Shown here piece by piece: positions 1 to 64,000 of a DNA stretch of 64,000 bases (within the stretch, counting starts at the first letter, position 1; each line of letters begins with the position of its first letter). The position numbers were made by a program, and so were the translations under genes. The notes under the pieces are model-generated. The model ran no database searches. It was not told the origin of the DNA and saw nothing but the letters and a program-made list of their open reading frames with translations. Location: positions 1 to 64,000 of IMG/VR virus record IMGVR_UViG_3300026549_000071; one strand, given 5' to 3'. Origin of the DNA: a virus (lineage: Duplodnaviria > Caudoviricetes).

Positions 1-2
1 AT

Positions 3-293
3 GTAGGATGCAGCGGAATGTTTCCTAGTTCTTATCTCTTCTTCAGTATTCAGTTGGCTGGATTATCTGCTCCGATTCTTGGTAATATGAGAGTTACCAT
101 TCCAAGTAGACTCTATACTTGGGCAGGGCATATGGAATCCAGAATTGTAAAGGATAATGAATACTATGGAGGAACCATGGAAGGAGATATCCTAGAACGA
201 TTTGATAGCCATAAGATCAACTATAGATATCAAACAGGAAAAATCTACGATATGTCATTCGTAAAACAGCTTCCAAGAGTTCAAGTAGAATAA
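3..293 (+). CDS. 3' part of a hypothetical protein entering from the left window edge
   Basis: Frame is open from the window start to TAA at 291-293 and is followed by a hairpin and T-run. Confidence 0.6.
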   Translation, partial: VGCSGMFPSSYLFFSIQLAGLSAPILGNMRVTIPSRLYTWAGHMESRIVKDNEYYGGTMEGDILERFDSHKINYRYQTGKIYDMSFVKQLPRVQVE

Positions 294-536
294 AAAAATG
301 AGCCGCAACTTTCGTCGCAGCCCATATGCGAAGACGATGTTCATCACATCGTCTTCGCTTTCTTCAGCAGTAACCTTCCCATTGATAGCTCTTTTACGAG
401 ATCAATCATTTTTGATCTCTTCTTTTCAATTCATTATATGAATTATATCTATCCCTAATCGAAAAAGAATGAATTACCCAAGATATCACAGTCAGCCAAT
501 TTGTGATATCTTGGGTAATATTTTGGTCAAACAATC

Positions 537-800
537 TCAATGGTATGTTTCAATTGAATTACTTTTTAATTCAATTTCTTTATAGTCTCTACACTTGCAA
601 TAAACATTCGTATCATAGAAAGAATATGGGCATGAATTTCTACGAAAGTTCTTGCAATGATATCGATTCTTTGTTTTATACTTAATACTTCGAACGATAT
701 ATGCAAACTCATCATCCGATATTACAATCATACCAATTAATATAGAGATTACAATTGACATCGTAGGAATAAAGAATAATAAGAATTCTGCTTCGGACAT
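537..800 (-). CDS. Small hypothetical membrane protein
   Basis: N-terminal hydrophobic segment and Cys-rich C-terminus; AGGAAG RBS upstream. Confidence 0.5.
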   Translation of the reverse strand: MSEAEFLLFFIPTMSIVISILIGMIVISDDEFAYIVRSIKYKTKNRYHCKNFRRNSCPYSFYDTNVYCKCRDYKEIELKSNSIETYH

Positions 801-887
801 ACGTTATTTCTTCCTTTCAGAAATAATAAAAGTCGTACATAATGCAGTGTACGACTTTTACCATCTTTACATCCCTGGAAGCGTTTT

Positions 888-1268
888 CTAGAAAATATAT
901 TTGAAAAAGTATTGATGGAATGCATGGTTCACGTCATCATCACTTACGTACCCATTAGATTTCATATTATGCTCAAGATACTTTAACACTGCTATTTCTA
1001 ACAATTTTACATGGTTATTGATATTACTTTCGTATACCTTACGTTCTTCCTCCTTCATCGGATACGTAGAACGTAAGGAGAATGTATTCTTTGAGAATAC
1101 TTTCCATTCTTTATCAGATTCGTCAAAACGTAATCCGCATGCGTATTCATGATTATAGGGAGCAAAGTATACTTCCATATAACTATCGCTTGCATCCATA
1201 GTAATCATAACAATCGTTAGGTTACAAAATAACGTTCCATGCGAAAAAATTGTGTATTTAAGATCCAC
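888..1268 (-). CDS. Hypothetical protein
   Basis: 126-aa ORF with GGAAGG RBS, flanked by terminator-like hairpins. Confidence 0.65.
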   Translation of the reverse strand: MDLKYTIFSHGTLFCNLTIVMITMDASDSYMEVYFAPYNHEYACGLRFDESDKEWKVFSKNTFSLRSTYPMKEEERKVYESNINNHVKLLEIAVLKYLEHNMKSNGYVSDDDVNHAFHQYFFKYIF

Positions 1269-1346
1269 AAATATTCACCTTCCTTTTATTATATATTTCC
1301 ATACAGGAATAAAAAAGAAAGCATCGGAAAGTACCGATGCTTTCTT

Positions 1347-3986
1347 TTACCGTTGAAATACTACGGAATGAGATTCATTCGTGAAAGATGCGTATTCTGG
1401 ATCTGTAATGATCAGATTGACTGGGTAGTCATTATACATCTTTGACTGTGTAATCATAAATACTTGCTCGCAACCAATTGCTTTTAATTCCGATTCAATG
1501 GCTGCAAAGAACTTTCGCTTATTCGTATCATACAAAGGACCATCTACCTCATCCAAGAGGATGATATTATAGACTGGCGTAAATGACAGTAAGATTGCAA
1601 AGCTAATTGCAATCGTAGCAACCGATGTTTCTGCTTGAGAAGCATAACGGATGTCACTGACATTGACTCCCTTGGTATAATACGGAATGTTGAACTTCGT
1701 ATCTGTGATTTCAAAATCTCGTAAGATTAATTCTCCTTCAAAGATTTCAGAAATAATCTTATTCGCAATATTCTTCAATGCTCTGCAATAGAACATGATA
1801 TGGACCTTTGGAATTCCAGTCTTACTGGATACGGCATCACGAATCAATTCAGCATACCCATAGTATTTTTGTGTATGCTGAATTTCATCGTTCAGTTGTA
1901 AGAACATCGTTTTCTTTGCTCGTAAGGTGTAGATATCGTCTTCTTCTTGACGAATCTGGAACTCGATATCTTCTACGTTCTTCTTATACTCATACTCTTT
2001 CTTCTCAAAGAGATTCAGTTCTTTACCAATATCTTTCAAGTGCTGAACTTGTAATCCTATTTCACGAAGCTTTGTTTTATATTCGCTACTCTTCAAGTTA
2101 TAAGTCAAGGAGACTTGATAATCTTGGATATTTTCTTCCGTAGCCTTAATTTGCATTTGAATTTTCTTCATGAATTCTTCTAAATGATGAACTTCATCTT
2201 TCAGACGATTCATCTCTAGCACGCATTGTGCCTGTTCATTTACAAGTTCTTGATATGGCTTTTTCGAACCTTTCTTAACTAATTGCATACGCAACTCTGC
2301 ATCTTGCAATTCTTTCTTGTTTCTCAGATATTCCTCATGAAACTCAATCTTCTCCAGTAAGGATTGAATATATGCTGGATTTGGAAAATACTTTTTATTC
2401 TGATTCGCAATACATTCTAAAATGGTATTCTCATCTAACGTATATTCCGTAATTCCTGGTTTGCGCATACTTAAAATTCTTCGTATGGCATATAATCCAC
2501 CAGCAATCTGAGAAAGTCCTTCCAAGCATTCTTGTTCTTCCAAGAGATCCGCTTTCCGAACCTTATTTTTCTTTGAAGATTGTTCATCTAAGATTCTTTT
2601 ATAATACGGGCAATGATTATAGTCTTTACAATTCTCTGGTAAGAATAATACATGGAAATTTCCCTTACTTGGTTTCTTCCCAAGAAGTTGTAATTGCGTA
2701 TCAATCTTTTGCAATCGTTCCTTTGCCCAATTATCCAGTTTATTAAGATCATTCTCATAATATTGGTAATGATCTCTGTAGTAATGCAATGTATATTCTG
2801 GAAGTGTTAGAATCTCATCAAGATGAAAGAGAATCATATTGATTTTATCAACGTCTGAAGTTAACTCTTCTTTCGTCATGGAAGGTAAATCCTTCTCTGA
2901 GAAATTCTTTTGATAATAATCTATCTTTTTCTTTAACTCTCCGATGTATTCCTCAAGCTCAGTCACTTCCATCGAAGATTTTGATTCTTGAATCTCATGA
3001 TCCAAGGATTCATACTTTTCTTGTAATGTACCAATCTTCGTATTATTCGCAGCGATCTTACTGGCATACTGAATACGTTCTTCTTGATAATCATTGATCT
3101 TCTGATGAAACTCCGTTAATGGATCAACTCCATCAATCTTTAGATATACATGTTTTGGTATCTGCAAATGATGAAGTTTTCCTGCAAGATCAGAAAATGT
3201 AGCATTTGCTTCTCTCATACGATCTGCAAATCCATCAAACCTCTCTGCATGAATACTACCTTTATATTCAAAGAACGATTTGATCAGTTCTTCCTTTTTC
3301 TCTTGCAAGTATTTCAATCGACGATTCTTCTCTGAGATACTATCATCTACCGTCGTAATATCGTCGATTCCAAGTTTCTTCTTCTTATCAATTGCAATCT
3401 TCAAAGCATTACTCAATAAACTACTGCGCTCACTTGCAGACTTCTGATCTTTAATATACGATTCCACTTCTGCAAGAAGTTTAGCAATGAACGATTTTCG
3501 GTCGGTTGCACTTAGTCCAATGAAATTCTTTACATTTGGGCCAAGACGCATTAACTTCAAAAAGTTCAAATCAATCTGGAATTCTGTTTCAATCAAAAGA
3601 TTAAACGAAGTAACAGAGCCAGATGGATTCAACTCTTTTCCATCTTTCTTACAGTAAGACGAAATCTTCCGACTCCGTTTCTTACCTTGGTACGTGTAAT
3701 GATGCTCAATATAATATTCATGATCATTATTCGTAAAGATGATTACTTTATGACCATTCTTCCCAGGAATGATAATATCCGAATCATCTCTGGCTTCCAA
3801 ATGACCAAGACCAGCAAACGGGTGGAGATTGCTGAGCACTCCACCCGTTTTACCAGTTCCGTTATTTCCAACGATCAACGTAATGACGTTCTTATGAAAC
3901 TTATGAAAATCTAGCTCTAAACGATTCAAACCCATGCCACTTTTCACCATGGCAAAATTCTCTAATAAAAGATATTCAATCCGCAT
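1347..3986 (-). CDS. SbcC/Rad50 (SMC-like) ATPase
   Basis: Walker A GNNGTGKT, long coiled coils, central CxxxxxC hook-like region, signature-like YASQAE, Walker B IILLDEVD; start set at MRIEY behind a GAGG RBS. Confidence 0.85.
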   Translation of the reverse strand: MRIEYLLLENFAMVKSGMGLNRLELDFHKFHKNVITLIVGNNGTGKTGGVLSNLHPFAGLGHLEARDDSDIIIPGKNGHKVIIFTNNDHEYYIEHHYTYQGKKRSRKISSYCKKDGKELNPSGSVTSFNLLIETEFQIDLNFLKLMRLGPNVKNFIGLSATDRKSFIAKLLAEVESYIKDQKSASERSSLLSNALKIAIDKKKKLGIDDITTVDDSISEKNRRLKYLQEKKEELIKSFFEYKGSIHAERFDGFADRMREANATFSDLAGKLHHLQIPKHVYLKIDGVDPLTEFHQKINDYQEERIQYASKIAANNTKIGTLQEKYESLDHEIQESKSSMEVTELEEYIGELKKKIDYYQKNFSEKDLPSMTKEELTSDVDKINMILFHLDEILTLPEYTLHYYRDHYQYYENDLNKLDNWAKERLQKIDTQLQLLGKKPSKGNFHVLFLPENCKDYNHCPYYKRILDEQSSKKNKVRKADLLEEQECLEGLSQIAGGLYAIRRILSMRKPGITEYTLDENTILECIANQNKKYFPNPAYIQSLLEKIEFHEEYLRNKKELQDAELRMQLVKKGSKKPYQELVNEQAQCVLEMNRLKDEVHHLEEFMKKIQMQIKATEENIQDYQVSLTYNLKSSEYKTKLREIGLQVQHLKDIGKELNLFEKKEYEYKKNVEDIEFQIRQEEDDIYTLRAKKTMFLQLNDEIQHTQKYYGYAELIRDAVSSKTGIPKVHIMFYCRALKNIANKIISEIFEGELILRDFEITDTKFNIPYYTKGVNVSDIRYASQAETSVATIAISFAILLSFTPVYNIILLDEVDGPLYDTNKRKFFAAIESELKAIGCEQVFMITQSKMYNDYPVNLIITDPEYASFTNESHSVVFQR

Positions 3987-4149
3987 GAGTATCATCCTCA
4001 TTTATTTCTGTTCTGTCTCCTAAGACGACCGGTTGAACTGCAAAGAGTGGAGGAGCTTTCTCCACTTCCTTCAGAAGATATTCAAACTCCTCGTCACTCA
4101 ATGCATTTAGTTCTTTCATCAATTCTTCCCAATATTCTTTACTAGTCAT
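3976..4149 (-). CDS. 57-aa acidic hypothetical protein missed by the ORF track (MTSKEYWEELMKELNALSDEEF...)
   Basis: Manual translation; overlaps both neighbours in operon fashion; GAGGAAG RBS. Confidence 0.6.
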   Translation of the reverse strand: MTSKEYWEELMKELNALSDEEFEYLLKEVEKAPPLFAVQPVVLGDRTEINEDDTHAD

Positions 4150-4514
4150 TATTTTTTCTTCCTCGGTTCAAAGACGACTTTATCCGTTTCATAGGTATCA
4201 TCATCGTCATCTTCATAAATATCATCGTTATCATAGTCTTTTGCAATTTGTGCCTCAAAATTTTCTTGGTCATCGTCGTCATACATACCTTCAATGGCAC
4301 TCCCAATATGGACGACAGACCAAACAAACAGTCCTACGAAGAATCCATAGAACATGCAGCCATGTAACGTTGTTACATGTGTCGAACTCACAAAATCACC
4401 GAGAGCAAATCCAATGAAGCATACAAATGCTCCAAAGAACGTAATCCCAGAAATAAACACAATAAGCGTGAGAATACAAATGGCTGCATCTTTCAAACGT
4501 TCAATCATAATCAT
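4149..4514 (-). CDS. Two-TM membrane protein with acidic tail
   Basis: Two hydrophobic segments, Asp-rich C-terminus; TATATATTAT motif upstream. Confidence 0.65.
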   Translation of the reverse strand: MIMIERLKDAAICILTLIVFISGITFFGAFVCFIGFALGDFVSSTHVTTLHGCMFYGFFVGLFVWSVVHIGSAIEGMYDDDDQENFEAQIAKDYDNDDIYEDDDDDTYETDKVVFEPRKKK

Positions 4515-4567
4515 TTTCCTTTCTCTAGATAAATTCTCATAGTTATAATATATATTCTTTGAGAATT

Positions 4568-6019
4568 TTAGTTTATCTGAATCTCATAAATCTGTTTGAA
4601 GATTTCGCGATAATGTTTCTTTCTGGATTTCCACTGGTTGAGAATAGATTTGAATCCACGATCAACCAATTCTCCATAATAGCAGATCGTATCTGGTTTA
4701 TCACGGAACTTACGAAGACGCCCAGATGCTTGGTCTCCATAGTTTCTATGAGCTTCACAGTTTAACACATAACGAAGTTCTTTGATCGTTACCGATTCAC
4801 CCAATGAACTATTCGTAGAGATAATCACTTGGTCTTCATCCAAGACTCGTTGCTTCTCCTTTTGATCAATGGATGAGTTATATACTCCAATCTTGAGATC
4901 TGGATAATTATCTCGTAAGAACTTTTTAATCTCATCACATGCCGCAATTCGAGAAACTAAGATCAATGTACGAAAACCATTCTTAATCGTCATCTTCTTG
5001 ATATTGGCATCCAAGATCTCAAAGAAGTAACAATCATCTTCTACTTGATACATGGAATGATTCCGTGCATTGAAGTAATGCATTCTTGCATTATAGCATC
5101 GCTTTTGATCTTTCATCGTTGGATGAGAGTTATAGAAGTATGCAAGCATAACAATATGCTTTTTTGCATCTGTATAACCAAGTTTACGCTGATCAAACTT
5201 CGGAATATGACGAAAAATATACTGGTAGATATAGTTTGCCTTTGGAGCAGATAACTTCAACGTTGCCGTTAAGTATACCGTTTTCCAGGTATTTGTATAG
5301 CAATCTACATCTGTCGTGTTTCCAAATTCACGATGAGCTTCATCGTATACTTTCAATCCAATTCCAAGTTTTTTGAAGAGCGTATGAACAGTTTCAAATC
5401 CTTCTTCTGCTCCAAGATTATGAAGTGTACGATGAATTACGACAAAAGCTACGTAGTCTTTCGTATCTAGTTTACCTTCCAGAATCTCATGAATATTCTT
5501 ACTATCCAGACGAAGAATCTTTCGTTCATCTGCATCGGTAAACTTCGTAATTTCTTTCACCCAAGTATCTTGGATGACTTGACGATTGACAATGATCATC
5601 GTCTTCACACGAAGATACGTCATCATTGCGATCGTACAAAAGGTCTTTCCTTCACCAGTTTCTGCATTGCAAGATAACTGGCTATAATTCTTATTGACTT
5701 CATATTCCCCGGTACCAATCAAGAACTGAATCATCAATGCTTGAAGTTGATCCCTGGGGAAATTCTGTAGTCGAATGGAAATCGGTTCAAATGGATCGTA
5801 TGTTGTATCTTCCATGATCGAAAATCCACTCAAATGCTGTAGGTGATAAGGATTACCACCAATCATTCGCAGTTCATGACTTTCTTCATCATATACAATT
5901 CCAACGGAATACTTCTTCCAATTCTCTTTATAGATATAAGAATTCTCAATAGATGGGCAATCACCAGGTGTGTAATCCGTAATGCTAATATGTGATCTAT
6001 GTTGAACTATCAGTGACAT
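4568..6019 (-). CDS. Superfamily 2 DNA helicase (UvsW-like)
   Basis: Motif I AETGEGKT, motif II DEAH, motif III TAT, motif VI QASGRLR. Confidence 0.85.
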   Translation of the reverse strand: MSLIVQHRSHISITDYTPGDCPSIENSYIYKENWKKYSVGIVYDEESHELRMIGGNPYHLQHLSGFSIMEDTTYDPFEPISIRLQNFPRDQLQALMIQFLIGTGEYEVNKNYSQLSCNAETGEGKTFCTIAMMTYLRVKTMIIVNRQVIQDTWVKEITKFTDADERKILRLDSKNIHEILEGKLDTKDYVAFVVIHRTLHNLGAEEGFETVHTLFKKLGIGLKVYDEAHREFGNTTDVDCYTNTWKTVYLTATLKLSAPKANYIYQYIFRHIPKFDQRKLGYTDAKKHIVMLAYFYNSHPTMKDQKRCYNARMHYFNARNHSMYQVEDDCYFFEILDANIKKMTIKNGFRTLILVSRIAACDEIKKFLRDNYPDLKIGVYNSSIDQKEKQRVLDEDQVIISTNSSLGESVTIKELRYVLNCEAHRNYGDQASGRLRKFRDKPDTICYYGELVDRGFKSILNQWKSRKKHYREIFKQIYEIQIN

Positions 6020-6111
6020 AGAAAAATTTCATCTACCTTTCAAAAAAATAATCTGCAACGGTTTGTGGGATGAAACTCGATCGTTGCAGATTACTTTCCA
6101 TGAAATTGAAA

Positions 6112-6522
6112 TTAAAGTCCTGACATGAAAATTGTGATCTCTTTCACTTTTCCATCATTCGAAATTGCGTAACGAACAACGTTTCCAAGATCATTCTTAT
6201 AGGTACGATAAACCGTATCCTTGTATTTCCAATTGGCAATTGGATCTACCGAATTATCCGAAACTTCTTTGAAGTAATCTCCAACCGAATTCCCATACAT
6301 CGAATCACCGATCGAACGATAGTCGATCTCCATGACTCTGTTATCCTTCGTGGAGCAGCGATATACATCATCTTTCTCCAAGAACAGATAGCAGACACCA
6401 TCTGACATATAGGGATGAACCTCTTCTGGATTAACTACGTCTCCAACGTTCGGATGTGCAAATACTGCACTGGTCATCATCATAGAACCAATTACCATGG
6501 ATGCAATCAAATTCTTTTTCAT
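6112..6522 (-). CDS. Exported protein with N-terminal signal peptide
   Basis: MKKNLIASMVIGSMMMTSAVFA-HP shows a basic N-region, a hydrophobic core and an AxA-like cleavage site. Confidence 0.65.
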   Translation of the reverse strand: MKKNLIASMVIGSMMMTSAVFAHPNVGDVVNPEEVHPYMSDGVCYLFLEKDDVYRCSTKDNRVMEIDYRSIGDSMYGNSVGDYFKEVSDNSVDPIANWKYKDTVYRTYKNDLGNVVRYAISNDGKVKEITIFMSGL

Positions 6523-6541
6523 GATACTCTTTTCCTTTCGT

Positions 6542-7162
6542 TTACTCCAACTTCGTTGAAATAATATCCATCTCTCCATCGCTATTCGTAAACTTCGCCG
6601 TAATAGTCACATCCAAATTCAAGACGTGAATCCATTTCAGGAAGTATGCAATTGAGAGCTTAGAGGATGGCTTTACGAGATTCGACTTCATATTCGAAAT
6701 CTCATTTTTGAGTTCTGGAATCTTGTTCGGTTTGATTTCTACCCGCATATGATTCAGAATCTCTTTGACCATTTTCTTCAGTGGATCATCATTCTCATGA
6801 ATCGTTGGTAAGAATGCATCATCTGCTGACTCGATGAGTTTGAAGTCCACTTCTTTCAGATTTGCCTTATTCTCGATCTCCTCAAAGATCTGAGGATTCG
6901 ACATTGGGGTGATACGTTCTGCACTGTAGATTTCTTTTTCATCTTCAGATGGTTTCACCCAGATGTAAGTGCCGTCATCATTCTTATAGAACGATGCAGG
7001 CTTCAACGTTTTCTTCTTCTTTCCACGATAGATATAAACATATCCATCATGTACATACCCAAACCCTTTTTCTGGCTTGGTTTTCTCATTCATCGGAAAA
7101 ACCTGAACGTAACTTTCTTCCAGGTCAATCCCATACATACCTTCCGTATTCATTACTACCAC
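6542..7162 (-). CDS. Hypothetical protein
   Basis: 206-aa ORF with AGGAG RBS. Confidence 0.7.
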   Translation of the reverse strand: MVVMNTEGMYGIDLEESYVQVFPMNEKTKPEKGFGYVHDGYVYIYRGKKKKTLKPASFYKNDDGTYIWVKPSEDEKEIYSAERITPMSNPQIFEEIENKANLKEVDFKLIESADDAFLPTIHENDDPLKKMVKEILNHMRVEIKPNKIPELKNEISNMKSNLVKPSSKLSIAYFLKWIHVLNLDVTITAKFTNSDGEMDIISTKLE

Positions 7163-7195
7163 TCCTTTTAAACTAATAACTTGTAAATTTATATT

Positions 7196-7921
7196 TTAAA
7201 TGCTAGGTGGAAAATACTTTTCATCATCTTTATCTAAACGCTTCGATCCATGCTCCTCTGGAATCCAAGGTTTCATATCTTTCAACCTTGCATCCATCAG
7301 ATCATCAATCGGAGTTCTACCTTTCTCCTCTTTTGCATTGATAAATCCTCCTAGTAATAATGATTGGGTTAATAGCATTTGACCAGCATCGGTAATCGAA
7401 ATATTGCTGATCGCATCATATAGCATCATCAGTTCCATCTTCGTTAAATAAATCTTTCTGGAAATCTTATTCAAAGCTAACGAAATTCCAGGAACATAGT
7501 TTTTACTCTCATCTTGTACCACGGATGGCATGATGAGGATATAAGTATCTTCTATCCTATTCAAAACCTTTGGAAGATCTTCTAAGTATAACTGAAGATT
7601 TCCGGATTCATCCTTATAGAAGAGCTTATCAAAATCAAACCGTCCTGCTGCTTGTAACAACCGCAGAAACATTGATTTCGTTGTTTCTTTCAAACTCATC
7701 TTGAGTTTTTCTTGCCCACGATGAAAGGTAACCTTCATCGTTGTATAATAATTGAACGTATTGATACTGAAATCTTTCCAGTCATTTCGTTCTAAGATCA
7801 TTTTTTCACCAGGGATAAATGCTGTAATATAAATCGTAAACCCAGGTGCGGATGCAATGATTCGTTTGGATATTTTTCCAACTCCAGGTCGAAATTGCAT
7901 TGGAGAAACCTCCTTTTTCAC
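7196..7921 (-). CDS. Hypothetical protein (start probably 7900)
   Basis: Long ORF; GGAGG RBS precedes MQFRPG; TATATATTAT motif upstream. Confidence 0.7.
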   Translation of the reverse strand: MKKEVSPMQFRPGVGKISKRIIASAPGFTIYITAFIPGEKMILERNDWKDFSINTFNYYTTMKVTFHRGQEKLKMSLKETTKSMFLRLLQAAGRFDFDKLFYKDESGNLQLYLEDLPKVLNRIEDTYILIMPSVVQDESKNYVPGISLALNKISRKIYLTKMELMMLYDAISNISITDAGQMLLTQSLLLGGFINAKEEKGRTPIDDLMDARLKDMKPWIPEEHGSKRLDKDDEKYFPPSI

Positions 7922-7974
7922 ATTCTTGCTATTATAATATATAATTCAAATTAAAATTGAAAATTACTTTTAAA

Positions 7975-7984
7975 TATATATTAT
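7975..7984 (+). promoter_or_regulatory. Recurrent TATATATTAT motif (putative early phage promoter), representative copy
   Basis: 18 intergenic copies oriented toward the downstream unit: + 7975, 25409, 30225, 30551, 32859, 33698, 36673, 44400, 47033, 51837, 53523; - 4545, 7934, 13613, 15951, 19826, 20170, 25102. Confidence 0.75.
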
Positions 7985-8017
7985 ACTGGTAGAATGGTAA
8001 AGAAGGAGGAAAACATT

Positions 8018-8530
8018 ATGAAAATTACCATTGATTTGAACACCGATGCATATTCCCCTGAGTATGAAAGTTTCATGGATCGTTTCTACCAGAAGGTAGA
8101 ACTCCATGGAGGATCGATCAAGGGAACGACGGGGAATATCTATCGGGAAGAAGGACCAGTAGATATTGCATGGAAGAATAATCGTTACGATAGGAAGAGA
8201 GATTATACTCCCAAGCGTATTGAAGAAGCATTTGAACGCTTTGCAAAGTATTCTGAGATTCTCGATGAATGTGAGCAGAAACTTAGAGTTGCAAGAGACG
8301 ATCGGGATCGTTATGACTTCATCTTGAAGAAGTCAGGAGTTCCGAAAGAGTTCTGGGATCGGAAGTATCCCGCAATTTACCGTAAGTTGGTAGAATCCAA
8401 AATCAAAGTTGCCCTTCTTAATGACGAGTGCGTAAAGTACCGTCAGATTCTCCGTACCGAAAATCGGGTACTTGATAGCAAGATTGCTCATGAGTATCCT
8501 GGGTATGGATATCTTCTTGGGGAAGACTAA
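8018..8530 (+). CDS. Hypothetical coiled-coil protein, probably early
   Basis: GGAGG RBS; TATATATTAT at 7975; terminator after the stop. Confidence 0.7.
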   Translation: MKITIDLNTDAYSPEYESFMDRFYQKVELHGGSIKGTTGNIYREEGPVDIAWKNNRYDRKRDYTPKRIEEAFERFAKYSEILDECEQKLRVARDDRDRYDFILKKSGVPKEFWDRKYPAIYRKLVESKIKVALLNDECVKYRQILRTENRVLDSKIAHEYPGYGYLLGED

Positions 8531-8644
8531 TCATTCAGTATTTTAATTTCATAAGAAAAGAAGGTCGCTTCGTGCAGCCTTCTTTTTTTTTTCTTCTGGC
8601 ACAATACCGTAAGCTCAAGATTTATAAGAAAGGAGAGGTGTCGC

Positions 8645-11600
8645 GTGTTAACAAGACAAATCGACCTTGATACGTTTATATACAATTTACGTGAAATGAT
8701 TAACACCGTCGTTGTCAAACGAGATAAAGAAGCTGCAAAATATGAAACCGTTGCAACTAGAACCCTTGCAGATCAATATATTGCCATGAAAGATGGTTCC
8801 TATGATTTCAATAGTTTTGGTGGATTTGATTCGGACGTATTAGCAGCCGCAGGTATGAATTCTCGTTTGATTTCTATGGTACTTGCCAATGGTAAAGATG
8901 CAATTCCGTACGAGTTTCGTAACCTTGTCGTACAATTGCAGCATGATAAAATTATTGATACATATGTGGAACAAAATACATATTATCGTATGCTTGCTGG
9001 TTTACCACCGATTGATGCAACCGAAGATGATTTTATCTATGCTCCGAAAGATAATAAGTATGAAATTCCTTCTGATACACCAATTCATCTCTTAGATGAT
9101 AGCTATCGAGAATATTTCAATACAACTCCCTTACGAGAGCAATTATACAAAAAGAATCCAGATAAGGAATATATTCTTCATCTTGGTTCTCATAGTATTG
9201 ATTACTATCGCTCCAGGACTGCATTGAACTATGAAATCCTCTATGTAAATCGTTGTGAGAATCCATTCATTGCAGTGGATTTTATGAAGAATTATGGAGC
9301 TGCTAGAAATTACGTTATGCTTGGTCTGTATAATAAAGCAGATCAAAAGACGTATGAAAATTATGATGCTTATATGGGTTTCCTTGTTATGACGATGGCA
9401 ATTCATCGTACATTTACAAGCGTATTTAAGCAGGGAATTACCAGAGATTTCTATGATGATAACTTGATTCGTTATCTTCTTCAGGCTTATAACGTTCAAT
9501 ACATTGAAAGCATTGATACGAACTATCAACGTAGAATTGCAAAGCGTTTGAATGTTTTACTTCAGAAGAAATCTACGAATATGGTTCTTTATGATATTGC
9601 AGATCTCTTTGAGTATAAAGTCAATATCTATAAATACTACTTGATGAAGGATTATAAAAAAGATGTGGATGGGAATCCAATCTTCATCTACCGTACCGTG
9701 TATGATGAAAATAATCAGCCGCATGAAGTTCTTGATCCAGAGAAGACGTATGATATTTACTTCCAGAAGGTAAATATTCGCTCCAAAGATCCTACAGCAG
9801 AACTGTCAAATATTCAGAATCGCATTGAGTATAATGCTCTCTGTGGTGGAGATCCTTACTGGATTGAAGACTCGGATTTGATCAATAAGATCTATAACTC
9901 GAAATTCAACGCAACGATGACGAAATACATGAGCATTGATATCTCATATGAGCTATCCAAGATCATGTATGAAACGTCCTATTGTGTTCGTATGATGATT
10001 GATGATCAGAAGGAATACAAACTCATTACTGTGAAACTTCCCTGGGTATCGGAACCTGTGAGTTTGTTTGATGTGATTGTATTCCTCTGCGCATTAGTTG
10101 CAAAGAAGTTTAATCTTGCTGGAAATGTTCCATTGAAACCTTATCAGATTGCTCAGGTGTATGGATTTAACTTCAAGCAGGATATTCCAATGATCAAGCA
10201 ATCAATCATTGAAAGCTTGGATTCTAAAACGGGTGAGTATCGCTTCGTACGAGAAGAATTACTGGATAAACTGAATGAACTCCATGCAGATACTCTCGAT
10301 GGAGCGAGAAAGATGTTCAATGATATTAATGGCCTTCGTAAATGGCTTGATACCGCTATGAGAACGACCAGTAACCTCATTGAATATGAAGCGTATCGAA
10401 AGATCTACCAAGCTTGCTTGGTTGTAAGAGATGTGCAGGAACTCTATACGAAAAATGACGGTACATATGCATCAACATTCGCAGAGTTATTGAAATCTCG
10501 TCGTCAAGATCTTTATGCCGTTCTTTTGGCTACTGGAGATATTACTGCGAAAGATGATGTTCTTCGGAAGCATGCATATTCCACGTTGAATAATCGCATT
10601 AATAAAGTTCTGGATGTTCTTTCCGATCTTGCAGAAGAATTGAAAGATCTTCGCTATATGAATGATAAAGAAGCAATGGTCAATAATATCGAGAAACTCA
10701 TCAATCAGATGAAATCTTATACCGTTGACCAAACAGCTTCTAACGTTCTCTATCTCGTCAATGATCCTCATCTTTGCTTACTTAAGATTCTGGATTTTAT
10801 GGCAGGAGCAAATAAAATTACTTCTCTGGATGATAAGATTCAATCCATCTTTATGGATGTGATTGATTCCATTATGCCCCGTCGTACATGGCCAGATAAA
10901 ATGACAATTCGAAATAAACTAGAATCGGATATCTGGGTTTCTACGTATGAAGTGATTCGTCTAGCAAATCAGTTAACGTCTGCAAAGATGATTAGTCCAG
11001 CGATGTCAAGTATCATGCTCTATGATGCTTTCCATTCCATTGCAAAAGCTGGATTAATGCCAGATAAGATGATTAAGTTGATGGAGCAATTACGAATCTT
11101 TATTACCGTAAACTGCTTTGATACGATTGATCTGAATGATTTGATTTCTTCTGTGCGATTTGAAGGAACCTATGATGCATGGGTAAACTTTACGGACAGT
11201 CATGGAGCAAGAATCCATCGTTCCAAAGAAGACTTCTTAGATGCATTGAAAGATCAAATTGATATTTATCTTACGATGTCATGCTATGAGATTCTTCGTT
11301 TCCCGTATGATTTATGGATTCAAAAACATCGTACAGGCGTCGATGAACTAATGCTCTATGATAGTGATCGAGAAACGAAGCATGGGTCTTACAATGGATA
11401 CATTGATCTGCAAGAGGAAGTTCATTCTTTTATGAGAGTATACATTGAAGAATATCATCGTTTCATCTTCTATCAATTACTTAAGAATATATCTGGGACG
11501 TATTCTGGATTGCTTCGGATGTACGATACGAATGCTCGAAATGTACTAGAAGATCATCATTATCGTATGCGCTTCTATAAGAAATTCGATATCTTCCCAA

Positions 11601-12265
11601 GAGTGGATTGCTATGAAAATATTAAACCCATTGTGGAAGAAACACTTCGTCGGGTATATGGATCAATGCGTAGTATTCTTATGGCATATGATGCGGCTGG
11701 AGTGAGAGTAACAGAAAATCAGTATCATCATTTGAACTATGGTGAATATCAAATTAGCCAGCATAATACATACGCTTGGGATATACTGAAATTCTTCTAT
11801 GAAGATTTCTTGAAAGAAACGACTTGGAATATCCATGCAATTCTTTCCGTCTATGATATAGCAGAAAGAAATCTAAGGGAAGATTTGTATTATCATATGG
11901 CATTACGTGAATTAAATCAAATTACTCATTTCCTCCATGGATGGGAAACAATTGGGTTCTTCTATCAGAGAACGATGGAATATATCCAAACGAATTACCG
12001 TTCCATTCTTGGATTGCATGACACTGGGGTCAAAGTTTCTGCTACCCCATTGGAAGAATATCATTCGTTTATGCATGATATCATTGCATACACTTCTTCC
12101 TATGCAGGAAGTACAATTATGAAACGTTCAATGCATGAAGCATTGCATATGAAACCATACGAATATTTCCACATGAAACACATGTATGGAATGAAAGAAC
12201 CAAAGAAAGTAAAAGAAACCAATGGATTTACCCTCCGGGATTCTCTTACGAAAGTTACGGTATAA
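8645..12265 (+). CDS. Large probable virion (baseplate/tail) protein
   Basis: 1206-aa ORF; CACA-N6-TA motif upstream; C-terminal half has roughly 20-aa quasi-repeats; function inferred from context only. Confidence 0.55.
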   Translation: MLTRQIDLDTFIYNLREMINTVVVKRDKEAAKYETVATRTLADQYIAMKDGSYDFNSFGGFDSDVLAAAGMNSRLISMVLANGKDAIPYEFRNLVVQLQHDKIIDTYVEQNTYYRMLAGLPPIDATEDDFIYAPKDNKYEIPSDTPIHLLDDSYREYFNTTPLREQLYKKNPDKEYILHLGSHSIDYYRSRTALNYEILYVNRCENPFIAVDFMKNYGAARNYVMLGLYNKADQKTYENYDAYMGFLVMTMAIHRTFTSVFKQGITRDFYDDNLIRYLLQAYNVQYIESIDTNYQRRIAKRLNVLLQKKSTNMVLYDIADLFEYKVNIYKYYLMKDYKKDVDGNPIFIYRTVYDENNQPHEVLDPEKTYDIYFQKVNIRSKDPTAELSNIQNRIEYNALCGGDPYWIEDSDLINKIYNSKFNATMTKYMSIDISYELSKIMYETSYCVRMMIDDQKEYKLITVKLPWVSEPVSLFDVIVFLCALVAKKFNLAGNVPLKPYQIAQVYGFNFKQDIPMIKQSIIESLDSKTGEYRFVREELLDKLNELHADTLDGARKMFNDINGLRKWLDTAMRTTSNLIEYEAYRKIYQACLVVRDVQELYTKNDGTYASTFAELLKSRRQDLYAVLLATGDITAKDDVLRKHAYSTLNNRINKVLDVLSDLAEELKDLRYMNDKEAMVNNIEKLINQMKSYTVDQTASNVLYLVNDPHLCLLKILDFMAGANKITSLDDKIQSIFMDVIDSIMPRRTWPDKMTIRNKLESDIWVSTYEVIRLANQLTSAKMISPAMSSIMLYDAFHSIAKAGLMPDKMIKLMEQLRIFITVNCFDTIDLNDLISSVRFEGTYDAWVNFTDSHGARIHRSKEDFLDALKDQIDIYLTMSCYEILRFPYDLWIQKHRTGVDELMLYDSDRETKHGSYNGYIDLQEEVHSFMRVYIEEYHRFIFYQLLKNISGTYSGLLRMYDTNARNVLEDHHYRMRFYKKFDIFPRVDCYENIKPIVEETLRRVYGSMRSILMAYDAAGVRVTENQYHHLNYGEYQISQHNTYAWDILKFFYEDFLKETTWNIHAILSVYDIAERNLREDLYYHMALRELNQITHFLHGWETIGFFYQRTMEYIQTNYRSILGLHDTGVKVSATPLEEYHSFMHDIIAYTSSYAGSTIMKRSMHEALHMKPYEYFHMKHMYGMKEPKKVKETNGFTLRDSLTKVTV

Positions 12266-12377
12266 AAAAAAAATAACAAGCGATTTTCGGATCGCTTGTT
12301 ATTTTCTCCCGAAAACAAAAATGTAATCTATATAGTATAAAAAGATAACTAAAATATCTATTAGGAGGAATATAGCA

Positions 12378-13301
12378 ATGAGTCAAATCATTAAGCTGAA
12401 TGATCGCCTTGGACTTCAGGATCTTAAGCGTCAGTTTGCTTCGAAAATTGCACATCGGAATCATGCTCCCACGTTCTATACGGAAATTGAAGCTCGAAAT
12501 GAGTTCGGTGAGACACTTTTCACGAAGGCACATAATGAGACGGTCCTTGGTGGTGCAATTACAGTTCTTGAAAAGCTCTGGGGTATTCAATCAAAACTCA
12601 AGGTAGATTCCATCAATAACATCATGGGTATCAATGCTGATCTCACGCCGGAGATCGGTAATTCTTCTGCAAATGAGCAGGATCATGTTTGCCTGTGGGG
12701 TATTGGCATTGGTGGTTGCGGTGATACGTTCGGTTCTCGTCGTACGGTCAACTTTTATGAGCGTGAGATTGGACAGAATGGTCATACCGATCAGATGATT
12801 CCATTCCGTGTGGTTTCGGAACCGTTCTCTCCGTCGGATGATAATTATAACAAATACTTCATGATGAATAAGCGTGCAGATGGACTGTATGAGTATTATC
12901 TGAAGGCATTTGAGATTACACCGTACATCAAAGTTCTTTGGAAAGATGGCGCTGAGGGCGAAGATGGCTCGGAAGTCGATTCTGAAGTTTATAACACGGA
13001 TCGTGAAGATGCCATTGAAGCATTCGTTGAAATGCATCTGATGATTTCCAAGAGTGACGTTCAGGAATACTTTGAGAATATTGGTAAACCTGAGATGGCT
13101 CGTGTTAACACGATTGGTCTGTTCACGGGTCGCGCGATCACGATGGATGATGGACGTACGGATTACGTAAACCTGAAGCTCTTCAGTAAGCTGAATACGG
13201 AGAATGATTCTCTCGTTCTGAGTGCTTCTGGTTCGGATGGCTCTGTCGGATCTGGCAGCAGCCGTTCCATCGAATACATCTATCGTGTATTCGTTGCTTA
13301 A
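12378..13301 (+). CDS. Probable virion structural protein
   Basis: 307-aa ORF, AGGAGG RBS, AACA-N6-TA motif at 12314, strongly biased codon use. Confidence 0.5.
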   Translation: MSQIIKLNDRLGLQDLKRQFASKIAHRNHAPTFYTEIEARNEFGETLFTKAHNETVLGGAITVLEKLWGIQSKLKVDSINNIMGINADLTPEIGNSSANEQDHVCLWGIGIGGCGDTFGSRRTVNFYEREIGQNGHTDQMIPFRVVSEPFSPSDDNYNKYFMMNKRADGLYEYYLKAFEITPYIKVLWKDGAEGEDGSEVDSEVYNTDREDAIEAFVEMHLMISKSDVQEYFENIGKPEMARVNTIGLFTGRAITMDDGRTDYVNLKLFSKLNTENDSLVLSASGSDGSVGSGSSRSIEYIYRVFVA

Positions 13302-13359
13302 GAAGAAAAAAAGAGGTTGACGACTTTATTGTCGCCAACCCCTTTTTGCCCCGCATCAC

Positions 13360-13569
13360 TCAGTCGAGTTCACGGATCATCCTTTCGAGGCGCTCCTTCG
13401 CCTCCTCCAGCTCGCGCTTTTCACGACGTAAACGTTCGATCTCAGCCTCGCGATCGAGATCGTAGATGAAGTCATCCAAGTCGTACGACGGGCGATGATA
13501 AACACGGGGTTTTTCATCACACACCGCCGCATCAAGAACGGCTCCAACGAGACCAAACATTCCAAACAT
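13360..13569 (-). CDS. Small charged coiled-coil protein, probably early
   Basis: RBS and TATATATTAT motif at 13613; GC-richer codons. Confidence 0.65.
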   Translation of the reverse strand: MFGMFGLVGAVLDAAVCDEKPRVYHRPSYDLDDFIYDLDREAEIERLRREKRELEEAKERLERMIRELD

Positions 13570-13690
13570 AAAGCATCTTCCTTTCATGTGTCTCTGATTC
13601 TCTTCTAAAACGATAATATATATTCTATCTAAAAATAAAATGAATTTATGGTATATCTTAGTTTCATGCTAAGATATACCATAATATTTT

Positions 13691-13912
13691 TCAACGATAA
13701 ATACTAACCAAACCACTGATTCCATTGTATCTAGAATGCAAGAAGGAATCAATTAATTGCTCCTGCGTATTCATTGGGATCTTAAGAATCTTCATCAGTT
13801 TATGAAACTCTCCGAGATTCAACAGCAGATCATTCATTTGCCGAATGGCTGCTTCAATTTTCCCAACCTCTAAATATCGTGCAATTCGATATAATTGCAG
13901 TTCAATTACCAT
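13691..13912 (-). CDS. Hypothetical protein
   Basis: 73-aa ORF directly downstream of the beta-prime piece. Confidence 0.5.
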   Translation of the reverse strand: MVIELQLYRIARYLEVGKIEAAIRQMNDLLLNLGEFHKLMKILKIPMNTQEQLIDSFLHSRYNGISGLVSIYR

Positions 13913-13933
13913 GACTTCATCATCCCAATCGTA

Positions 13934-15148
13934 TTATTCGATGATCATACGATCCAAATCTACACTCACAAGTTTCTGTGTTGTATCATGGAAAGATTTC
14001 ATCAAAAGATTAAGAAGTCCACCACCTAAAGCAGACGAACTCATGCCCAAATTACGTATTCCTAGGGTATAAGGCATCTCTCCTGCACAAATATTGCAAA
14101 TCTCACCATTCTTAGAGGTACAGTACAGGGGTGAACGAATTAAGATAGTTTGACCCACTAATTTATTCAAATCTGCTGCTTCTAAGCACTTTAATTTTCC
14201 ATTCACGTACTGATACCGTTTCAATAGGGCATGTTTATTCTTTTCCGTTACATACACTTGACGGTATTTCTTCGAATGGCAATCAGATCCCTTTGGACCG
14301 ACATGAATCGCTTGATAACATGCAAACAGTTTCTTCGTTTCATAACCAGCAACCGATGTACCAATGGCTTTTGGATAAGCACCATTAATGACAGAGTTTG
14401 CATAGGATGGAATCTCTTTCTTCTCCATTCCTTCCACAAAGCAATTCTTAGAAATATCAAAGCGATCTTCCACGGGATTGTACTGTGGACCGCGCGTAGC
14501 AAACATGGCACGGTAACTATTACCAAAGGCTGGTTTTGCACCGGAATCATACACTTGCATTCCAGGATCATGCTTCAATTCTTCCTTTGCATCTTTTAGT
14601 AGTTCATCCGTGATCTTAACGGCAGATACCACATCGCCATTATCGAGTTCTTTCTTGTACTTCTTATAGAGCTCTTCTTTCTTCTTCTTTACACTGGGAA
14701 GCATTCTTGTACTATTGGGAGTAAAGGAAGCAGATACCTGCGCATTAAAGGCGTTACCAAACCACTGGATATTATTCAGGTATTGGGAATATTCATCAAC
14801 GGTAATCTTTCCCTCCAGAATGGCTTTCACCATAATATCTTCCGTCTCTTTAATAACACCTTTCTTATACGGTTTTGCTACATAACCAAGAACCTTCTGG
14901 ATATTGGGACAATTGCCATACAATGCTTTATTCAGGATCAACTGTCCTACGTTCGTATGAACTTTCTCTTTGTTAATATATTCCCCAGGTTTCAAATCGA
15001 ATTCTTCTTGGAACGAAATCTTTGGAGGAACCATTTTCTTCGTTTTGATATCATAATGATTACAAAAGGTTCCCTCAATCAAAGTATAACTAATATCATC
15101 ATATTTCAAATCCAAGATGAATTTACGATCGGCTTCAGATAATGCCAT
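13934..15148 (-). CDS. rpoC: Phage multisubunit RNA polymerase beta-prime, C-terminal piece
   Basis: Bridge-helix-like AIGTSVAGYETKKL, Zn site RSPLYC...ICNICAG, trigger-loop-like LLMKSFHD; start set at MALSEADRK behind an AGGTGG RBS. Confidence 0.85.
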   Translation of the reverse strand: MALSEADRKFILDLKYDDISYTLIEGTFCNHYDIKTKKMVPPKISFQEEFDLKPGEYINKEKVHTNVGQLILNKALYGNCPNIQKVLGYVAKPYKKGVIKETEDIMVKAILEGKITVDEYSQYLNNIQWFGNAFNAQVSASFTPNSTRMLPSVKKKKEELYKKYKKELDNGDVVSAVKITDELLKDAKEELKHDPGMQVYDSGAKPAFGNSYRAMFATRGPQYNPVEDRFDISKNCFVEGMEKKEIPSYANSVINGAYPKAIGTSVAGYETKKLFACYQAIHVGPKGSDCHSKKYRQVYVTEKNKHALLKRYQYVNGKLKCLEAADLNKLVGQTILIRSPLYCTSKNGEICNICAGEMPYTLGIRNLGMSSSALGGGLLNLLMKSFHDTTQKLVSVDLDRMIIE

Positions 15149-15243
15149 AGATCTTTCCACCTTTCTATGTGTTTTAGATATACGTCGCTTTGATAGAAAA
15201 AAGAAATCCATGGGAATAATATTCCCATGGATTTCTTTTCTAA

Positions 15244-15894
15244 TCACTCATTATCTTCCGAAATATTTTCCTTAAAGAAGAATAATAAGCATTCTTGGCC
15301 CCTTTTTGGTTTTACAACAGAGATAGATTTCATAGTAAATGGAAGAAGTCCAGATTCGCAAGCATCAATATCTTCGAAAAGATGTTTCACTTTCCAAGTG
15401 TCTTTACTGTCGATATAGAACGTTTCCAGGCCAGGAAGAACTTGATCCCCAAAGAAACAGATCTTATGTCCTCCTTCCGTACTATTCCATTTGCAAAGTC
15501 CATATGGATTGATATTCATTTTCCGAAGGCTATGGTCTGTTGATTTTCTTTTATGCCAAGCAATAATATGGCTAACTGCATCTTTGACATAAAAGAGCCA
15601 TTGATTAACATCATACCCCTCAGAGGCTAAGTAATTCTTCAGGAATTTGTAGTCATCTTTCATATATGGGGTAAAGGTATAAAGGTCGTTATATTTCTTA
15701 TAATCACCCTTTTCTTTGTAGCTTCTTCCGACCGCCATGATATTTTCATAGCAATCTTCTGTAAACGTTTTAAGCTCTTCTATAGCGTTTTCATTTTCAT
15801 CGCTCAAAGTAATTCGTAACCATACATCAAATCCATCATACATGCTATCTTGTTTTCTCCATCTTGCCTCATAAGCATCTGTAAACAAACCCAT
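15244..15894 (-). CDS. Hypothetical protein
   Basis: 216-aa ORF, AGGAGG RBS, TATATATTAT motif at 15951. Confidence 0.7.
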   Translation of the reverse strand: MGLFTDAYEARWRKQDSMYDGFDVWLRITLSDENENAIEELKTFTEDCYENIMAVGRSYKEKGDYKKYNDLYTFTPYMKDDYKFLKNYLASEGYDVNQWLFYVKDAVSHIIAWHKRKSTDHSLRKMNINPYGLCKWNSTEGGHKICFFGDQVLPGLETFYIDSKDTWKVKHLFEDIDACESGLLPFTMKSISVVKPKRGQECLLFFFKENISEDNE

Positions 15895-15964
15895 TATAAT
15901 ATTCCTCCTTTTAAGTTAACGACATGGGTTATTACAACTTATCTAAGGCAATAATATATATTCT

Positions 15965-16900
15965 AAAACAATTTTCAATTTTTGTGTTAAAAATAAAAAG
16001 CCGTATACAAGTTACTAAACCCCCCATAAACAAAATTTTAAAAGGTAATTCATATAAATCCATTTTATATAAAAATGGTGTTGTAATTATTTTTTAATGC
16101 TTTTCCTAGGGGGGTTTTCGTAGCTTTAACTATTCAAAAAAACACGGGTGTTTTTTTGAATTATTAATAGCTTCGAACTCATATAACTACGAAATACTAT
16201 TACTCATTGCTTATACTAACTACTTTTACTACGAATATTATTACCCAATACTTCTACGAAATTATACCATATAACATTCATAAAATGAATATAATATCTG
16301 TGATATGTTTATATAAACCTTGGTAAAAATACTATCAACTATAAAGAGTTGATAGTATCTATTTTATCTGTATAAATCACTGACGAGTGATTAAGATTGA
16401 TGGGAATATATGGGTATGATAATCAGTATAGTTACATATATTTTCATATTTGCAAGAATACATATGGGTTTTGTTTTCACATAGTGAAAACAAAACCCAT
16501 GTAGACTGATTAGGAGTGTAACAGTATCCGAGAGTAATATAGTATCTATAGGGAGTATAATTAGTATGATAGGGATACATACGGGTATTAGGGTAATACT
16601 AAGTATTACCCTAATACCCGTATGTATAGTATAGAACTGTTTTATATCAATCTTTACTATAGAGATGTATATTAGCGTAACACATGTATTACCCTGGATT
16701 ATATATTCTGTACGGTAGAGTATATAATTAATTTTTTTCTGTAACGAAAAGTAGTATTTACCCTCTAAGTTTTACAAATGATAAACTTCACTCTGAATTT
16801 CCCTAGGGGAGAAATCGAGCTAAGTTTAACAAATGTAAAACTTAGGGGTAGAAAAGATGATATGAGTGATTGAAATGTATCACTCATATCATCTTTTTTG
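15965..16900. repeat. Non-coding palindrome-dense region, candidate replication origin
   Basis: Perfect inverted repeats at 16132-16161, 16329-16358, 16464-16500 and 16575-16627; (A)CTACGAA x3; local switch from C-rich to G-rich. Confidence 0.55.
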
Positions 16901-16947
16901 TTACCGTATATGGATTTTATATCTATATAGGAGAAATCATAGTTATC

Positions 16948-18177
16948 TTACGGTGCAACTGTCGTCGTTTCCTCTTTTGTGGGATCAACATACTTCTCGA
17001 ATTCTTTCGAGTCCATATTAAATACCCATGAGGAATTGAGTTTCTTTTCGCCCTGATTCTTCTTCAGCGTATAGATGTAATCCGGGTCAAGTTTAACCGT
17101 GGAAACATCCGGGAGTTGACCATTGCGAATCATAACAACCTTACCGATCTTCGTGAATTTACCACTGGAAAATTTCGTGACGAAGTTCTGTACGTCATAA
17201 TACGTTCCATCGACAGCAAGTTTCGTATACGGAAGACGTTGTGTCACCGTAATCGGACGTTTCTCTTCTGTGAACGAACCATCCTTATACGTCCAAGCAG
17301 AACCTTTCTTACGAGTCTCGGTATCCGAGACTTTTTCATCTGCCGTAAGAACATAGAGTGTCGTTTCCGAGATATTGGATTTCTTCTTATCGTCCGTAGG
17401 AATTTCCGGCAGAGAAGAAACCTTCTTCACAGAGAGATCAAGGAGCGTGAACGTGTTCGTTGCAGCCGTAAAGGTATAAAGACCCGGATCGAAATGAATG
17501 ACCTTCGGGTTTCCATTTCCTTCTCCTTCCGTGAAACGGAGAGATGCATCCGGCTCTTCTTGAGGACGTGTGAGCTGATAGATGACACCTTCCTTACCTT
17601 TGACTTCCGCAGAAGGAAGTTTATCCTCAAAGGCAACTTTGATTTCATCCAGAGCATCTTCTGCATCATTGAGAAGATAGAATTTATCGCTGAGACGATA
17701 AACCGTATTCTTCTTCGCAGAGGTTTCATCCGGGAGAGAATCCACGAACTGAATTCCCTTATAGGATTTTGCTGTACTCTCAATTCCATGCAGAGCAGCT
17801 TCCTCAATGATGCCACGAACCATCGGAGCACTCAGACGAAGCTCATATTTCACCGCAGCCGTATCAGTATCAAGCGTCTTGAACGTAACACTGGCATACT
17901 TTCCAAGCTGATCAAGAGAAACATCAACGATGATGAGACTCCCATCGGCAGACTCCACGAAGTAACCAAGATCCGAGCTCAGTTTTGCATTATAGTATTT
18001 ATTATGAAGCTCCTTTTGTGCCAGAAGGAATGCATATCCCTTAAAGTAGTTCAGAAGCTTCACAAAAGAATCTTTCGGAAGTGTGACAGCTCCGCTTGCC
18101 GGAACGATAATTTTCACCGTATCGTCAAAGGAAACATATGCGTCAACACCAGAAGCATTAATTTTCGTAAATGCCAT
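16948..18177 (-). CDS. Probable virion fibre/decoration protein with five internal V-x-x-LP...Y-x-L repeats
   Basis: FVDSLP..VYRL, FEDKLP..IYQL, KVSSLP..LYVL, VTQRLP..YYDV, NGQLP..IYTL; GGAGG RBS. Confidence 0.55.
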   Translation of the reverse strand: MAFTKINASGVDAYVSFDDTVKIIVPASGAVTLPKDSFVKLLNYFKGYAFLLAQKELHNKYYNAKLSSDLGYFVESADGSLIIVDVSLDQLGKYASVTFKTLDTDTAAVKYELRLSAPMVRGIIEEAALHGIESTAKSYKGIQFVDSLPDETSAKKNTVYRLSDKFYLLNDAEDALDEIKVAFEDKLPSAEVKGKEGVIYQLTRPQEEPDASLRFTEGEGNGNPKVIHFDPGLYTFTAATNTFTLLDLSVKKVSSLPEIPTDDKKKSNISETTLYVLTADEKVSDTETRKKGSAWTYKDGSFTEEKRPITVTQRLPYTKLAVDGTYYDVQNFVTKFSSGKFTKIGKVVMIRNGQLPDVSTVKLDPDYIYTLKKNQGEKKLNSSWVFNMDSKEFEKYVDPTKEETTTVAP

Positions 18178-18191
18178 TGTCGTGATCCTCC

Positions 18192-18362
18192 TTAGTTTTG
18201 CATTTGCTCTTCCAGATACTTCTGGAGATCTTTATCCTTGGTATTCTTTGCCAGATCTTTGATATCCGCCTCTTGAACCGTCGGATCCTGAATCGGCATT
18301 GAACCAAAAGTTCCAATTTCCGTCGTAAAGGAAAGAGTCGTTTGATTTTTCTTTTGTTCCAT
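18192..18362 (-). CDS. 56-aa hypothetical protein missed by the ORF track (MEQKKNQTTLSF...)
   Basis: Manual translation; AAAGGTGG RBS; fills the gap between two co-oriented genes. Confidence 0.6.
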   Translation of the reverse strand: MEQKKNQTTLSFTTEIGTFGSMPIQDPTVQEADIKDLAKNTKDKDLQKYLEEQMQN

Positions 18363-18392
18363 AATGAAATACCACCTTTCTTTATGGGACGC

Positions 18393-19133
18393 TTATTCCG
18401 TTGTCTTTTTCACCAAGTAGCCATCAGTGACTAGATCCGTCTTCAATCCCATGCCAATAATATAGATATCCAGCATATTGAGTGTCGACTTATTCTCCAC
18501 CTTATCTGGAAGATCTGCCATAGAAACATATCCATTCTGACGAATGCTACGATATGCTTCCTCTTTTGCTACTGGGTCATCTGCACGGAATGACATGAAT
18601 TCTTTCGCAGCAGCTTTTGCTCCATAGACCATAATGCAATAGTTCTCATCAATGGATTGATAAGCATTCTTATCACCATTGATAACCTGATTCGTTTTTG
18701 CATCACGCATATTAATATGGATAGAAGTAGAATTCTTCTTGACCGCTGTCTGTTGAACTCGTTTCTCCATGATATAACCAACAGGGACTTTATACGGGGT
18801 TACCATTGGTTTTGATTTATCTCGGCTGAAATACGGTTGAGCTACGTATTCATAGAGAGGAACGTTCATAAACTTCGCACATTTTTCAATGTCCGGAAGT
18901 TTTGGTTCGTTATGAAAGAGCTCAATATTCAAACAGAGATAAGCCTTTGGATCAGCAAAGAATCCTTTGAAAAAAGCGTCGAATTCTTTATCTGACATCT
19001 TAGAGAAAAATCCTTTGTAGAAGTTGGTATTGGTTTTACTCGGATCCAAACGATCAAATACATCATAGATGTATTTCTCCATTTTTAGCCGAGTTGCATG
19101 TTTTAAAGCCAATGCATCTTCAACTCCTTTCAT
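18393..19133 (-). CDS. rpoB: Phage RNA polymerase beta, separate C-terminal (clamp/switch) piece
   Basis: GYIMEKRVQQTAVKK and DENYCIMVYGAKAAAKEFMSFRADD align with bacterial RpoB GYMYMLKLNHLVDDK and [27 protein letters not shown]; start uncertain. Confidence 0.75.
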   Translation of the reverse strand: MKGVEDALALKHATRLKMEKYIYDVFDRLDPSKTNTNFYKGFFSKMSDKEFDAFFKGFFADPKAYLCLNIELFHNEPKLPDIEKCAKFMNVPLYEYVAQPYFSRDKSKPMVTPYKVPVGYIMEKRVQQTAVKKNSTSIHINMRDAKTNQVINGDKNAYQSIDENYCIMVYGAKAAAKEFMSFRADDPVAKEEAYRSIRQNGYVSMADLPDKVENKSTLNMLDIYIIGMGLKTDLVTDGYLVKKTTE

Positions 19134-19213
19134 TTTTACGTATCTGTCAAATTGGAAAAAAAAAGAAGGGCGCTGTAAACGTCCTTCAAAAGCAATGTGC
19201 ATCTACCGTTCGA

Positions 19214-19735
19214 TTAGAACTGGCAGATGTTCGGAACCTTCTTGTACTTCTTATCGAAAAGATCTTTGTACAGAAGATTGATGAAGCGCAAGATGGAATC
19301 CGTGAACGGTCCATATGGCTTCAGGATGTCGAACTTCTCGTAGAGCGTGAGAAGCTCTTTCGCGCCAAACACGTATTTCACGTTCAGGCATGTAACTGCG
19401 AACGACGTGACGAGCATCTTCACGAACTTCTCGGAAGAATCTTCCGAGATGTACATGTTGAACACGTCATCGTTCCGAACTTTGATGCCGTCCAGCGTTG
19501 CGCGGAAGATTACGCGCTGGATCTTCGACATCTTCTCGAGGAGCGCATGCGCACGTTCCGGTTCGAACGCTGCGTAGAGCAACCGTCCTTCTGCCGTATT
19601 TTTGCAGGACTCGATGAAGTCATTCGACCTGATCAATTCTGCATCAGAAGGAAGAAGATGACGGCAGTTGAACATGCGGCGAAGATTTTTTGTGATCTCT
19701 TCATCCGGCATGTAGTTGATTTTATGGATACCCAT
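19214..19735 (-). CDS. Hypothetical protein, probably early
   Basis: AAAGGAG RBS; TATATATTAT motif at 19826; structured leader. Confidence 0.7.
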   Translation of the reverse strand: MGIHKINYMPDEEITKNLRRMFNCRHLLPSDAELIRSNDFIESCKNTAEGRLLYAAFEPERAHALLEKMSKIQRVIFRATLDGIKVRNDDVFNMYISEDSSEKFVKMLVTSFAVTCLNVKYVFGAKELLTLYEKFDILKPYGPFTDSILRFINLLYKDLFDKKYKKVPNICQF

Positions 19736-19880
19736 AAATAATCAACTCCTTTCATATAAATTAAAATGCTGAGATTTATATGAACACCAAGTATCCCGCC
19801 AATACTTGATGGAATTGCCAAGTATATAATATATATTTATATATTCCCATGACTGATTTTAATTCTATTACTAAGATAAC

Positions 19881-19920
19881 AAAAAAGAAAGGAACCGTAA
19901 CTAGAATGATTCCTTTCTTT
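19881..19920 (-). terminator. Cassette 1 terminator with TTCTAGT in its loop
   Basis: Minus strand AAAGAAAGGAATC-ATTCTAGTTAC-GGTTCCTTTCTTTTTT. Confidence 0.75.
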
Positions 19921-19935
19921 GGTCTTTAGATAAGA

Positions 19936-20088
19936 TTAGTTCTTATCTTGACCTTCAAGCTCACGGAGCCTAAGTTGCAGCGTCTTTTCGACGGATACCT
20001 TATAGGCTTCTTTGAGCTGGGCAGTTCTGTCAAACCGCCCTTCGATGGCATCCGGTTTGTGCCACCAATAGAGAAGATCTCTAGGCAT
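19936..20088 (-). CDS. Cassette 1 peptide, 50 aa (MPRDLLYWWHKPDAIEGRFDRTAQLKEAYKVSVEKTLQLRLRELEGQDKN)
   Basis: Missed by the ORF track; AGAAAGGAG RBS; paralogue at 30317-30469. Confidence 0.8.
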   Translation of the reverse strand: MPRDLLYWWHKPDAIEGRFDRTAQLKEAYKVSVEKTLQLRLRELEGQDKN

Positions 20089-20096
20089 GAGGATCA

Positions 20097-20157
20097 TCTC
20101 CTTTCTGCTCCTAGTTCGGGAGCTATGGATGAAGCATTTCTAGTATGCTTCATCCAT
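20097..20157 (-). promoter_or_regulatory. Cassette 1 two-hairpin 5' leader
   Basis: Hairpin 20125-20157 (loop ACTAGAA) and hairpin 20107-20123 (loop CGAACTA), then the RBS. Confidence 0.75.
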
Positions 20158-20233
20158 TCTATTGTATTTATAATATATACTTGAAATTTTGTAATAAAAA
20201 AAAGAAGGACTTGGAAATTTCCAAGTCCTTCTT

Positions 20234-21025
20234 TTATAGGTAAAGACTTACCAATGGTAAGATATAGTTTTGGTAGTTATATCCAATATCAATATTTTCA
20301 ATATCGTCTGTATCTTCTACCTCTAACATTTCATTTCCTTCTGGGTCATATAAGGAATACATGTTTCCTCTAGTTAACATACGATAATATTCGATGGGTA
20401 ATTTCTTTCCTCGATAATTTCGTACGAAATCTCCCAGAATCATACTAGCATCTTTTCGAGAGGTTTCTTTCTCTCGTAACCTGCAAAAGCTCTCAATGAA
20501 ATGCAGGAGATACTTTCCATGATAGTTTTTCACTTCATTGAGAGCATCTCCCTGACCAAGTCCTTTAATATCAATATTACTTGTAATTGTATTGATATAG
20601 AACTCGAGTTTATTGAGCCGAAGGTACGATGTATAGTGATTCTTTCCATTGAATACAACTTCCCCAAAGGTCGTTTCATGACAGAAACGATTACATACAA
20701 AGATAGCATCCTTTTTAATCGAAATGATGTTCTCTTCGTCAAGTTCATTCTTCACAAGAAACCATTTTCTCGCTTCTGAGAAAGCTTTAGATAATTTCTT
20801 TGCAAATTCTTTATCTTTCCTCTGGTAGAGTCCTAGTTGAACACTTCTTGCTTTCTTATCCATCTTATCCAACTGATCTAACTTCTCTTTTGGAAGCAAT
20901 TGAAATTGCTTACAGAGACTTGGACCAGCCGAATGGATATCATATTCTGTAATATCCGTTCCAAATAAAAACTCAATGTTTTTGTTGATCCACAGACTTC
21001 TTTTGTACAGATCTGGATTCAGCAT
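20234..21025 (-). CDS. Divergent family-B DNA polymerase palm-like protein
   Basis: EYDIHSAGPSL resembles motif A (DxxSLYPS) and IISIKKDAIFV resembles motif C (VIYGDTDSIFV), in the right order; no exonuclease domain. Confidence 0.45.
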   Translation of the reverse strand: MLNPDLYKRSLWINKNIEFLFGTDITEYDIHSAGPSLCKQFQLLPKEKLDQLDKMDKKARSVQLGLYQRKDKEFAKKLSKAFSEARKWFLVKNELDEENIISIKKDAIFVCNRFCHETTFGEVVFNGKNHYTSYLRLNKLEFYINTITSNIDIKGLGQGDALNEVKNYHGKYLLHFIESFCRLREKETSRKDASMILGDFVRNYRGKKLPIEYYRMLTRGNMYSLYDPEGNEMLEVEDTDDIENIDIGYNYQNYILPLVSLYL

Positions 21026-22244
21026 CTAGAATCCCCACTTCCAATACATTAAATTCTTTATTCATTACAATCCTGTGTTTCCGATCTTCAATTGTAACGA
21101 TATGACGTTTTACAATGAATACCCCAAAGGGATGAAAATTCTTCCTTGGAGGATATTCTTTCTTTTGTTTCAAAGAGCGATATAACGTAGGAATGCTAAT
21201 ATCACGAATTGGATATTCCCATTTATCTATAGCAACCGCTTTATCGATAAAACATGTATGCGTCATCTTGTAATACCGTTTCTTTGGAAGCACTGTTTTT
21301 TCATCAATGTAATCCCTTGTGAAACGATTCGTCACAACTTCCGAATACAGCATATTGGAAAGTTGGTTTTCCTTATAGAAATCGAAATGCAGGATAACCA
21401 TCTTCTTATGTGCTTCTAGAAGATTCAACTGACTCTGAAAGAGTTCACGAAGTTCTGGAATCTTCCTTACACAACGAAAATCATAGAGATATCCCTTAAT
21501 ACGAAAGATGGAACGCATCTCATTTGTCACGCGAGCATCTTTCATATAAGCATATGTTAATTCATCGGATGTATAGATTTCCTCGAAAGGAAGATCTAGA
21601 ATATCTCTTTGACGAACCTGCTGGATTTTCATTGGCATCATACCAAAGAATCCACCCATAGAGTTAAAGAATCCAGCGGGAACCGGAGACGGTGGTAAGT
21701 TATCATTTTGGATATCTTCGTCATCCTCATCATCATCGTCTTCGTCGTCATCTAAATACTCTGCATATTCTTCATCGTCGTCATCTTCATCCATGACGCT
21801 GTCAATGTATTCATAAAACATATGGACGACATCTTTGAGACGTTTCTTGATGAGATATTCGGCGGTTTCTTTTACTGGAACGGATGGTAATCCAGTATCT
21901 GATTTTTCATTCAAGCTGTCATGAAGCATTAGCATAATTTCCATGGTATCAAATTGATCCAAGGTCATTTTCAATGCTTTCAAGTCAACCTTTTCATTCT
22001 CATTTGATTCTGAAATCTTTTTCTTTTTCACTGTCTTTTCTTTCTCCTTATGAGGCAATTTCATATCCGTTCGATACTTGTATATCTCATTTGCTGGAAC
22101 CACAGCCATTTGATTTTGCTGTGGCAATGCAATTCGGATATTTCCATTCGCCTTTAATACATCTAGTATAATTTTCTTATCCATTTGCGTAATAACATCA
22201 CGCTTTATTTTCTCAATCTCTTCTGGAGTAAATTTCCTATCCAT
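20973..22244 (-). CDS. Hypothetical protein with central Asp/Glu tract
   Basis: 423-aa ORF with AAAGGAG RBS. Confidence 0.7.
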   Translation of the reverse strand: MDRKFTPEEIEKIKRDVITQMDKKIILDVLKANGNIRIALPQQNQMAVVPANEIYKYRTDMKLPHKEKEKTVKKKKISESNENEKVDLKALKMTLDQFDTMEIMLMLHDSLNEKSDTGLPSVPVKETAEYLIKKRLKDVVHMFYEYIDSVMDEDDDDEEYAEYLDDDEDDDDEDDEDIQNDNLPPSPVPAGFFNSMGGFFGMMPMKIQQVRQRDILDLPFEEIYTSDELTYAYMKDARVTNEMRSIFRIKGYLYDFRCVRKIPELRELFQSQLNLLEAHKKMVILHFDFYKENQLSNMLYSEVVTNRFTRDYIDEKTVLPKKRYYKMTHTCFIDKAVAIDKWEYPIRDISIPTLYRSLKQKKEYPPRKNFHPFGVFIVKRHIVTIEDRKHRIVMNKEFNVLEVGILDAESRSVQKKSVDQQKH

Positions 22245-22361
22245 AAGAAATTCTCCTTTCTCGATAATTATTACCCTTATATAATTATCGCTCTTTTATG
22301 GAATCAAAATAAAAATAGAAGGATCATATATGCATCGTATGGTCCTTCTATTTTTTCTTCC

Positions 22362-22694
22362 TTATCCGAAGAGACTATCAAAGCGTGTATCTTTCTTTGG
22401 ATGAACGACTTTTGTAGATTTGTGAAGCTGTTCATCATCTACACCGTCATACTCCATATGCTTACGATCTTTATCCTGCTGGCGAACGAAGGCTTCTAAG
22501 TCATCTTCGTCGCCTTTTTCCAGTTTCTTGATGAAGGATTTAAAGCAACGTTTCATTGCTTTTTGCACCGCCTTATCTCCGTCATCGTACATCTGGAACA
22601 TGCGACGGAACTTCCCAACAATCATAGGATTGAAGAGAAGTTCTTCCATTGCCTTCTTTTGATCTTTCCTTTTATTCTTCTTACTCATCTTCAT
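22362..22694 (-). CDS. Hypothetical charged protein
   Basis: 110-aa ORF within the minus-strand operon. Confidence 0.6.
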   Translation of the reverse strand: MKMSKKNKRKDQKKAMEELLFNPMIVGKFRRMFQMYDDGDKAVQKAMKRCFKSFIKKLEKGDEDDLEAFVRQQDKDRKHMEYDGVDDEQLHKSTKVVHPKKDTRFDSLFG

Positions 22695-22712
22695 TTTGAA
22701 TATATTCCTTTC

Positions 22713-23348
22713 TTATTCTTCATATGCATCTACTTCTTCCAAACGATTCTTTAGTTTCTTTGGAAGTTTCTTTCTCGTTTGCTCTGAAAGAACCTTGAGT
22801 AAAACCATGGTAGGATCAATTCCAAGTTCTTTCAGCTTATTGATCAGAAGAGTTTTCCGTTGCTTCAAGATACTTATAATCGTATCAGCATCTTGTGTCA
22901 ACTTGCAATCTTTTCCTTTCAAATATGCCTTTGTTGAAATTGTTTTGATTCCGAATTCCATCTCAATGAATTCCTTCATCATCCGGAGGTATTCATATTC
23001 CACTTCTCCAGAAGAGCAAACAAAGAATACATCCTTATCATACAGCATTGCATGACTAATGTATTCATTCAACAGAAACATACATTCTGGCCTCTGCAAA
23101 TGACGGAAATATGCAGATTCATATTCCTTTCCAATGCCATACTTCGTATAGACCAGAATAATAGATGCAGATGGAACCAATGGAACAACATCCATTAACA
23201 TCGCATCATTTGGATACCATTTCTGTTTCATTTCCAGAGAGACATTGATAAACTCTGAAGACTCCAGATCTGCTTTCTCCAGAATCTTCTTGAGTTTATC
23301 CCTCCCTTCTACGTTTACCAAATGCATCATACATTCCTCCATTAACAA
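22713..23348 (-). CDS. Hypothetical protein
   Basis: 211-aa ORF overlapping the kinase stop. Confidence 0.7.
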   Translation of the reverse strand: MLMEECMMHLVNVEGRDKLKKILEKADLESSEFINVSLEMKQKWYPNDAMLMDVVPLVPSASIILVYTKYGIGKEYESAYFRHLQRPECMFLLNEYISHAMLYDKDVFFVCSSGEVEYEYLRMMKEFIEMEFGIKTISTKAYLKGKDCKLTQDADTIISILKQRKTLLINKLKELGIDPTMVLLKVLSEQTRKKLPKKLKNRLEEVDAYEE

Positions 23349-24052
23349 ATTTTAATCTTAATCTTTTTCCCATCATCGCGTGCATGCTGGACGAAATCTT
23401 TCTCATCCTTCCACATGCGATCACGAACCTCAATCGGATCGAACAACTTTCCACAACGAGCACATACCAACTTGGAATAATCATTATTCCATTTGAGTGC
23501 ATTACCACATTTCGTGCAATACATGATCTTTCGATCCAATGGATAAATATAACCATAATCCAAAATTACGATTTCATCATTATTCCGATATCCGAAATTC
23601 GTGAAATTCTTGGAAATGGTTCCCATATCACAAAACAGATAATCCTTAGATAAAATCTCTAAGATATTCCGGATATTCTGTTTCGATTCAATGAACTCAT
23701 CTTGCGTCATGAGATTTACATATTCTGCAACGGCTACGATACCATTGCATTCATATGTCTTTGTGACATACGGCTGAAGTTCTTGACTATAATCAAACTC
23801 TGTCCAATTATCGCGTACGCCATAATTATCAAGAGCAATTTTGAATACATAGTCTTTATTCCGCACGGTCAACCGATTGGTTCCTGGACCAATTTCCGTG
23901 AATCCAAGATCCTTCAGAAGAAAGAGAATCTGACGAACCTTCTCATTATTATTCGAGATATTTGGATCTCTCTGAATCTCCCAAATCTTCTGAAGAACTT
24001 CTTCACTGAATAACTCATGAATCCGATGACGATATTTCTTTTCTTCCATCAT
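23342..24052 (-). CDS. Protein-kinase-like fold protein with C-terminal Zn ribbon
   Basis: IGPGTNR (Gly loop), VFKIA (catalytic Lys), DMGTISKNFTN (catalytic-loop-like), ILDYG (DFG equivalent), CTKC...CARC. Confidence 0.7.
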   Translation of the reverse strand: MMEEKKYRHRIHELFSEEVLQKIWEIQRDPNISNNNEKVRQILFLLKDLGFTEIGPGTNRLTVRNKDYVFKIALDNYGVRDNWTEFDYSQELQPYVTKTYECNGIVAVAEYVNLMTQDEFIESKQNIRNILEILSKDYLFCDMGTISKNFTNFGYRNNDEIVILDYGYIYPLDRKIMYCTKCGNALKWNNDYSKLVCARCGKLFDPIEVRDRMWKDEKDFVQHARDDGKKIKIKIC

Positions 24053-24060
24053 AGACTCCT

Positions 24061-25062
24061 TTACTCCATATTTGCCATCTTACGTAACTGATCTCCAGTT
24101 AATTGGAGCATATCCTTCTCAAACTCTGAGAATGTATGATATTCTCCATTAGCAAATTTCTTCATATAGCTATTGCTCTTCTTATGCTTCTTTTTCTTTC
24201 CATATTTATATCCACCAGATTCCTTCAGTTTCTTCTTACGAATCAACTTACGAGAACCTTTCGAAAGATGCTTCATTCCAACATGAAGTCCAATGCTCTC
24301 CAGATAATCCAGCGTCTGCATCTCATCCATTTGCTCTTTCGTCAGAGAAATGCCTTTATAGAAGACCAGTTTATCTGGGCTCTCTTCTTCATCAAACTCA
24401 TGAAAGTCCTTCTTATGAAGATATTCTTTATACTTGGCTGTGAAGGAAACTTTCTTTGGTTTGTGATACATTTCACGAAGCATTCTCTTACGAGCATCTT
24501 TCTTTGAAATTTTGATGGGTTTGGTACGATTCGTATAGAACTTATTGATCATATCAATCTCATTCGAAATTTGATTTGCTACGTCAGACGAATCATTCAA
24601 ATCCATCTTCATTGGATTCATTCCCTTAATGGGTTTGAAACTGAAAGCAAGTTTTACATGCTTCGGAATCTTCCAATTCGTCGGAATGACTGGCAGACCA
24701 AAATCATAATCACATGGAGTTTCCAATGGCATTCCATCATCAATATATTTGCGATTCTTCTTATTATGCTTCAATTTCGGGCAAAAAGATGGAACGTAAT
24801 CTTTCACCATTCCAATCTGGAACAGGAATTTCAAACGTTTCATTCCACCATATTTATCAATGAGCCATTGACCATATTCCGTATAGATTTCTTTTGCTCT
24901 GCACCATTCCCCAAAATCAGAATATTTCCGTTTCAGAGCTCTTACTTTATTGAGAAGTGGAGTATCTTCCCATTTCTCTTCATCATGATAATCATCTCCG
25001 AAATCATTAACCTGAGATTTGAACTCAGGATGATTCGGATATTCATATTCCTTTACTATCAT
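24061..25062 (-). CDS. Hypothetical Lys-rich protein
   Basis: 333-aa ORF, AAGGAG RBS, TATATATTAT motif at 25102. Confidence 0.7.
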   Translation of the reverse strand: MIVKEYEYPNHPEFKSQVNDFGDDYHDEEKWEDTPLLNKVRALKRKYSDFGEWCRAKEIYTEYGQWLIDKYGGMKRLKFLFQIGMVKDYVPSFCPKLKHNKKNRKYIDDGMPLETPCDYDFGLPVIPTNWKIPKHVKLAFSFKPIKGMNPMKMDLNDSSDVANQISNEIDMINKFYTNRTKPIKISKKDARKRMLREMYHKPKKVSFTAKYKEYLHKKDFHEFDEEESPDKLVFYKGISLTKEQMDEMQTLDYLESIGLHVGMKHLSKGSRKLIRKKKLKESGGYKYGKKKKHKKSNSYMKKFANGEYHTFSEFEKDMLQLTGDQLRKMANME

Positions 25063-25196
25063 TTTATTATAAATCTCCTTTCTTTCATTCGATCTAAATA
25101 AATAATATATATTTTAATCAACTATTGGATTTTCCGTCTGTAATACCATGTGAGTTCGAAGGTAAAAAATAAAAAAAAGAAGCTCCAAACTCTCCA

Positions 25197-25280
25197 CTAC
25201 GTTTTGACCTTCATGAGATTAGAACATGGCATGTATGCACAATCCTGCTGCTCCGTTAGAAACATAAACATATTCCGCAT
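25197..25280 (-). CDS. 27-aa peptide (MRNMFMFLTEQQDCAYMPCSNLMKVKT)
   Basis: Strong GAAAGGAG RBS at canonical spacing; T-run follows the stop. Confidence 0.4.
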   Translation of the reverse strand: MRNMFMFLTEQQDCAYMPCSNLMKVKT

Positions 25281-25424
25281 TTTGATTCATCTCCTTTCGG
25301 ATCATAGTAAAATGCGTCTATGTAAACATCGAGTCCATCGCATTTCTCGATGATTGATACTTATACAATATCTATTCATATATTATGAAAACCGATATTC
25401 CTTTGAAATATATATTATTCATCT

Positions 25425-26356
25425 AGTTACATAGAAATCGATTTTTGATTGACATGATAATAGCGAAAATTGATCTATGAAAATCATGGATATTTAAATT
25501 CGTTGATGCACAAACTTAGACTCAATTTGTCTATATATGGGATAAGTACCATTCAGTACGTGGAAACGTCAAAGACTTTGCGAGTGGGTTGGTGCTATAC
25601 ACGGGTCAATAATTTCGATCTTATCTCGGCAAATGAAGAGTGATCTTCATTTGTTTATCGATTCCTTAATAATTGCTCTTTCTGTCATAGAGAGAATAAG
25701 CATGGAGGAACGAATGTATCCTTCCCATGTAAAATCCTTAAGGATATCCAGAGTGAGGGATCATGAATGGGATAGAGGGCAATCTAAGATTCCAATTGAA
25801 TAATCTTAGGTATTAAAACGTTTCCTCTTGAGCTTCGTGAACTTGCTAGGGAGAAGATTTGAATGGACCTCGATATCGAATGATGAGATCAATGAGTAAG
25901 TCATATTTGGATGATTATGATACGAATAGATATAAGACCAAACGAGCATTCTCATTCGGTTATGATTGGATAAAATGACAGTAGATATAGATCATAAGAA
26001 ATTCGTCGTATAGTAAGATACAGCTTGATTTGTTGGTAGGCAATCATAGTAGAATTTCTTTGGTTAACTCATGATAAAACTCCCGTCATGTATATCGAGT
26101 ATCGTTGCAATACGATACTTTAACAATGGGATGTGTAGATATATACTACCTATCATATCGGTATAATATACAATCTATTTTGGATTTGTATATTCATCGT
26201 TCATTTAAGGTAAAGATGCATTGAAAAGACGCTAGAAAATTATCACTGGTTATTTCATCCTATAGATGAATCTCACAAATAATTTGCCTTAAGGAGAAGA
26301 ACGATTTTAACATACAGAAAATACAAAGGATGGATTCTTTCCATCCTTTGTATTTT
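25425..26356 (+). ncRNA. Candidate large structured non-coding RNA of about 0.8-0.9 kb
   Basis: No ORF of 60 aa or more on either strand; promoter motif at 25409; many stems with GNRA loops; 17-bp terminator at 26318-26356; 5' end uncertain. Confidence 0.6.
26318..26356 (+). terminator. Intrinsic terminator
   Basis: Perfect 17-bp stem followed by a T-run. Confidence 0.8.
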
Positions 26357-26400
26357 TATTTTGGCTTTCACAGTTTAGTATATAGAAGGAGTGTAAGAAT

Positions 26401-26895
26401 ATGAAAGGTAACGAAAAGTTTAAAATGTATACCTTATACGTTGGAAATATTCCAGTTGTATTTTGTGCAGATCGATGGCTAATTGAGCTGTATATTGTAC
26501 AACGGAAGTTAGTCGAAAAGAAGTATCAATTTCATCAGGATACCTATGATACGTCCATGTATAAAGAGTTTGATGATTATCTTGTATACTATTATGGTTA
26601 TGCAGTCACGCAACGAGAGCTTAAATATATCGTCAACTCAACAGAGGAATATGAATCGTTTCGGAAGTATAAGATTCATTCTCTTCAAGGATTTCTAGAG
26701 CGTTTTAATCATACATTAAAGAAATCGGAAAAGAAAGCACTTAAAGAAACGATCAAAATCCTAAAGAAGTATACATGCGAAAATGATGACTTTATTGAGT
26801 CACAGATTGATACCATCCTAAACCATAATGATATGGTAAAGGATTATATGGATGCAACGGATATGTTCCGAATGCATATGGAAGGAGAAATTTAA
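26401..26895 (+). CDS. Hypothetical protein
   Basis: AAGGAG RBS; CACA-N6-TA motif at 26369. Confidence 0.7.
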   Translation: MKGNEKFKMYTLYVGNIPVVFCADRWLIELYIVQRKLVEKKYQFHQDTYDTSMYKEFDDYLVYYYGYAVTQRELKYIVNSTEEYESFRKYKIHSLQGFLERFNHTLKKSEKKALKETIKILKKYTCENDDFIESQIDTILNHNDMVKDYMDATDMFRMHMEGEI

Positions 26896-26896
26896 G

Positions 26897-27706
26897 TTGA
26901 GAGATATTAAACTCATTGCAATTGATGGATTAGATGGAACTGGGAAAACAACCTTTGCAAAATTCTTATCCAATGATCTTCAATCGGATTATTATACGAA
27001 TAAGAAGTATGATGCAAGATACCAGCATTTCCCAGTCTATGAATTACAATCTGGAAAGAAGATCAAAGATTTTCTCTTCCATGAACCAGAACCATACAAG
27101 AGAGAAAATATTCTCAAAATGATTGATCTGCAAGAAACGAATCGAATGGAATGGACAGATCGTTTGATCTGGGATGACGTTTTAGTTCAAGATGACCGTC
27201 CATTGCTGATGATTGCAGATCGTTACATGCGTTCGAATGACATTTACAACGAAACAAGACTTCCGGATTGGAAGGAACGCTGTATCAATGCAGGAGAACG
27301 TGAATATGGAGATCATGCTATTCCAAGACCGGATCTCCAAATTTTTTGTTACTGTAACAGAAATCTTCAACGGAAGCGTTTAGAAGCAAGAAAGAATTTG
27401 GATCAGTATGAAGCATTAGATCATCTAGATGAACTGAATGATCGTTATATTACTTATTTGAAATGGTATATGACGATTGATCGTTTCAAGAGAAATACGG
27501 TATTTATTCCCATGCACTTATTTGATCGAGAATTTCTGAAAGAATCTCTGGATAATAAAAAATGGAATACGTACTATAAGGAAATTTTGAAAGATTACCT
27601 TAGTATTTTCCGTAAGTACATTCTTTCTCAGGAAACGAAAGAAGAATTCGTGAAAGAAATCAATGAACTCCATGAAGAAGAATTCAATGCTTACTTGGAG
27701 TCATAA
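26897..27706 (+). CDS. tmk: Thymidylate/dNMP kinase-like protein
   Basis: IAIDGLDGTGKTT P-loop and IADRY motif; TTG start behind GAAGGAG. Confidence 0.75.
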   Translation: MRDIKLIAIDGLDGTGKTTFAKFLSNDLQSDYYTNKKYDARYQHFPVYELQSGKKIKDFLFHEPEPYKRENILKMIDLQETNRMEWTDRLIWDDVLVQDDRPLLMIADRYMRSNDIYNETRLPDWKERCINAGEREYGDHAIPRPDLQIFCYCNRNLQRKRLEARKNLDQYEALDHLDELNDRYITYLKWYMTIDRFKRNTVFIPMHLFDREFLKESLDNKKWNTYYKEILKDYLSIFRKYILSQETKEEFVKEINELHEEEFNAYLES

Positions 27707-27792
27707 GAGTAGTTTATTAACAGCAAGAAACAAAGCATTAGGCAGTGTTTCTTGCTGTTGTTTCTCTACTACGGAAAGGATGTCAGAAACCG

Positions 27793-28560
27793 ATGAGGAA
27801 AATGATTCAAATTCATACCATTGGAGATGCTAATGTTTTAAACGCGTCGGTCCAAAATCCACCTGCAAGTTTTTATTTCATTGAGGGAAACGTTCTTTTT
27901 TTATTCGAGTATTCTCCCATGTGCGATGAATATATCCGTCTTCATAAGAAGGAATTCAAAGCATTGAAGGATATTATTCTCTGTTATACATCTCCAGTTT
28001 ATATGAATGGAGTACAAGTACATCACTCAACCTTAGTACATGAATTCATTGAAGGAGTATTTCATTGTATTGATCATCATGATCGAATTCATGTACGCTT
28101 GATGACTGTATCTCCAAATTCGAATCCAATTATTATTGATTATGAAAAGCAAAAAAATGTCATTACTGAAAGAAATATTACGTCACAAGATCCCAATGCA
28201 AATATTGTATTTACGAATGAAAGTATCCTCTTTGTAGCAATGGATACCATATATACAAAGAAAGGATATTCTACCATTACCATTTGGAAACAGATGGAAG
28301 AAGGATATTGGAGTTGCCTTCTTCACTATACGGGCCGTTTTGGATCCTTGAATGAATACACAGTAAAGTTCTTAATGGAACATCCACATGCGATTCTTGT
28401 GTATTATATCAATCGTTCGTTCTACAAATCAGATCATAACTTATCAGTAAAGGAACTCTGTTATCGAATTATGAATACCTTCGATGATATGAGAAATCCC
28501 ATCACCTTGCTTGGATTTACGAATCCAAACGAGGCAAAATTTATTCGTGAGAGAATGTGA
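27793..28560 (+). CDS. Hypothetical protein
   Basis: Long ORF within the plus-strand operon; start approximate. Confidence 0.65.
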   Translation: MRKMIQIHTIGDANVLNASVQNPPASFYFIEGNVLFLFEYSPMCDEYIRLHKKEFKALKDIILCYTSPVYMNGVQVHHSTLVHEFIEGVFHCIDHHDRIHVRLMTVSPNSNPIIIDYEKQKNVITERNITSQDPNANIVFTNESILFVAMDTIYTKKGYSTITIWKQMEEGYWSCLLHYTGRFGSLNEYTVKFLMEHPHAILVYYINRSFYKSDHNLSVKELCYRIMNTFDDMRNPITLLGFTNPNEAKFIRERM

Positions 28561-28619
28561 TGCTATGGTAAGTTAATGATCTGCCGCTTTATATCGTCAC
28601 CGGAAAGTGAGTCACTGAT

Positions 28620-28961
28620 ATGAAAATGAGTAAGACCAAACAACGAAAGGAATTGATCCTTCAACGTAAAAAAGATAAATATGGATATTTTGGTCTGTTC
28701 CGGATAGAAGAGGTTTATCCCTTCCAATTGTATATGCAAAGGTATAAGCACTTCAAACTAGCTGTAACCCAAGGAAATGAACTCATTCATATGATAAAAG
28801 ACGGTTTACACGTCATTGTATGGTACGATGAAAAACTGCGGCAATGTTGCTCGAATCGATATGGAATGTGCATGTGGTATGTTTACCATACGTTTGATGA
28901 AGAATATATGGAAGACTTTTTAGCATATGAAAAGGAGCATGAAATTTATTATGCAATCTAA
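28620..28961 (+). CDS. Hypothetical protein
   Basis: 113-aa ORF overlapping the thyX start. Confidence 0.6.
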   Translation: MKMSKTKQRKELILQRKKDKYGYFGLFRIEEVYPFQLYMQRYKHFKLAVTQGNELIHMIKDGLHVIVWYDEKLRQCCSNRYGMCMWYVYHTFDEEYMEDFLAYEKEHEIYYAI

Positions 28962-29823
28962 AGTTAATGTAAAACGAGTAGGAAATGGTGAAGTTGTTTT
29001 AATTGCTGGTGGTGGAAAAGTATACAGCGATATTGCAGCAAGGTTCTGTCGTACGGAGAAAGATGTTCATGATATCATTGCATCTCCGTATAATAAGAAA
29101 CTGGTTCAAACTATTTTGGATTCTGGTCATTATGCTGCAACAGAATTTGACTACTTCATCTTTGGAATCCAAGGTTACTCTCGTGTAACCGAAACTCAAT
29201 TGGTTCGCAAGCGTTTAGCCAGTTATTTGATTAAATCTGGTCGTGCAGAAGAGCACGGGAAACGAAACTTTGATGTTGTTCTTCCGAAAGATCAGAGATT
29301 ATTGGATCTTCCCAGAGGAGAAGTTCATCTGGATCCATCTCAAGTGATTGTGGAATATAAAGATGGAGTTAAGATCTCTTTGGAACAGGTGGTTCCATGT
29401 TCTACAGCAGAAGTGTATCTGAATAGTGCACAACTGTTAGATGCAATGGCATCATTCTATGATGATGCTGTGTTGAATCATGGAATTAAAGAAGAAGACG
29501 CACGTTACTTTAAACCTCAAGCAACGGAGTTCAAAGCAATTATTGGAATGAATGCCCATGCATTACGGGATTGGTTTAAGATTCGTTGCTGCAATCGAGC
29601 ACAATCTGAAATCCGTGATCTTGCATGGAAAATGCTTCGTTTATGCAAAGAAGCTGCTCCAGATCTCTTTGAAGGTGCTGGACCTAGTTGTGTTGCACTT
29701 GGTCTTTGCCCAGAGATGGAACAGTGTGAGCAGAATAAAGGAAAGATTCCTACATTGAAAGCATTTAAAGAAGCAAAAAATACGAAAGAATACAAAGACT
29801 TTGCAAAAGTCATGATGAAATAA
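28951..29823 (+). CDS. thyX: FAD-dependent thymidylate synthase ThyX
   Basis: GHYAATEF, SRVTETQLVRKRLASYLIKSGR (RHRx7S-type motif), EDARYFKP, MNAHALRDWFKIRCCNRAQSEIR. Confidence 0.9.
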   Translation: MQSKVNVKRVGNGEVVLIAGGGKVYSDIAARFCRTEKDVHDIIASPYNKKLVQTILDSGHYAATEFDYFIFGIQGYSRVTETQLVRKRLASYLIKSGRAEEHGKRNFDVVLPKDQRLLDLPRGEVHLDPSQVIVEYKDGVKISLEQVVPCSTAEVYLNSAQLLDAMASFYDDAVLNHGIKEEDARYFKPQATEFKAIIGMNAHALRDWFKIRCCNRAQSEIRDLAWKMLRLCKEAAPDLFEGAGPSCVALGLCPEMEQCEQNKGKIPTLKAFKEAKNTKEYKDFAKVMMK

Positions 29824-30246
29824 AAAAGATACCATAGATACGCCACCAACGTATCTATGGTATCTTAGTTGTTTTTGAGTTAATAAGAACGACTCCAACG
29901 AAAAACCAAAATTCCCGAAAACAATTGAAATCGCCCTTATATTTCTCTGACGAAACGATAAGGAATGAAGCAAAATTATCTACGTGATGTATTGCCATGA
30001 CCTCAGTCGTTTTTACTCGCCATTTGTTTGTGAGTTCTACCTACGTCATCTTAGATTTTAAACACATCCAATCTAAAAATCTTTACGATCCCACCCAAAG
30101 ATCGTTTTCAATAGAACTTTCAGTCTTTAATTTTTATCTTCACACATTTATCGAAAGCTTTCAATAGTATGTTTACACTAATTAAAAAAATTTACATCTT
30201 CATCCTATGAACTTTCATTTCATGTATATATTATTACCATAAGATA

Positions 30247-30307
30247 ATGAGCTAAGCATACTAGAAATGCTTAGCTCATAGCTCCCGAACTAGGAGCAGA
30301 AAGGAGG
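30247..30307 (+). promoter_or_regulatory. Cassette 2 two-hairpin 5' leader
   Basis: Hairpin 30247-30279 (loop ACTAGAA), hairpin 30281-30297 (loop CGAACTA), then AGAAAGGAGG; promoter motif at 30225. Confidence 0.75.
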
Positions 30308-30316
30308 ATCACCCAA

Positions 30317-30469
30317 ATGGATAAATCCATCCTCTATTGGTGGCATAAACCGAATGCCATCGAAGGGCGTTTCGATAGAGATGCCCAATTGAAAGAGGCT
30401 ATTGAACAAGTAAAGCGTGCACAACGTTTATTCGATAGCCTTGAGGAGAAGGATAAGAAAGTTTCTTAA
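30317..30469 (+). CDS. Cassette 2 peptide, 50 aa (MDKSILYWWHKPNAIEGRFDRDAQLKEAIEQVKRAQRLFDSLEEKDKKVS)
   Basis: Missed by the ORF track; clear paralogue of 19936-20088. Confidence 0.8.
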   Translation: MDKSILYWWHKPNAIEGRFDRDAQLKEAIEQVKRAQRLFDSLEEKDKKVS

Positions 30470-30481
30470 TCCTTAACTCAG

Positions 30482-30521
30482 AAAGAAAGAAGCTATTCTA
30501 GTTACGGCTTCTTTCTTTTTT
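30482..30521 (+). terminator. Cassette 2 terminator with TTCTAGT in its loop
   Basis: AAGAAAGAAGC-TATTCTAGTTACG-GCTTCTTTCTTTTTT. Confidence 0.75.
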
Positions 30522-30584
30522 GTCTGTAGTATTTTAAAAATTCTTTGAAATATATATTATTAAAGTAACAGGAGGTGAAAACCT

Positions 30585-31085
30585 ATGTTTATTCTCTTGC
30601 TATCTGGAACTGATATTGTCAGTTCTACCTATGAAGCAAATTTAAGAGAATATGCTCGTTTATTGCGGATAAAGAATCCTATGATCTATCAAGTCACAAA
30701 TCAGCAATATGATACGATTTGCAAGAAATATCGTTACGTTGAATCTGTGGAAAAGCAATCAGAAGAAAAGAATCCTCTTTACTGTACGGATTCTGATCTA
30801 GAAATGATTAGCAATGTCATGGAAGATGACCTAACGAAATTTGCATTGAAATTGCATAAAGTTGAAAAATGGACTTCGATGTTTCGTGGAAAATCTGCAA
30901 AACGACTAAGAAAAGCAATTCATGCTTTTCTCAAAGAACGAGTCGAAAACAAAGAATTTTCAATTGATGAATACGATGAAGTAGGAAGATTGATGGAAAA
31001 AGTCAAACTTCGGGATTATGCAAAATCAATCCTCAAACGTAGTTATAAAGACGTTTATGGATTAGGAGGAGAAGAAGATGCTTGA
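30585..31085 (+). CDS. Hypothetical protein
   Basis: GGAGGT RBS; TATATATTAT motif at 30551. Confidence 0.7.
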   Translation: MFILLLSGTDIVSSTYEANLREYARLLRIKNPMIYQVTNQQYDTICKKYRYVESVEKQSEEKNPLYCTDSDLEMISNVMEDDLTKFALKLHKVEKWTSMFRGKSAKRLRKAIHAFLKERVENKEFSIDEYDEVGRLMEKVKLRDYAKSILKRSYKDVYGLGGEEDA

Positions 31086-31632
31086 CCCCGATGAAAAACA
31101 AAAACTTCGTCCGTATTATTTTCGAATGTTAAAACGACTCGGTTGGAATGTGGTTTACGATAATAACAAGAAGCTGACGAATACATTGGTTGATGTATCT
31201 CTTATGCTTCAAAGGGAGAAAGAGGATGATAACCATAAGAAACATACGGAGTATGGATTCTTAGAGGTTCCTTATACGTCTCCCTGTTCATATGAAAAGT
31301 TTGGAGAGCAACGCCTTCATCCGAATAATGGAGAATTTGCAAAATTGGTCAACTACGTTGATAGCTTAATTTATCCATATGATTTGGACGACGTTGTGTG
31401 TCAGTTGCTTCACTTAGGTTATAGTATTACACAGGTTTATACGGTACAAAACGGAAAACTTGCGTTAAAACTAAACCGAAAGATGATTGAAGGACTGATT
31501 GCAGACTTCGTTAAGAAGGGTTCTCCCTTACTGAATAATGAGCAACTTCGTAGACCTCACAAAATTAAAGAGCGTCGACCAATCAAGACATTTGTAAATC
31601 CAGATGTCTTCTTTGGTCGTAACTCCCAATAA
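31078..31632 (+). CDS. Hypothetical protein
   Basis: 184-aa ORF coupled to the upstream gene. Confidence 0.7.
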   Translation: MLDPDEKQKLRPYYFRMLKRLGWNVVYDNNKKLTNTLVDVSLMLQREKEDDNHKKHTEYGFLEVPYTSPCSYEKFGEQRLHPNNGEFAKLVNYVDSLIYPYDLDDVVCQLLHLGYSITQVYTVQNGKLALKLNRKMIEGLIADFVKKGSPLLNNEQLRRPHKIKERRPIKTFVNPDVFFGRNSQ

Positions 31633-31669
31633 ATTTTTAGTAGTTTTTAGAAGAAGGAGAAATGTAGTC

Positions 31670-31975
31670 ATGGCTAAGAAGAAAGAACAGAAATTCCTCA
31701 AGAAGCTCCGCAAGAGCGTTTTCAACAGTCGCAGCGAACTTGCACAATACATCGCTGACGACGAGGACAAACGTTGGTACAAGGAAAAGAAGGAAGATAT
31801 CAAAGATCTCACAAGGGATCTCATCAATGATCCATTCCAGATCATGAAGAAAGATCCTTCCAACCCAGAGCTCATGAAACCGACGGACGTGAAAGAGCTT
31901 GCTCTTCGTGTAGCACAGCATGAGAAGCTTTTGCTTGCTCTTGCATATTGCTACATTTACGAGAACAATAAGTAA
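31670..31975 (+). CDS. Small basic hypothetical protein (MAKKKEQKF...)
   Basis: AAGGAG RBS, biased codons, terminator downstream. Confidence 0.7.
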   Translation: MAKKKEQKFLKKLRKSVFNSRSELAQYIADDEDKRWYKEKKEDIKDLTRDLINDPFQIMKKDPSNPELMKPTDVKELALRVAQHEKLLLALAYCYIYENNK

Positions 31976-32111
31976 AATCAATGAATAGGTCGAGTTTAAG
32001 TATTGGATCACTGACCGATTGGCACTCCAATATGCGAACCCGACATATACACAAAAAGAAGTTTGGAGTTGATATCACCAAACTTCTTTTTTTACCGTAA
32101 TACGTTCATTT

Positions 32112-32123
32112 AACAATGATGTA
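32112..32123 (+). promoter_or_regulatory. Recurrent NACA-N6-TA motif (putative late phage promoter), representative copy
   Basis: Intergenic copies at 8600, 12314, 26369, 32112, 35212, 38328, 38841, 45897, 48882, 50896, 55883 (+) and 34702-34713 (-); short motif, so some may be chance. Confidence 0.6.
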
Positions 32124-32155
32124 AAAATATCTAATGTAAAAGAGGTGAAATCGAA

Positions 32156-32836
32156 ATGCGAATTCCACGTATTGACCATTATGATACTTCTATGGAAGAA
32201 GAAACCATAGAAGTTTCCGACTTCCAATTTGAACCGAGACATTATGACCTAGGAAATGATAAGCAAAAGTTCAAATATATTTCTACAATTGAACGGATGT
32301 GCCGTTCATCCAAAGAATACAAAGATTTGATTGCTTACTTGCGAAATTCCCTTGGGATGAGTTTCTGTTCCTTCTTCCATAAAGTCAATCAAAAGAATTT
32401 CGATAAAGCTCGGATTCGTATTGAAATTCATCATGAGCCGTTTACTCTCTATGATATCGTAGCTGTAGTTTTGAATCATCGTCTTGATGAAGGAGAAGAT
32501 CATGACATGCTAACCATTTGTGATGAAGTCATGAAACTTCATTATATGGGTTATGTAGGATTGATTCCTCTTTCCACTACGGTACATGAGTTGGTTCATT
32601 CTGGAAAATTGTTTATTCCCTTGCAGTTCATTGATATCGGTTTCAATAACTTTTATAATATATATAAAGAAACGATCAAAGGAATGGATGGACTTTGCGA
32701 TATGTTACAGGCAAAGGTTGCATTGAGTAAGCAATTTGAAGAGAACCCGGATGAGTTTATGGCAATTCTCAAGAAGAAGTATATTTACGTTGTGAATGAT
32801 GGATACGATAGTATTCCGGATAAGATCATAAAGTAA
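32156..32836 (+). CDS. HNH/His-Me-finger-like protein, paralogue A
   Basis: IEIHHEPF...GLIPLSTTVHELVH pattern; AACA-N6-TA motif at 32112. Confidence 0.5.
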   Translation: MRIPRIDHYDTSMEEETIEVSDFQFEPRHYDLGNDKQKFKYISTIERMCRSSKEYKDLIAYLRNSLGMSFCSFFHKVNQKNFDKARIRIEIHHEPFTLYDIVAVVLNHRLDEGEDHDMLTICDEVMKLHYMGYVGLIPLSTTVHELVHSGKLFIPLQFIDIGFNNFYNIYKETIKGMDGLCDMLQAKVALSKQFEENPDEFMAILKKKYIYVVNDGYDSIPDKIIK

Positions 32837-32880
32837 AAGAGTTCTTCAGCCTTTCGAGTATATATTATATACTTAATAAA

Positions 32881-32938
32881 ATGGATCAAGCAGACTAGAA
32901 CTGCTTGATCCATCGTTCCCGAACTAGGAACAGAAAGG
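32881..32938 (+). promoter_or_regulatory. Cassette 3 two-hairpin 5' leader
   Basis: Hairpin 32881-32913 (loop ACTAGAA), hairpin 32915-32931 (loop CGAACTA), then AGAAAGG; promoter motif at 32859. Confidence 0.75.
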
Positions 32939-32950
32939 CTGGTGAGTCCC

Positions 32951-33094
32951 ATGACTAAGGAATCCCCTTGGGAGAAGTTACTCCCAAATGAAAAACTTGT
33001 CCCCACAAGTTTGACAAAACAGGCGATCCTTGATTGTGCTGACGTTCTGCGTACGCATAAAATGATTCGCCTGATTCCTGGATGGTGTAAATAA
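32951..33094 (+). CDS. Cassette 3 peptide, 47 aa (MTKESPWEKLLPNEKLVPTSLTKQAILDCADVLRTHKMIRLIPGWCK)
   Basis: Missed by the ORF track; occupies the same slot as the peptides of cassettes 1 and 2 but is unrelated in sequence. Confidence 0.65.
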   Translation: MTKESPWEKLLPNEKLVPTSLTKQAILDCADVLRTHKMIRLIPGWCK

Positions 33095-33110
33095 CACTAT
33101 TTAGGAAATG

Positions 33111-33147
33111 AAGGAAGAAGTATTTCTAGTATGCTTCTTTCTTTTTT
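33111..33147 (+). terminator. Cassette 3 terminator with loop exactly TTCTAGT
   Basis: AAGGAAGAAGTAT-TTCTAGT-ATGCTTCTTTCTTTTTT. Confidence 0.75.
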
Positions 33148-33258
33148 GTTGCCTGATATTTCAAAATAAATTTGGAATATATATCATACCTTAGAATTAA
33201 TGGCCCGTAACATTAGTTCTATTTTGGTATTTTAATTTGAAAGGATATGTGATTTACA

Positions 33259-33633
33259 ATGGCAAAATATATTATGAATGCGGTCTCTGGTAACATGTTC
33301 GATCTCAGCAAGGAATTCGATCTTTGCTGGAAGCCATTGAGCTTGAACGATGTTAAGAAACTTCTGAAACAGGGGGACTGGAAGTCCGTGCTCGGGCACG
33401 ATGACATCGCAAATCTTTTGAGTGAAATGACCGGTTATCATCTTGAGAAAAACCGTGTCAATAATACGCTCGAATTCGGTGATAGTGCAATTCTTGCACA
33501 GTACAAAGGGCCGAGACTCGAAGAGGGAGCGACGAAGCTTCCGAAAGGTGCAACTATCCAGTTTGCACTCGTGTATCCCGCAGAGCATATTAGCCGCCAA
33601 TATATTGGCAACGGTGAAACGCTCGAAGGATAA
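33259..33633 (+). CDS. DUF1874 / STIV B116 / YddF-like small protein
   Basis: YIMNAVSGNM...SVLGHDDIANLLSEMTG..LEKNR....GD......PRLEEG matches my recollection of that family pattern. Confidence 0.65.
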   Translation: MAKYIMNAVSGNMFDLSKEFDLCWKPLSLNDVKKLLKQGDWKSVLGHDDIANLLSEMTGYHLEKNRVNNTLEFGDSAILAQYKGPRLEEGATKLPKGATIQFALVYPAEHISRQYIGNGETLEG

Positions 33634-33748
33634 ATAAAAAGAAGTCTATGCGGGTAGACTTCTTTTTTATTACAATCAGTTTTATTTTTTTTTTGAGTAT
33701 ATATTATTACTGAAGTAAACCGCATGCATCATAAAAGGAGGGATTAAC

Positions 33749-34003
33749 ATGCAAGTTTACTATGGCGTAATCTCGGATCTCCCTATGGGTATTGACAGGG
33801 AGATCGTCGGCTACAAAGTCGTCAGCCAAACGGGAGAGAGCATGTTCAATAGCTATGAATCGGCTGTTGAATATGCACGCAAGGCAGAATGGGCCTATGT
33901 ATATGAGGTCTATTCTTGCCATGATCTCGATCGAGATGTTCCAGACTGGGAAGAAGAAGGCGATTGTGTATTTGAATATGAAAACACATGGTTTGACGAG
34001 TGA
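33749..34003 (+). CDS. Small acidic hypothetical protein, probably early
   Basis: AGGAGG RBS; TATATATTAT motif at 33698; terminator downstream. Confidence 0.7.
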   Translation: MQVYYGVISDLPMGIDREIVGYKVVSQTGESMFNSYESAVEYARKAEWAYVYEVYSCHDLDRDVPDWEEEGDCVFEYENTWFDE

Positions 34004-34053
34004 AAAAAAGAAGTTGGCAAAGGAGGTGAATCTCGCCAACTTCTTTTTTTTTC

Positions 34054-34683
34054 TTATCGGTAACTCCAATTGACCATATTTTTTTCTAGATCTAGGATTT
34101 GATTATCTGTACTATGGAATTTCTTACTGAGATCAATATAACGATTGATCTTATCAATGTAAAGATCATCTAAACCATCATGATATTTCAGTAGAAATCT
34201 TCCAATGTTTCCAAGTCCTTGATTCAGGTTGATAAAGATCTCTCCCGTATCAATCAGTTGATGGACTGTTTTACTCAACACCACGAGTTGAATATTTCCT
34301 TGGAGATGTTCTTCTAATACGATTCTTGCAACTTTAAACGTTGTGATTTCTGGATCTTTTTTCTTCATGAGATAATTCGTTACGATGGCACAATAGTCGA
34401 ATAATGTTAGCATGGGTCCATGATGAATTTCCAAGGTAGCATCAAATCGACTAATATTTCCAAGTACCTGGCAATGATCCATATGTGCTTCTCGGATCAT
34501 AGAAACGATATTATCATAGTCTGGATGTTTCCTGATGAGATGCTCACATTCTCTCACAAATTTCACAAACTTATCCATTTGCATGAGGTAATCTTCATCT
34601 TTATAATAGGATAACTCAGAAAAAATATCCAAGTCGGATGTAAGTGTAGGATTTTCTGTTTGATCCGTATAGGTGACTCCCAT
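34054..34683 (-). CDS. HNH/His-Me-finger-like protein, paralogue B
   Basis: LEIHHGPMLTLFD...QLVVLSKTVHQLIDTG aligns with 32156-32836; CACA-N6-TA motif upstream. Confidence 0.5.
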   Translation of the reverse strand: MGVTYTDQTENPTLTSDLDIFSELSYYKDEDYLMQMDKFVKFVRECEHLIRKHPDYDNIVSMIREAHMDHCQVLGNISRFDATLEIHHGPMLTLFDYCAIVTNYLMKKKDPEITTFKVARIVLEEHLQGNIQLVVLSKTVHQLIDTGEIFINLNQGLGNIGRFLLKYHDGLDDLYIDKINRYIDLSKKFHSTDNQILDLEKNMVNWSYR

Positions 34684-34764
34684 AATAGAAGACCTCCTTT
34701 TTATTACCTTGTGAAATCATATTCCATGTGACATTCGGGTAAAAAAGAAAGGAAGATATCTAAG

Positions 34765-35202
34765 ATGAGTTTTTGGATGATATTCTTTGCAGTGCTATTA
34801 GCTATCCTAGTAGCAACTGCATTGAAATTGATCATTAGTATGATCTTTGCAAAAACAAACGCTCCAAATCCCATGATGGTTCCTGGACCAAAACCGCAGA
34901 TTACGGATGTATTATCCGAGCTTACCATGCTCATTCGATTAGAGTGTGTTGGATGCATTGATATTCCGCAATCGGTTAAAGCGATTCCACTCATTACAGA
35001 TTTCCATGATATCCAAATGGAGATCATTCATAATGTAGTAGAATCCCTTAGTACAGGTTTTTGGCTCTATGCAAATCGGGCTGGATTAACACGAAAATAC
35101 ATTGTTACGTACATCACCAGGCAGACACATGCAGAATTGCTAGATTTTATGGATAAGCATAATTATTCCATGACTTCTCCGAATGGTGACGCAGAAAAAT
35201 AA
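34765..35202 (+). CDS. Membrane-anchored hypothetical protein
   Basis: N-terminal TM helix. Confidence 0.65.
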   Translation: MSFWMIFFAVLLAILVATALKLIISMIFAKTNAPNPMMVPGPKPQITDVLSELTMLIRLECVGCIDIPQSVKAIPLITDFHDIQMEIIHNVVESLSTGFWLYANRAGLTRKYIVTYITRQTHAELLDFMDKHNYSMTSPNGDAEK

Positions 35203-35250
35203 TTTTATAAACACATAATACTATTATTTTTTATATGAGGTGAATACTAA

Positions 35251-35754
35251 GTGGAAGATTTAAGTAAATACCCCAGAACACTGACTTCAAGAGAAGACTA
35301 TGATTACATACGAGAGAATTTCCCTATGGAATATTGGTTAACCGATTATCAGCAGTTAATCGATGATTCCATTGAAGTAGTTCCTATTTTCGTTTGTGAT
35401 AAGGTTCACATTAAAAAAGGAAAACATGCAGAGATCATCAAAGTTCATCGTGTAAAAGAATCGGAAAAGAAATCTCTTACGGAACTGGTAAAAGATAATC
35501 CGGGTATTTCGTTGTACTTCGATGAATCGAAGTATCCATACACAGATCTTCGTGAGTATGAATTGGAGAATGGGTCTAAGAAATATATCTTAGTAAGAAC
35601 ACAAGAAAAGAAGGATTCCAAAGCAAAACGTCTTGGGATTGACTTAGATGATATCATATCCTATACGATTGGAATTGATCCTTCGATTTTGCATGAAGAG
35701 GTGAAAGAAAATGATGCAGGTGAAAGTACATCTGATTCTTCTGGGAATGAGTGA
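35251..35754 (+). CDS. Hypothetical protein
   Basis: GAGGTG RBS, GTG start, CACA-N6-TA motif at 35212. Confidence 0.7.
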   Translation: MEDLSKYPRTLTSREDYDYIRENFPMEYWLTDYQQLIDDSIEVVPIFVCDKVHIKKGKHAEIIKVHRVKESEKKSLTELVKDNPGISLYFDESKYPYTDLREYELENGSKKYILVRTQEKKDSKAKRLGIDLDDIISYTIGIDPSILHEEVKENDAGESTSDSSGNE

Positions 35755-36073
35755 ATTTCTCTATGTAGAAGGAAATGTTCCAGCAAGCTCACTGTTAATT
35801 CCCATGAGTCAGATCGTATCTATTGATGAAATGCTAGATGAAAACCAAGAAATATTTGTTCGGATATATTTTGGTAGTTTAGAGAGTAAACTTGATCTTA
35901 CTGGATATACCATGAAGCAATTCATTGAAGAATTGCAGGGTCCCGTTGAAAATGCGACGAAGAAAGTAAAAGAAGAAATAGAGAAAGGAATGAAACTAAA
36001 TGACGGTTACAAAGAAATTAGAAAATGGGGAAAAGAAGGAGTCAAATGGAACCCCTCAGGAAAATACCGTTAA
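35747..36073 (+). CDS. Hypothetical protein
   Basis: Coupled ORF within the operon. Confidence 0.55.
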   Translation: MSEFLYVEGNVPASSLLIPMSQIVSIDEMLDENQEIFVRIYFGSLESKLDLTGYTMKQFIEELQGPVENATKKVKEEIEKGMKLNDGYKEIRKWGKEGVKWNPSGKYR

Positions 36074-36092
36074 GATTCTCACAGAGAAAGAA

Positions 36093-36650
36093 ATGAGTAA
36101 GAACTGGGAGAAACTTGATCATCATGAATGCTGTCTGTATCAGAAATTCTCTGTAGAGTTTCTGAAGAAGCATGAAAAGACGATTGATTGGAAAGCTCTT
36201 ACGATTAATCCGAATCTTACCATTGAGATTTTGGATGCATTCCCAAAGAAGATTGATTGGATTTCTCTGTGTGTGAATGAGAAGCCTCTTGCAGATACGA
36301 TTATCTATAACTATCGTAGAAATATCTATTGGCAGCTTCTTCTCCCTCATCGAATTATGGATATGAAACTTCTCGTATTCCTTTCGGAATTCTATAAGAA
36401 GTCTCGTGTGAAGAATATGCCGATGTTTTGGAAATCTGTTTCACGGTATGCAAAATTCGACATTGATTATGTAGATGAGTATCATCGGAAACTGGATTTC
36501 AAGGAAATGAGTTACAATCCATTTCTGGATAATGAAACGATTGATAAGTATTACGATAAGTTTGATCCGAAAGTTCTTCTTCGTATGAGAAGTCTTCAGC
36601 CGAAGATTCTCTTGAAGCATGAAGAATACTTCCGTCCTTATCTCAACTAA
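36093..36650 (+). CDS. Trp-repeat (DW-x-x-LS-x-N type) protein
   Basis: Roughly 24-aa repeats IDWKALTINPNL, IDWISLCVNEKPL, IYWQLLL, FWKSVSRY, LDFKEMSYNPFL; start uncertain. Confidence 0.55.
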   Translation: MSKNWEKLDHHECCLYQKFSVEFLKKHEKTIDWKALTINPNLTIEILDAFPKKIDWISLCVNEKPLADTIIYNYRRNIYWQLLLPHRIMDMKLLVFLSEFYKKSRVKNMPMFWKSVSRYAKFDIDYVDEYHRKLDFKEMSYNPFLDNETIDKYYDKFDPKVLLRMRSLQPKILLKHEEYFRPYLN

Positions 36651-36741
36651 GATTTTCAATCGTTCTATGAAATATATATTATAATGATGGAGAGTCAAAA
36701 AGATCTCCATCATTATAATACTTTTAGAAGGAGGTTTTTAC

Positions 36742-37227
36742 ATGGCGATTACAAAGAAAGAACGGTATCGTTATCAGATGAAACGTGATCGCATGGAAGA
36801 GAAAGATTGGAAGGAGGAAAAGATTGATAAGAAACTTCGTGAAGCATTTCAGCGTTTGAATCGTAGAGATTTTTATGAGTTCTATACAGATCCTGACACA
36901 AGATCGTATGAGAACTTTTTGAATTTCCTCACGATTCTCACAAAGAAGTTAGAGAGTTTCTATGGGAAGAAAAAGAAATACAAGAAGGATGAAGTCCAAG
37001 AGCTTTTGGAAACATTCTTCCGGGGAATTTCTGAACGTGGTTGTAAGACTATGAAAGCCATGGATAAGGCATTGAAGAAGACCGATGATCCAGATCTCTG
37101 CTCTTTCCCGTTCAATGGCTTAATGAAGTCAAAGATCTTCCATAGCTACAATCATAGTAGCTCGGTAGATCAGAGTTACAGCTTAGAAGATTCTTTTAAC
37201 CAAGGTGGTTTTGGATATGATTACTAA
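36742..37227 (+). CDS. Hypothetical protein, probably early
   Basis: AGGAGG RBS; TATATATTAT motif at 36673. Confidence 0.7.
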   Translation: MAITKKERYRYQMKRDRMEEKDWKEEKIDKKLREAFQRLNRRDFYEFYTDPDTRSYENFLNFLTILTKKLESFYGKKKKYKKDEVQELLETFFRGISERGCKTMKAMDKALKKTDDPDLCSFPFNGLMKSKIFHSYNHSSSVDQSYSLEDSFNQGGFGYDY

Positions 37228-37416
37228 GTACATGGAGTTCCAAGAATCCTCCGAAAATGATTCTTGGTGGAGCGGAAGATAAGCATTTTAATCACTCGGA
37301 TTTCAACGATGACTATTTCCATATTTGGCCGTAAAGTATAGTAATAGAATTTAAAAGGTTCTATTACTATACTTTAATTATATTCATATAGAAGAATTTC
37401 TTAGGAGGAAACAAAA

Positions 37417-37806
37417 TTGGCTAGAACGAAAAAGAATGAAGAAATCTCTCTGGATGTTATTGTTCCGGAAGAGAAGAAATCCAGTCCTTTGTTTGGTGCT
37501 CTCTTGAGTTTCTTGAAGAATGATGATGCATCAGATTTCATCTTTTCGACTCTCAAGAGTACAATTCCTGACCTTACGTCTGGCATGATCAAACCAGTTG
37601 ATTTCTTCTTCAATGAGAAGGATAACTCCATGCATTGTTTGTTCGATATCAAGGTGTCGGATGAAAGCATTTACCATGTGGAGATTTCGATTCTCAAGAA
37701 GAAGGATCATATCAAATATGCTCTGGCAGTGGATAATGATCAGACGAAGTATAAGGTAAGTTTTGAACAGACGGAGTGGGCAAGCCTCCGTGAAGATGAT
37801 AAGTAA
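37417..37806 (+). CDS. Hypothetical protein
   Basis: AGGAGG RBS, TTG start. Confidence 0.7.
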   Translation: MARTKKNEEISLDVIVPEEKKSSPLFGALLSFLKNDDASDFIFSTLKSTIPDLTSGMIKPVDFFFNEKDNSMHCLFDIKVSDESIYHVEISILKKKDHIKYALAVDNDQTKYKVSFEQTEWASLREDDK

Positions 37807-37818
37807 AGGAGTTTCATT

Positions 37819-38322
37819 ATGTCAAAGAAACGTAAGAAAAACATCGGCGATAAAATCCTGAAGTTTGCAAAGAAGAATGCAAAGCATGAGTCTGCCTCAG
37901 AAGCAGCAAAGAAAGAAGAATACGAAGAAGAAATGGAATTTGACAACTCCATGGCTCGGAAGAGTATTTACTCCGTATATGCTTCTGCATTGGAAAACCC
38001 AGGAGATATTGCTTCCTACTTCGGTGATCCAGAAAAAGATGCTGCAAAATTCTTGCGTCTGATTATGGAGCAGAAATATGCGAAGGTGAAAGTTGAGCGT
38101 ATTCGTCTTACTGAGGTTGCTTTCGACAAGAAGACGGGAAAACTTACAGTTAAATTAAACGTGGTTTATCCATTCAACGATGATAGCTACTTGGACGGAT
38201 ATGATTATATTGAAGCAAATATGATCACGAAGAAAAACACCAACTATGTTGATGTATTGGTTTGTGAACGTGCAAAGAATACTCTTTTTAAAGGAGAATT
38301 CCCAGTGCGCAAAGATAGCTGA
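37819..38322 (+). CDS. Hypothetical protein
   Basis: AAGGAG RBS, coupled to the upstream gene. Confidence 0.7.
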   Translation: MSKKRKKNIGDKILKFAKKNAKHESASEAAKKEEYEEEMEFDNSMARKSIYSVYASALENPGDIASYFGDPEKDAAKFLRLIMEQKYAKVKVERIRLTEVAFDKKTGKLTVKLNVVYPFNDDSYLDGYDYIEANMITKKNTNYVDVLVCERAKNTLFKGEFPVRKDS

Positions 38323-38432
38323 TTCTAAACAGTAATGTAAGGTCAGCTATTATAGGCCATATATACTCCGATAAAAAAGTAAAGCAACAAACCTTGCTTT
38401 ACTTTTTTATTTCTGAAAGGTGGAAATATATT

Positions 38433-38831
38433 ATGTTTGATTTCCTGATTCCAAGTTTAATTGTAATTAATACGATTCTTCTATTGATTTTTGGATATCT
38501 ATATTTCAATTTTGCAAGAGCAACTTCTCATGTGGTAATTGATATTGCTCAGCAAGTACGAAAATTAGTAGAAGACGTAGTTATGTTTAATGAAGCAAAA
38601 TCGCAGGGGTTTATTGCTCCAACAAAACCAGATATGGATGGTTTAAACATCCAGTGTTGTAACTGTGGAAAACGCATGACAAATGCAGAAGACCATAACT
38701 ATCAAATGGGTTCTGATGATTATGGCGTGAAATTAATTTGTAGTGAATGTGGATATAAAGGCGTTCATTTTCAATACTTTAAGGATGAAAAACTGAAAAT
38801 TATTATTATGCCAGTATTGAGTAAAAAATAA
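38433..38831 (+). CDS. Membrane-anchored Zn-ribbon protein
   Basis: N-terminal TM helix; CCNC...CSEC. Confidence 0.6.
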   Translation: MFDFLIPSLIVINTILLLIFGYLYFNFARATSHVVIDIAQQVRKLVEDVVMFNEAKSQGFIAPTKPDMDGLNIQCCNCGKRMTNAEDHNYQMGSDDYGVKLICSECGYKGVHFQYFKDEKLKIIIMPVLSKK

Positions 38832-38858
38832 AATCATGCATACAATATAATATTAGAC

Positions 38859-38949
38859 GGAGCGGTACTCAAGCGGTCGAAGAGGTCAGTCTTGAAAACT
38901 GAGAGACCATTCATTTGGTGCGTGGGTTCGAATCCTACTCGCTCCGCCA
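38859..38949 (+). tRNA. trnS: tRNA-Ser(TGA)
   Basis: Acceptor GGAGCGG/TCGCTCC, anticodon loop CTTGAAA, long variable arm, TTCGAAT T-loop, encoded CCA. Confidence 0.92.
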
Positions 38950-38955
38950 TTTTAT

Positions 38956-39029
38956 TCTGGCGTAGTTTAATGGTAAAGCACTTCCCCTCCAAGGAAGATT
39001 TGTGGGTTCAATCCCCATCGCCAGATCCA
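38956..39029 (+). tRNA. trnG: tRNA-Gly(TCC)
   Basis: Acceptor TCTGGCG/CGCCAGA, loop CCTCCAA, U discriminator, encoded CCA. Confidence 0.9.
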
Positions 39030-39035
39030 TTTTAT

Positions 39036-39111
39036 AGCCCTTTAGCCAAGTTGGTAAAGGCATAGCGCTTTGACCGCTAGATCGCTGGTTCGATCCCAGC
39101 AAGGGTTGCCA
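39036..39111 (+). tRNA. trnQ: tRNA-Gln(TTG)
   Basis: Acceptor AGCCCTT/AAGGGTT, loop CTTTGAC, encoded CCA. Confidence 0.9.
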
Positions 39112-39115
39112 TTTT

Positions 39116-39186
39116 AGGGTCATAGTTTAATGGTAGAACAACGGTCTCCAAAACCGTTAGTCATCGTTCGAGTCGATGTGATCCTG
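39116..39186 (+). tRNA. trnW: tRNA-Trp(CCA), 3' CCA not encoded
   Basis: Acceptor AGGGTCA/TGATCCT, loop CTCCAAA, T-arm CATCG-TTCGAGT-CGATG. Confidence 0.88.
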
Positions 39187-39310
39187 CACACATGCCCCAA
39201 TTAAGGGACTTTATATATGTTAGATGGTAATTTCATTTTGTTTGACAAATTTCTGAACCGCTCTTTGCTCATGGATCTCAGAAATACTCCCTTTCATGAA
39301 ATTACTTTCT

Positions 39311-39358
39311 ATAAAAAGATTCTATACAGTATTGGAGAATACTGTATAGAATCTTTTA
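39311..39358. terminator. Bidirectional terminator between the tRNA cluster and the RNAP beta gene
   Basis: Perfect 22-bp inverted repeat with 4-nt loop between convergent units. Confidence 0.75.
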
Positions 39359-39362
39359 TCGT

Positions 39363-40523
39363 TTATCCTTTTTCATACATATCTTTCAACTGATGTTTCA
39401 ACTCTACAAGGAGTTTCTGTGAAAACATCGTTGGAAGAATACCAATCGTTTGACGTGCAAGAACCGATGTTGCAGGAATGCAAGACTCAATTGGCTCATT
39501 TGGACGATCAAGAGTATAGGGAGCTTGATCATCTGGAATGACCAAGGCTACTGTTCCTTTCAAGGCCAGATGATGAGCCATTTTGTCACCAGGTTTCATA
39601 TTATCAGTAAATTTGATATAGAACTCAATGATGACTCCGTGTTCAATCTTATATCCTTTGACAGCACCTGCTGCATTTGGTTTTACAGGTCCATCAATCT
39701 CATAGAAGGTACTTCCTTGATCGGATGGATCGGTAATCTTATATTTCCGAATCAGTTTCTTCTTCTCACGAATTCCCTTCCAGTATTTATCAACGATACT
39801 ACCAAGAGATTTCGAGAGATCAGAGATTTCTTCTGTGCTATAGATGCGAATCTCATCTACAACCCCAGAGTATTTTGAGCTCAACGTATTCTTTGCCATG
39901 GATTTAATATCTTCCCGAAGATCTTTACCAATACCACGGAGCAAGCGGTTTACGGATTCTTCATCTGCGGATTGCTCATACGTAATTAATGGCTGACCAA
40001 CGAGAATCTTATCTCCGACGTTTACAATCTGGGATACCGTAGCATTCGGACCAAGAATGAGATGCTTTTGCATAACCATCTCCGTTCCCATACGTTTACT
40101 TAAACCTTCCGTAATCATATTGGAATCTTCAAAGGTCGCAAATGAACTCATAATGGCAATCTTAGAAAGCGTACCAAGATTGAACTTGGCTCCATCATAA
40201 TGATAGCTATAGTAATCCTTATTCTGTGCGAGAATATCATCTTTCTTAAAACGTTGACCTACCTTATACATAGGCAACATCTTATTTTCCAGATAGAATC
40301 CACCACCGGCATTCTTCACCATAATGCCATTCAGATTAATGGCTTCATATTTCCCATTCTTATATTCTGCTACCATCATATTCGTCTTTTTATCAAATTC
40401 CACAATTTTACCATCGTCCTGTGCTTTAATGACAAAGTCTTTCGATGCCATATAAGGCATCGCTTTTTCAATGCCAGTAGATAACAGAACCGGGCACATA
40501 TCTTTTACTGGAATCAAATGTTT
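39363..40523 (-). CDS. rpoB: Phage RNA polymerase beta (large piece), exon 2
   Basis: TFEDS (GYNFEDS equivalent), PGDKMAHHLALKG (GDKMAGRHGNKG equivalent), ends after VLARQTIG; joins exon 1 in frame. Confidence 0.88.
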   Translation of the reverse strand, partial: KHLIPVKDMCPVLLSTGIEKAMPYMASKDFVIKAQDDGKIVEFDKKTNMMVAEYKNGKYEAINLNGIMVKNAGGGFYLENKMLPMYKVGQRFKKDDILAQNKDYYSYHYDGAKFNLGTLSKIAIMSSFATFEDSNMITEGLSKRMGTEMVMQKHLILGPNATVSQIVNVGDKILVGQPLITYEQSADEESVNRLLRGIGKDLREDIKSMAKNTLSSKYSGVVDEIRIYSTEEISDLSKSLGSIVDKYWKGIREKKKLIRKYKITDPSDQGSTFYEIDGPVKPNAAGAVKGYKIEHGVIIEFYIKFTDNMKPGDKMAHHLALKGTVALVIPDDQAPYTLDRPNEPIESCIPATSVLARQTIGILPTMFSQKLLVELKHQLKDMYEKG

Positions 40524-40821
40524 CGTTGTATTCACATGGGTCGTTAATCCATGCAGTTCTCTTATGAACTTCTATATGTCACCATATAGTCCAGACTATA
40601 TCTTTATTCCTATTACTAGGAATTGCTCCATTTCGATTTAAGGGATTTTCACCCACTCACTTGAGCCCTACTCCTATTGCCGAATTTCACGGCTCCATTT
40701 GGATAGTCGTTGAACCTTCTCTTTCGAGCTTGGCTGCTGATTGTCTCTTTTTAAATAGAGAGTTCCCAGCAATTAAGAGCTAGGAGAATCATAGATTACT
40801 CTATGAAACGAACTAAATTTA
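40524..40821 (-). mobile_element. Group I self-splicing intron (IA-like, 298 nt, no homing endonuclease ORF)
   Basis: P AAUUGCUGGGAAC (40762-40774), Q GACAAUCAGCAGCC (40732-40745), R UUCAACGACUA (40704-40714), S AAGAUAUAGUCU (40593-40604); 5' exon ends in U, intron ends in G; splicing restores ASKQN-KHLIPV. Confidence 0.92.
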
Positions 40822-43818
40822 ATTCTGCTTCGAGGCCATAGCGGTACGAATGGCATCATCCATGGTAACACCAATGCCATTCACAAGTTCCGAATAACCA
40901 AAGAGTTTCGTCTGATCCATTTGATCAGGAGATTCTTTGCAATCAATGAAACCTCTTGTATTGGTTACTTTCGGATCAATGGTCAATTCACGTACCACAC
41001 CACAGTTTGCATCTGGAGATGTACTAATCGTCATACAGCCAATCATCGTTTGATCAAAGCAACGTTTTTCTTTTGTATAAGAACGTTCTAGGTTGATACC
41101 AGAAGGTCCTTTACATGTGATTGCACGTTCCTTTTCTTTTTCTGTGATTGGATTAATGATTGACACATCTTCTACGACGTTACTCGTCAAGATTTCTTTG
41201 ATGATAGCATCTTTCGGTAACGAAATCTTTTCTGGTGTTGCATATTTTGCCTTACGTTTGTAATTGGAGTATGATGCAGAAAGTGCTTTATAGAGATAAG
41301 CACTAATCATTTCCAAGTTACGTACACGGAATTCTGTTAAGGAAAGTTCCGATGAGGAAGCATTATCCGACAGAAGATCGGACGCTGCAAGCATCAATTG
41401 TACGAAATCCGTAGGCAAATCCATTTGCTTTAAGATCTCTTCACTGATTGGATCAATCATATTATCATAATACGCATCCAAACCAGATGCCAATGCACGA
41501 TTGCTATACTTCATATCAAAGAAATCCAAGTATGGCATTTGTGTATCGAAATCAGAATAGTTATATGCTTTCGTATCAATAAATGTCAATCCGCTCATAA
41601 GAAGAGAATGAGCCGTTGGAGTTAAGCTGTATACGAGATACCCATCTGCGAACTGAATGGCTGCTTGATCAACTCCAAGATCTCTCGGATTCTTATCCGT
41701 AAAATGATACTGAATACCTTCCTTATTCATGACGGTTGTTAAACCTTCAAAATAGCTAAGGAAGATAATACTCGGAATCATCTTATTCATAACCTTGCAA
41801 GCAGAATACATGAAACGCTTACCTGGTTTATCTTTTGGACCTTGAAGATCCCAGAAGTTCTTTCCAGTTTCTTTCTCATAGATATGAACGAATGTATCAA
41901 TAGGTCCATTTAACGTTTCTTTTCCATCATCTTTTTCCGTTCCATCGGATTCAATGGGACAGACGTATGCTTTTATCTTTGCATTCTCACGTCCATCATA
42001 AACACAGTAAATGTATTTATCATCATTGATATCTTCCAGTTTCTTATCATGGCGAAGTTCATCATAGAACTTTTGATCAAACTTCAAACCGATTCCTTTT
42101 CCACGAATGGTAATCCCTGAGAATTCTTTTGCAAGAGAATCATACTCAATCGAAGTCATATGACCATTATTGACACCCATACCATTTCCTCGTTTTACCT
42201 TGAAAATGGCAGGATTATTTGCAATGATTTTCTTGAAGATCGTTACCTTCGGAGAAACTGTATCGCCTAAACGATATACAAAGATCTTATTATAGTTCGT
42301 GCAAACCTGAACACGATCCGCAGAGATTTTAATCAACGGTTTCAAAATCTGCTGATTGACGAATTGCTTTCTGTTACCAGCAAGATAGAGATAGTTGTTA
42401 TCATAGACCTTAGGAATATCTACCGTGACACTGTGACGAACTCCATCTTCCGTCTGAAGTTTTACCGTCCAAGTTTCCTTCAGATCCATTGCAGTTGATG
42501 TATCTTCACGTTTGATGTTCGTAATCACAGCAGGAAGATTTTTCTTCTTATTCAGGGAACGAAATACATTGATGATATCCTTATCCTTGACGTTTTCATT
42601 ATACGATTTATTGATGTTATCGAAACGAATTTTCTTTACGCTCTTATTTGGCGTAAAGAGTTTATCCGAGATATCGTCCGATTCAATCGTATAATCAATC
42701 TTTGAAGTATCTTCCAAATCTCCTAAGGAGATATTATCCAACTTCAGTTCTTTCTGTTTCTGACGAAGTGCTTGAAAACGTTTATTTTCCGGAGCTGTAC
42801 GATTCATCTCCTGAAAATTCGTATCAATGGCTTTCTTCGCCAATTCCATCTCATCTTCAGTAAGTTCTTCATGTGTTTTGACAGGATCTTCCTCTGTAAG
42901 ATCTGCCTTTGGTTCTTTTTTATCAACGATTGTAGTCGATGCAGGAGTAGGAACTGCACGAGGAGATGATTTATCTTCCTCTTCTTTTTCCTTCTGCTGA
43001 ATCTTTTCAACTTCTTTTTCTTTCTCGATTTTCTCTTCTTCCGTTTCTGGAGAGAGATCCAAATTGATTTCTTTTGATTTGCATTTATTCATGCAAGAAT
43101 AGAGTTTCATACTGATTTCTTTTTCCGTATGACTCATATCCCAGTAGAACAAACCAAACGTATCATCGAGAATAATCAATGTATAATCCTTTAATGGCTC
43201 TAAACCTTCAGGATCTTTCTTTAGGAGTTCATAAAACATTGAAATCGGATTCATCATCTTCTGATTAATGCTCATGACTTTCGAACGATTACTGGTACTA
43301 ATTCCCCACGATTTCGTATCCAAAATCAGGTAACGGTGTTCATGGTTCAATCCAGCACAAACTGTTTTCAGGTAACGAGCAAGATGCCGCACATACGATT
43401 TGCAGAGTATGGGATAATTCTTTCCCTTAGAATGTTCCAAGAAAGCACTATTTACATCACTCGTATCCACAAAGATATTCTTATTACGAACTCCCGCTGG
43501 TTTCGTATAGAGTGTTAATTTGAGTTTCTTTACATCATTCGACAGTGTTGCGATTTCACTTGCATCCATCTTTTCACGGATGGTTGTTGTGAAGATCTTA
43601 TCCGTATAACGAAACGGTTTATAATACCGAGCAAATTTAGAGTCTCGATACAGTAACAGATTCTTCAAGATATCTGAACACTGTGTTGGGTTTTTAATCA
43701 AGAGACCAATGAAAGTTCCTTCCAAAGGTTTCTTTGGATCATATGGGAGTCGGGTAAGTGTGGTCTTATATTTCAATTCACCATAGTCTTCCAGTTTATT
43801 CGCCATATGAGAATTCAC
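40822..43818 (-). CDS. rpoB: Phage RNA polymerase beta (large piece), exon 1; spliced product 1385 aa
   Basis: RAITCKGPSG, STSPDANCGVVREL and DDAIRTAMASKQ align with RpoB LGPGG, ETPEGPNIGL and DDANRALMGANMQ; long N-terminal extension. Confidence 0.88.
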
Positions 43819-44461
43819 CTCCTACAGAATATATGTAAACTCTTATAGTATTAGGGGAATGTCAAATCGATGAATTCGTTATAATATCTTATACTTCATC
43901 TACAAGATATTAGGAGGGAAGAAATCCCTCTTAGATAATTGAGATTACTTTGTTTTTGAGTCCCATTGGTTCTAAGACCATGCCTTGTTCCGTAGGATAC
44001 TTGATATCTCGAAGGTAGATATGAAAATTTCGAACGACCATAAATGACGTAATTGTCAGTTATTGCAAAAACACATGTGTAGAGTGAGAATGGATTCATC
44101 CAAAATTCATACGTGGTTTGACGAGTTTGACACCGAATTCATTCTCACTTGCTATTATTCTACGTTATAACATCATTATTACCATAGAACGATTCATCGT
44201 TCTATGGTATATTTAATTTGAAGTTTGTACTAACATATCATTGAAGGAAATTCACAATTAACTCCTATTGAAGTCGCGTCTACAAATCCTTCAGGGGCTC
44301 CAGTTCTGTGTTTTCTTCGCGTCTCCTTTTGAACTATCCAAGGAATTTGAAATATAGAATTCCTTGGATATTTTTAATGGATTCAAAAATGGAATGAAGT
44401 ATATATTATACTTCAGAATAAGTTTTTCACATATATTACAATCGAAGGGGTTGAATTACAA

Positions 44462-45106
44462 ATGGTAATGAAACGATTGGATATCCGTATTTTCCATGGA
44501 AAGATTGAGGTATACCCAAAGGTTGGTGACATGAATGTTTCCTATAAGGATAACATCGCGTGTATCACAACTGGATCATGGTATATCGAAGTACGGAGAA
44601 CAGCTACAATTATTAAGTGCAGTTCTAAAGCTATGGTAAAGAGACGGAATTTTCGGATTCATACAATTCAGGGAAGTCTCTTCCTGTACAATTCGACGAA
44701 TGACTGGCACTGGAATTTCCGGAAGAAGAAATTACAACACCAATTGGATATGCTTCAGATTGATCGCATGGTTTATTTGAATGAACCATACTACGAAACG
44801 GAAACGGTCATGAAGAAAGAAAACAATAAGTTTATTCCATGCGAAATTGAAGGTGTTTATACACTTCAATATCGCAGTGATGCTATGGATTTGAACATAA
44901 AGAAGGATCATATTAAGATCCAAGATTATGCTGTTATTCCAGTAAAATTTACGTTTGAGAAATATCTTCTCTTGCGTACAACACCAAATCATCATGTGAT
45001 TTATCTTCATCACTGCAAAATGAAAGATATTTTTGAAGAATTGACTTCAGCCATCCAAACCGATGGATTTGAAACAAAACCTTTGAAGGAGATTGAGGCA
45101 CAGTGA
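44462..45106 (+). CDS. Hypothetical protein
   Basis: 214-aa ORF; TATATATTAT motif at 44400. Confidence 0.7.
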   Translation: MVMKRLDIRIFHGKIEVYPKVGDMNVSYKDNIACITTGSWYIEVRRTATIIKCSSKAMVKRRNFRIHTIQGSLFLYNSTNDWHWNFRKKKLQHQLDMLQIDRMVYLNEPYYETETVMKKENNKFIPCEIEGVYTLQYRSDAMDLNIKKDHIKIQDYAVIPVKFTFEKYLLLRTTPNHHVIYLHHCKMKDIFEELTSAIQTDGFETKPLKEIEAQ

Positions 45107-45840
45107 CACTTACAGAAATGCAGAAACAAATGGAAGATGAACGGATGGAATCTCATTGCTACGAAGATAACAATGCAGATACGGCTAAAGCGTTTATTCG
45201 TAAGAAAGTTATTCCTTGCTATATGAATTCTCCTTTCAAAACGAAAGGAAAAGATTTCATTGAACGGGAAATGGATTTGGTGACGAAGATTTTCCAATAT
45301 ACGGAGATTAAGAAGGATGTAACAGAAGTACGTCTTCTTATGGCAGCAGCATTCTATCCGATTTCTCTTGTATGGGAACAAGAACCAAAACTGAATCGTG
45401 GGAATATGGGATTCTGCTCTCAGAAGATTGTAAAGAACTATTGGGAAGATGAATTGATTCCGTATACTCATCATAATAAATATGCTCCAAGTTGGATTGA
45501 TGGCATTTGTTATGCAGATGGAATTAATTCGAAGCGTTATCATATGTCAGCATATTCCATCTATGGAGAATTTGTACATGACGTATATCACTTGGCGAAT
45601 ATCATCAATATGGGGTTTGAGGATTATATGAAAGCATTAGAAGAAGACTATGCTCTTCTTTATCCGAAACGTAGCTCTGAGAAACTTCATTCGACGGCAA
45701 TTAATCGTCTCCGTACACGTTATGGAATCAATGGGATTTACAGTATTGCAACGAAAGAGATTCGCAATTGCATTCCCATTCAGAATCGGTTCTTTGATTT
45801 TCAGAATTTCATTGAAAAAGAATATAAGAAACTCAACTAA
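45103..45840 (+). CDS. Hypothetical protein
   Basis: Coupled 245-aa ORF, terminator downstream. Confidence 0.7.
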   Translation: MTLTEMQKQMEDERMESHCYEDNNADTAKAFIRKKVIPCYMNSPFKTKGKDFIEREMDLVTKIFQYTEIKKDVTEVRLLMAAAFYPISLVWEQEPKLNRGNMGFCSQKIVKNYWEDELIPYTHHNKYAPSWIDGICYADGINSKRYHMSAYSIYGEFVHDVYHLANIINMGFEDYMKALEEDYALLYPKRSSEKLHSTAINRLRTRYGINGIYSIATKEIRNCIPIQNRFFDFQNFIEKEYKKLN

Positions 45841-45927
45841 TGAGAAGAAATCTATGGTTTATTTCCATAGATTTCTTTTTTCTTGAATAGATTTTGCACA
45901 AGGTTGTAAGACCCATAAGAATGTGAG

Positions 45928-46974
45928 GTGATTGCTTTGGGAATTACATTTATGGAAGCATTAAAAAATGTATTCTCGTTTCATTCTGATCCAAACGACC
46001 CTAGTGGAAATCATACAATAGAGAATGATTCATCTCCGGATTCGAATGAGGAAAGTATCAAGGATGATGAGCAAGAAGAGCAATCATCAAAAGAAACGAA
46101 AGATATTCGTAGATGTGAACATTGTGGAGAAAAGATGGAATTGTATCGTTCCATTGATACATCGTTTCTTAGCATTGTGGTATTTCATTGCCCAAATTGT
46201 AATAATTACAGAGAGCTGGATTATGAAGTACCGTCGCAACGAGTATTGAAAACTATTGATCTCTATAATACAAAAAATCAATATATGTATTCTTTTGCAG
46301 ATTCTTCTCTTGATCCGAATGTAAATAGTTTTAGTTTATACCAATTATGGGATATTTGTGGATGTATATGCTATCCAGCATATGTGAAGATTGGAGAGAA
46401 TGAGGCAGCAAGGATGGTATTTATTCAAGCAACGGATCATCCAGAGAAATATGAAGCTCAACGAGCATTCATCGTCACTAGCAACAATATGATTGCCGAG
46501 ATTATGCTCGGTAGATCATCGTTCGTATACTTCATATCAAATCCGTACCTGAGTAAAATTCCACATCCTGACTATATCTACGTATCTCTTCCAACGGAAA
46601 TCAATCCATCCATTTCTACGGTCATGAATGTACGATATCGTATTACGAAACGTGATTTTGATGAAGATAATTACTGGATTGAGATGAACTTCGTAGAAGA
46701 CTTTCCATTCCATTGTTTTGGGATTGAAGTAGAACTGAAGTTCATTCATAAGAAATCTCTTGGTGAACTTTCTACGATGGATTTGATTCACTCCATTCAC
46801 TTGCGTGAGATTATTCTTGGGGAATCAGAAATTCAACTGAGTGAAGGATTCTATATACAATCTTCTCGTGTGACGAAAGTGAATCTCTTTGAAATTGCAA
46901 CGAAGGTAATTCCACAGGATACAAGAAATCAAGTCTATAATGATATCTTACGTTTTGTGGATGCCATTGAGTGA
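45928..46974 (+). CDS. Hypothetical protein with Zn ribbon
   Basis: CEHC...CPNC; CACA-N6-TA motif at 45897. Confidence 0.7.
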   Translation: MIALGITFMEALKNVFSFHSDPNDPSGNHTIENDSSPDSNEESIKDDEQEEQSSKETKDIRRCEHCGEKMELYRSIDTSFLSIVVFHCPNCNNYRELDYEVPSQRVLKTIDLYNTKNQYMYSFADSSLDPNVNSFSLYQLWDICGCICYPAYVKIGENEAARMVFIQATDHPEKYEAQRAFIVTSNNMIAEIMLGRSSFVYFISNPYLSKIPHPDYIYVSLPTEINPSISTVMNVRYRITKRDFDEDNYWIEMNFVEDFPFHCFGIEVELKFIHKKSLGELSTMDLIHSIHLREIILGESEIQLSEGFYIQSSRVTKVNLFEIATKVIPQDTRNQVYNDILRFVDAIE

Positions 46975-47068
46975 TTGAATAATTCATGGGATACTAACAA
47001 TATCCTATGAATTATTCAATTCCTTGATAAAATATATATTATAACATGAGAGGAGTAATGAAATTACA

Positions 47069-47245
47069 ATGTTAGGTGTTATGTTACTTTGTATTGGTGT
47101 CGTTAGTATATTTCTTGCATACGTAACCCATGATAGTTATTACTTCAAGGGAATGGATCGTGCGCAAGGAATTTGTTTCGCCATTGGAATATTATCTGCC
47201 TTTGGGTTTGCATATTACGTCGTAAATTTCTTTATGGAATTTTAA
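47069..47245 (+). CDS. 58-aa two-TM membrane peptide missed by the ORF track (MLGVMLLCIGVVSIFLAYV...)
   Basis: Manual translation; AGGAG and TATATATTAT (47033) upstream. Confidence 0.55.
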   Translation: MLGVMLLCIGVVSIFLAYVTHDSYYFKGMDRAQGICFAIGILSAFGFAYYVVNFFMEF

Positions 47246-47306
47246 ACACCCAAAGACATCATGATAGAAATTTTAGTTTACGTGTTTCAAAAGGAGGAAA
47301 TGTATA

Positions 47307-48083
47307 ATGTTTAATGCAAATGCCGTAAGAACACCAGCTCAATCAGTGAATACAAATGGTATTCAGTTTTATGCTGATGCATCTACACTCAATCTAAACT
47401 TTTGGTCTACGACAGTCGTAGCAAAAATTGCTCCGGCAAAACCTCAGGCAGAGCGTACGGAAGGTACCAGATATTATGATTATCAGCAGGCAATTCGTAT
47501 GACACTTCCTGCTGATAAAGCAGTTGCCCTTGGCCATTTGATCGAGGATAAAATCATTCCAGCATGTGAAAAAGGTGAAGCAGCTCATGTAGGTCTGGTC
47601 AGCTCTAAAGTAAACATGATCTACGTTTCTACAGGTGTGGATGAAACCGGTTCGGTTAATCCGATGGTCAGTATTTTTAATAATATTGATGAATCGAAGA
47701 AAGCCGGGAAGGCTTTGACCTTTGTATTCCAGAAACGTAGGTTGTTTAGCAAGTACAATCCTGAAACGGGCGAATCCGATTATGATGATACCCCAATGAT
47801 GGAATTACAGGCACTCGCAGATTTCCTGAAGAATTCTATTCTTCTGTTTGGGCATACTGCTCATGCAAGCAACTATTACAATGCGGATGCAAACTTCAAG
47901 CGTGATGATTTCATCAATCAGGCAGCATCGCGTATGAATTTTACGGTTCAACAGCCGGTTCATTATGCATCTCGTCAGGCACAGAAAGATCCGTGGTCGA
48001 GTGATAATAGTGCATCGAATCAGGAGAATGCAGCTCCTGTAAGCAGTGCTTCTTCGATGGATGATATTTCTGGTCTGCTTTGA
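47307..48083 (+). CDS. Probable ssDNA-binding protein
   Basis: Beta-rich core, low-complexity linker and acidic-hydrophobic tail MDDISGLL typical of SSBs; inference only. Confidence 0.4.
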   Translation: MFNANAVRTPAQSVNTNGIQFYADASTLNLNFWSTTVVAKIAPAKPQAERTEGTRYYDYQQAIRMTLPADKAVALGHLIEDKIIPACEKGEAAHVGLVSSKVNMIYVSTGVDETGSVNPMVSIFNNIDESKKAGKALTFVFQKRRLFSKYNPETGESDYDDTPMMELQALADFLKNSILLFGHTAHASNYYNADANFKRDDFINQAASRMNFTVQQPVHYASRQAQKDPWSSDNSASNQENAAPVSSASSMDDISGLL

Positions 48084-48168
48084 TACTATAACGAAAGAAA
48101 GTAAGCAACGGATTGCTTACTTTCTTTTTTATCCTTAGTAACGAAATGATAAAAGGAAGTGAGTTTGA

Positions 48169-48867
48169 TTGGAAGTACAGAATGTTCCACGAACCATTGA
48201 ACTTCGAAAAGCGAATGTTCTCTTTGAATATGATCATGTATTAAAAGATCCGGATGCTTTCATCTTGAAAACGGTTGCAATACATTACCCGAAGAAATTC
48301 GCTGAGTATATCAATATTCCAAAGATTAATACAATGACGTATGATACGTTATCTTCTGAATTAGTTCTACGGAGAGAAGAAGATGTATTGAAATGGGCGT
48401 CATTAAAGCCGTTTGATTTTCAAAAGAACTATGAATATCTATATAAGAAGTTCAAGAATATGTATCGAGATTCTAGAGAACTATCTATGTATGGATCTGT
48501 AAGGACGTTTTCCCATGCATACTGTATTGGTAGTGTTTATATATGGAATCGTACAGATGATATTCGTCAACGATTAGATTTAGTGAATGCCGTAGGGAAA
48601 AGTGAAGTCATCAAATACGTCACAGGGCCATTAGATAAAGTAATTCGTCAGTTAAAACCGAGCATGGTATATCACCATTCTGCAAAAGTAGTCGCTGATT
48701 TGAATGAATATGAAGATTTTCCAAATACCTATTTTGCAGTTGCGAACTATCAATATAACTTCGAAGATAACAGTACATTTTACTTGAAGTATGATCTTCC
48801 AAAACGGAAGAATATTACGATCTTTCGAGTGATGGATGCAAAGAATGCAAACCTTTATAGAGGGTAA
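48169..48867 (+). CDS. Hypothetical protein
   Basis: 232-aa ORF; weak HAD-like VLFEYDHVLKD start. Confidence 0.65.
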   Translation: MEVQNVPRTIELRKANVLFEYDHVLKDPDAFILKTVAIHYPKKFAEYINIPKINTMTYDTLSSELVLRREEDVLKWASLKPFDFQKNYEYLYKKFKNMYRDSRELSMYGSVRTFSHAYCIGSVYIWNRTDDIRQRLDLVNAVGKSEVIKYVTGPLDKVIRQLKPSMVYHHSAKVVADLNEYEDFPNTYFAVANYQYNFEDNSTFYLKYDLPKRKNITIFRVMDAKNANLYRG

Positions 48868-48929
48868 TTTTTACCCTATTTGACATCAATGTATATGTTA
48901 CATATAAAGCTTTTAGGAGGAAGAATGCA

Positions 48930-50864
48930 ATGCAGAATACGAAAACAGATGTCGTTGAAAAACGTATTACAGAACTTGCAGAAGAATATCCTTGCAATGT
49001 AATTACGAACGAAGTATTCCAAGAAAGAATCCGTGATATTTTTAATCTTCTGGCAAATATCGTAGGACGAACGGTTGGTCCTTACGGTGCCGCTACGATG
49101 ATTGAAGAGATGGGTGCTTACCATATGACCAAGGATGGTTTTACGGTACTGAAGAACATTCACTTCGATAACCGTAAGGATAATACCATTCTCAATTTGA
49201 TCCTCACGATTTCACATCAAATGGTGATGAAGGTTGGTGATGGATCTACAACGGCGATTCTTGCTGCACATGAATTTTTGGATCTTCTTCGGAAGAATGA
49301 TGTCCTGAAAGGAATTCGTCCGAAGGATATTCAGGATTATATAAAAGAGTATGTGGATCTTCTCTGTGAAGAAATTCAAAAGAATGCGATTCAGATCACA
49401 GATGAGAACTACGTCGATGTAATGGAAAAGATCGCTCGTGTAGCAACGAATGATAATGATGAATATACAGAGTTCATCAAAGAGATCTATGAGAAGTCTG
49501 GCCGTGATACGACGATCAGTAAACGTATGTCTCTGACCGATAAAGCGAAGTATGAGATCATGGATGATATGTTTTATATCCGTGGTACATACATTGATAA
49601 GGTTTATTGTAATTCGGAAGGTGGAGCAAAGTGCAACATCGTTCATCCGAATGTACTTCTCTTTAACTTCACTCTTGGGAATGAGCATTGGGATATGGTG
49701 AAGCTTGCTCTTTCCTATATGATGAAGAATAAACCCGGGGAACGTCTCGTTATCATTGCTCCGAACTATGATCAGTATTTCATGGATAAGCTTCGTAGTG
49801 ATGCACAGGATTTCATTACTGCTTATAATGAAGAGAATTCTGGTGGTGGAGCAATTCCGTTCCCGATGGTATTTGCGAGGAATCCTTATTATCATCCGGT
49901 AGAGCGTCCGATCTTTGAAGATCTTGCTCCTTTCCTGGGTACGAGAATTGTGAATCCGTTTGATGCAGAAGAGATTGGTAAACTCATTACAGAGTATTAC
50001 AAAGTTGCTTCTACGTATCAGCAGGCAGTAGATTCTCAGAAGAAAGCCGATCAGATGTATCGGGAACAGATGAATGTTGCTGTTGCCAATGGAAAGAACC
50101 CGAATACGATTGAACGTGTTCATGTTACCATTCCTGACGACGATGGGCAGGGTCTTCGCAAAGAACTCGAAGAGAAGATGGGTAAATTCTTCGGTACTTG
50201 TGATGATATCTCCATTGGTAATGAGAACATTGAGTTCCATGGATTCTCTCATATCAATCAGTCTCTCGTTGATACTCACATCCTTGATGCAAAGGATCAG
50301 TATCAGAAAGAACTGGATGAGATTGAAAACCAGCGTTATATTACCAAGAACTATATCAATGCAAAAGAACGTCTCGCACGTATTGCTTGTAAGTCAGCAA
50401 TGATTTACGTCGGCGGTCATTCGGATCTGGAGAAGAAGATGAATGATGATTCTCTGGATGATGCCATTCGTGCTTGCCAGTCTGCATTGAACTATGGTTA
50501 TAACCTTGGCAATAACATTGCAATTTTCCGTGCAATTGATACAGTTCAGCCGAAACTGACGACGGATATCATGAAATCAATTTCGGAGACGATGTGCCAA
50601 GCATTTGTGCATGTCATCAATACGGTTCATTGCAATAAGTTCGGTGATGATTTCCCTGCGGATAAAACGCAGTATATCATTGATGAATCGCTTCGTACGA
50701 ATAAGTGTTTCGATCTGAATACAGAGAAATACACGAAAGATATCATTAACTCTTGCCGTACGGATATTGAAATTCTCAAAGGTGCAATTAGCATCGTTGG
50801 TACGATTCTCTCGGCAAATCAGTATATTGCTGCGGATATTCAGACGGGTAAGAATACAAAGTGA
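48930..50864 (+). CDS. groEL: Phage-encoded GroEL-like chaperonin
   Basis: TVGPYG, MTKDGFTVLKNI, VGDGSTTA, DDSLDDAIRACQSAL. Confidence 0.9.
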   Translation: MQNTKTDVVEKRITELAEEYPCNVITNEVFQERIRDIFNLLANIVGRTVGPYGAATMIEEMGAYHMTKDGFTVLKNIHFDNRKDNTILNLILTISHQMVMKVGDGSTTAILAAHEFLDLLRKNDVLKGIRPKDIQDYIKEYVDLLCEEIQKNAIQITDENYVDVMEKIARVATNDNDEYTEFIKEIYEKSGRDTTISKRMSLTDKAKYEIMDDMFYIRGTYIDKVYCNSEGGAKCNIVHPNVLLFNFTLGNEHWDMVKLALSYMMKNKPGERLVIIAPNYDQYFMDKLRSDAQDFITAYNEENSGGGAIPFPMVFARNPYYHPVERPIFEDLAPFLGTRIVNPFDAEEIGKLITEYYKVASTYQQAVDSQKKADQMYREQMNVAVANGKNPNTIERVHVTIPDDDGQGLRKELEEKMGKFFGTCDDISIGNENIEFHGFSHINQSLVDTHILDAKDQYQKELDEIENQRYITKNYINAKERLARIACKSAMIYVGGHSDLEKKMNDDSLDDAIRACQSALNYGYNLGNNIAIFRAIDTVQPKLTTDIMKSISETMCQAFVHVINTVHCNKFGDDFPADKTQYIIDESLRTNKCFDLNTEKYTKDIINSCRTDIEILKGAISIVGTILSANQYIAADIQTGKNTK

Positions 50865-50978
50865 GCATTGTTTAATTGAAAATAAAATTTTAGCTAACAG
50901 CATTATATCGGAAAATGAATGCAATTTTCCGATATAATGCATTTTTTGTTTTGAAATTTGGAAAGGTGGGATTTTTAT

Positions 50979-51827
50979 ATGCCATTCGTTCCACCCATCC
51001 TCGAAAATGTCGTTATGGATCCTAGTAAATTTGGTGGTCCAGCAACATTTCGTGGATTGGTACAAAGAAATCATTATGTGAAACGATATCAAGACTATCT
51101 GCGAAAGAATAAAACGATCGTAATGAATATCTATTACGATAAGGATGATCAGCAGGAAAAAGAAGTGTTCTATCACTTTCAGTTTCCTTCTGATGCAAAT
51201 CCACAAGTGATTTATGATGTCGTTTTACGGTTTTATGCGCCGAACTCGGTTGTGCGCGAGGAAGAAACCTTGCGGAATTATAAGATTCAAATCTTCTCTA
51301 ATTCACCGGGTTTTACGTTTCAATTTGCTTATGCATATAATAAGAGGAAACTTTTGATTGAAGATTTACGGAATAAATTTTCTCCGAATGTCTTAGAGAA
51401 AGAACCTCAAAAAACAAATCCAAACAACGCAATTGGATATGATTATACGGTATTCTTTGCTTTGTATCATCTTCATATCAATCAAGATTACCTGAAGAAA
51501 GCAGTGATTGCTGCTTATGCTGGTGATATTGATAAATTTGAAATGGATGAGATTCCTACCGCAGCTACGGTATATCAACGACGTTCTCAGAAGCAATTGA
51601 TTGATTTTGATCGGATTAAAAAGAAGGCTGAAAGATTTGGTGATAAAGTACAGAAGAAGATTGAAAAAATCGTTACGCCATTTCTTCCAGGAACAAATCG
51701 ATCAAATCATCAAAGAAAACATGGAGCATTGAATGGTAATGGGGGAACCAAATCGAGAAAAGGTACAACTACTACCAAAGCTCAGAAAGCATCCAAAGCT
51801 GTAAGAAAGCATGGATATTTCAAATAG
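50979..51827 (+). CDS. Hypothetical protein with basic tail
   Basis: Long ORF; AACA-N6-TA motif at 50896. Confidence 0.7.
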   Translation: MPFVPPILENVVMDPSKFGGPATFRGLVQRNHYVKRYQDYLRKNKTIVMNIYYDKDDQQEKEVFYHFQFPSDANPQVIYDVVLRFYAPNSVVREEETLRNYKIQIFSNSPGFTFQFAYAYNKRKLLIEDLRNKFSPNVLEKEPQKTNPNNAIGYDYTVFFALYHLHINQDYLKKAVIAAYAGDIDKFEMDEIPTAATVYQRRSQKQLIDFDRIKKKAERFGDKVQKKIEKIVTPFLPGTNRSNHQRKHGALNGNGGTKSRKGTTTTKAQKASKAVRKHGYFK

Positions 51828-51895
51828 CGTTTGGCGTATATATTATATTTCCAAGGTAAAGAAGAGTTTCAAAAGAAGACGTTGGAGGTTATGAC

Positions 51896-53452
51896 ATGGA
51901 GGAGAAAAAATCCTTAGATTTGTTACCTGTCAAAGAAGGAGTGATTCCAGTTGATACTTGGATCGGGGATGAAAAAGATCAAGTTGTCACATATGCAGGA
52001 AAATCTGTGGTCATTCCTTTTGATAAATTAATTGATCAGTTGCACAGTGATGCATTGAATGTATTCTTTGTGAGCTATAAAGATAGCTATGTAAAGAAAT
52101 TTGATCAGATTACGAAGTACATCAATTACTTCATTAAGTATTATGACGATGATAACGAATTGATCATGAACTACTTGCATTGCAAGTACATGATTGATAG
52201 TCGGAAAACAAATCCAAGTCGTACAACGATGATTAAGTTCATCTATAAGTATTTCGTTACAAAAACGATGTACGAAAAGGTGAAACGTTTTGTTGAAGAT
52301 AACTATCGTATCGACTTGGCACAGAATAAAGAGCCTGGAAAGGATTATCAAGAATCCTTGGAGTTTACGAATAAACATGCAAAAATTCTCATGTTAATTT
52401 CGACATTCATAAAATTCTTGATTCCTTTGGTCATGCATTATGTAAGCATTGTCAAAGGAAAACCTGAGGTAAAGAAACTGATTCTCTATTATCGTCCACT
52501 CTTTGATTTGACCTATAAGGTCGAAGGAGTGAACCTTTATGCGAAACTGTTTCATAGTATTCAGGTGAAAGTAAACTTCAATGAGAATAATAACCCTGCC
52601 ATCTGGGCAAAGTATGAAGCTACTTCGGTAGATCCTGTATCCTACGCAGAAGAGCTTCTGGATAAGAACTTGATTATTGATAACGTATTCAAATACGTTT
52701 TTGATAAATCCATTGTAGCATTTAACAGTGTAATTTTAAAGACACAGTTGGAATATCGTTGCATTAAGAACTTCGGTTTGAATATGCAAGAAATCAGTAC
52801 GGATCGTGATTCCGATGGCTTATCCTATATGGATAAACTGGAAATGGATAGTATCAAGATTGATGAGAATAATATCCTGCTCAGTAAAGTCAATATCAAA
52901 AACACGATCAAACGGATCAAGAAGAAAACACATATTAAGATCTCCAAGGAAGAGATTGAGTTTTATAAGAAGAATATGAAAGTATCGAAGATCGGGAAGT
53001 CTTTGGTATTCTCATATTACTCAAAGATTTTCCATGGATTCCAAGATCTCAATAGTATTACGTTAAAGAAATACATTGAGCTCATGATTCTTATGAAACG
53101 TCGCTTGGAGTGCAATGGGTATATTTATTTACCTCAGGTCATTTCAGCAAATGTTCTTGGACGTGCAGTGAATCGTCTGAGCCATAATGCGAAACGTATT
53201 TCTCGTATTGAAGAAACTGCTACGTATCAGAATCTTCAGAGAAATAAGTATCCATCTTTAGTGGATGCCAATGAGAATAATCTTTTGGATAAGAAGAAGG
53301 CTAGGAATCTGATTTTGAGTCCTTTGATTACCATTGAGAATACAGCATTTGGTTTCGTCGATTACGATGAACCGAAGAAACTCAATAAGGTGATTCGTTT
53401 CGACTATGATATTCTTGCACAAGAGTTCATGGATTTCATTAACTCGATTTAA
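51896..53452 (+). CDS. Hypothetical 518-aa helical protein; candidate RNAP promoter-specificity subunit (AR9 gp226 / phiKZ gp68-like)
   Basis: The ORF itself is secure; the function is inferred from size, the early-type promoter motif at 51837 and its position two genes from the chaperonin, as gp226 and gp228 are in AR9. Confidence 0.4.
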   Translation: MEEKKSLDLLPVKEGVIPVDTWIGDEKDQVVTYAGKSVVIPFDKLIDQLHSDALNVFFVSYKDSYVKKFDQITKYINYFIKYYDDDNELIMNYLHCKYMIDSRKTNPSRTTMIKFIYKYFVTKTMYEKVKRFVEDNYRIDLAQNKEPGKDYQESLEFTNKHAKILMLISTFIKFLIPLVMHYVSIVKGKPEVKKLILYYRPLFDLTYKVEGVNLYAKLFHSIQVKVNFNENNNPAIWAKYEATSVDPVSYAEELLDKNLIIDNVFKYVFDKSIVAFNSVILKTQLEYRCIKNFGLNMQEISTDRDSDGLSYMDKLEMDSIKIDENNILLSKVNIKNTIKRIKKKTHIKISKEEIEFYKKNMKVSKIGKSLVFSYYSKIFHGFQDLNSITLKKYIELMILMKRRLECNGYIYLPQVISANVLGRAVNRLSHNAKRISRIEETATYQNLQRNKYPSLVDANENNLLDKKKARNLILSPLITIENTAFGFVDYDEPKKLNKVIRFDYDILAQEFMDFINSI

Positions 53453-53559
53453 CAATTGACTTTGAAAATCTCTTTAGACTACAGAATATTAGTTTAAAGA
53501 GATTTTCATTTTTTGATTGGAATATATATTATTTTACTAAGAAAGGAAAGTGATAAAAA

Positions 53560-53937
53560 TTGATCAGTGAATTAGAAAGAAATCTTGCTCGACTCTCGTT
53601 AATCGAAGAGAAGTTTGAATATACCGATGCAAAGTTAAAGAAGATGCGTCATTTAAGTCAGAAATTAGTAAGTCGGGTGAGATACGTTATAAAGAATCTG
53701 GATATCCAACCGAAGATTTATCCAACGCCAAGAGGAAGTCTTCGGATACAATATGAACCAAAGGATGATTCATATTATGAAGCAGAACTTTTCAAAGATG
53801 GAAAAGTATCGGTTATGGTAATTCCAGAGAATAAAGATTATGAAAATGCTATATTCTATGATTTTACAGATAGACCAAAGAAGTTAATTGATTCTATGAA
53901 TCAATTTGCAAGAGAGCGTGAAATTGATGGAGATTAA
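53560..53937 (+). CDS. Hypothetical protein
   Basis: 125-aa ORF; TATATATTAT motif at 53523. Confidence 0.65.
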   Translation: MISELERNLARLSLIEEKFEYTDAKLKKMRHLSQKLVSRVRYVIKNLDIQPKIYPTPRGSLRIQYEPKDDSYYEAELFKDGKVSVMVIPENKDYENAIFYDFTDRPKKLIDSMNQFAREREIDGD

Positions 53938-54943
53938 ACCCATTATCGAAGCATTACTCAATACACCATATGCAAAGGTCAATGATCCAGAGCATCTTTA
54001 TGTAAGATGCCCGTTGTGTGGAGATTCCATGAAACATCAAGATGGAGCTCATTGTGGAATTTGGATTCGTCCAGGACAACCATTGATTTACCATTGCTGG
54101 ATTTGTGAAGAATCCGGGATTGTGAATACAAGTTTCATGGAAAGCCTTGGGATTACAAATGGTTCAGTTTTAAATGATTTGAATCTCTTGAATCGAGCTG
54201 GTATGAAAGGTGCAAAGTTACAGAGTACCTTTCATATGAGAACGAAAGATTGGAATCCTAGTATTCCAGTGATTCAAGATACAAAAAATAATCAAGAGAA
54301 ACTGGAATACATGAGAAGTCGTTTAGGAATTCCATTTACATATAAATCCTTGGAAGGATTACGTATCATCTTTTCATTGGATGATTTCTTGAAGTTGAAT
54401 CATCTAAGGATTCATCCAAAATATCAGAAGTCAAGATTCTTCTTGAATCGAGATTATGTAGGGTTTTTATCAACGACGAAGGATATGATTACTTTCCGTA
54501 ATATACGGGATAGTAAATACCGGTATATCAAGTATCCAGTGTTTGAAAATAATCCATTAGAGATGCAGAGTTATACGCTTCCATCTCAGGTGAATATGTT
54601 AGAACCAAGTGTAGATTTACACTTGGCAGAAGGAACCTTTGATATCTTAGGAGTATTCTTCCATATTCAACATGCGAACCTAAAGAATCAAATCTATAGT
54701 TCTGTATGTGGAAGTGCCTATAAAAAAACGATCCAATATTTCTTACGAAAAGGATTCTTAACCAATCTGAATATTCACATTTATTCGGATCGAGATAAAG
54801 ATCTAGATTTCTATAGAAATATATATTATGATTATGCAGAATGGTTTCGTTCATTTCATGTATATTACAATATGAAATCGAAGGATACTGGAGTAACCAA
54901 AGATGAAATTGAGGAGGTTGAATCCGTTTGGAACCACAACTGA
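53927..54943 (+). CDS. dnaG: DNA primase (Zn finger + TOPRIM)
   Basis: RCPLCGDS...HCWIC Zn finger; AEGTFD and YSDRD TOPRIM acidic motifs. Confidence 0.85.
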   Translation: MEIKPIIEALLNTPYAKVNDPEHLYVRCPLCGDSMKHQDGAHCGIWIRPGQPLIYHCWICEESGIVNTSFMESLGITNGSVLNDLNLLNRAGMKGAKLQSTFHMRTKDWNPSIPVIQDTKNNQEKLEYMRSRLGIPFTYKSLEGLRIIFSLDDFLKLNHLRIHPKYQKSRFFLNRDYVGFLSTTKDMITFRNIRDSKYRYIKYPVFENNPLEMQSYTLPSQVNMLEPSVDLHLAEGTFDILGVFFHIQHANLKNQIYSSVCGSAYKKTIQYFLRKGFLTNLNIHIYSDRDKDLDFYRNIYYDYAEWFRSFHVYYNMKSKDTGVTKDEIEEVESVWNHN

Positions 54944-55821
54944 AGAAATTGATTAGCGACATTAAGCATCAAACAAGAGCTGCTTATGAATTGATCAATG
55001 GATGGATTAATCCAACCGTCAAGTGTAATAAGCTGACGTTTAAGAATCGAACGATTAAAATCGTTTATGATGACGTAGATTCGTATAATGCATGTGTAGG
55101 GTTTGCAAAGACTACAAGTATCGTCATCAATGCAAATGATATTGCAGATATCTTTGTGAACTATCAGGATCAGATGACCGATGAAGATCGATTTGGATAT
55201 CTGATTCTGAACGTAGCACATGAATTATCTCATCTGCAACAGAAAGGTGTGTATCGTCATCATGGAAAGAATATCTATGATATTGAATGGAGTAACGAAC
55301 TGAATGCAAGAGCATTTGTTGTTAAGAATAAACCAGCATTGGAACAAATGCTTCGGAAACCATTTGATATTAGTATGGCAGTTCAACTCTGCGCATATAA
55401 TGATATTCATATGAAGGCAAAAGATAGTACATATCATGCAGTAAGAGATATACGTGAGAAACTCTATGATGTAATGCATCTCTTCTATCTGGATTTGGAG
55501 AAGTTTGAGAAAACACAACCAAGTGATTATATGATTTACTTCAGAGTATTGAATCCATTCAGGGATAAGAACTCCATGAAAGTATTCCAGTTGCATCCAG
55601 ACCGAGGAATGGAAGTGAAGGCATTCTTGAAATTCTTGGATGAAGATATCATGGATTTCTATAAATGGAATGTCGGTATTTCAAAAGAAGGAAAGCAATT
55701 GTATTATGATTTCATGCCAGAAGGAGCCTGTAAAGAAGGATGCATTATCACAATCAGACCCATTTTTGATGAAGACGTTGTGCCTTTCCTTGGAGATGCA
55801 TTGCTGTTAAAAGAAGATTAA
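54928..55821 (+). CDS. Putative zincin-like metalloprotein
   Basis: VAHELSHLQQ HExxH motif with a downstream Glu. Confidence 0.5.
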   Translation: MEPQLKKLISDIKHQTRAAYELINGWINPTVKCNKLTFKNRTIKIVYDDVDSYNACVGFAKTTSIVINANDIADIFVNYQDQMTDEDRFGYLILNVAHELSHLQQKGVYRHHGKNIYDIEWSNELNARAFVVKNKPALEQMLRKPFDISMAVQLCAYNDIHMKAKDSTYHAVRDIREKLYDVMHLFYLDLEKFEKTQPSDYMIYFRVLNPFRDKNSMKVFQLHPDRGMEVKAFLKFLDEDIMDFYKWNVGISKEGKQLYYDFMPEGACKEGCIITIRPIFDEDVVPFLGDALLLKED

Positions 55822-55932
55822 CGGAAAGAAATCCTGAGTTTATGATGGTCAGGATTTCTTTTTTTTCTCTCTTATACCCATTGACAACATTTTAATGCAA
55901 TAAATACCCTTATAGAAAGGAGATTTTAACGA

Positions 55933-56979
55933 ATGGCTGTATTATTTTCAAGGCTTGTAGAGAATGAGACAAATCTCAAGCCTTCTGTACAAAGCCCATT
56001 GATTTATACAGAATCAGCTTGTTCCTTTGTAACGAAGCATTATCTGGATACCAATGATGAATATAATAATATTCTCTTGGAGAATATGCGTACGTGTTAT
56101 TTTGGATCGAAAGCTGAGATCCCTGAAATCATTACGGAAGGTTTTACCGATGCCATCAGCAATATCATTGCTTGGTTTAAGAAATGGCTGGTAAAATTCA
56201 AAAACTTCATTGTGAAGTGCATCCATAAGTTGATTGCTCTCTTTAAGACCGTTGGAAAAATGGTGGATAAATTTGAGGAAAGCCCGAAATATTTTACACC
56301 GTTCACGGTAGAAATGTATGAGTATACGATTCCTGATGATAGTTTGGCAACGAATACCATTGATGAGTATTTCGATATGGTTTTGAACTATGCATTGGAA
56401 ATTGCCCATTCTACGAATAATTCCGTTGGAGCAGTTCTTGCAGAAGCGCGGGAAGCTACTTGCAGCGCAAAGCTGTTGGATATGTATCGTGGAAAGACGA
56501 TTAAACAGGATTCTATCCCTGCATCGGAATATAAGGATGCTGTAAAACGGTATTTCCATAATGGTTCTGATTTGAAGAAGCAAATGGAAATCAATATGAA
56601 TACGGCAACAACGATGTGCAAGAAGTTTAAGCAATTCCATCGTCTCTTGGAATCTGTGAAGAAGAATCGAATTGAGCTGGAAAAGAACTGCAACCTCTCG
56701 ATGGCATTTATTCAGATGGAAAAAGAGCATTTTGTTTCTGTGGAAGCAAAGAAACTTGCAAAGTCTGGTAATCATGATGCTAATGATGTTGCTCTTCTGA
56801 CGAAAATTGATCAGGCCCTTACGATTTATTTTGATCACGTAAATCTGACGGTTCGTAATATTCATCTCATCTTTGATAAGTATTATTCCATTAAGATTGA
56901 TACACTCAAAGATGCCTTGAAGGATTATGGAAAAACGATTGATAAAGTTTACGTTCGTTCTAGGATGGAAGGGAGATGA
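55933..56979 (+). CDS. Probable internal head (virion) protein
   Basis: TE-GF followed by the amphipathic IIAWFKKWLVKFKNFI helix, recalling phiKZ-like head protein paralogues; GACA-N6-TA motif at 55883. Confidence 0.5.
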   Translation: MAVLFSRLVENETNLKPSVQSPLIYTESACSFVTKHYLDTNDEYNNILLENMRTCYFGSKAEIPEIITEGFTDAISNIIAWFKKWLVKFKNFIVKCIHKLIALFKTVGKMVDKFEESPKYFTPFTVEMYEYTIPDDSLATNTIDEYFDMVLNYALEIAHSTNNSVGAVLAEAREATCSAKLLDMYRGKTIKQDSIPASEYKDAVKRYFHNGSDLKKQMEINMNTATTMCKKFKQFHRLLESVKKNRIELEKNCNLSMAFIQMEKEHFVSVEAKKLAKSGNHDANDVALLTKIDQALTIYFDHVNLTVRNIHLIFDKYYSIKIDTLKDALKDYGKTIDKVYVRSRMEGR

Positions 56980-58490
56980 ATGGAAACATGAGTCGTTTAA
57001 CAGCAAATTTAGTTTGCGGAGATACCCATGTAGATACATCTCTCATGGAATCTATAGATGAAGCAATGCTTGCATTGAATGAAGAAGATTCTTATCGCGC
57101 ATTGAATGATCTCTCAGTAGAATGTGAACTTCTGACAGAAGCATACCATGCTGGTACGATGGATATGGAGTATATGCTTTATTCCTTGGAAGATGTACAA
57201 ATTGGTGCAAATAGCAATAAGATCGTTCAACGTCAAACTACTGGTATCATCTCTCGTATTCAAGCTTATATTGATAAGATTATCACTTGGCTGACTAATA
57301 CGATTGATAATTTTATCAGTAATATCTCAAATACTCTTACGGATAATGAGAACTTTATTCGTGAGAATAATGCTACCTTGCGTAATCTTCCACAGGAAGT
57401 TGTGGCTGATATTACGTTGCAAGTTATTCCGTATTGGAACTATGGAATTGACCAGCTTTTGACCGCTGGTGTTCTTCCGTATGATGGAAAGATGCAGCGT
57501 GAAGTAGAACAGATGATTCAGAATCCTACTGGATTCTTTACACAGTTCAAGCAGACAGTAAAATCGTTTGAAGATATTGCTGCACGTTGGTATCCTCAGG
57601 TTATGAAATTCGACCGGAAAGATTGGAAACATGCAGTTCAGATGTTCTATCTGAATGGTAATGAACCGGCTACTCAGCAATTCCAAAATCAGGATGCACA
57701 ACAAGCATTAATTCGTATGTGCGATTATATGACGAAATATCGTACATATGTAGAATATGCAAAGCGTTCGGATGATGCTGCAAAACGCTTGATGCAAAAG
57801 ATTCGTAAAGAATTGGATCAGCTTCGGGAAAATCAGAATCGTCTGAATCAACAAGCTCAGGATATCAAGAATTGGCAAGAAGAGAATAATGCTAAAAAAG
57901 GTGGCGGAGGAAAGAAATCTGCTGTTACAGCATCAGCATATTACTTCCCTCAGGATTATTACTCTGCTCTTGAAGGTAAAAGCCTGAAAGATACGGAATT
58001 TGCTACAATGCTTCCAACGTATGAGGCTGGCTTTGATGTCACCGATACAGCGGGAACTTCACAAGTTAATACGCCGCAGGTTCAAGATATTCAAAAACCA
58101 GAAGGTAAAAAAGGCAAAGTTAGAAAGGTTTTGAATAAGCAAGCGCAACAGAATCAGCAACAGACGAAAGAGAACGATGCTTCTCTTCAGGCTGCTTCTA
58201 CTGCGAATAAAGCAATTCAAATTCTTGCATATCTTGCTGGTCAGCGTCTGAGTATTGTAAAGCAGATAGCAGATCATTATCGTACGATTATGAATCAGAC
58301 GATGGATGCTCTCCGTACGTATAATCAAAATACTGCTCAATCTCGTCAGAATCAGCAGTATAATGATCAGCAACGTCAAAATCTTCAACGGAAACGTCAA
58401 GAAGAAATTGCTGAAATTAAGCATAATAAAGAGAAAGATATTGCAAGTCGAGGTCTTTTGGGAAGAATCAAAGGTCGCATGGGAAACTAA
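56976..58490 (+). CDS. Probable internal head (virion) protein
   Basis: Acidic N-terminal propeptide-like region with several S/A/T-x-E sites, amphipathic YIDKIITWL helix, Gln-rich tail. Confidence 0.5.
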   Translation: MNGNMSRLTANLVCGDTHVDTSLMESIDEAMLALNEEDSYRALNDLSVECELLTEAYHAGTMDMEYMLYSLEDVQIGANSNKIVQRQTTGIISRIQAYIDKIITWLTNTIDNFISNISNTLTDNENFIRENNATLRNLPQEVVADITLQVIPYWNYGIDQLLTAGVLPYDGKMQREVEQMIQNPTGFFTQFKQTVKSFEDIAARWYPQVMKFDRKDWKHAVQMFYLNGNEPATQQFQNQDAQQALIRMCDYMTKYRTYVEYAKRSDDAAKRLMQKIRKELDQLRENQNRLNQQAQDIKNWQEENNAKKGGGGKKSAVTASAYYFPQDYYSALEGKSLKDTEFATMLPTYEAGFDVTDTAGTSQVNTPQVQDIQKPEGKKGKVRKVLNKQAQQNQQQTKENDASLQAASTANKAIQILAYLAGQRLSIVKQIADHYRTIMNQTMDALRTYNQNTAQSRQNQQYNDQQRQNLQRKRQEEIAEIKHNKEKDIASRGLLGRIKGRMGN

Positions 58491-58538
58491 ACCTTATAAA
58501 GAAGGATATGAGAAATTCATTCTCATATCCTTCTTTTT

Positions 58539-58691
58539 TTACTTATGCTCTTCTTTATACTGCTTCATCTGAGCTTCACGCTTTGCATGTGTAACCGCAA
58601 GATCATCTTCCTGCGTAATCACATTGTACTTAGGAATATCCAGACCAACGATATTACCAAGTGCATCATACTCAATGTTTTTTTCTGCCAT
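58539..58691 (-). CDS. 50-aa protein missed by the ORF track; free-standing paralogue of the C-terminal module of 59360-61282
   Basis: AAGGAG RBS; MAEKNIEYDALGNIVGLDIPKYNVITQEDDLAVTHAKREAQMKQYKEEHK. Confidence 0.8.
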   Translation of the reverse strand: MAEKNIEYDALGNIVGLDIPKYNVITQEDDLAVTHAKREAQMKQYKEEHK

Positions 58692-58706
58692 TGTTTTCAG
58701 ACTCCT

Positions 58707-59336
58707 TTACTTATTGGTGGATCCAAATCCACCGGTTCTGGTAGCTGTAACATCGTCATCATCCGTTACATAGTAACGTTGAATGATTCCTTGAGCATAT
58801 GCTCTACCAGCTTCAATCTTGCAGCTACCATTAGTTCCTTCATTCTTAATATTTATCATTATGTGACCTTCGTTAGAAATATTTCCATAATAGTCAGCAT
58901 CAATGATAGATACAATGTTAGGTTCTCTCAATGAGTAATCTCTCCCAAGAGAGGATCTTGGATAGATGGATAAGAAGAATGGAATATCAACGGAGTGATT
59001 TCCACTATCATATCTCCGTGCAGGTTTCCATTTAATTCCAGTGGGGATTGTAATGATTTCACCCGGATCAATTTTCAATGATACAGGCGCAAAGAAATCA
59101 TATCCTGCACTAAATTTGGTTGCTCGTTGAGGAAGTTTGATATTCTCCCAAATGGAATGTAATTCATCTTCGTTATACTTTTCAATCAGATGGAAGAAAT
59201 TCTCTGTACGAGAATTATCTTGCTTCTTTGCAGCAGTTATCCAAGTCTCTAAAGATACTTTCTCAAATCTCATCGTAAAGAGATTTTTACTATCTTTTCT
59301 AGAATATTTCTCAAGTACATCATCGTAGTCGTACAT
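58707..59336 (-). CDS. dut: Trimeric dUTPase
   Basis: SAGYDF, PRSSLG, IIDADYYG, AQGII and RTGGFGST motifs. Confidence 0.92.
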   Translation of the reverse strand: MYDYDDVLEKYSRKDSKNLFTMRFEKVSLETWITAAKKQDNSRTENFFHLIEKYNEDELHSIWENIKLPQRATKFSAGYDFFAPVSLKIDPGEIITIPTGIKWKPARRYDSGNHSVDIPFFLSIYPRSSLGRDYSLREPNIVSIIDADYYGNISNEGHIMINIKNEGTNGSCKIEAGRAYAQGIIQRYYVTDDDDVTATRTGGFGSTNK

Positions 59337-59359
59337 CTGTGTCCCTCCTAAGGTATTAC

Positions 59360-61282
59360 TTATACTTTTTGTAATTTCGGTTGTGGAGTTTTACTTGGAA
59401 GCATCTTCTGCTGAGCAAGAATCTTCGCTTTCTGTATAGAAAGACTATCGGATTGCTTAATGACTTTATAGGATGGTACATTCACACCCTTGAGATTCCC
59501 AAGGCTATCGTAGTTATAGTTATTATTCTTTGGAATATTCTTAATACTACTAGATGCACCACCAGTGACATCAACCGTAGGAGAACTTAATGACTTTACT
59601 TTTGGTTGTGGTGTTGATGGTTTGAATCCGGAGCTATCGGTACCATTTGATCCAAGAGCACCGTCGCGAGATCCACCTGCTGCATTTGCTGTAACACTCT
59701 TATTTGTATCACTATTGACTGATGCATTACTCATCGTTTGCATATTCGTTGCAGATGCATCTTTTTTACTGGAAGCCGTATCTGTAGAAGCTTTCTCTTT
59801 GGAAGATGTATCTCCTCCAGAAGAAGCCTTAAATGCAAGAACATGCGTTCCCGTAATTTCCCAGTCATCACTCTTCTTACTAAGAATCACCTGAGAATTT
59901 TTCAAACGATAGAAACCGTTATTGGCTTGCATCTTCTCGTTATCAAATGTAAATACAAACTCTTTATTCGGGGTGAATGCATCATCATCATAGTCATAAC
60001 AGCGTAATGTTGCCTGCTTACTCGATTCAACGACATCACTCATCAGCGTTGACTTATTATACTCATTGGAGTACGAATCTTCTACGATCCGTGCATTACC
60101 ATTACCATTTTGAGTACCAGCACCTTCAACAGCAACACTCTCATTCTTATTTGGATCTACGATGGTAATGTTATTACCTTCCAATGCATCTCCCGTATTA
60201 CTAGGTGCAGTAAAGTCAACCTGATCTCCTTCTACTTTGATATAGTAGAATTTATTCTTGGTATCAATCATCGTACCAACCGAATGTTTATCTGCTCTGT
60301 CGGACTTTGGCACTTTGATAATCGTTCGTGTATATTCTCCCTTTTCTTTTGCGTCACATACACCATTTTTACTCAAGAAGTATAAGCAACGAAAATCGAG
60401 GAAGACACAAGAGCCTGTGTAATATGTACCATAGACCTTATCCATATATGCAGGTACATTCATCAAGTTCATTGGCTTTAAACGAATCTCACTATATTTC
60501 TTATTATTATCCATTGGGCTGATCAGAATCTTTTTAATTCCATCAATCTTACTATAGATATTCGTGATTGCATTTGCTACGGTGCAATCCTTAAAAATTC
60601 CATTGACAGGTTTACGCATGGCATCAATATGATCTTGATTCCATAAGGCAATGAAATACTCCGTTGTATAATCCTGAGGATTAAATACGTATTTATCGTT
60701 CTTTCCATCTCCCCCTTGTGCTTTATTTGCATTCTCATAGTTCTCTTCATCTTTCTGATCGGATTCGTCATCCATAATCACAGAGAAGCTATCATTAATA
60801 AAGTCTTTTGCTCGTACTTTATCTCCAGATTTTGTATATTGCACTTTCTGGATATGAAGTCGAATCTTTGCAGAGTCTTTATTATTCTTGAGAAGTGTAT
60901 GAGCCTTTGGTGGAAGTGTAGTAAGAATCTCCAAAATTGGATGGATATTCTTATCATAGTCTCGCGTGATATTTACTTTTTCAATGGCCCCAGGAAGTAG
61001 ATTCACTGGATCTTGACCTTCAATGAGAATTTGATACGTACGGATACTGTAACGGTATAAGTAATTTTGGTATTTTTGTTTTCCTGCTCCACCGCCAATG
61101 GCAGAAAGCATTCCTCCTAGACTACCAAGATCAAACTTTCCTGCACTTAATCCGCCTTTCATATTACCAAGGATTCCACTGAGTAAGGCTCCTGAATTTC
61201 CTCCGAAACCACCAACGGAACCAATCTTCGATGTTAATCCTGCTAATGCACCAGCAGATAATCCTTTTGGTGAAACCCCCAT
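59360..61282 (-). CDS. Probable virion baseplate-hub/tail protein with Ser/Thr/Gly linker and C-terminal module
   Basis: Gly-rich N-terminus, beta-rich core, low-complexity linker; GGAGGTG RBS before MGVSPKG; function inferred. Confidence 0.45.
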   Translation of the reverse strand: MGVSPKGLSAGALAGLTSKIGSVGGFGGNSGALLSGILGNMKGGLSAGKFDLGSLGGMLSAIGGGAGKQKYQNYLYRYSIRTYQILIEGQDPVNLLPGAIEKVNITRDYDKNIHPILEILTTLPPKAHTLLKNNKDSAKIRLHIQKVQYTKSGDKVRAKDFINDSFSVIMDDESDQKDEENYENANKAQGGDGKNDKYVFNPQDYTTEYFIALWNQDHIDAMRKPVNGIFKDCTVANAITNIYSKIDGIKKILISPMDNNKKYSEIRLKPMNLMNVPAYMDKVYGTYYTGSCVFLDFRCLYFLSKNGVCDAKEKGEYTRTIIKVPKSDRADKHSVGTMIDTKNKFYYIKVEGDQVDFTAPSNTGDALEGNNITIVDPNKNESVAVEGAGTQNGNGNARIVEDSYSNEYNKSTLMSDVVESSKQATLRCYDYDDDAFTPNKEFVFTFDNEKMQANNGFYRLKNSQVILSKKSDDWEITGTHVLAFKASSGGDTSSKEKASTDTASSKKDASATNMQTMSNASVNSDTNKSVTANAAGGSRDGALGSNGTDSSGFKPSTPQPKVKSLSSPTVDVTGGASSSIKNIPKNNNYNYDSLGNLKGVNVPSYKVIKQSDSLSIQKAKILAQQKMLPSKTPQPKLQKV

Positions 61283-61358
61283 ATATTCTTCACCTCCATA
61301 AAATGATAAAAAAGAAAATACCGAATGCAATATCGGTATTTTCTTTTTTTCTTCGGCT

Positions 61359-61658
61359 TTAAAGTATTGTACAGAGCACTTGAATTAACGCATAGAAAGA
61401 TGCAATAAAACCGGTTCCAATCAATGCTAATAAGCCAATCAATCCAATGAATGGATGATTTTTGAATACTTCCAACTTAACTAATCCAATGAGTCCTACA
61501 ATCAATCCACAGAAGAGAATCATCAATTCTGTTTCATAGGCAAACAATGGAGAATTAATGGAAACAAATACACATGCAATGCAAATAACTAAGCAAATGC
61601 ACATAAAACGAACACCATGTTCATCCGTCATACAAATCACCAAGTTCCTTACTGTCAT
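61359..61658 (-). CDS. Small three-TM membrane protein
   Basis: Three hydrophobic segments. Confidence 0.55.
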   Translation of the reverse strand: MTVRNLVICMTDEHGVRFMCICLVICIACVFVSINSPLFAYETELMILFCGLIVGLIGLVKLEVFKNHPFIGLIGLLALIGTGFIASFYALIQVLCTIL

Positions 61659-62808
61659 GATTCCGATTATACTGATTCAGCTCCATCAGCTTTAATGGGA
61701 AATCACCAAAGTACCGTTCATTCAAATCAACCAATGCATTGATATCTGTCTTATTGGTCAACTGATGAAATGTCTTCTTAAACTGTGTCTTGCTGATTTG
61801 TTTGTACTGCGTCTCATAATCCATGACTTTATAGTTTCCCATAATCGCAGAAGCGACTCCCTCTTTCGTCAGGATATGAAACGATTCATTATTCAGTACA
61901 TGCAGCAAGTTCTGTATATTCATGGTATCTGGATCTTCATCAAAGATGTACCCAGCATCATACAACTTCATCAAATTCTTATAGATCGTTCGATATCCTA
62001 GCTTTGCAACCTTTGGAATCGAACGCTTCTTATCTCCACAGCACGCAAGAATGAAGGGAAATAATCTTGGATGAATCTTTGCTGGAGGTTCATATTCATT
62101 TCCTAAACGAAATGATGCAAATGGAATTAGATTTCTCTTGGTAAGAACCATCGGTTGCATTGCATATTTCGTAATGATCATGAAGTTATAGTTACAGTAA
62201 TTGAAATCGTATGGATCATTTGTTACAATCACATTCATATTCGTAGGAAGTTCTCCTTGCATATGAATCATAAATGGAACCATAGATGATTCTACATGGG
62301 TTACTGAAACCATATAGACATCTTCCAGATAATCACAGATAATCTTCATAATCGGAATACTATCCATAACCATATTATTGATTGCCCAGCGATCCATACG
62401 ATGAAGGGAATTAAACCAGTGCATCCGGTAATCTGGATTTAATCCGCTATTATTATACTTCGTAAAGTCATCCGTAATCTCATTGTAATAGAATACAATA
62501 TTCGTACGGATTTGATGACGTTTGAAGTATTCACGATAATGAGCAGCTACATTAATCATAGCGGATACACAATGACGGTATGCTGCTTTCAATTCTTTCT
62601 TGGATAAGGACTCAAACGCATCCTCATAGTTTGGTTTTCGAAATAGATTATACAACGATTCCAAACTAATGTAAAGATTTGCTGTATCAATCTTCGTTGT
62701 ACTAGATTTGGAATTCTTATTCAGCTCATCTAATCGAGCGCCGAATAATCGTTCCATATCCATATATCGAACCATTAATCCGCAAACCTTGCTGTCTAAT
62801 AGTTCCAT
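61621..62808 (-). CDS. FEN/T4 RNase H-like 5'-3' exonuclease fold protein
   Basis: PIN-like strand pattern, IVTNDPYD, and helix-turn-helix GDKKRSIPKVAKLGYRT (cf. GDxSDNIPGVxGIG). Confidence 0.55.
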   Translation of the reverse strand: MELLDSKVCGLMVRYMDMERLFGARLDELNKNSKSSTTKIDTANLYISLESLYNLFRKPNYEDAFESLSKKELKAAYRHCVSAMINVAAHYREYFKRHQIRTNIVFYYNEITDDFTKYNNSGLNPDYRMHWFNSLHRMDRWAINNMVMDSIPIMKIICDYLEDVYMVSVTHVESSMVPFMIHMQGELPTNMNVIVTNDPYDFNYCNYNFMIITKYAMQPMVLTKRNLIPFASFRLGNEYEPPAKIHPRLFPFILACCGDKKRSIPKVAKLGYRTIYKNLMKLYDAGYIFDEDPDTMNIQNLLHVLNNESFHILTKEGVASAIMGNYKVMDYETQYKQISKTQFKKTFHQLTNKTDINALVDLNERYFGDFPLKLMELNQYNRNHDSKELGDLYDG

Positions 62809-62809
62809 A

Positions 62810-63169
62810 CTATAAGACCACCTTATTCTTTTTCATCTTGTTTTCCATGGATGTAATTCCATACATCTTCTTTCGACGTTCTACTTCATTCTCTAAACAT
62901 TCCGTTGTTCCATAGCCATGCGATACAAGTGTATCGACCATGGTATCTGTTTCGGAATCTTCCAGGGAAATACCCTTACCGATAACCGTAGAACCATCAT
63001 CCTTGAAGTTCATGTGACGAATATCCACTCTGGCAACACTATCTTCATAAGAACATCTCATGAGATATTTTCCCCAGTTGGATTTTGCATCTTCTTTCTT
63101 CTTGGATAAGCAACACATAACTTCTTCGATATTATATCTTGAGTAATCTTTTTCTTTATTCTTTCTCAT
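62810..63169 (-). CDS. PC4/YdbC-family ssDNA-binding protein
   Basis: NWGKYLMRCSY...VDIRH...GKGISLEDSE matches the YdbC pattern GWxKELxxVSW...YDIR...GKGITLTxEE. Confidence 0.7.
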   Translation of the reverse strand: MRKNKEKDYSRYNIEEVMCCLSKKKEDAKSNWGKYLMRCSYEDSVARVDIRHMNFKDDGSTVIGKGISLEDSETDTMVDTLVSHGYGTTECLENEVERRKKMYGITSMENKMKKNKVVL

Positions 63170-63280
63170 TTTACTATCTTCCCTTTCGTAAGTAATAAAA
63201 AAAGTATCATGGCGAATCGAATCTTCCAAATTCACCATGATACCTTCTTATATCACAATCTCATTTCTGAGATTCTTTTC

Positions 63281-63946
63281 TTAGCGATAGAGCTCGTCGA
63301 GAATATCGCCATGATTCGACTTGAAGTTATCGTTCTTATACATGCAAAGAACGTTCAAGACGAAGCTGCGATTATTCTTCGGAACTTTCCAGTTCAGGAT
63401 GTCGATGACCGGCTTACGCTGCATCTCATCCGTCGAAAAGACGTACTCAAGCACCTTATAGACATCGAGTTCGCAAGTCATGAGGTGTTTCTTTGCCTGA
63501 TGCCAGCGAACCTCGTTCTTCTTCGTAAGAAGTGCAAATGGCTGAATCGTCTTATTGACATCATCTGCGACCATCATATCGACCTGATCGCCCTGCGCTT
63601 CATCCAGACCACGCTGAATCGCACGCATGATACGAGCACGAGTATCGTTACCCTTGAATTGGTTACGATTCTTGTTTGCACGTACGATGCAAGACATCTT
63701 CAGAGGAATCACATTCTTGTGATTGATGCGAACCTCACGCTCTGCCTGCGCATTCCAGATTGCACGTACATAGATCCCACGCTGCGCAGGATCCATCTTA
63801 TTTGCACGGAAGTAATCGAGAATTGCTTTCTCGATCTGCTGATTGTTTACGGTGAACACAACTCCGCGCGGTTGCATCCCCATGCGGTTCTGGATCAACT
63901 GAAGAGTTGCTTCCATTGCCTGATCTTGATTGTTGATCGTAGCCAT
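63281..63946 (-). CDS. Hypothetical protein
   Basis: AGGAGGT RBS, strongly biased codons. Confidence 0.75.
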   Translation of the reverse strand: MATINNQDQAMEATLQLIQNRMGMQPRGVVFTVNNQQIEKAILDYFRANKMDPAQRGIYVRAIWNAQAEREVRINHKNVIPLKMSCIVRANKNRNQFKGNDTRARIMRAIQRGLDEAQGDQVDMMVADDVNKTIQPFALLTKKNEVRWHQAKKHLMTCELDVYKVLEYVFSTDEMQRKPVIDILNWKVPKNNRSFVLNVLCMYKNDNFKSNHGDILDELYR

Positions 63947-64000
63947 TTTGGCTACCTCCTTTCTTTATAAGCGGCTAAGCGCTTCGGAAGAATAAATCTT

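What the first reader, a model, noticed from the sequence alone, without database searches (positions are those of the whole stretch)
25425..26356. ORF-free, hairpin-rich transcription unit of about 900 nt: candidate large ornate ncRNA
Seen: in an otherwise densely coding genome, 25360-26400 has no ORF of 60 aa or more on either strand. It is bracketed by a TATATATTAT motif (25409) and a perfect 17-bp terminator (26318-26356). It contains GNRA-capped stems (ACGT-GGAA-ACGT 25558-25569; an 11-bp stem with GTGA loop 25629-25654; a stem with GCAA loop 26098-26119), further stems at 25784-25809 and 26165-26194, and nested long-range pairings (25892-97 with 26067-72; 25961-68 with 26041-48). It lacks group I P7 motifs and tRNA-like ends. 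Established: Bacillota phages carry large ncRNAs such as GOLLD and ROOL. Inference: this is either a divergent member of those classes or a new class.
Basis: partly seen in the sequence, partly recalled or inferred. Interest (0 to 1): 0.78.

Follow-up and report, generated by a model that had tools for sequence, protein, structure and literature searches.

The report
New large structured jumbo-phage RNA
The gene-free kilobase is a real, conserved gene for a folded non-coding RNA of about 930 bases. An uncultured giant phage probably makes it at the very start of infection; it matches no catalogued RNA family and its job is unknown.

Summary
Window 25063-26400 is the largest ORF-free gap of the 74-kb phage record. 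It contains a promoter-to-terminator unit on the + strand, about 25425-26357.

The promoter (AAATATATATTAT, 25406-25418) matches the published early, virion-RNA-polymerase promoter of phage AR9. Its core occurs 22 times in the record.

The unit is not protein-coding. Its longest ORFs are frameshifted or truncated in a relative with 94.7% identity, and no peptide is conserved in distant relatives.

Four other metagenomic phages carry a homologous ORF-free stretch of 0.85-1.05 kb. It lies in the same place, just upstream of a conserved 164-aa gene, and ends in a terminator. Their flanking protein is only 40-48% identical, yet blocks of the RNA are invariant.

Several helices keep pairing through double changes. 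The consensus folding energy is 6 sd better than column shuffles on the + strand, while the reverse complement is no better than the shuffles.

No Rfam family matches (GOLLD, ROOL, OLE, HEARO, introns, RNase P, tmRNA). I read it as a new family of large structured phage RNA, made as an independent early transcript. Its function is open; the main rival is a cis-acting leader.

The scan has noted other, apparently unrelated, large jumbo-phage RNAs on other DNA.

The parts
25406..25418 (+). Early (virion RNA polymerase type) promoter AAATATATATTAT
   Evidence: Identical to the AR9 early consensus AAATATATATTAT-(6N)-G+1 (PMC5312081). The core TATATATTAT occurs 20 times in the window against 0.6 expected and 22 times in the record, with extended consensus TTTnRAA-TATATATTAT-N5-T-R. 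The same motif sits at the homologous place in L010 and L006.
25425..25425 (+). Predicted transcription start (A, after T at position 6 downstream of the motif)
   Evidence: Inferred by analogy with the mapped AR9 starts (+1 follows six bases after the motif). Positions 15-16 after the motif are conserved as T then a purine in 21 of 22 copies. Not measured.
25425..26357 (+). Body of the non-coding RNA, about 930 nt
   Evidence: No conserved ORF. Homologous to L010, L006, L009 and L132. Consensus fold z = -6.3 on the + strand only.
25537..25553 (+). Conserved hairpin AUGG-GAUAAGUA-CCAU (block GGGAUAAGUACC invariant)
   Evidence: Invariant in 4 sequences. The closing pair changes on both sides in L009 (U-A to A-U; GAGG/CCUC). 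L132 keeps GG/UU.
25556..25570 (+). GNRA-capped hairpin GACGU-GGAA-ACGUC
   Evidence: L006 has ACGA-GUAA-UCGU (U-A to A-U, loop still GNRA) and L009 has ACGU-GUAA-ACGU. All cells paired.
25629..25654 (+). Peripheral 11-bp hairpin with GUGA loop, variable
   Evidence: Present in window and L010, different in L009, deleted in L006.
25752..25764 (+). 5' strands of two stacked helices (AGUGAG, UCAU) that close a variable insert (25765-25836)
   Evidence: They pair with 25837-25847. L009 has AGUGUC/GAUGCU, L132 AGUAAA/UUUGCU, L006 and L009 CCAU/GUGG. 100% of cells are paired, with 3 double changes.
25837..25902 (+). Most conserved core: GUGA-ACUUGCUAGGGAGAAG...CCUCG...GAGUAAGUC
   Evidence: UGCUAGG, CUCG and AGUAA are invariant in all five lineages. 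This block is the basis of covariance model R1, which finds exactly one copy in each of the five contigs (E 1e-16 to 4e-31) and nothing else.
25914..25966 (+). 8-bp helix (25914-21/25959-66) around an invariant loop AGAUAUAAGACCAAA..GCAUUC (25928-25951)
   Evidence: Strands are AUUAUGAU/GUUAUGAU (window), UUUAACGU/GCGUUAAA (L006) and GGUGGCGU/GCGUUGCC (L009). 5-6 of 8 pairs change on both sides and 97% of cells are paired.
25984..26096 (+). Domain of nested helices (25984-89/26091-96; 25990-98/26058-65; 26002-04/26052-54; 26070-75/26085-90)
   Evidence: Found on two different alignments. GAUAUA/UAUAUC becomes GAUACA/UGUAUC in L006 and GGUAGA/UCUACC in L009.
26138..26272 (+). 3' domain: hairpin 26138-42/26155-59, helix 26183-93/26262-72, conserved UUGAAAAGACGC (26221-26232)
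   Evidence: GAUAU/AUAUC becomes GUCGU/ACGAC in L006. The long helix has 6 double changes on the E-INS-i alignment only, so it is tentative. UUGAAAAGA is invariant in 4 sequences.
26318..26364 (+). Intrinsic terminator: perfect 17-bp stem, 5-nt loop, then TTTTTATTTT
   Evidence: It is 100% identical in L010. Hairpin-plus-T-run terminators of different sequence sit at the same place in L006, L009 and L132.
26369..26380 (+). Late-promoter-like CACAGTTTAGTA for the downstream gene
   Evidence: One base from the AR9 late consensus AACA-(6N)-TA. Kept as CACAATTTAATA in L006. [AC]ACA-N6-TA lies within 70 nt upstream of 16% of genes, against 1.8% of random 70-nt stretches. Inference, not measured.
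26401..26895 (+). Conserved neighbour: 164-aa protein of unknown fold, first gene of a dTMP kinase / ThyX block
   Evidence: Every RNA copy lies directly upstream of a homologue. No Pfam or PHROG family. AF2 pLDDT 91, no PDB match.
25102..25111 (-). Divergent early promoter of the 333-aa gene (24061-25062); not part of the RNA
   Evidence: 40 nt upstream of that gene's ATG. The 300 nt between the two promoters are poorly conserved, about 74% identical to L010.

Best explanation
Window 25425-26357 (+) is the gene of a new family of large (about 0.85-1.05 kb), multi-domain, structured non-coding RNA. It is carried by a small clade of uncultured jumbo phages distantly related to AR9/PBS1.

Shown:
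- It is non-coding.
- It is conserved in sequence blocks and in base pairing, on the + strand only, across phages whose neighbouring protein is 40-48% identical.
- It starts behind the phage's recurrent early-promoter motif.
- It ends at an intrinsic terminator in every lineage.

Inferred:
- The injected virion RNA polymerase transcribes it at the onset of infection, as a unit separate from the downstream gene. That gene has its own promoter-like site behind the terminator (late-like in the window, L006 and L132; early in L009).
- The RNA then acts in trans through its three-dimensional fold. Its invariant loops (GAUAAGUA, AGAUAUAAGACCAAA..GCAUUC, UGCUAGGG, UUGAAAAGA) and GNRA tetraloops would serve as tertiary contacts or as binding sites for a protein partner. 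The RNA would thus be a scaffold, a decoy for a host factor, or a self-assembling particle like ROOL/GOLLD.

The confidence given is for 'conserved, independently transcribed structured ncRNA of a new family'. Any particular molecular role is much less certain; I put the trans-acting architectural role at about 0.4.
For: Promoter: AAATATATATTAT at 25406-25418 equals the AR9 early consensus. The core is 33-fold over-represented, with a conserved T-purine start site.

Terminator: and at the same place in all homologues.

Non-coding:
- Longest ORFs are 57 and 56 aa without ribosome-binding sites.
- L010 (94.7% identical) has 1-nt indels in the first ORF and TGG to TGA in the second. The same change truncates the nested 30-aa ORF that has a good RBS.
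- Substitutions show no codon periodicity (12/13/16), whereas most neighbouring genes change chiefly at third positions.
- Six-frame peptide matches to L006, L009 and L132 are short, in shifting frames and on both strands.

Homologues:
- L006 is 70% identical over 241 nt and 61% over 574 nt; L009 is related to L006.
- Model R1 finds one copy each in window, L010, L006, L009 and L132 at E 1e-16 to 4e-31, always + and always upstream of the 164-aa gene.
- One more contig has a 1043-nt gap there, but no DNA could be read.

Structure:
- Consensus energy is -142.7 against -102.0 +/- 6.5 for 30 column shuffles, and -104.0 for the reverse complement.
- 43 of 106 pairs have changes on both sides, against 17.3 +/- 3.0 when 3' letters are shuffled and 4-12 when partners are slid. 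94% of cells are paired.
- The same nine helices appear on two independent alignments.
- 19% of paired cells are G-U.

It is a single copy in the record.
Against:
- There are only four effectively independent lineages, so R-scape-type significance per pair is out of reach. The alifold-derived structure is partly circular. Several long-range pairings differ between alignments.
- The single-sequence MFE structure as a whole is not preserved in relatives better than slid controls.
- Without the terminator the single-sequence z-score is only -2.8, and it is -2.5 on the other strand.
- Between the window and L010 the RNA changes about as fast as third codon positions. Much of it is therefore weakly constrained.
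- Constant adjacency to one gene and the very short distance to its start codon fit a cis role as well.
- L132 has an early-promoter motif inside the 3' part, before the terminator hairpin.
Confidence: 0.75

Rival explanations
1. Cis-acting leader or attenuator. The structured RNA, or at least its 3' domain with the terminator, would control read-through from the early promoter into the 164-aa / dTMP kinase / ThyX operon. It would act as a very large riboswitch-like or antitermination element.
For: - Every copy lies directly upstream of, and on the same strand as, the 164-aa gene, while the upstream neighbour differs in each lineage.
- The terminator ends 45 nt before the ATG.
- In L132 a perfect TATATATTAT lies inside the 3' domain. 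It is followed by the conserved UGAAAAG motif, a hairpin and the terminator.
- Other homologues of the gene have 370-460-nt ORF-free leaders behind an early promoter and no terminator.
Against: - The gene has its own promoter-like site behind the terminator: an early motif in L009 and late-like sites in the window, L006 and L132.
- 0.9 kb with several independently folding domains is far beyond known leaders.
- No riboswitch, T-box or leader family matches.
- Homologous operons in L133 and L137 have no such element.
- The short leaders are not matched by model R1 even with filters off.
Confidence: 0.13
2. Small-protein genes or a decayed protein gene. The unit would encode one or more peptides (57, 56 or 30 aa), or be the wreck of a lost gene.
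For: The phage does have early cassettes with ORFs of about 50 aa (earlier notes). A 30-aa ORF at 25714 has a GGAGG site 5 nt upstream.
Against: - Frameshifts and a stop in L010 disrupt all three ORFs.
- The region holding the 30-aa ORF is deleted in L006 and L009.
- No conserved peptide and no codon periodicity.
- A wreck would not keep invariant blocks and compensatory pairs at 40% protein identity.
Confidence: 0.04
3. Remnant or unusual form of a known ribozyme or mobile RNA. Candidates are an ORF-less group I or II intron, an RNase P-like RNA, or a self-cleaving element, too divergent for Rfam.
For: Its size, GNRA tetraloops and multi-helix junctions resemble large ribozymes. The same phage has a true group I intron in its RNA polymerase gene.
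Against: - There are no exons: a promoter lies upstream and a terminator downstream.
- No intron, RNase P, tmRNA or self-cleaving ribozyme model matches at E up to 10 in the window or up to 1 in three homologues.
- No tRNA-like module.
- The reverse complement of the invariant loop is not found elsewhere.
Confidence: 0.05
4. A DNA-level element, such as a replication origin, packaging site or recombination hotspot, at the junction of two divergent gene blocks.
For: It lies at a strand switch and at a rearrangement point relative to the more distant phage L003. The adjacent 25190-25405 is hypervariable.
Against: - The conserved structure is strand-specific, and one paired cell in five is G-U.
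- No tandem repeats or iterons.
- In L009 and L132 it lies between co-oriented genes.
Confidence: 0.03

Closest known systems
GOLLD (Rfam RF01998) and ROOL (RF03087), large ornate RNAs of phages and prophages of Bacillota; cryo-EM shows RNA-only multimeric assemblies (PMC12286853)
   Same: - Phage-borne, 0.6-0.9 kb, non-coding, and multi-domain.
- Invariant loops are interspersed with variable peripheral hairpins.
- It is its own transcription unit and its function is unknown.
   Different: - No sequence or structure match by cmscan.
- It lies 13 kb from the tRNA cluster, not beside it.
- It sits behind a jumbo-phage virion-RNA-polymerase early promoter.
- It is known so far only from a handful of metagenomic jumbo-phage contigs.
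- Multimerisation was not tested.
AR9/PBS1 early transcription units (AAATATATATTAT-(6N)-G+1; PMC5312081)
   Same: Identical promoter consensus and spacing. The phage also carries an AR9-like split RNA polymerase beta subunit at 31% identity.
   Different: AR9 early units described so far are protein-coding. Neither this RNA nor the 164-aa gene has a match in 50,697 deposited phage genomes.
OLE (RF01071), HEARO/omega RNA (RF02033), raiA (RF03072) and other large bacterial ncRNAs
   Same: A large, conserved, structured RNA found by comparative analysis.
   Different: No model match. There is no adjacent IscB/TnpB-type nuclease or OLE-associated protein genes. The context is phage, not bacterial chromosome.
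Other large jumbo-phage RNAs noted by this scan on other genomes (e1-5374059, e1-5388208, e1-1995353 and others; unchecked AI notes)
   Same: ORF-free units of 0.5-1 kb behind an early promoter in jumbo phages, absent from Rfam.
   Different: No shared words with this stretch in the scan's index. Different phage groups (for example RaK2-like enterobacterial phages), copy numbers and features (for example a hammerhead). Homology was not tested here.

Membership tests
GOLLD (RF01998) | Match to the Rfam covariance model (conserved multi-stem core with pseudoknots) | tested here: not met
   No hit at gathering score, at E up to 10 on 25000-26700, or at E up to 1 on L006, L009 and L132.
GOLLD / ROOL | Usual location next to tRNA genes in phage or prophage | tested here: not met
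   The tRNA cluster is at 38859-39186, 12.5 kb away. There are no tRNAs in 24900-26600.
ROOL (RF03087) | Match to the Rfam covariance model | tested here: not met
   no hit.
ROOL / GOLLD / OLE | Homo-oligomeric RNA-only assembly | not testable with these tools
   Needs cryo-EM or native gels of the transcript.
OLE (RF01071), HEARO (RF02033), raiA (RF03072) | Match to the Rfam model, and associated genes (oapA/B/C; IscB) | tested here: not met
   No model hit. Neighbours are a 333-aa and a 164-aa protein without Pfam families, dTMP kinase and ThyX.
Group I / group II introns | Catalytic core (P3-P9 with P7; domain V) and flanking exons that join into one ORF | tested here: not met
   The Intron_gpI model finds the true intron at 40572-40830 but nothing here. 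No group II model hit. A promoter lies upstream and a terminator downstream, so there are no exons.
RNase P RNA, tmRNA, 6S, SRP RNA | Rfam model or ARAGORN match | tested here: not met
Riboswitch / T-box / leader (cis-regulatory) | Known aptamer model; terminator-antiterminator alternative; no separate promoter for the regulated gene | tested here: inconclusive
   No aptamer or leader model matches. A terminator sits 45 nt before the ATG. However, promoter-like sites lie behind it: early in L009, late-like in the window, L006 and L132. No alternative antiterminator pairing was sought.
AR9-type early (vRNAP) transcription unit | AAATATATATTAT, then six bases, then a purine start | tested here: met
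   25406-25418 matches 13 of 13 bases, and A25425 follows six bases. Use by a virion RNA polymerase is inferred.
Conserved structured ncRNA (general criterion) | Covariation and strand-specific consensus structure beyond shuffled controls | tested here: met
   z = -6.3 against column shuffles on +, none on -. 43 pairs change on both sides against 17 +/- 3 shuffled and 4-12 slid. Caveat: only 4 lineages.

The most novel reading that the evidence does not exclude
A previously undescribed class of ornate RNA of about 1 kb. A lineage of AR9-like jumbo phages would make it with their injected virion RNA polymerase in the first minutes of infection. It would act through its own fold, as a ribozyme, an RNA-only assembly, or a decoy or scaffold for a host factor, rather than as a leader. 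It would be the first such RNA tied to the early programme of phages with multisubunit RNA polymerases.
Probability: 0.55. Interest if true: 0.8.

Novelty: new variant of a known kind. Interest (0 to 1): 0.7.

Why it matters
Large structured non-coding RNAs are rare. Only a handful of bacterial and phage classes are known, each has been a source of new RNA biology, and most still lack a function.

This one adds three things: a new fold family, a jumbo-phage context, and a defined place in the infection programme (an early unit behind a virion-polymerase promoter). That makes its role testable once a host or a cultured relative is found.

At about 930 nt, with invariant loops and GNRA tetraloops, it is also a good subject for cryo-EM and for RNA structure prediction benchmarks. 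If the cis-leader rival were right instead, it would be by far the largest regulatory leader known for a nucleotide-metabolism operon.

Tried and rejected
- blastn (distant mode) of 25000-26500 against 50,697 phage records found no match. tblastn of both flanking proteins found no match.
- Single-protein scans of IMG/VR with four window proteins found no relatives. The family-alignment scan of IMG/VR found none.
- Exact-motif scans:
  - AGATATAAGACCAAA in IMG/VR gave 117 stretches, all chance by nhmmer.
  - A composite core motif gave one chance hit in IMG/VR and two in GTDB genomes, from GC-rich coding DNA, Vibrio and Paraburkholderia.
- The more distant relative L003 (333-aa gene 36% identical) has a different gene order and no similar DNA.
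- The short ORF-free leaders of L007, L011, L138, L131 and L003 share a GCUAGG-like motif by eye. Model R1 does not match them even with filters off, so I do not count them as members.
- The window's own MFE structure, taken as the conserved structure, was rejected: changed pairs are kept no more often than in slid controls.
- mafft-qinsi is not installed.
- The predicted structure of the 164-aa neighbour was searched against the PDB. There was no match at E below 0.5, so it gives no functional hint.
- A search for the complement of the invariant loop in the window, as a test of an antisense-target idea, found nothing beyond chance.
- A second covariance model for the 5' domain was dropped. 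The MAFFT alignment puts L009 one column out of register in the candidate closing helix, and alignments cannot be edited.

Full report
**Context.** The window is the first 64 kb of a 74-kb IMG/VR virus record that CheckV rates 30% complete. That points to a genome of roughly 250 kb. Its large RNA polymerase beta-like protein, split by a group I intron, is about 31% identical to those of the Bacillota jumbo phages Staphylococcus SA1/S6, Listeria LPJP1 and Bacillus AR9/PBS1. This is therefore an uncultured, distant relative of the AR9 group. A Bacillota host is an inference from these relatives, the 35% G+C and the strong GGAGG ribosome sites.

**The observation.** Between the start of a minus-strand 333-aa gene (25062) and the start of a plus-strand 164-aa gene (26401) lie 1338 nt without any ORF above 67 aa. 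In 25360-26400 no ORF exceeds 57 aa. It is the largest gap of the record, which is otherwise 86% coding. TATATATTAT at 25409 and the perfect 17-bp hairpin with T run at 26318-26364 are as described. So are the named local stems.

Hairpin richness alone is weak evidence. Without the terminator the fold is 2.8 sd better than dinucleotide shuffles on the + strand and 2.5 sd on the - strand.

**Promoter and transcription unit.**
- TATATATTAT occurs 20 times in the window against 0.6 expected and 22 times in the record. The extended consensus is TTTnRAA-TATATATTAT-N5-T-purine.
- The AR9 transcriptome paper gives the early, virion-RNA-polymerase promoter as AAATATATATTAT-(6N)-G+1 and the late one as AACA-(6N)-TA/G (PMC5312081).
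- The site at 25406-25418 matches the early consensus at all 13 bases, which places the start at A25425. A second copy at 25102-25111 on the other strand serves the 333-aa gene.
- In the other units checked the motif lies within 13-91 nt of a start codon. Here the next real gene is 980 nt away, behind a strong terminator.
- Between terminator and gene lies CACAGTTTAGTA (26369-26380), one base from the AR9 late consensus. It is kept as CACAATTTAATA in L006. Such sites are nine-fold enriched upstream of genes.
- In L009 a full early motif stands between terminator and gene.

The RNA thus looks like a unit of its own. All of this is inference from sequence; no RNA data could be obtained.

**Not coding.**
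- The 57-aa and 56-aa ORFs lack ribosome sites.
- The related contig L010 (JGI metagenome) is 94.7% identical over the RNA and 97.5-98.8% over the neighbouring genes. It has single-base indels inside the first ORF and TGG to TGA in the second. That same change also truncates the only ORF with a good ribosome site (30 aa, from 25714).
- Substitutions fall evenly on the three phases (12/13/16). In four of the five neighbouring genes most fall on third positions; dTMP kinase is the exception.
- Six-frame comparison with three distant homologues yields only short matches in shifting frames on both strands.

**Homologues.** The window's DNA and its flanking proteins have no match in deposited phages or, by close-relative scans, in IMG/VR. 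An exhaustive profile-free search found 30 homologues of the 164-aa protein. Their contigs show the following:

| Contig | 164-aa protein identity | ORF-free stretch upstream |
|---|---|---|
| L006 | 48% | at least 935 nt |
| L009 | 40% | 1209 nt |
| L132 | 40% | 986 nt |
| P0026 contig (no DNA) | - | 1043 nt |
| L010 | 99% | as window |

- L006 aligns to the window at 70% over 241 nt and 61% over 574 nt. L009 aligns to L006.
- A covariance model of the core block (R1) finds exactly one copy in each of the five contigs (E 1e-16 to 4e-31). The copy is always on the gene's strand and just upstream of it. R1 finds none elsewhere in the record.
- The upstream neighbour differs in every lineage. 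In the more distant L003 the gene order is rearranged and nothing similar is present.
- Other homologues of the gene have no gap (L133, L137) or have shorter 370-460-nt leaders that R1 does not recognise.

**Conserved structure.** Invariant blocks stand between variable, indel-rich stretches. The blocks are GGGAUAAGUACC, ACGNGNAANCGU, GAGU..GG..CAU, UGCUAGG, CUCG, AGUAA, AGAUAUAAGACCAAA..GCAUUC and UUGAAAAGA.

RNAalifold on two different alignments recovers the same nine helices. Examples:
- The GNRA hairpin is ACGU-GGAA-ACGU in the window and ACGA-GUAA-UCGU in L006.
- AGUGAG/CUUGCU becomes AGUGUC/GAUGCU in L009 and AGUAAA/UUUGCU in L132. L132 was not used to predict this helix.
- AUUAUGAU/GUUAUGAU becomes UUUAACGU/GCGUUAAA in L006 and GGUGGCGU/GCGUUGCC in L009.
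- GAUAUA/UAUAUC becomes GAUACA/UGUAUC and GGUAGA/UCUACC.

Controls:
- The consensus energy is -142.7 kcal/mol, against -102.0 +/- 6.5 for 30 column shuffles and -104.0 for the reverse complement.
- 94% of cells are paired. 43 of 106 pairs change on both sides, against 17 +/- 3 after shuffling and 4-12 after sliding partners.
- 19% of paired cells are G-U.

Caveats:
- There are only four independent lineages.
- The structure was derived from the same alignment.
- Long-range partners of 25522-25537, 25574-25580 and 25614-25627 differ between alignments.
- The window's own MFE structure is not conserved as a whole.

**What it is not.** No Rfam 15 family matches in the window or in three homologues. 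That excludes recognisable GOLLD, ROOL, OLE, HEARO, raiA, introns, RNase P, tmRNA, riboswitches and self-cleaving ribozymes. There are no tRNA-like modules or tandem repeats. The literature held here describes no such RNA in jumbo phages. A catalogue of 10,006 viral candidate RNAs (PMC10690425) required three IMG/VR regions. My motif scans of IMG/VR found no second copy.

**Mechanism.** I commit to an independent early transcript that works in trans through its fold, as a protein scaffold or decoy, or as a self-assembling particle. It would be made by the injected polymerase before any phage protein exists.

The main rival is a cis-acting leader of the nucleotide-metabolism operon. It is favoured by the constant adjacency and by an early-promoter motif inside the 3' domain of L132. 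It is disfavoured by the separate promoters, the size and the operons that lack the element.

The neighbour protein gave no hint: confident model, no known fold.

**Verdict.** This is a real, conserved, structured non-coding RNA gene of a family absent from Rfam. It is the same kind of object as GOLLD/ROOL but unrelated to them, and it sits in a new setting. The scan has flagged other large jumbo-phage RNAs on other genomes. None shares sequence words with this one.

Noticed in passing
window 15895-16947: Second-largest ORF-free gap of the record (1053 nt). It lies between two minus-strand genes, upstream of the early promoter at 15951-15960. Not examined; no Rfam hit at gathering score.
   Followed up: no
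whole record; e.g. window 26369-26380, 27729-27740, 32112-32123: [AC]ACA-N6-TA, like the AR9 late (non-virion polymerase) promoter, lies within 70 nt upstream of 16% of genes against 1.8% of random stretches. The 22 early motifs share TTTnRAA-TATATATTAT-N5-T-purine. The phage seems to keep the AR9 two-promoter system despite about 31% polymerase identity.
   Followed up: partly
L003:1-9000 versus window 24061-29823: In the relative L003 the 333-aa gene and the dTMP kinase/ThyX block are collinear on one strand. In the window they are divergent, and the RNA lies at the junction, so there is an inversion or rearrangement point here.
   Followed up: no
L132:2853-2862: A perfect TATATATTAT with the right start-site context lies inside the 3' part of the L132 RNA, about 90 nt before its terminator hairpin. 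It could give a short nested 3' RNA or a leader of the downstream gene.
   Followed up: no
L011:2590-2970, L007:60-423, L138:377-847: Other homologues of the 164-aa gene have 370-460-nt ORF-free leaders directly behind an early promoter and without a terminator. L007 and L011 are 60% identical over 383 nt. This may be a second, smaller structured leader family; model R1 does not match it.
   Followed up: partly
window 26401-26895: The conserved 164-aa protein folds confidently (pLDDT 91): an N-terminal beta sheet plus a helical bundle. It has no PDB match at E below 0.5 and no Pfam or PHROG family.
   Followed up: partly
window 25190-25405: The stretch between the two divergent early promoters is replaced or only about 74% identical in L010, while the flanks are 98% identical. 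This looks like a local recombination or hypervariable spot. It holds a 23-aa minus-strand ORF whose ribosome site repeats that of the 333-aa gene (25280-25298 versus 25064-25082).
   Followed up: no
L133:5600-6471: The ThyX homologue of this relative is called as a 632-aa product with a LAGLIDADG hit, which suggests an intein or intron-encoded endonuclease in thyX.
   Followed up: no

What the first reader, a model, noticed from the sequence alone, without database searches (positions are those of the whole stretch)
30225..30521. Family of three dispersed mini-cassettes sharing a covarying two-hairpin RNA leader with invariant loops
Seen: three sites (19881-20179 minus, 30225-30521 plus, 32859-33147 plus) share one architecture: TATATATTAT promoter motif, 13-bp hairpin 1, 5-bp hairpin 2, AGAAAGG RBS, 47-50 aa ORF, terminator. 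The hairpin 1 stems differ (ATGGATGAAGCAT, ATGAGCTAAGCAT, ATGGATCAAGCAG), yet every change is compensated on the other arm and the loop is always ACTAGAA. Hairpin 2 is GCTCC/GGAGC or GTTCC/GGAAC, again compensated, with the constant loop CGAACTA. None of the three ORFs appears in the ORF track. Inference: this is a selected RNA (or ssDNA) structure acting as a reusable expression module for small early proteins. I do not recognise it as a named riboswitch or leader.
Basis: partly seen in the sequence, partly recalled or inferred. Interest (0 to 1): 0.88.

Follow-up and report, generated by a model that had tools for sequence, protein, structure and literature searches.

The report
Hairpin-packed mini-gene cassettes in jumbo phage
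An uncultured relative of the Bacillus giant phage AR9 carries four copies of a self-contained ~280-base early gene unit whose whole messenger RNA appears selected to fold into hairpins, with the loop of the first 5' hairpin exactly complementary to the terminator loop; it matches no catalogued RNA family, and its expression and function are untested.

Summary
Three sites in the window share one layout: GTATATATTAT, a 13-bp hairpin (loop ACTAGAA), one base, a 5-bp hairpin (loop CGAACTA), AGAAAGG, a 47-50 aa ORF and a terminator. A fourth copy lies on an adjoining contig of the same phage. All 18 leader pairs hold in 7 distinct sequences. Six pairs changed on both sides and one became G-U. Rfam has no match, even at E 10.

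The promoter word matches the early (virion RNA polymerase) promoter of phage AR9, and the window encodes an AR9-like polymerase beta subunit.

New here:
- The terminator loop core TTCTAGT never varies and is the exact complement of the hairpin-1 loop.
- The whole transcripts are extraordinarily structured (z -9 to -10; ORF parts alone -6 to -7), more on the sense strand than the antisense.
- The ORFs are real coding genes.
- Cargo and flanks recombine.

Best reading (0.45): a portable RNA module that makes compact, nuclease-resistant "closed" early mRNAs through a 5'-3' loop-loop contact. Rivals are loop-specific binding by a trans factor, or a DNA-level recombination cassette.

The family was found only in this one phage lineage, and only in metagenomes. 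Transcription could not be checked. The scan had noted the cassettes and their complementary loops before, on this same genome only.

The parts
30224..30234 (+). Cassette A promoter word GTATATATTAT; predicted start of the RNA at 30241
   Evidence: Matches the AR9 early promoter consensus AAATATATATTAT-6N-G(+1). The start site is inferred, not mapped.
30247..30279 (+). Cassette A hairpin 1: 13-bp stem, loop ACTAGAA (30260-30266)
30281..30297 (+). Cassette A hairpin 2: 5-bp stem, loop CGAACTA
30298..30307 (+). Cassette A Shine-Dalgarno AGAAAGGAGG
   Evidence: AGAAAGG is invariant in all copies
30317..30469 (+). ORF A, 50 aa, paralogue of ORF C and ORF D
   Evidence: differences biased to third codon positions
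30481..30521 (+). Cassette A terminator; loop core TTCTAGT (30496-30502) is the reverse complement of the hairpin-1 loop
32858..32868 (+). Cassette B promoter word; predicted start at 32875
32881..32913 (+). Cassette B hairpin 1, loop ACTAGAA (32894-32900)
32915..32931 (+). Cassette B hairpin 2 (GTTCC/GGAAC), loop CGAACTA
32951..33094 (+). ORF B, 47 aa, unrelated to ORFs A, C and D
33110..33147 (+). Cassette B terminator, 7-nt loop TTCTAGT (33124-33130). Its 21-nt apex is the reverse complement of the hairpin-1 apex of copies C and D at 20 of 21 positions.
   Evidence: apex comparison read from the sequences
20170..20180 (-). Cassette C promoter word; predicted start at 20163
20125..20157 (-). 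Cassette C hairpin 1, loop ACTAGAA
20107..20123 (-). Cassette C hairpin 2, loop CGAACTA
19936..20088 (-). ORF C, 50 aa
19881..19921 (-). Cassette C terminator, loop core TTCTAGT (seen as ACTAGAA at 19900-19906 on the + strand)

Best explanation
These are four paralogous, self-contained early transcription units of an uncultured AR9/PBS1-like jumbo phage of a probable Firmicute host. Each has a virion-RNA-polymerase-type promoter, a monocistronic RNA of about 275-283 nt, and an intrinsic terminator, followed 25-35 nt later by the next promoter. The two-hairpin leader is one end of an RNA-level design. About two thirds of the sense transcript is paired in a chain of hairpins. The 7-nt loop of hairpin 1 is the exact complement of the conserved 7-nt core of the terminator loop. 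I propose that the module makes compact, long-lived mRNAs for small helical proteins. Hairpins 1 and 2 sit about 6 nt from the 5' end and would block 5'-end-dependent decay (RNase J1/Y type). The terminator would block 3' exonucleases. A 7-bp loop-loop (kissing) contact would tie the ends together. The dense pairing would leave few single-stranded targets. Because the flanks are shared, they also serve as portable homology, so cargo ORFs are swapped and paralogues exchange sequence. Shown here: the architecture, the compensated stems, the loop conservation and complementarity, the extreme fold stability with a sense-strand bias, the coding signature and the recombinant variants. Inferred: the transcription start, early timing, the kissing contact and the stabilising effect.
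For: - Promoter: TATATATTAT is 8-fold over-represented (24 hits against 3.0 expected). It sits before SD-ATG units, and the 7th base after it is a purine in 30 of 31 exact motifs. This matches the AR9 consensus.
- Phage identity: the window encodes an RNA polymerase beta fragment whose best hits are AR9/PBS1 (36% aa); the AR9 gene is annotated as a virion polymerase subunit.
- Leader: 100% paired, 6 doubly changed pairs, and one G-U in relative L023.
- Divergence among the 4 paralogues per compared site: hairpin-1 arms 0.22, 5' single strand 0.25, hairpin-1 loop 0.07, hairpin-2 loop 0, SD 0, terminator loop core 0.
- TTCTAGT is unchanged in 7 distinct terminator variants, while bases next to it and the stems vary.
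- ACTAGAA/TTCTAGT occurs 9 times in the window, 6 of them in cassette loops. CTAG is depleted genome-wide (70 against 216 expected), yet each cassette holds three.
- The loop-loop duplex is -7.2 to -7.7 kcal/mol. The one loop variant (C to U) still pairs as U-G.
- Whole transcripts have z of -10.4, -9.6 and -9.3. The ORF-only parts have z of -6.9, -5.8 and -6.1.
- Cassettes C and A are the two most structured of 1058 windows of 280 nt in the contig.
- The sense strand is 10-14 kcal/mol more stable than the antisense, with 8-10 G-U pairs.
- An ORF-B internal hairpin keeps pairing through two double changes that alter amino acids in L068 (read from its sequences).
- Relative L023 has lost the 5' half of ORF A but keeps the leader and terminator loops.
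Against:
- The kissing contact has no compensatory double change behind it, only conservation and one wobble-compatible change.
- A contig of an unrelated genome (L069) carries the 3' part of ORF B and the TTCTAGT terminator at 90.6% identity without any hairpin-1/2 leader. So the terminator loop can persist without its proposed partner.
- The hairpin-2 loop is the most conserved piece, and the kissing model does not explain it.
- Gene conversion between paralogues (the A/D chimera L067) could homogenise the loops without selection.
- A 6-nt single-stranded 5' end may be long for full protection from 5' decay (my own recollection of B. subtilis work, not checked here).
- Most other predicted early transcripts of this phage have no 5' hairpin (median fold energy equals background). 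The design is therefore not a general need of early mRNAs.
Confidence: 0.45

Rival explanations
1. The loops are recognition sites for a trans-acting factor. This could be a phage or host RNA-binding protein or ribonuclease (a translational repressor or early-mRNA shut-off of the T4 RegA/RegB type), or a small RNA carrying CUAGU. It would co-regulate the four small-protein mRNAs. The stems would only present the loops.
For: Loop sequences are far more conserved than stems. Hairpins 1 and 2 both display ACUAG. The hairpin-2 loop is invariant and the kissing model leaves it unexplained. A hairpin that pairs AAAGGAG with codons 6-7 and encloses the start codon is kept in copies A, C and D, which suggests that translation is regulated. 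Only these four units share the leader.
Against: No candidate factor was identified. The terminator loop carries the complement, not the same word, so a single RNA-binding specificity cannot cover all three loops. No other TTCTAGT or CTAGTT hairpin loop that could serve as a trans RNA was seen in 139 kb of this phage.
Confidence: 0.25
2. It is primarily a DNA-level element. On this view it is a repeated promoter/terminator cassette bounded by inverted hairpin repeats. It drives modular shuffling by homologous recombination, as PeSLs do in T4-type phages, or is a relic of a small mobile element. Perfect palindromes would be maintained by template switching or gene conversion, and the RNA structure would be a by-product.
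For: The cargo of cassette B is unrelated to that of A, C and D between conserved flanks. L067 is an A/D chimera. L069 has the ORF B 3' part and terminator in a foreign genome. L023 has a 75-bp deletion inside the cassette. The terminator apex of B is an inverted copy of the hairpin-1 apex of C/D (20 of 21 positions), so each unit has inverted-repeat ends. All leader pairs in the window are Watson-Crick. A four-base block differs between stems with perfect compensation, as a single template-switch event would give.
Against: Structure extends through the coding regions of unrelated ORFs and is stronger on the sense strand, with 8-10 G-U pairs per transcript that would be A-C mismatches on the other strand. 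The only stem change seen among close relatives is a G-U on the sense strand. No transposase was seen. No cassette presence/absence polymorphism was found among relatives. Target duplications were not looked for. Recombination explains spread, but not why the loops are held while the stems drift.
Confidence: 0.15
3. The two adjacent hairpins act on the transcribing polymerase, as a put-like antiterminator or a pause/attenuator signal. They would let it read through, or stop before, the cassette terminator.
For: Two stem-loops separated by a single base, just after the start site, resemble HK022 put RNA in outline (my own knowledge). A terminator follows within 250 nt.
Against: Each downstream gene has its own TATATATTAT promoter right after the cassette terminator, so read-through is not needed. 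Hairpin 1 has no U-run after it on the sense strand. Put RNA acts on the host polymerase, not on a phage multisubunit enzyme. Nothing was tested directly.
Confidence: 0.05
4. The copies are recent duplicates with no special function. The similarity would simply be what remains of a young gene duplication.
For: All copies come from one phage lineage. Leaders are 85-90% identical.
Against: Third codon positions of the paralogous ORFs differ at about one site in three. Stems differ at 22% of sites, always with compensation. The 21 loop-core positions plus the SD show only one variant. Cassette B has a different ORF. Fold z-scores of -9 to -10 are not a by-product of duplication.
Confidence: 0.05

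Closest known systems
PeSLs (promoter-early stem-loop cassettes) of T4-type phages (Arbiol et al. 2010, PMC2839356; Comeau et al. 2014, PMC4122927)
   Same: Both are repeated composite regulatory motifs (strong early promoter, stem-loop/terminator, SD) that flank small genes of unknown function. In both, recombination between copies shuffles cargo. Here that shows as unrelated ORF B, the A/D chimera and cargo found in a foreign genome.
   Different: PeSLs use sigma-70 promoters, and their stem-loop lies in or upstream of the promoter and works as a terminator. Here the promoter is of the AR9 virion-polymerase type. The two conserved hairpins lie inside the transcript. The loops are sequence-constrained, the 5' and 3' loops are complementary, and the coding region is also strongly structured.
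5'/3'-UTR interaction of B. subtilis hbs mRNA (Braun et al. 2017, PMC5737220), and 5' stem-loop plus strong-SD stabilisers of Gram-positive mRNAs (own knowledge: aprE, ermC, phage SP82 leaders)
   Same: [quoted passage not shown]
   Different: In hbs the contact is a 14-bp linear duplex that overlaps an RNase Y site. Here it would be a 7-bp loop-loop contact between two hairpins. It is repeated on four mRNAs and is not demonstrated.
Type I toxin mRNAs such as hok or fst (own knowledge)
   Same: Very small ORF in a compact, highly structured, stable mRNA with 5'-3' end communication and an SD/start enclosed in a hairpin.
   Different: The proteins here are hydrophilic and predicted to be one long helix, not membrane peptides. 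No antisense RNA gene or promoter was found.
AR9 early transcription units (Lavysh et al. 2017, PMC5312081)
   Same: The same promoter word and spacing to a purine start, and a related virion RNA polymerase.
   Different: The leader model finds nothing in AR9, Staphylococcus phage PALS_2 or Listeria phage LPJP1. The paper's text has no occurrence of 'hairpin' or 'stem-loop'.

Membership tests
Any Rfam 15 family | Score at or above the family's gathering threshold | tested here: not met
   A gathering-threshold scan of the whole window finds only 4 tRNAs and a group I intron. At E up to 10 on cassettes A and B nothing overlaps the leader; there is only noise on the terminators.
PeSL-type mobile regulatory cassette | Repeated composite of early promoter, stem-loop and SD flanking small accessory ORFs | tested here: met
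   Four copies share promoter, hairpins, SD and terminator. The promoter class differs (AR9 type).
PeSL-type mobile regulatory cassette | The stem-loop lies within or upstream of the promoter and acts as terminator for upstream transcription | tested here: not met
   Hairpins 1 and 2 start 23 nt after the promoter word, inside the predicted transcript, and have no U-run after them on the sense strand.
PeSL-type mobile regulatory cassette | Recombination between copies causes insertion, deletion or replacement of ORFs (and mini-circles) | tested here: inconclusive
   Unrelated cargo in B, A/D chimera L067, ORF B plus terminator in a foreign contig L069, internal deletion in L023. No empty sites or circles were observed.
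5' stabiliser stem-loop (Gram-positive type) | Stable hairpin within a few nt of the mRNA 5' end, followed by a strong ribosome binding site | tested here: inconclusive
   Hairpin 1 begins 6 nt after the start predicted from the AR9 rule, and AGAAAGG(AGG) follows hairpin 2. The 5' end is not mapped.
5' stabiliser stem-loop (Gram-positive type) | Removal shortens mRNA half-life | not testable with these tools
   Needs a reporter assay.
5'/3'-UTR interacting mRNA (hbs-like) | Conserved complementarity between the 5' and 3' untranslated regions | tested here: met
   ACUAGAA against UUCUAGU in all four copies and all variants; one copy pairs with a U-G.
5'/3'-UTR interacting mRNA (hbs-like) | The interaction forms and alters nuclease access | not testable with these tools
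   Needs structure probing and compensatory mutants.
Type I toxin-antitoxin mRNA | Small hydrophobic membrane peptide and a cis or trans antisense RNA | tested here: not met
   The peptides are charged and predicted helical. The promoter listing shows no inward-facing exact promoter word at the cassette 3' ends.
AR9-type early (virion RNA polymerase) transcription unit | TATATATTAT, 6 nt, purine start; phage encodes a virion multisubunit polymerase | tested here: met
   Motif statistics and spacing. The polymerase beta fragment best matches AR9 g189, annotated as a virion polymerase subunit. Promoter activity is inferred by analogy.

The most novel reading that the evidence does not exclude
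The cassettes encode 'armoured', end-joined mRNAs. A conserved kissing contact between the first 5' hairpin and the terminator, plus selection for pairing along the whole message (even at the cost of amino-acid changes), would make early small-protein mRNAs that resist host RNases or RNA-guided or RNA-cleaving defences. A ring-nuclease-like anti-type-III-CRISPR gene sits next to cassette B. Alternatively, the complementary loops could let the four RNAs pair with each other in trans. Either would be a new post-transcriptional strategy for phages.
Probability: 0.3. Interest if true: 0.8.

Novelty: new variant of a known kind. Interest (0 to 1): 0.56.

Why it matters
Little is known about post-transcriptional control in jumbo phages that bring their own RNA polymerases, and catalogued phage cis-regulatory RNAs are few. 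This is a compact, repeated and clearly selected RNA design: leader, structured coding region and a complementary terminator loop. It can be tested with simple reporters in B. subtilis. If the 5'-3' loop contact stabilises or gates the message, it would add a bacterial or phage counterpart of mRNA end-joining and a portable high-expression part for Gram-positive hosts. The cassettes also show cargo exchange between shared regulatory flanks outside the T4-type phages. The limits are a narrow distribution (one uncultured lineage) and no expression data.

Tried and rejected
- Megablast of 5 kb against GenBank phages: no match.
- Loop-pattern scans: viral contigs gave 5 chance hits. Metagenome contigs gave 16 hits, of which only L023 is real. 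Genome contigs gave 12 chance hits.
- Hairpin-2-plus-SD pattern scan: only the fourth copy.
- Hairpin-1 apex pattern scan: 16 hits, all one conserved coding stretch of an unrelated phage gene and not hairpins.
- Terminator pattern scan: low-complexity hits.
- Leader model on AR9, PALS_2 and LPJP1: nothing. Relatives cannot be drawn for a virus record. No close polymerase relatives in IMG/VR.
- Small proteins: no PHROG. A Pfam scan was run only on the large ORFs, not on these small proteins. The profile search of 1.8 billion proteins found only this lineage plus two translated CRISPR-array artefacts. The protein atlas was uninformative. The fold is a single long helix at pLDDT 72, and I did not search with it.
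- Idea that 5' hairpins are general to this phage's early RNAs: rejected.
- Ideas that hairpin 2 is a tRNA T-arm or anticodon-arm mimic, or that the loops relate to an amber suppressor: rejected by inspection. The four phage tRNAs are Ser, Gly, Gln and Trp.
- The first sliding-fold script timed out; I repeated it on a coarser grid.

Full report
**What is there.**
- In each, the G of GTATATATTAT lies 23 nt before a perfect 13-bp hairpin with the loop ACTAGAA.
- One base later comes a 5-bp hairpin with the loop CGAACTA.
- AGAAAGG follows at once, and an ATG lies 12-13 nt further on.
- The ORFs have 50, 47 and 50 codons. A hairpin plus T-run closes the unit.
- The next TATATATTAT-like word follows within about 25-35 nt.

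**The leader fold.** ViennaRNA returns the two-hairpin fold as both MFE and centroid for all three (z -4.5 to -5.4). A covariance model built from them scores the three sites at 95-96 bits. Nothing else in the 74-kb contig scores above 30 bits. The next best hits are the opposite strands of the cassettes' own terminators.

**Which phage.**
- The window is part of a 74-kb IMG/VR contig estimated at 30% of a genome.
- It encodes an RNA polymerase beta fragment interrupted by a group I intron.
- The best database relatives of that fragment, at only about 36% identity, are Bacillus phages PBS1/AR9 and Staphylococcus and Listeria jumbo phages. The matching AR9 gene is annotated as a virion polymerase subunit.
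- AR9 early promoters have the consensus AAATATATATTAT-6N-G(+1) and are read by the injected virion polymerase (PMC5312081).
- In this window the word, allowing one mismatch, occurs 24 times against 3.0 expected.
- It stands before SD-ATG units, and the 7th base after it is a purine in 30 of 31 exact copies.

So the cassettes are very probably early units, with RNA starts near 30241, 32875 and 20163, six bases before hairpin 1. This is an inference by analogy.

**More copies and relatives.**
- A pattern scan found a fourth copy (D) on IMG/VR contig G001. Its first 1109 bases equal the end of this contig at 99.8%. It is therefore the same phage, about 55 kb further on.
- Near-identical orthologues of A, B, C and D occur in contigs from ENA, JGI and Logan assemblies.
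- Nothing similar exists in AR9, PALS_2 or LPJP1.
- Nothing real turned up in scans of viral, metagenome and genome collections, nor in Rfam, even at E up to 10.

**Is the leader structure selected?**
- On seven distinct leader sequences every one of 126 pair cells is a standard pair. Six pairs changed on both sides, and one became G-U in relative L023.
- Sliding the partner by 1-3 columns drops pairing to 29-45%.
- Among the four paralogues the hairpin-1 arms differ at 22% of compared sites and the 5' single strand at 25%.
- By contrast, the hairpin-1 loop differs at 7% (a single C-to-U in one metagenomic version of D). The hairpin-2 loop, the SD and the terminator loop core do not differ at all.
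- The paralogous ORFs differ mostly at third codon positions. They are therefore real genes, and the copies are not young.

Caveat: all of this comes from paralogues of one lineage, and these do exchange sequence. L067 is an A/D chimera.

1. Every cassette terminator carries TTCTAGT in its loop, the exact reverse complement of the whole hairpin-1 loop.
   - The 7-mer is unchanged in seven distinct terminator variants, although the neighbouring loop bases and the stems vary.
   - The 7-mer pair occurs nine times in the window, six of them in these loops. CTAG is threefold depleted genome-wide.
   - The loop-loop duplex is worth -7.2 to -7.7 kcal/mol, and the one loop variant still pairs through U-G.
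   - The apex of the B terminator is an inverted copy of the C/D hairpin-1 apex at 20 of 21 positions (sequences).
   - Another note of this scan on the same genome had also spotted the complementarity. I had found it independently and tested it.
2. The whole predicted transcripts are extraordinarily structured.
   - z is -10.4, -9.6 and -9.3. The SD-to-stop parts alone still give -6.9, -5.8 and -6.1, including the unrelated ORF B.
   - Cassettes C and A are the two most structured of 1058 windows of 280 nt in the contig.
   - The sense strand is 10-14 kcal/mol more stable than its complement, with 8-10 G-U pairs. This points to RNA rather than duplex or cruciform DNA.
   - RNAalifold keeps two ORF-internal hairpins across A, C and D, one with a doubly changed pair.
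   - In the B orthologue L068 an internal hairpin keeps pairing through two double changes that also change amino acids.
3. The parts recombine.
   - Cassette B has unrelated cargo.
   - L023 has lost 75 bp, including the ORF A start, yet keeps the leader and terminator loops.
   - L069 carries the ORF B 3' part and its terminator at 90.6% identity in an otherwise unrelated genome, without the leader.

**How it most likely works.** I commit, at 0.45, to a cis-acting RNA module that makes compact, long-lived early mRNAs for small helical proteins.
- Two 5'-proximal hairpins and the terminator guard the ends.
- A 7-bp kissing contact joins them.
- The dense pairing limits endonuclease access.
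- The shared flanks double as recombination handles.

The nearest documented mechanism is the 14-bp 5'/3'-UTR pairing that modulates RNase Y cleavage of B. subtilis hbs mRNA (PMC5737220). The nearest documented genome-level analogue is the PeSL cassettes of T4-type phages (PMC2839356). It is not a member of either. PeSL stem-loops lie in or before sigma-70 promoters and act as terminators. The hbs contact is a linear duplex.

**Points against my reading.**
- There is no expression evidence.
- No compensatory change links the two loops.
- The hairpin-2 loop is unexplained.
- The L069 terminator persists without a leader.
- Gene conversion may explain the loop invariance.

**Rivals.** The rivals I weigh are:
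- loop-specific recognition by a protein or RNA (0.25), helped by a conserved hairpin that encloses the SD and start codon in A, C and D;
- a mainly DNA-level recombination or mobile cassette (0.15);
- a put-like signal to the polymerase (0.05);
- functionless recent duplicates (0.05).

**The cargo.** ORFs A, C and D share an N-terminal core (LYWWHKP.AIEGRFDR) followed by a variable helical tail. AlphaFold gives one long helix at pLDDT 72. No family was found. The only distant profile hits are translated CRISPR arrays and are spurious. ORF B is unrelated and equally without relatives.

**Verdict.** This is a real, non-random, selected RNA architecture that matches no catalogued family. It is best called a new variant of known kinds (phage regulatory cassette; structured leader with 5'-3' communication). 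It is confined, as far as the searchable data show, to one uncultured jumbo-phage lineage, and its function is inferred only.

Noticed in passing
window 25409-26357: An ORF-poor unit of about 900 nt between a TATATATTAT word and a strong bidirectional terminator. Earlier notes of this scan flag it as a candidate large non-coding RNA. Its predicted 5' end reads AGTTAC, preceded by CT, and shares the 8-mer CTAGTTAC with the cassette terminator loops. That may be chance.
   Followed up: no
window 16241-16940: Several adjacent 280-nt windows rank among the most structured of the contig on both strands (residual z -2.4 to -4.2), in a stretch without a large ORF.
   Followed up: no
window 40572-40830 (-); G001:59889-59958: A group I intron (Rfam, 90.7 bits) splits the RNA polymerase beta gene (39363-40535 and 40819-43818). 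A 76-nt piece 92% identical to window 40701-40776 recurs on the adjoining contig, which suggests a second intron copy.
   Followed up: partly
window 38859-39187: A cluster of four tRNA genes: Ser-UGA, Gly-UCC, Gln-UUG and Trp-CCA. There is no suppressor tRNA.
   Followed up: yes
whole window: CTAG is threefold depleted (70 observed against 216 expected from base composition). The window's nine cassette CTAGs are 9 of the 79 CTAGs in the 74-kb contig.
   Followed up: partly
window 33259-33633 (+): The gene right after cassette B matches PF08960 STIV_B116-like in the orthologous contig's gene table, and phrog_5063.
   Followed up: no
window 26852-27706 and 28927-29823: Thymidylate kinase and ThyX (PF02223 and PF02511 in the orthologue's gene table) in a relative of the uracil-DNA phages AR9/PBS1. 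This phage may make thymine DNA.
   Followed up: no
window 4549/4554, 13617/13622, 15955/15960, 25106/25111; contig G000 64083/64088: Many promoter words sit as back-to-back pairs on opposite strands (TATATATTAT overlapping TATATATTCT/TTT), which suggests divergent early promoters sharing one palindromic core.
   Followed up: no
G000:64088 (-), window 19835 (-), G001:61697 (+), G001:62971 (+): A few other predicted early RNAs begin with their own strong 5' hairpins (6-14 bp) unrelated in sequence to hairpin 1. The one at G001:62971 starts GAAGCATAC, like the hairpin-1 apex.
   Followed up: partly
proteins P0006, P0007: The only distant profile hits of the small-protein family are about 460-aa 'proteins' made of three repeated peptide words. 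They are evidently translated CRISPR arrays in the protein library, not relatives.
   Followed up: yes

Follow-up and report, generated by a model that had tools for sequence, protein, structure and literature searches.

Complementary hairpin loops at the two ends of early micro-gene units in an AR9-like jumbo phage suggest a lineage-restricted RNA module with a predicted 5'-3' kissing interaction

Why would a small phage gene lie between two hairpins whose loops can pair with each other? The question is raised by a 64,000-nucleotide stretch of virus DNA (hereafter, the window), which covers the opening 64 kb of a virus record of 74 kb in IMG/VR and in which three short genes are each preceded by a hairpin with the loop ACUAGAA and followed by a terminator hairpin with the loop UUCUAGU. 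The initial annotation of this DNA offered three readings, namely that the loops close each mRNA by 5'-3' kissing, that they pair head-to-tail between RNAs, or that the hairpins are the DNA ends of a mobile cassette. The window belongs to an uncultured AR9/PBS1-like jumbo phage, grouped by a conserved 263-aa protein (tblastn) with the jumbo phages AR9/PBS1, Staphylococcus S6, Listeria LPJP1 and Yersinia phiR1-37. It includes genes for ThyX, thymidylate kinase and an AcrIII-1-like protein, and an Rfam scan of it at the gathering threshold recovered only four tRNAs (Ser, Gly, Gln, and Trp, i.e., no suppressor among them) and a group I intron, with no match to the units described here. The end of the record (1.1 kb) matches the start of a second IMG/VR contig, G001 (also 1.1 kb), at ~99.5% identity, and the two are, to judge from this overlap, pieces of the same or a near-identical phage, spanning ~139 kb together.

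The three units in the window (cassettes 1 to 3) follow a common plan, and a fourth (cassette 4), of identical plan and with an ORF paralogous to the cassette 1/2 protein, lies at ~54.5-54.8 kb of G001; scanning both contigs for hairpins with these loops revealed none beyond these four units. Each unit starts with the promoter motif TATATATTAT, which is followed after 6 nt by the presumed +1 A (3/3 cassettes in the window) and by ~6 nt of single strand. The leader then consists of a first hairpin, H1 (13 bp, loop ACUAGAA), 1 nt, a second hairpin, H2 (5 bp, loop CGAACUA), and the ribosome-binding site (RBS) AGAAAGG, and is followed by an ORF of 47-53 aa, the terminator with UUCUAGU in its loop, and a U-tract. 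In AR9, the early promoter, which is served by the virion RNA polymerase, has been experimentally mapped as AAATATATATTAT-(6N)-+1 purine (PMC5312081). The motif TATATATTAT is the core of this AR9 early consensus and recurs as 20 exact matches across the window, most of them shortly before genes preceded by an RBS; we infer the start sites of the cassettes from the motif and their early timing from the likeness to AR9. At the other end, the 3' hairpins have a stem of 13-14 bp and, right after it, a run of 6 U (7-9 U in the variants L025 and L018) and stand 15-29 nt after the stop codon, and this combination of stem, U-tract and position predicts intrinsic (Rho-independent) terminators and, with them, the probable transcript ends. 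The features of the three cassettes, in window coordinates, are as follows.

20170-20179, minus strand: cassette 1 early promoter TATATATTAT (motif scan), with the predicted +1 = A at 20163
20125-20157, minus strand: cassette 1 H1, a 13-bp stem (folding), with the loop ACUAGAA at 20144-20138
20107-20123, minus strand: cassette 1 H2, with a GCUCC/GGAGC stem and the loop CGAACUA, followed by the RBS AGAAAGGAG
19936-20088, minus strand: cassette 1 ORF, a member of the LYWWHKP..IEGRFDR family with 50 aa (or 53 aa when started at the ATG at 20097)
19884-19920, minus strand: cassette 1 predicted intrinsic terminator, with a 13-bp stem, the loop AUUCUAGUUAC and a U-tract; TTCTAGT at 19906-19900
30225-30234, plus strand: cassette 2 early promoter motif (motif scan), with the predicted +1 at 30241
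30247-30279, plus strand: cassette 2 H1, with the loop ACUAGAA at 30260-30266 and 4 compensatory stem-pair differences relative to cassette 1
30281-30297, plus strand: cassette 2 H2, then the RBS (folding)
30317-30469, plus strand: cassette 2 ORF, 50 aa, a paralogue of the cassette 1 ORF (translation, codon-position changes)
30482-30518, plus strand: cassette 2 predicted terminator, with the loop AUUCUAGUUAC; TTCTAGT at 30496-30502
32859-32868, plus strand: cassette 3 early promoter motif (motif scan), with the predicted +1 at 32875
32881-32913, plus strand: cassette 3 H1, with the loop ACUAGAA at 32894-32900 and 2 compensatory pair changes relative to cassette 1
32915-32931, plus strand: cassette 3 H2, with a GUUCC/GGAAC stem that is compensatory relative to GCUCC/GGAGC
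32951-33094, plus strand: cassette 3 ORF, 47 aa, unrelated to the cassette 1/2 ORFs (third-position excess relative to L012 and L013)
33110-33144, plus strand: cassette 3 predicted terminator, with a 14-bp stem and the 7-nt loop UUCUAGU at 33124-33130

The short ORFs belong to two families, both of which represent real coding genes, since the substitutions among copies and relatives fall mainly at the third codon position (e.g., 4, 1, 9 and 3, 3, 12 over the three positions). The peptides of cassettes 1, 2, and 4 are paralogous, with a conserved LYWWHKP.AIEGRFDR N-terminal half and a variable, charged C-terminal half, and are modeled as essentially one long helix (AF2, pLDDT 74); the 47-aa peptide of cassette 3 is unrelated to them and is encoded directly upstream of the AcrIII-1-like ring-nuclease gene (PF08960). 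Searches of PHROGs, Pfam, and the protein atlas gave no usable annotation for either peptide, homologue searches with both recovered close relatives only, and tblastn of the small protein against the phage collection gave no match. Two long apparent homologues returned by a profile search (P0013 and P0014) were rejected as false ORFs running through CRISPR arrays in a GC-rich organism, since their E-value was inflated by identical repeats and the nucleotide identity was 61% (hand count).

The hairpins, in turn, behave as RNA structures. By folding, the leaders reached z-scores between -4.6 and -5.5 and the terminators between -3.3 and -4.1, and minimum free energy (MFE) folds of whole transcripts (273-284 nt) contain the same hairpins, with both loops unpaired. 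Across seven distinct leader sequences, every proposed pair is a standard one (126/126 cells, 100% paired) and six pairs carry changes in both partners; in 500 shuffles this covariation score was not reached once, and slid controls yielded 0 double changes. Three pairs of the terminator stem are likewise changed on both sides. Both loops are invariant at 7/7 positions in the four paralogues, apart from a C to U variant on G001, and also in the relatives L007, L008, L010, L012, L018, and L024; over the 58-nt segment running from H1 to the RBS, L012 shows no difference from the window, compared to 84% identity over the surrounding 637 nt. Of these relatives, L007 (part of a 186-kb contig), L010, and L018 come from samples that suggest an animal-gut origin. 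The variant on G001, the only natural one found, changes the H1 loop of cassette 4 from ACUAGAA to AUUAGAA, that is, a C-G pair with the terminator loop becomes U.G and pairing is kept; the L007, L008, and L024 samples of cassette 4 retain the C. As evidence of loop-loop covariation, this amounts to one substitution event only, and all copies come from one narrow phage lineage. As the initial annotation had noticed among the terminators it inspected, the UUCUAGU loop is confined to the three cassette terminators and occurs in none of ~55 others (a crude survey of 62 candidate hairpins in the window). Collectively, the double changes in the stems, the invariant loops, the conservation in L012, and a loop unique among the terminators indicate that the hairpins of both leader and terminator function as RNA elements, with loops under selection, and the covariation, the fixed loops, and the survey uphold the central observation of the initial annotation, i.e., hairpins and a loop complementarity that are real, selected, and specific to the cassette units.

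How far does this complementarity extend, and how much of it might be expected by chance? The annotation had placed TTCTAGT, the exact reverse complement of the H1 loop ACTAGAA, in all three terminator loops, and this is where it lies (3/3); the other sequences that it quotes were likewise located at the positions it gave. The duplex of the H1 loop with the terminator loop comprises 7 bp, of which only two are G-C pairs, with a predicted energy of -6.0 kcal/mol (-7.2 kcal/mol with flanking bases). The additional pairing that it had pointed out between AACUAGGA of H2 and UUCUAGUU of the terminator is confirmed by inspection (8 bp, one G.U), and the same pairing with the window shifted by one base (GAACUAGG) gives -5.9 kcal/mol. 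Within a single cassette, inverted similarity is limited to the 7-9 nt loop. Between cassettes it reaches further: terminator 3 (33118-33136) is, as had been claimed, the reverse complement of the 19-mer core of the cassette 1/2 H1 with one mismatch, where 0.03 matches to a 19-mer with up to 3 mismatches are expected, and the leader covariance model gives the antisense strand of this terminator a score of 30.4 bits. This extended match of 19-21 nt between H1 and terminator 3 is real but should be viewed with caution as less remarkable than it first appears, since each of the two hairpins is complementary to itself and GAAG/CUUC is a frequent stem in the terminators of this phage. As for chance, TTCTAGT occurs 9 times on the two strands of the window vs. 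9.7 expected, with six of the nine occurrences being cassette loops, and our own composition-based estimate of the chance that a loop of 7-11 nt includes a specified 7-mer is ~1e-4 to 5e-4. Because the cassette copies are paralogues and thus not independent trials, counting them does not provide a test; the stronger argument for selection is that the loops are fixed while the stems covary.

By sequence comparison, the leader-terminator module is a lineage-specific invention. The leader covariance model scores the four units at 93-95 bits and has no credible match in AR9, LPJP1, S6, phiR1-37, BpSp, and two further IMG/VR relatives; a match in phiR1-37 was discarded as the antisense strand of an annotated terminator, and matches in BpSp as weak palindromes. 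Megablast and blastn against the phage collection gave no DNA match, and exact-pattern scans of IMG/VR and JGI metagenomes returned the same phage only (G001/L016 and L018) plus chance matches (L004, L015, and L017), which are without hairpins.

Two variant copies deserve separate mention. The contig L018, 94-97% identical to window positions 20566-31856 (11 kb), lacks ~75 nt of cassette 2 (window 30317-30391), a loss that takes away the start codon along with the 25 conserved codons at the beginning of the ORF; the promoter, H1 (one change, giving G.U), H2, and the terminator loop are intact. From this single contig there is a hint that loss of the peptide need not entail loss of the RNA ends, and that the RNA scaffold may have an early role of its own. 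The other copy bears on the expectation of the initial annotation that homologous cassettes should carry complementary loops at both ends. L013 (1.2 kb) departs from this in part, in that unrelated 5' DNA, with neither H1 nor H2, precedes its cassette-3 ORF (present from codon six onward) and UUCUAGU terminator, and this one low-context contig suggests that the 3' loop can persist without its proposed partner in cis. An ATTAGAA upstream of the L013 ORF was considered and rejected as an equivalent of the leader, the motif being inside a long-range stem and not in a loop.

We read the cassettes as paralogous, moron-like early micro-gene units that carry a selected RNA module. Each would be a self-contained early transcription unit, made up of a vRNAP-type promoter, a structured leader, an ORF of ~50 aa and an intrinsic terminator. 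In this genome the unit has undergone duplication at least four times, with cargo of two kinds, and its stems have drifted through compensatory exchanges whereas its loops have stayed constant. According to the model, the H1 loop, ~20 nt from the presumed 5' end, would pair with the terminator loop ~235 nt downstream in a ColE1-like 7-bp kiss, closing the short mRNA into a loop, and H2 (AACUAGGA), which abuts the RBS, may provide a second docking site for the terminator loop. Loop closure would shield both RNA ends from exonucleases and would bring the stop codon beside the RBS, and the shielding or the stop-RBS proximity may adjust the output of the early micro-protein, in either direction as far as translation is concerned. 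This predicted intramolecular 5'-3' kissing complex is our leading explanation, with a probability of roughly 0.4, and it fits best because the 7-nt loops are fully complementary, are exposed in the folds, and retain a wobble pair in the variant. Against it, a CUAG-binding protein, or descent of the terminator from an inverted H1, could give the same picture. The more inclusive proposal of a portable leader-terminator module, in which the 7-bp kiss closes each early mRNA and may also link the four RNAs head-to-tail, is tentative and, taken as a whole, somewhat doubtful.

In the main rival reading, the loops might be protein-binding sites, i.e., targets of a phage or host RNA-binding protein or of an endoribonuclease reading CUAG hairpin loops, with the complementarity being a by-product of the palindromic core and of a terminator that is an inverted copy of H1. 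We consider this unlikely, while giving it serious weight: CUAG is common to the three conserved loops (ACUAGAA, CGAACUA(G), in which the last G follows the loop, and UUCUAGU), two same-sense copies of ACUAGRA stand 29 nt apart in the leader, a typical arrangement for binding by a dimer, and the GAAGC/GCUUC-type upper stems common to H1 and the terminators are compatible with common descent. However, beyond the 4-nt CUAG core such a protein would meet a different sequence in each loop, yet the three flanking loop positions are complementary as well (A/U, AA/UU), and the match reaches 8-9 nt with either H1 or H2. No candidate protein was identified, and the neighboring genes are without RNA-binding Pfam/PHROG annotation. 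A pairing in trans, whereby H1 or H2 of one cassette RNA is contacted by the terminator loop of a different one, linking four abundant early RNAs head-to-tail, as the initial annotation had also envisaged, or whereby cassette 3 regulates cassettes 1, 2, and 4 in an antisense-like manner, is equally allowed by the sequence, with nothing that specifically favors it. Terminator 3 can form a duplex of 21 bp (one G.U) with the H1 of cassettes 1 and 4 and of 19 bp with that of cassette 2, compared to only 17/19 with its own H1 (by inspection), the leader model matches its antisense strand as noted above (30.4 bits), and the terminator loop of L013 is kept in the absence of a cis partner. Yet partners in cis, tethered ~235 nt apart, would out-compete those in trans unless concentrations were very high, the extended match largely corresponds to the GAAG stem that is generic for the terminators of this phage, and the stem of terminator 3 has drifted in L010 and L012 (ATGCCTC) regardless of the H1 of the other cassettes, all of which makes pairing in trans improbable in our judgment. 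We regard it as decidedly improbable, too, that the complementarity is a frozen accident without specific function, copied by duplication, with the hairpins being a generic 5' stabilizer and a terminator. All copies do come from one ancestor in a single narrow lineage, meaning that the pattern arose once, and 5'-proximal hairpins are also present on at least one further early unit, that before a tubulin-like gene (G001, 61.7 kb), but nine stem pairs have changed on both sides vs. 7/7 positions fixed in both loops across four paralogues, and a generic stabilizer or terminator needs no fixed loop, the other terminators of the phage being variable in theirs.

The remaining explanations place the function in the DNA or in the RNA as a product. 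Under the former, the hairpins would be the ends of a mobile cassette, recombination sites, or DNA-looping operators bracketing each micro-gene. The site is indeed inverted at the two ends of each unit, there are four dispersed copies on both strands with two different cargos, and L013 joins the cassette-3 ORF and terminator to different upstream DNA. Nonetheless, the idea of mobile-cassette ends put forward by the initial annotation found no backing in a search for Y1/HUH, tyrosine, and serine recombinases (PF01797, PF00589, and PF00239), none of which occurs on the contigs G000 and G001 (139 kb searched, with ~45% of the genome lying outside it, and hence not a final result). Neither did the empty sites or different cargo that it had suggested looking for turn up at the three loci in related contigs, with L010, L012, and L018 keeping their cassettes in place, and no target-site duplications were seen (cassette 1 flanks, by eye only). 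Further, the similarity between copies runs from the generic early promoter to the terminator U-tract, and these are therefore the boundaries of a duplicated transcription unit as opposed to terminal repeats. The ends of IS200/IS605-type elements are alike on the same strand and not inverted, and thus differ in orientation from the inverted cassette ends; a binding site in double-stranded DNA leaves the compensatory stem changes unexplained; and all copies are oriented with the hairpins in the sense transcript. We therefore think a DNA-level element highly improbable.

Least probable of all, and very much so, is that the RNA is itself the product and the peptide dispensable, with the structured ends acting as a decoy or sponge (e.g., against RNA-guided or RNA-sensing host defense). 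What speaks for it is that cassette 2 of L018 has lost its start codon and 25 codons with the RNA ends kept, and that cassette 3 lies immediately upstream of the AcrIII-1-like gene, in an anti-defense neighborhood. What speaks against it is that the ORFs of the other copies are under purifying selection at the protein level, that the L018 deletion is possibly just recent, that the H1 19-mer is in no CRISPR array of 185,579 species genomes (2 single-copy chance matches), and that the likeness of the peptide to CRISPR-array ORFs is an artefact. A more specific version, an RNA anti-CRISPR in the form of a solitary repeat unit, had been built on the apparent homologues P0013 and P0014 and was dropped with them; no repeat mimic was found either, in a limited test made across species genomes at large. 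Also dropped was the possibility that the terminator loop mimics a CUA anticodon loop, because the tRNAs of the phage include no suppressor.

The predicted kissing complex can be compared with several known systems. Fully paired complexes of 7-nt loops are established for RNA I/RNA II of ColE1, and both this pair and CopA/CopT of R1 resemble the cassettes in having two stable hairpins with fully complementary 7-nt loops, from which pairing is predicted to begin. The ColE1 and R1 partners, however, are antisense RNAs from opposite strands of one locus, which makes their complementarity automatic, whereas the two cassette loops are on the same sense transcript ~235 nt apart, where complementarity would have to be selected, and their kiss is only predicted. 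The packaging RNA (pRNA) of phi29 similarly has complementary loops on one RNA species that could link molecules head-to-tail, as the cassettes might, but it is non-coding and forms a defined ring through 4-nt loop pairing, as opposed to mRNAs without known ring geometry. Stabilizers of the ermC/aprE type share a strong 5' hairpin with the cassettes, the H1 of which starts ~6 nt after the presumed +1, although these Gram-positive hairpins require neither a fixed loop nor a complementary 3' loop. The arrangement of a small gene with its own promoter and terminator between other genes is that of phage morons and of AR9 early units, from which the cassettes differ by a conserved structured leader and a loop-matched terminator; we know of no moron with either of these, and neither AR9 nor any of four further related jumbo phages has the cassette leader.

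Regulation by contact between the 5' and 3' parts of a single bacterial or phage mRNA is, to our knowledge, represented by very few cases (e.g., icaR and hok), and we are aware of none among them in which the terminator loop is the partner, or of a reusable multi-gene module. The hok/sok system resembles the cassettes in the 5'-3' pairing of a short mRNA for a peptide of ~50 aa (predicted pairing in the case of the cassettes), but the cassette peptides are charged and not hydrophobic toxins, and the pairing would be loop-loop instead of an end-to-end duplex. No overlapping antisense promoter-terminator unit of the kind that characterizes hok/sok-like type I systems was seen at the cassettes. 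In the icaR mRNA of Staphylococcus aureus, pairing of the 5' and 3' UTRs affects both translation and cleavage by RNase III (PMC3868564). Like the cassettes, this is a Firmicute-type mRNA whose 3' motif is complementary to its own 5' leader near the RBS, although the icaR motif is a linear UCCCCUG in a long 3' UTR that pairs with the Shine-Dalgarno (SD) sequence itself (PMC3868564). In the cassettes, the partners are hairpin loops, including that of the terminator, the SD is not directly covered, and four genes are involved.

What is new, then, is a lineage-restricted RNA module on four early micro-genes, the ingredients of which (kissing loops, 5'-3' UTR pairing, and moron-like units) are of known kinds; the module does not represent a new category, and a 5'-3' kissing mechanism is a plausible prediction for it. 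In addition, the cassettes draw attention to four early micro-proteins of an AR9-like jumbo phage that had so far lacked annotation; these are candidate host-takeover or anti-defense factors since one of them adjoins a gene of the AcrIII-1 ring-nuclease type. If the kiss is true, the loop of a terminator hairpin can hold regulatory information, and the leader and terminator (~65 + 40 nt) would constitute a compact, transplantable device for tuning the stability or translation of short genes. Such a device would be a counterpart, in a bacterial virus, of the closed-loop mRNA of eukaryotes.

Positions 73145-74252 of the record that holds the window (G000) overlap positions 1-1109 of a second IMG/VR contig (G001, IMGVR_UViG_3300032007_000084) at ~99.5% identity, which makes the two contigs adjacent pieces of one phage, with a joined length of ~139 kb. 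The cassette-bearing locus on G001, which might be taken for a related locus, is therefore a fourth paralogue within this phage and not an orthologue from another lineage.

Variant cassettes were found in related contigs. The natural variant of cassette 2 in L018 (1336-1526, minus strand; counterpart of window positions 30241-30524) carries a ~75-nt deletion that takes out the ORF's start codon together with its conserved half; the promoter is still in place, as are the two hairpins of the leader and the loop of the terminator. In L013 (785-1224), the cassette-3 ORF and terminator sit behind upstream DNA that is unrelated, joined there to a divergent 261-aa gene that is unrelated as well; this arrangement, seen in a single 1.2-kb contig, either reflects recombination or belongs to a different phage. 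Two apparent long homologues of the cassette peptide in public protein collections, P0013 (L035, 900-2600) and P0014, were rejected as translated CRISPR arrays rather than true proteins. P0013 covers 23 copies of a 36-nt repeat and adjoins cas1, cas2 and cas4; such translations yield inflated E-values with short queries, since the array's identical repeats sum.

A 12-bp 5' hairpin with a differing loop directly follows another early promoter on G001 (~61.69-61.79 kb, plus strand; L022, 1690-1785), ahead of a gene judged, from an N-terminal motif only, to be tubulin/FtsZ-like. Hence, 5'-proximal hairpins are not exclusive to the cassettes; the ACUAGAA loop is. Further features of the window are as follows.

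Further features of the window
25409-26356, plus strand: early-promoter motif, then ~900 nt without a long ORF
33259-33633, plus strand: 124-aa protein, PF08960 match (STIV_B116-like, AcrIII-1 ring-nuclease family; E 2.3e-10)
38859-39187, plus strand: four clustered phage tRNA genes (Ser-UGA, Gly-UCC, Gln-UUG, Trp-CCA)
40572-40830, minus strand: group I intron (Rfam, 90.7 bits)
48930-50864, plus strand: 644-aa protein, Cpn60/TCP-1 chaperonin domain (E 3e-23)

The stretch lacking a long ORF is closed by a strong 16-bp terminator (26318-26356), and both ACTAGAA and TTCTAGT are absent from it. On either side of the group I intron lies a long minus-strand ORF (39363-40535 on one, 40819-43818 on the other); together the two look like a split large gene. 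By its domain, the 644-aa protein is a phage-encoded GroEL-like chaperonin. Finally, the PF08960-family gene follows cassette 3 directly on its downstream side and has a promoter-like motif of its own, so that the surroundings of cassette 3 are possibly an anti-type-III-CRISPR neighbourhood.
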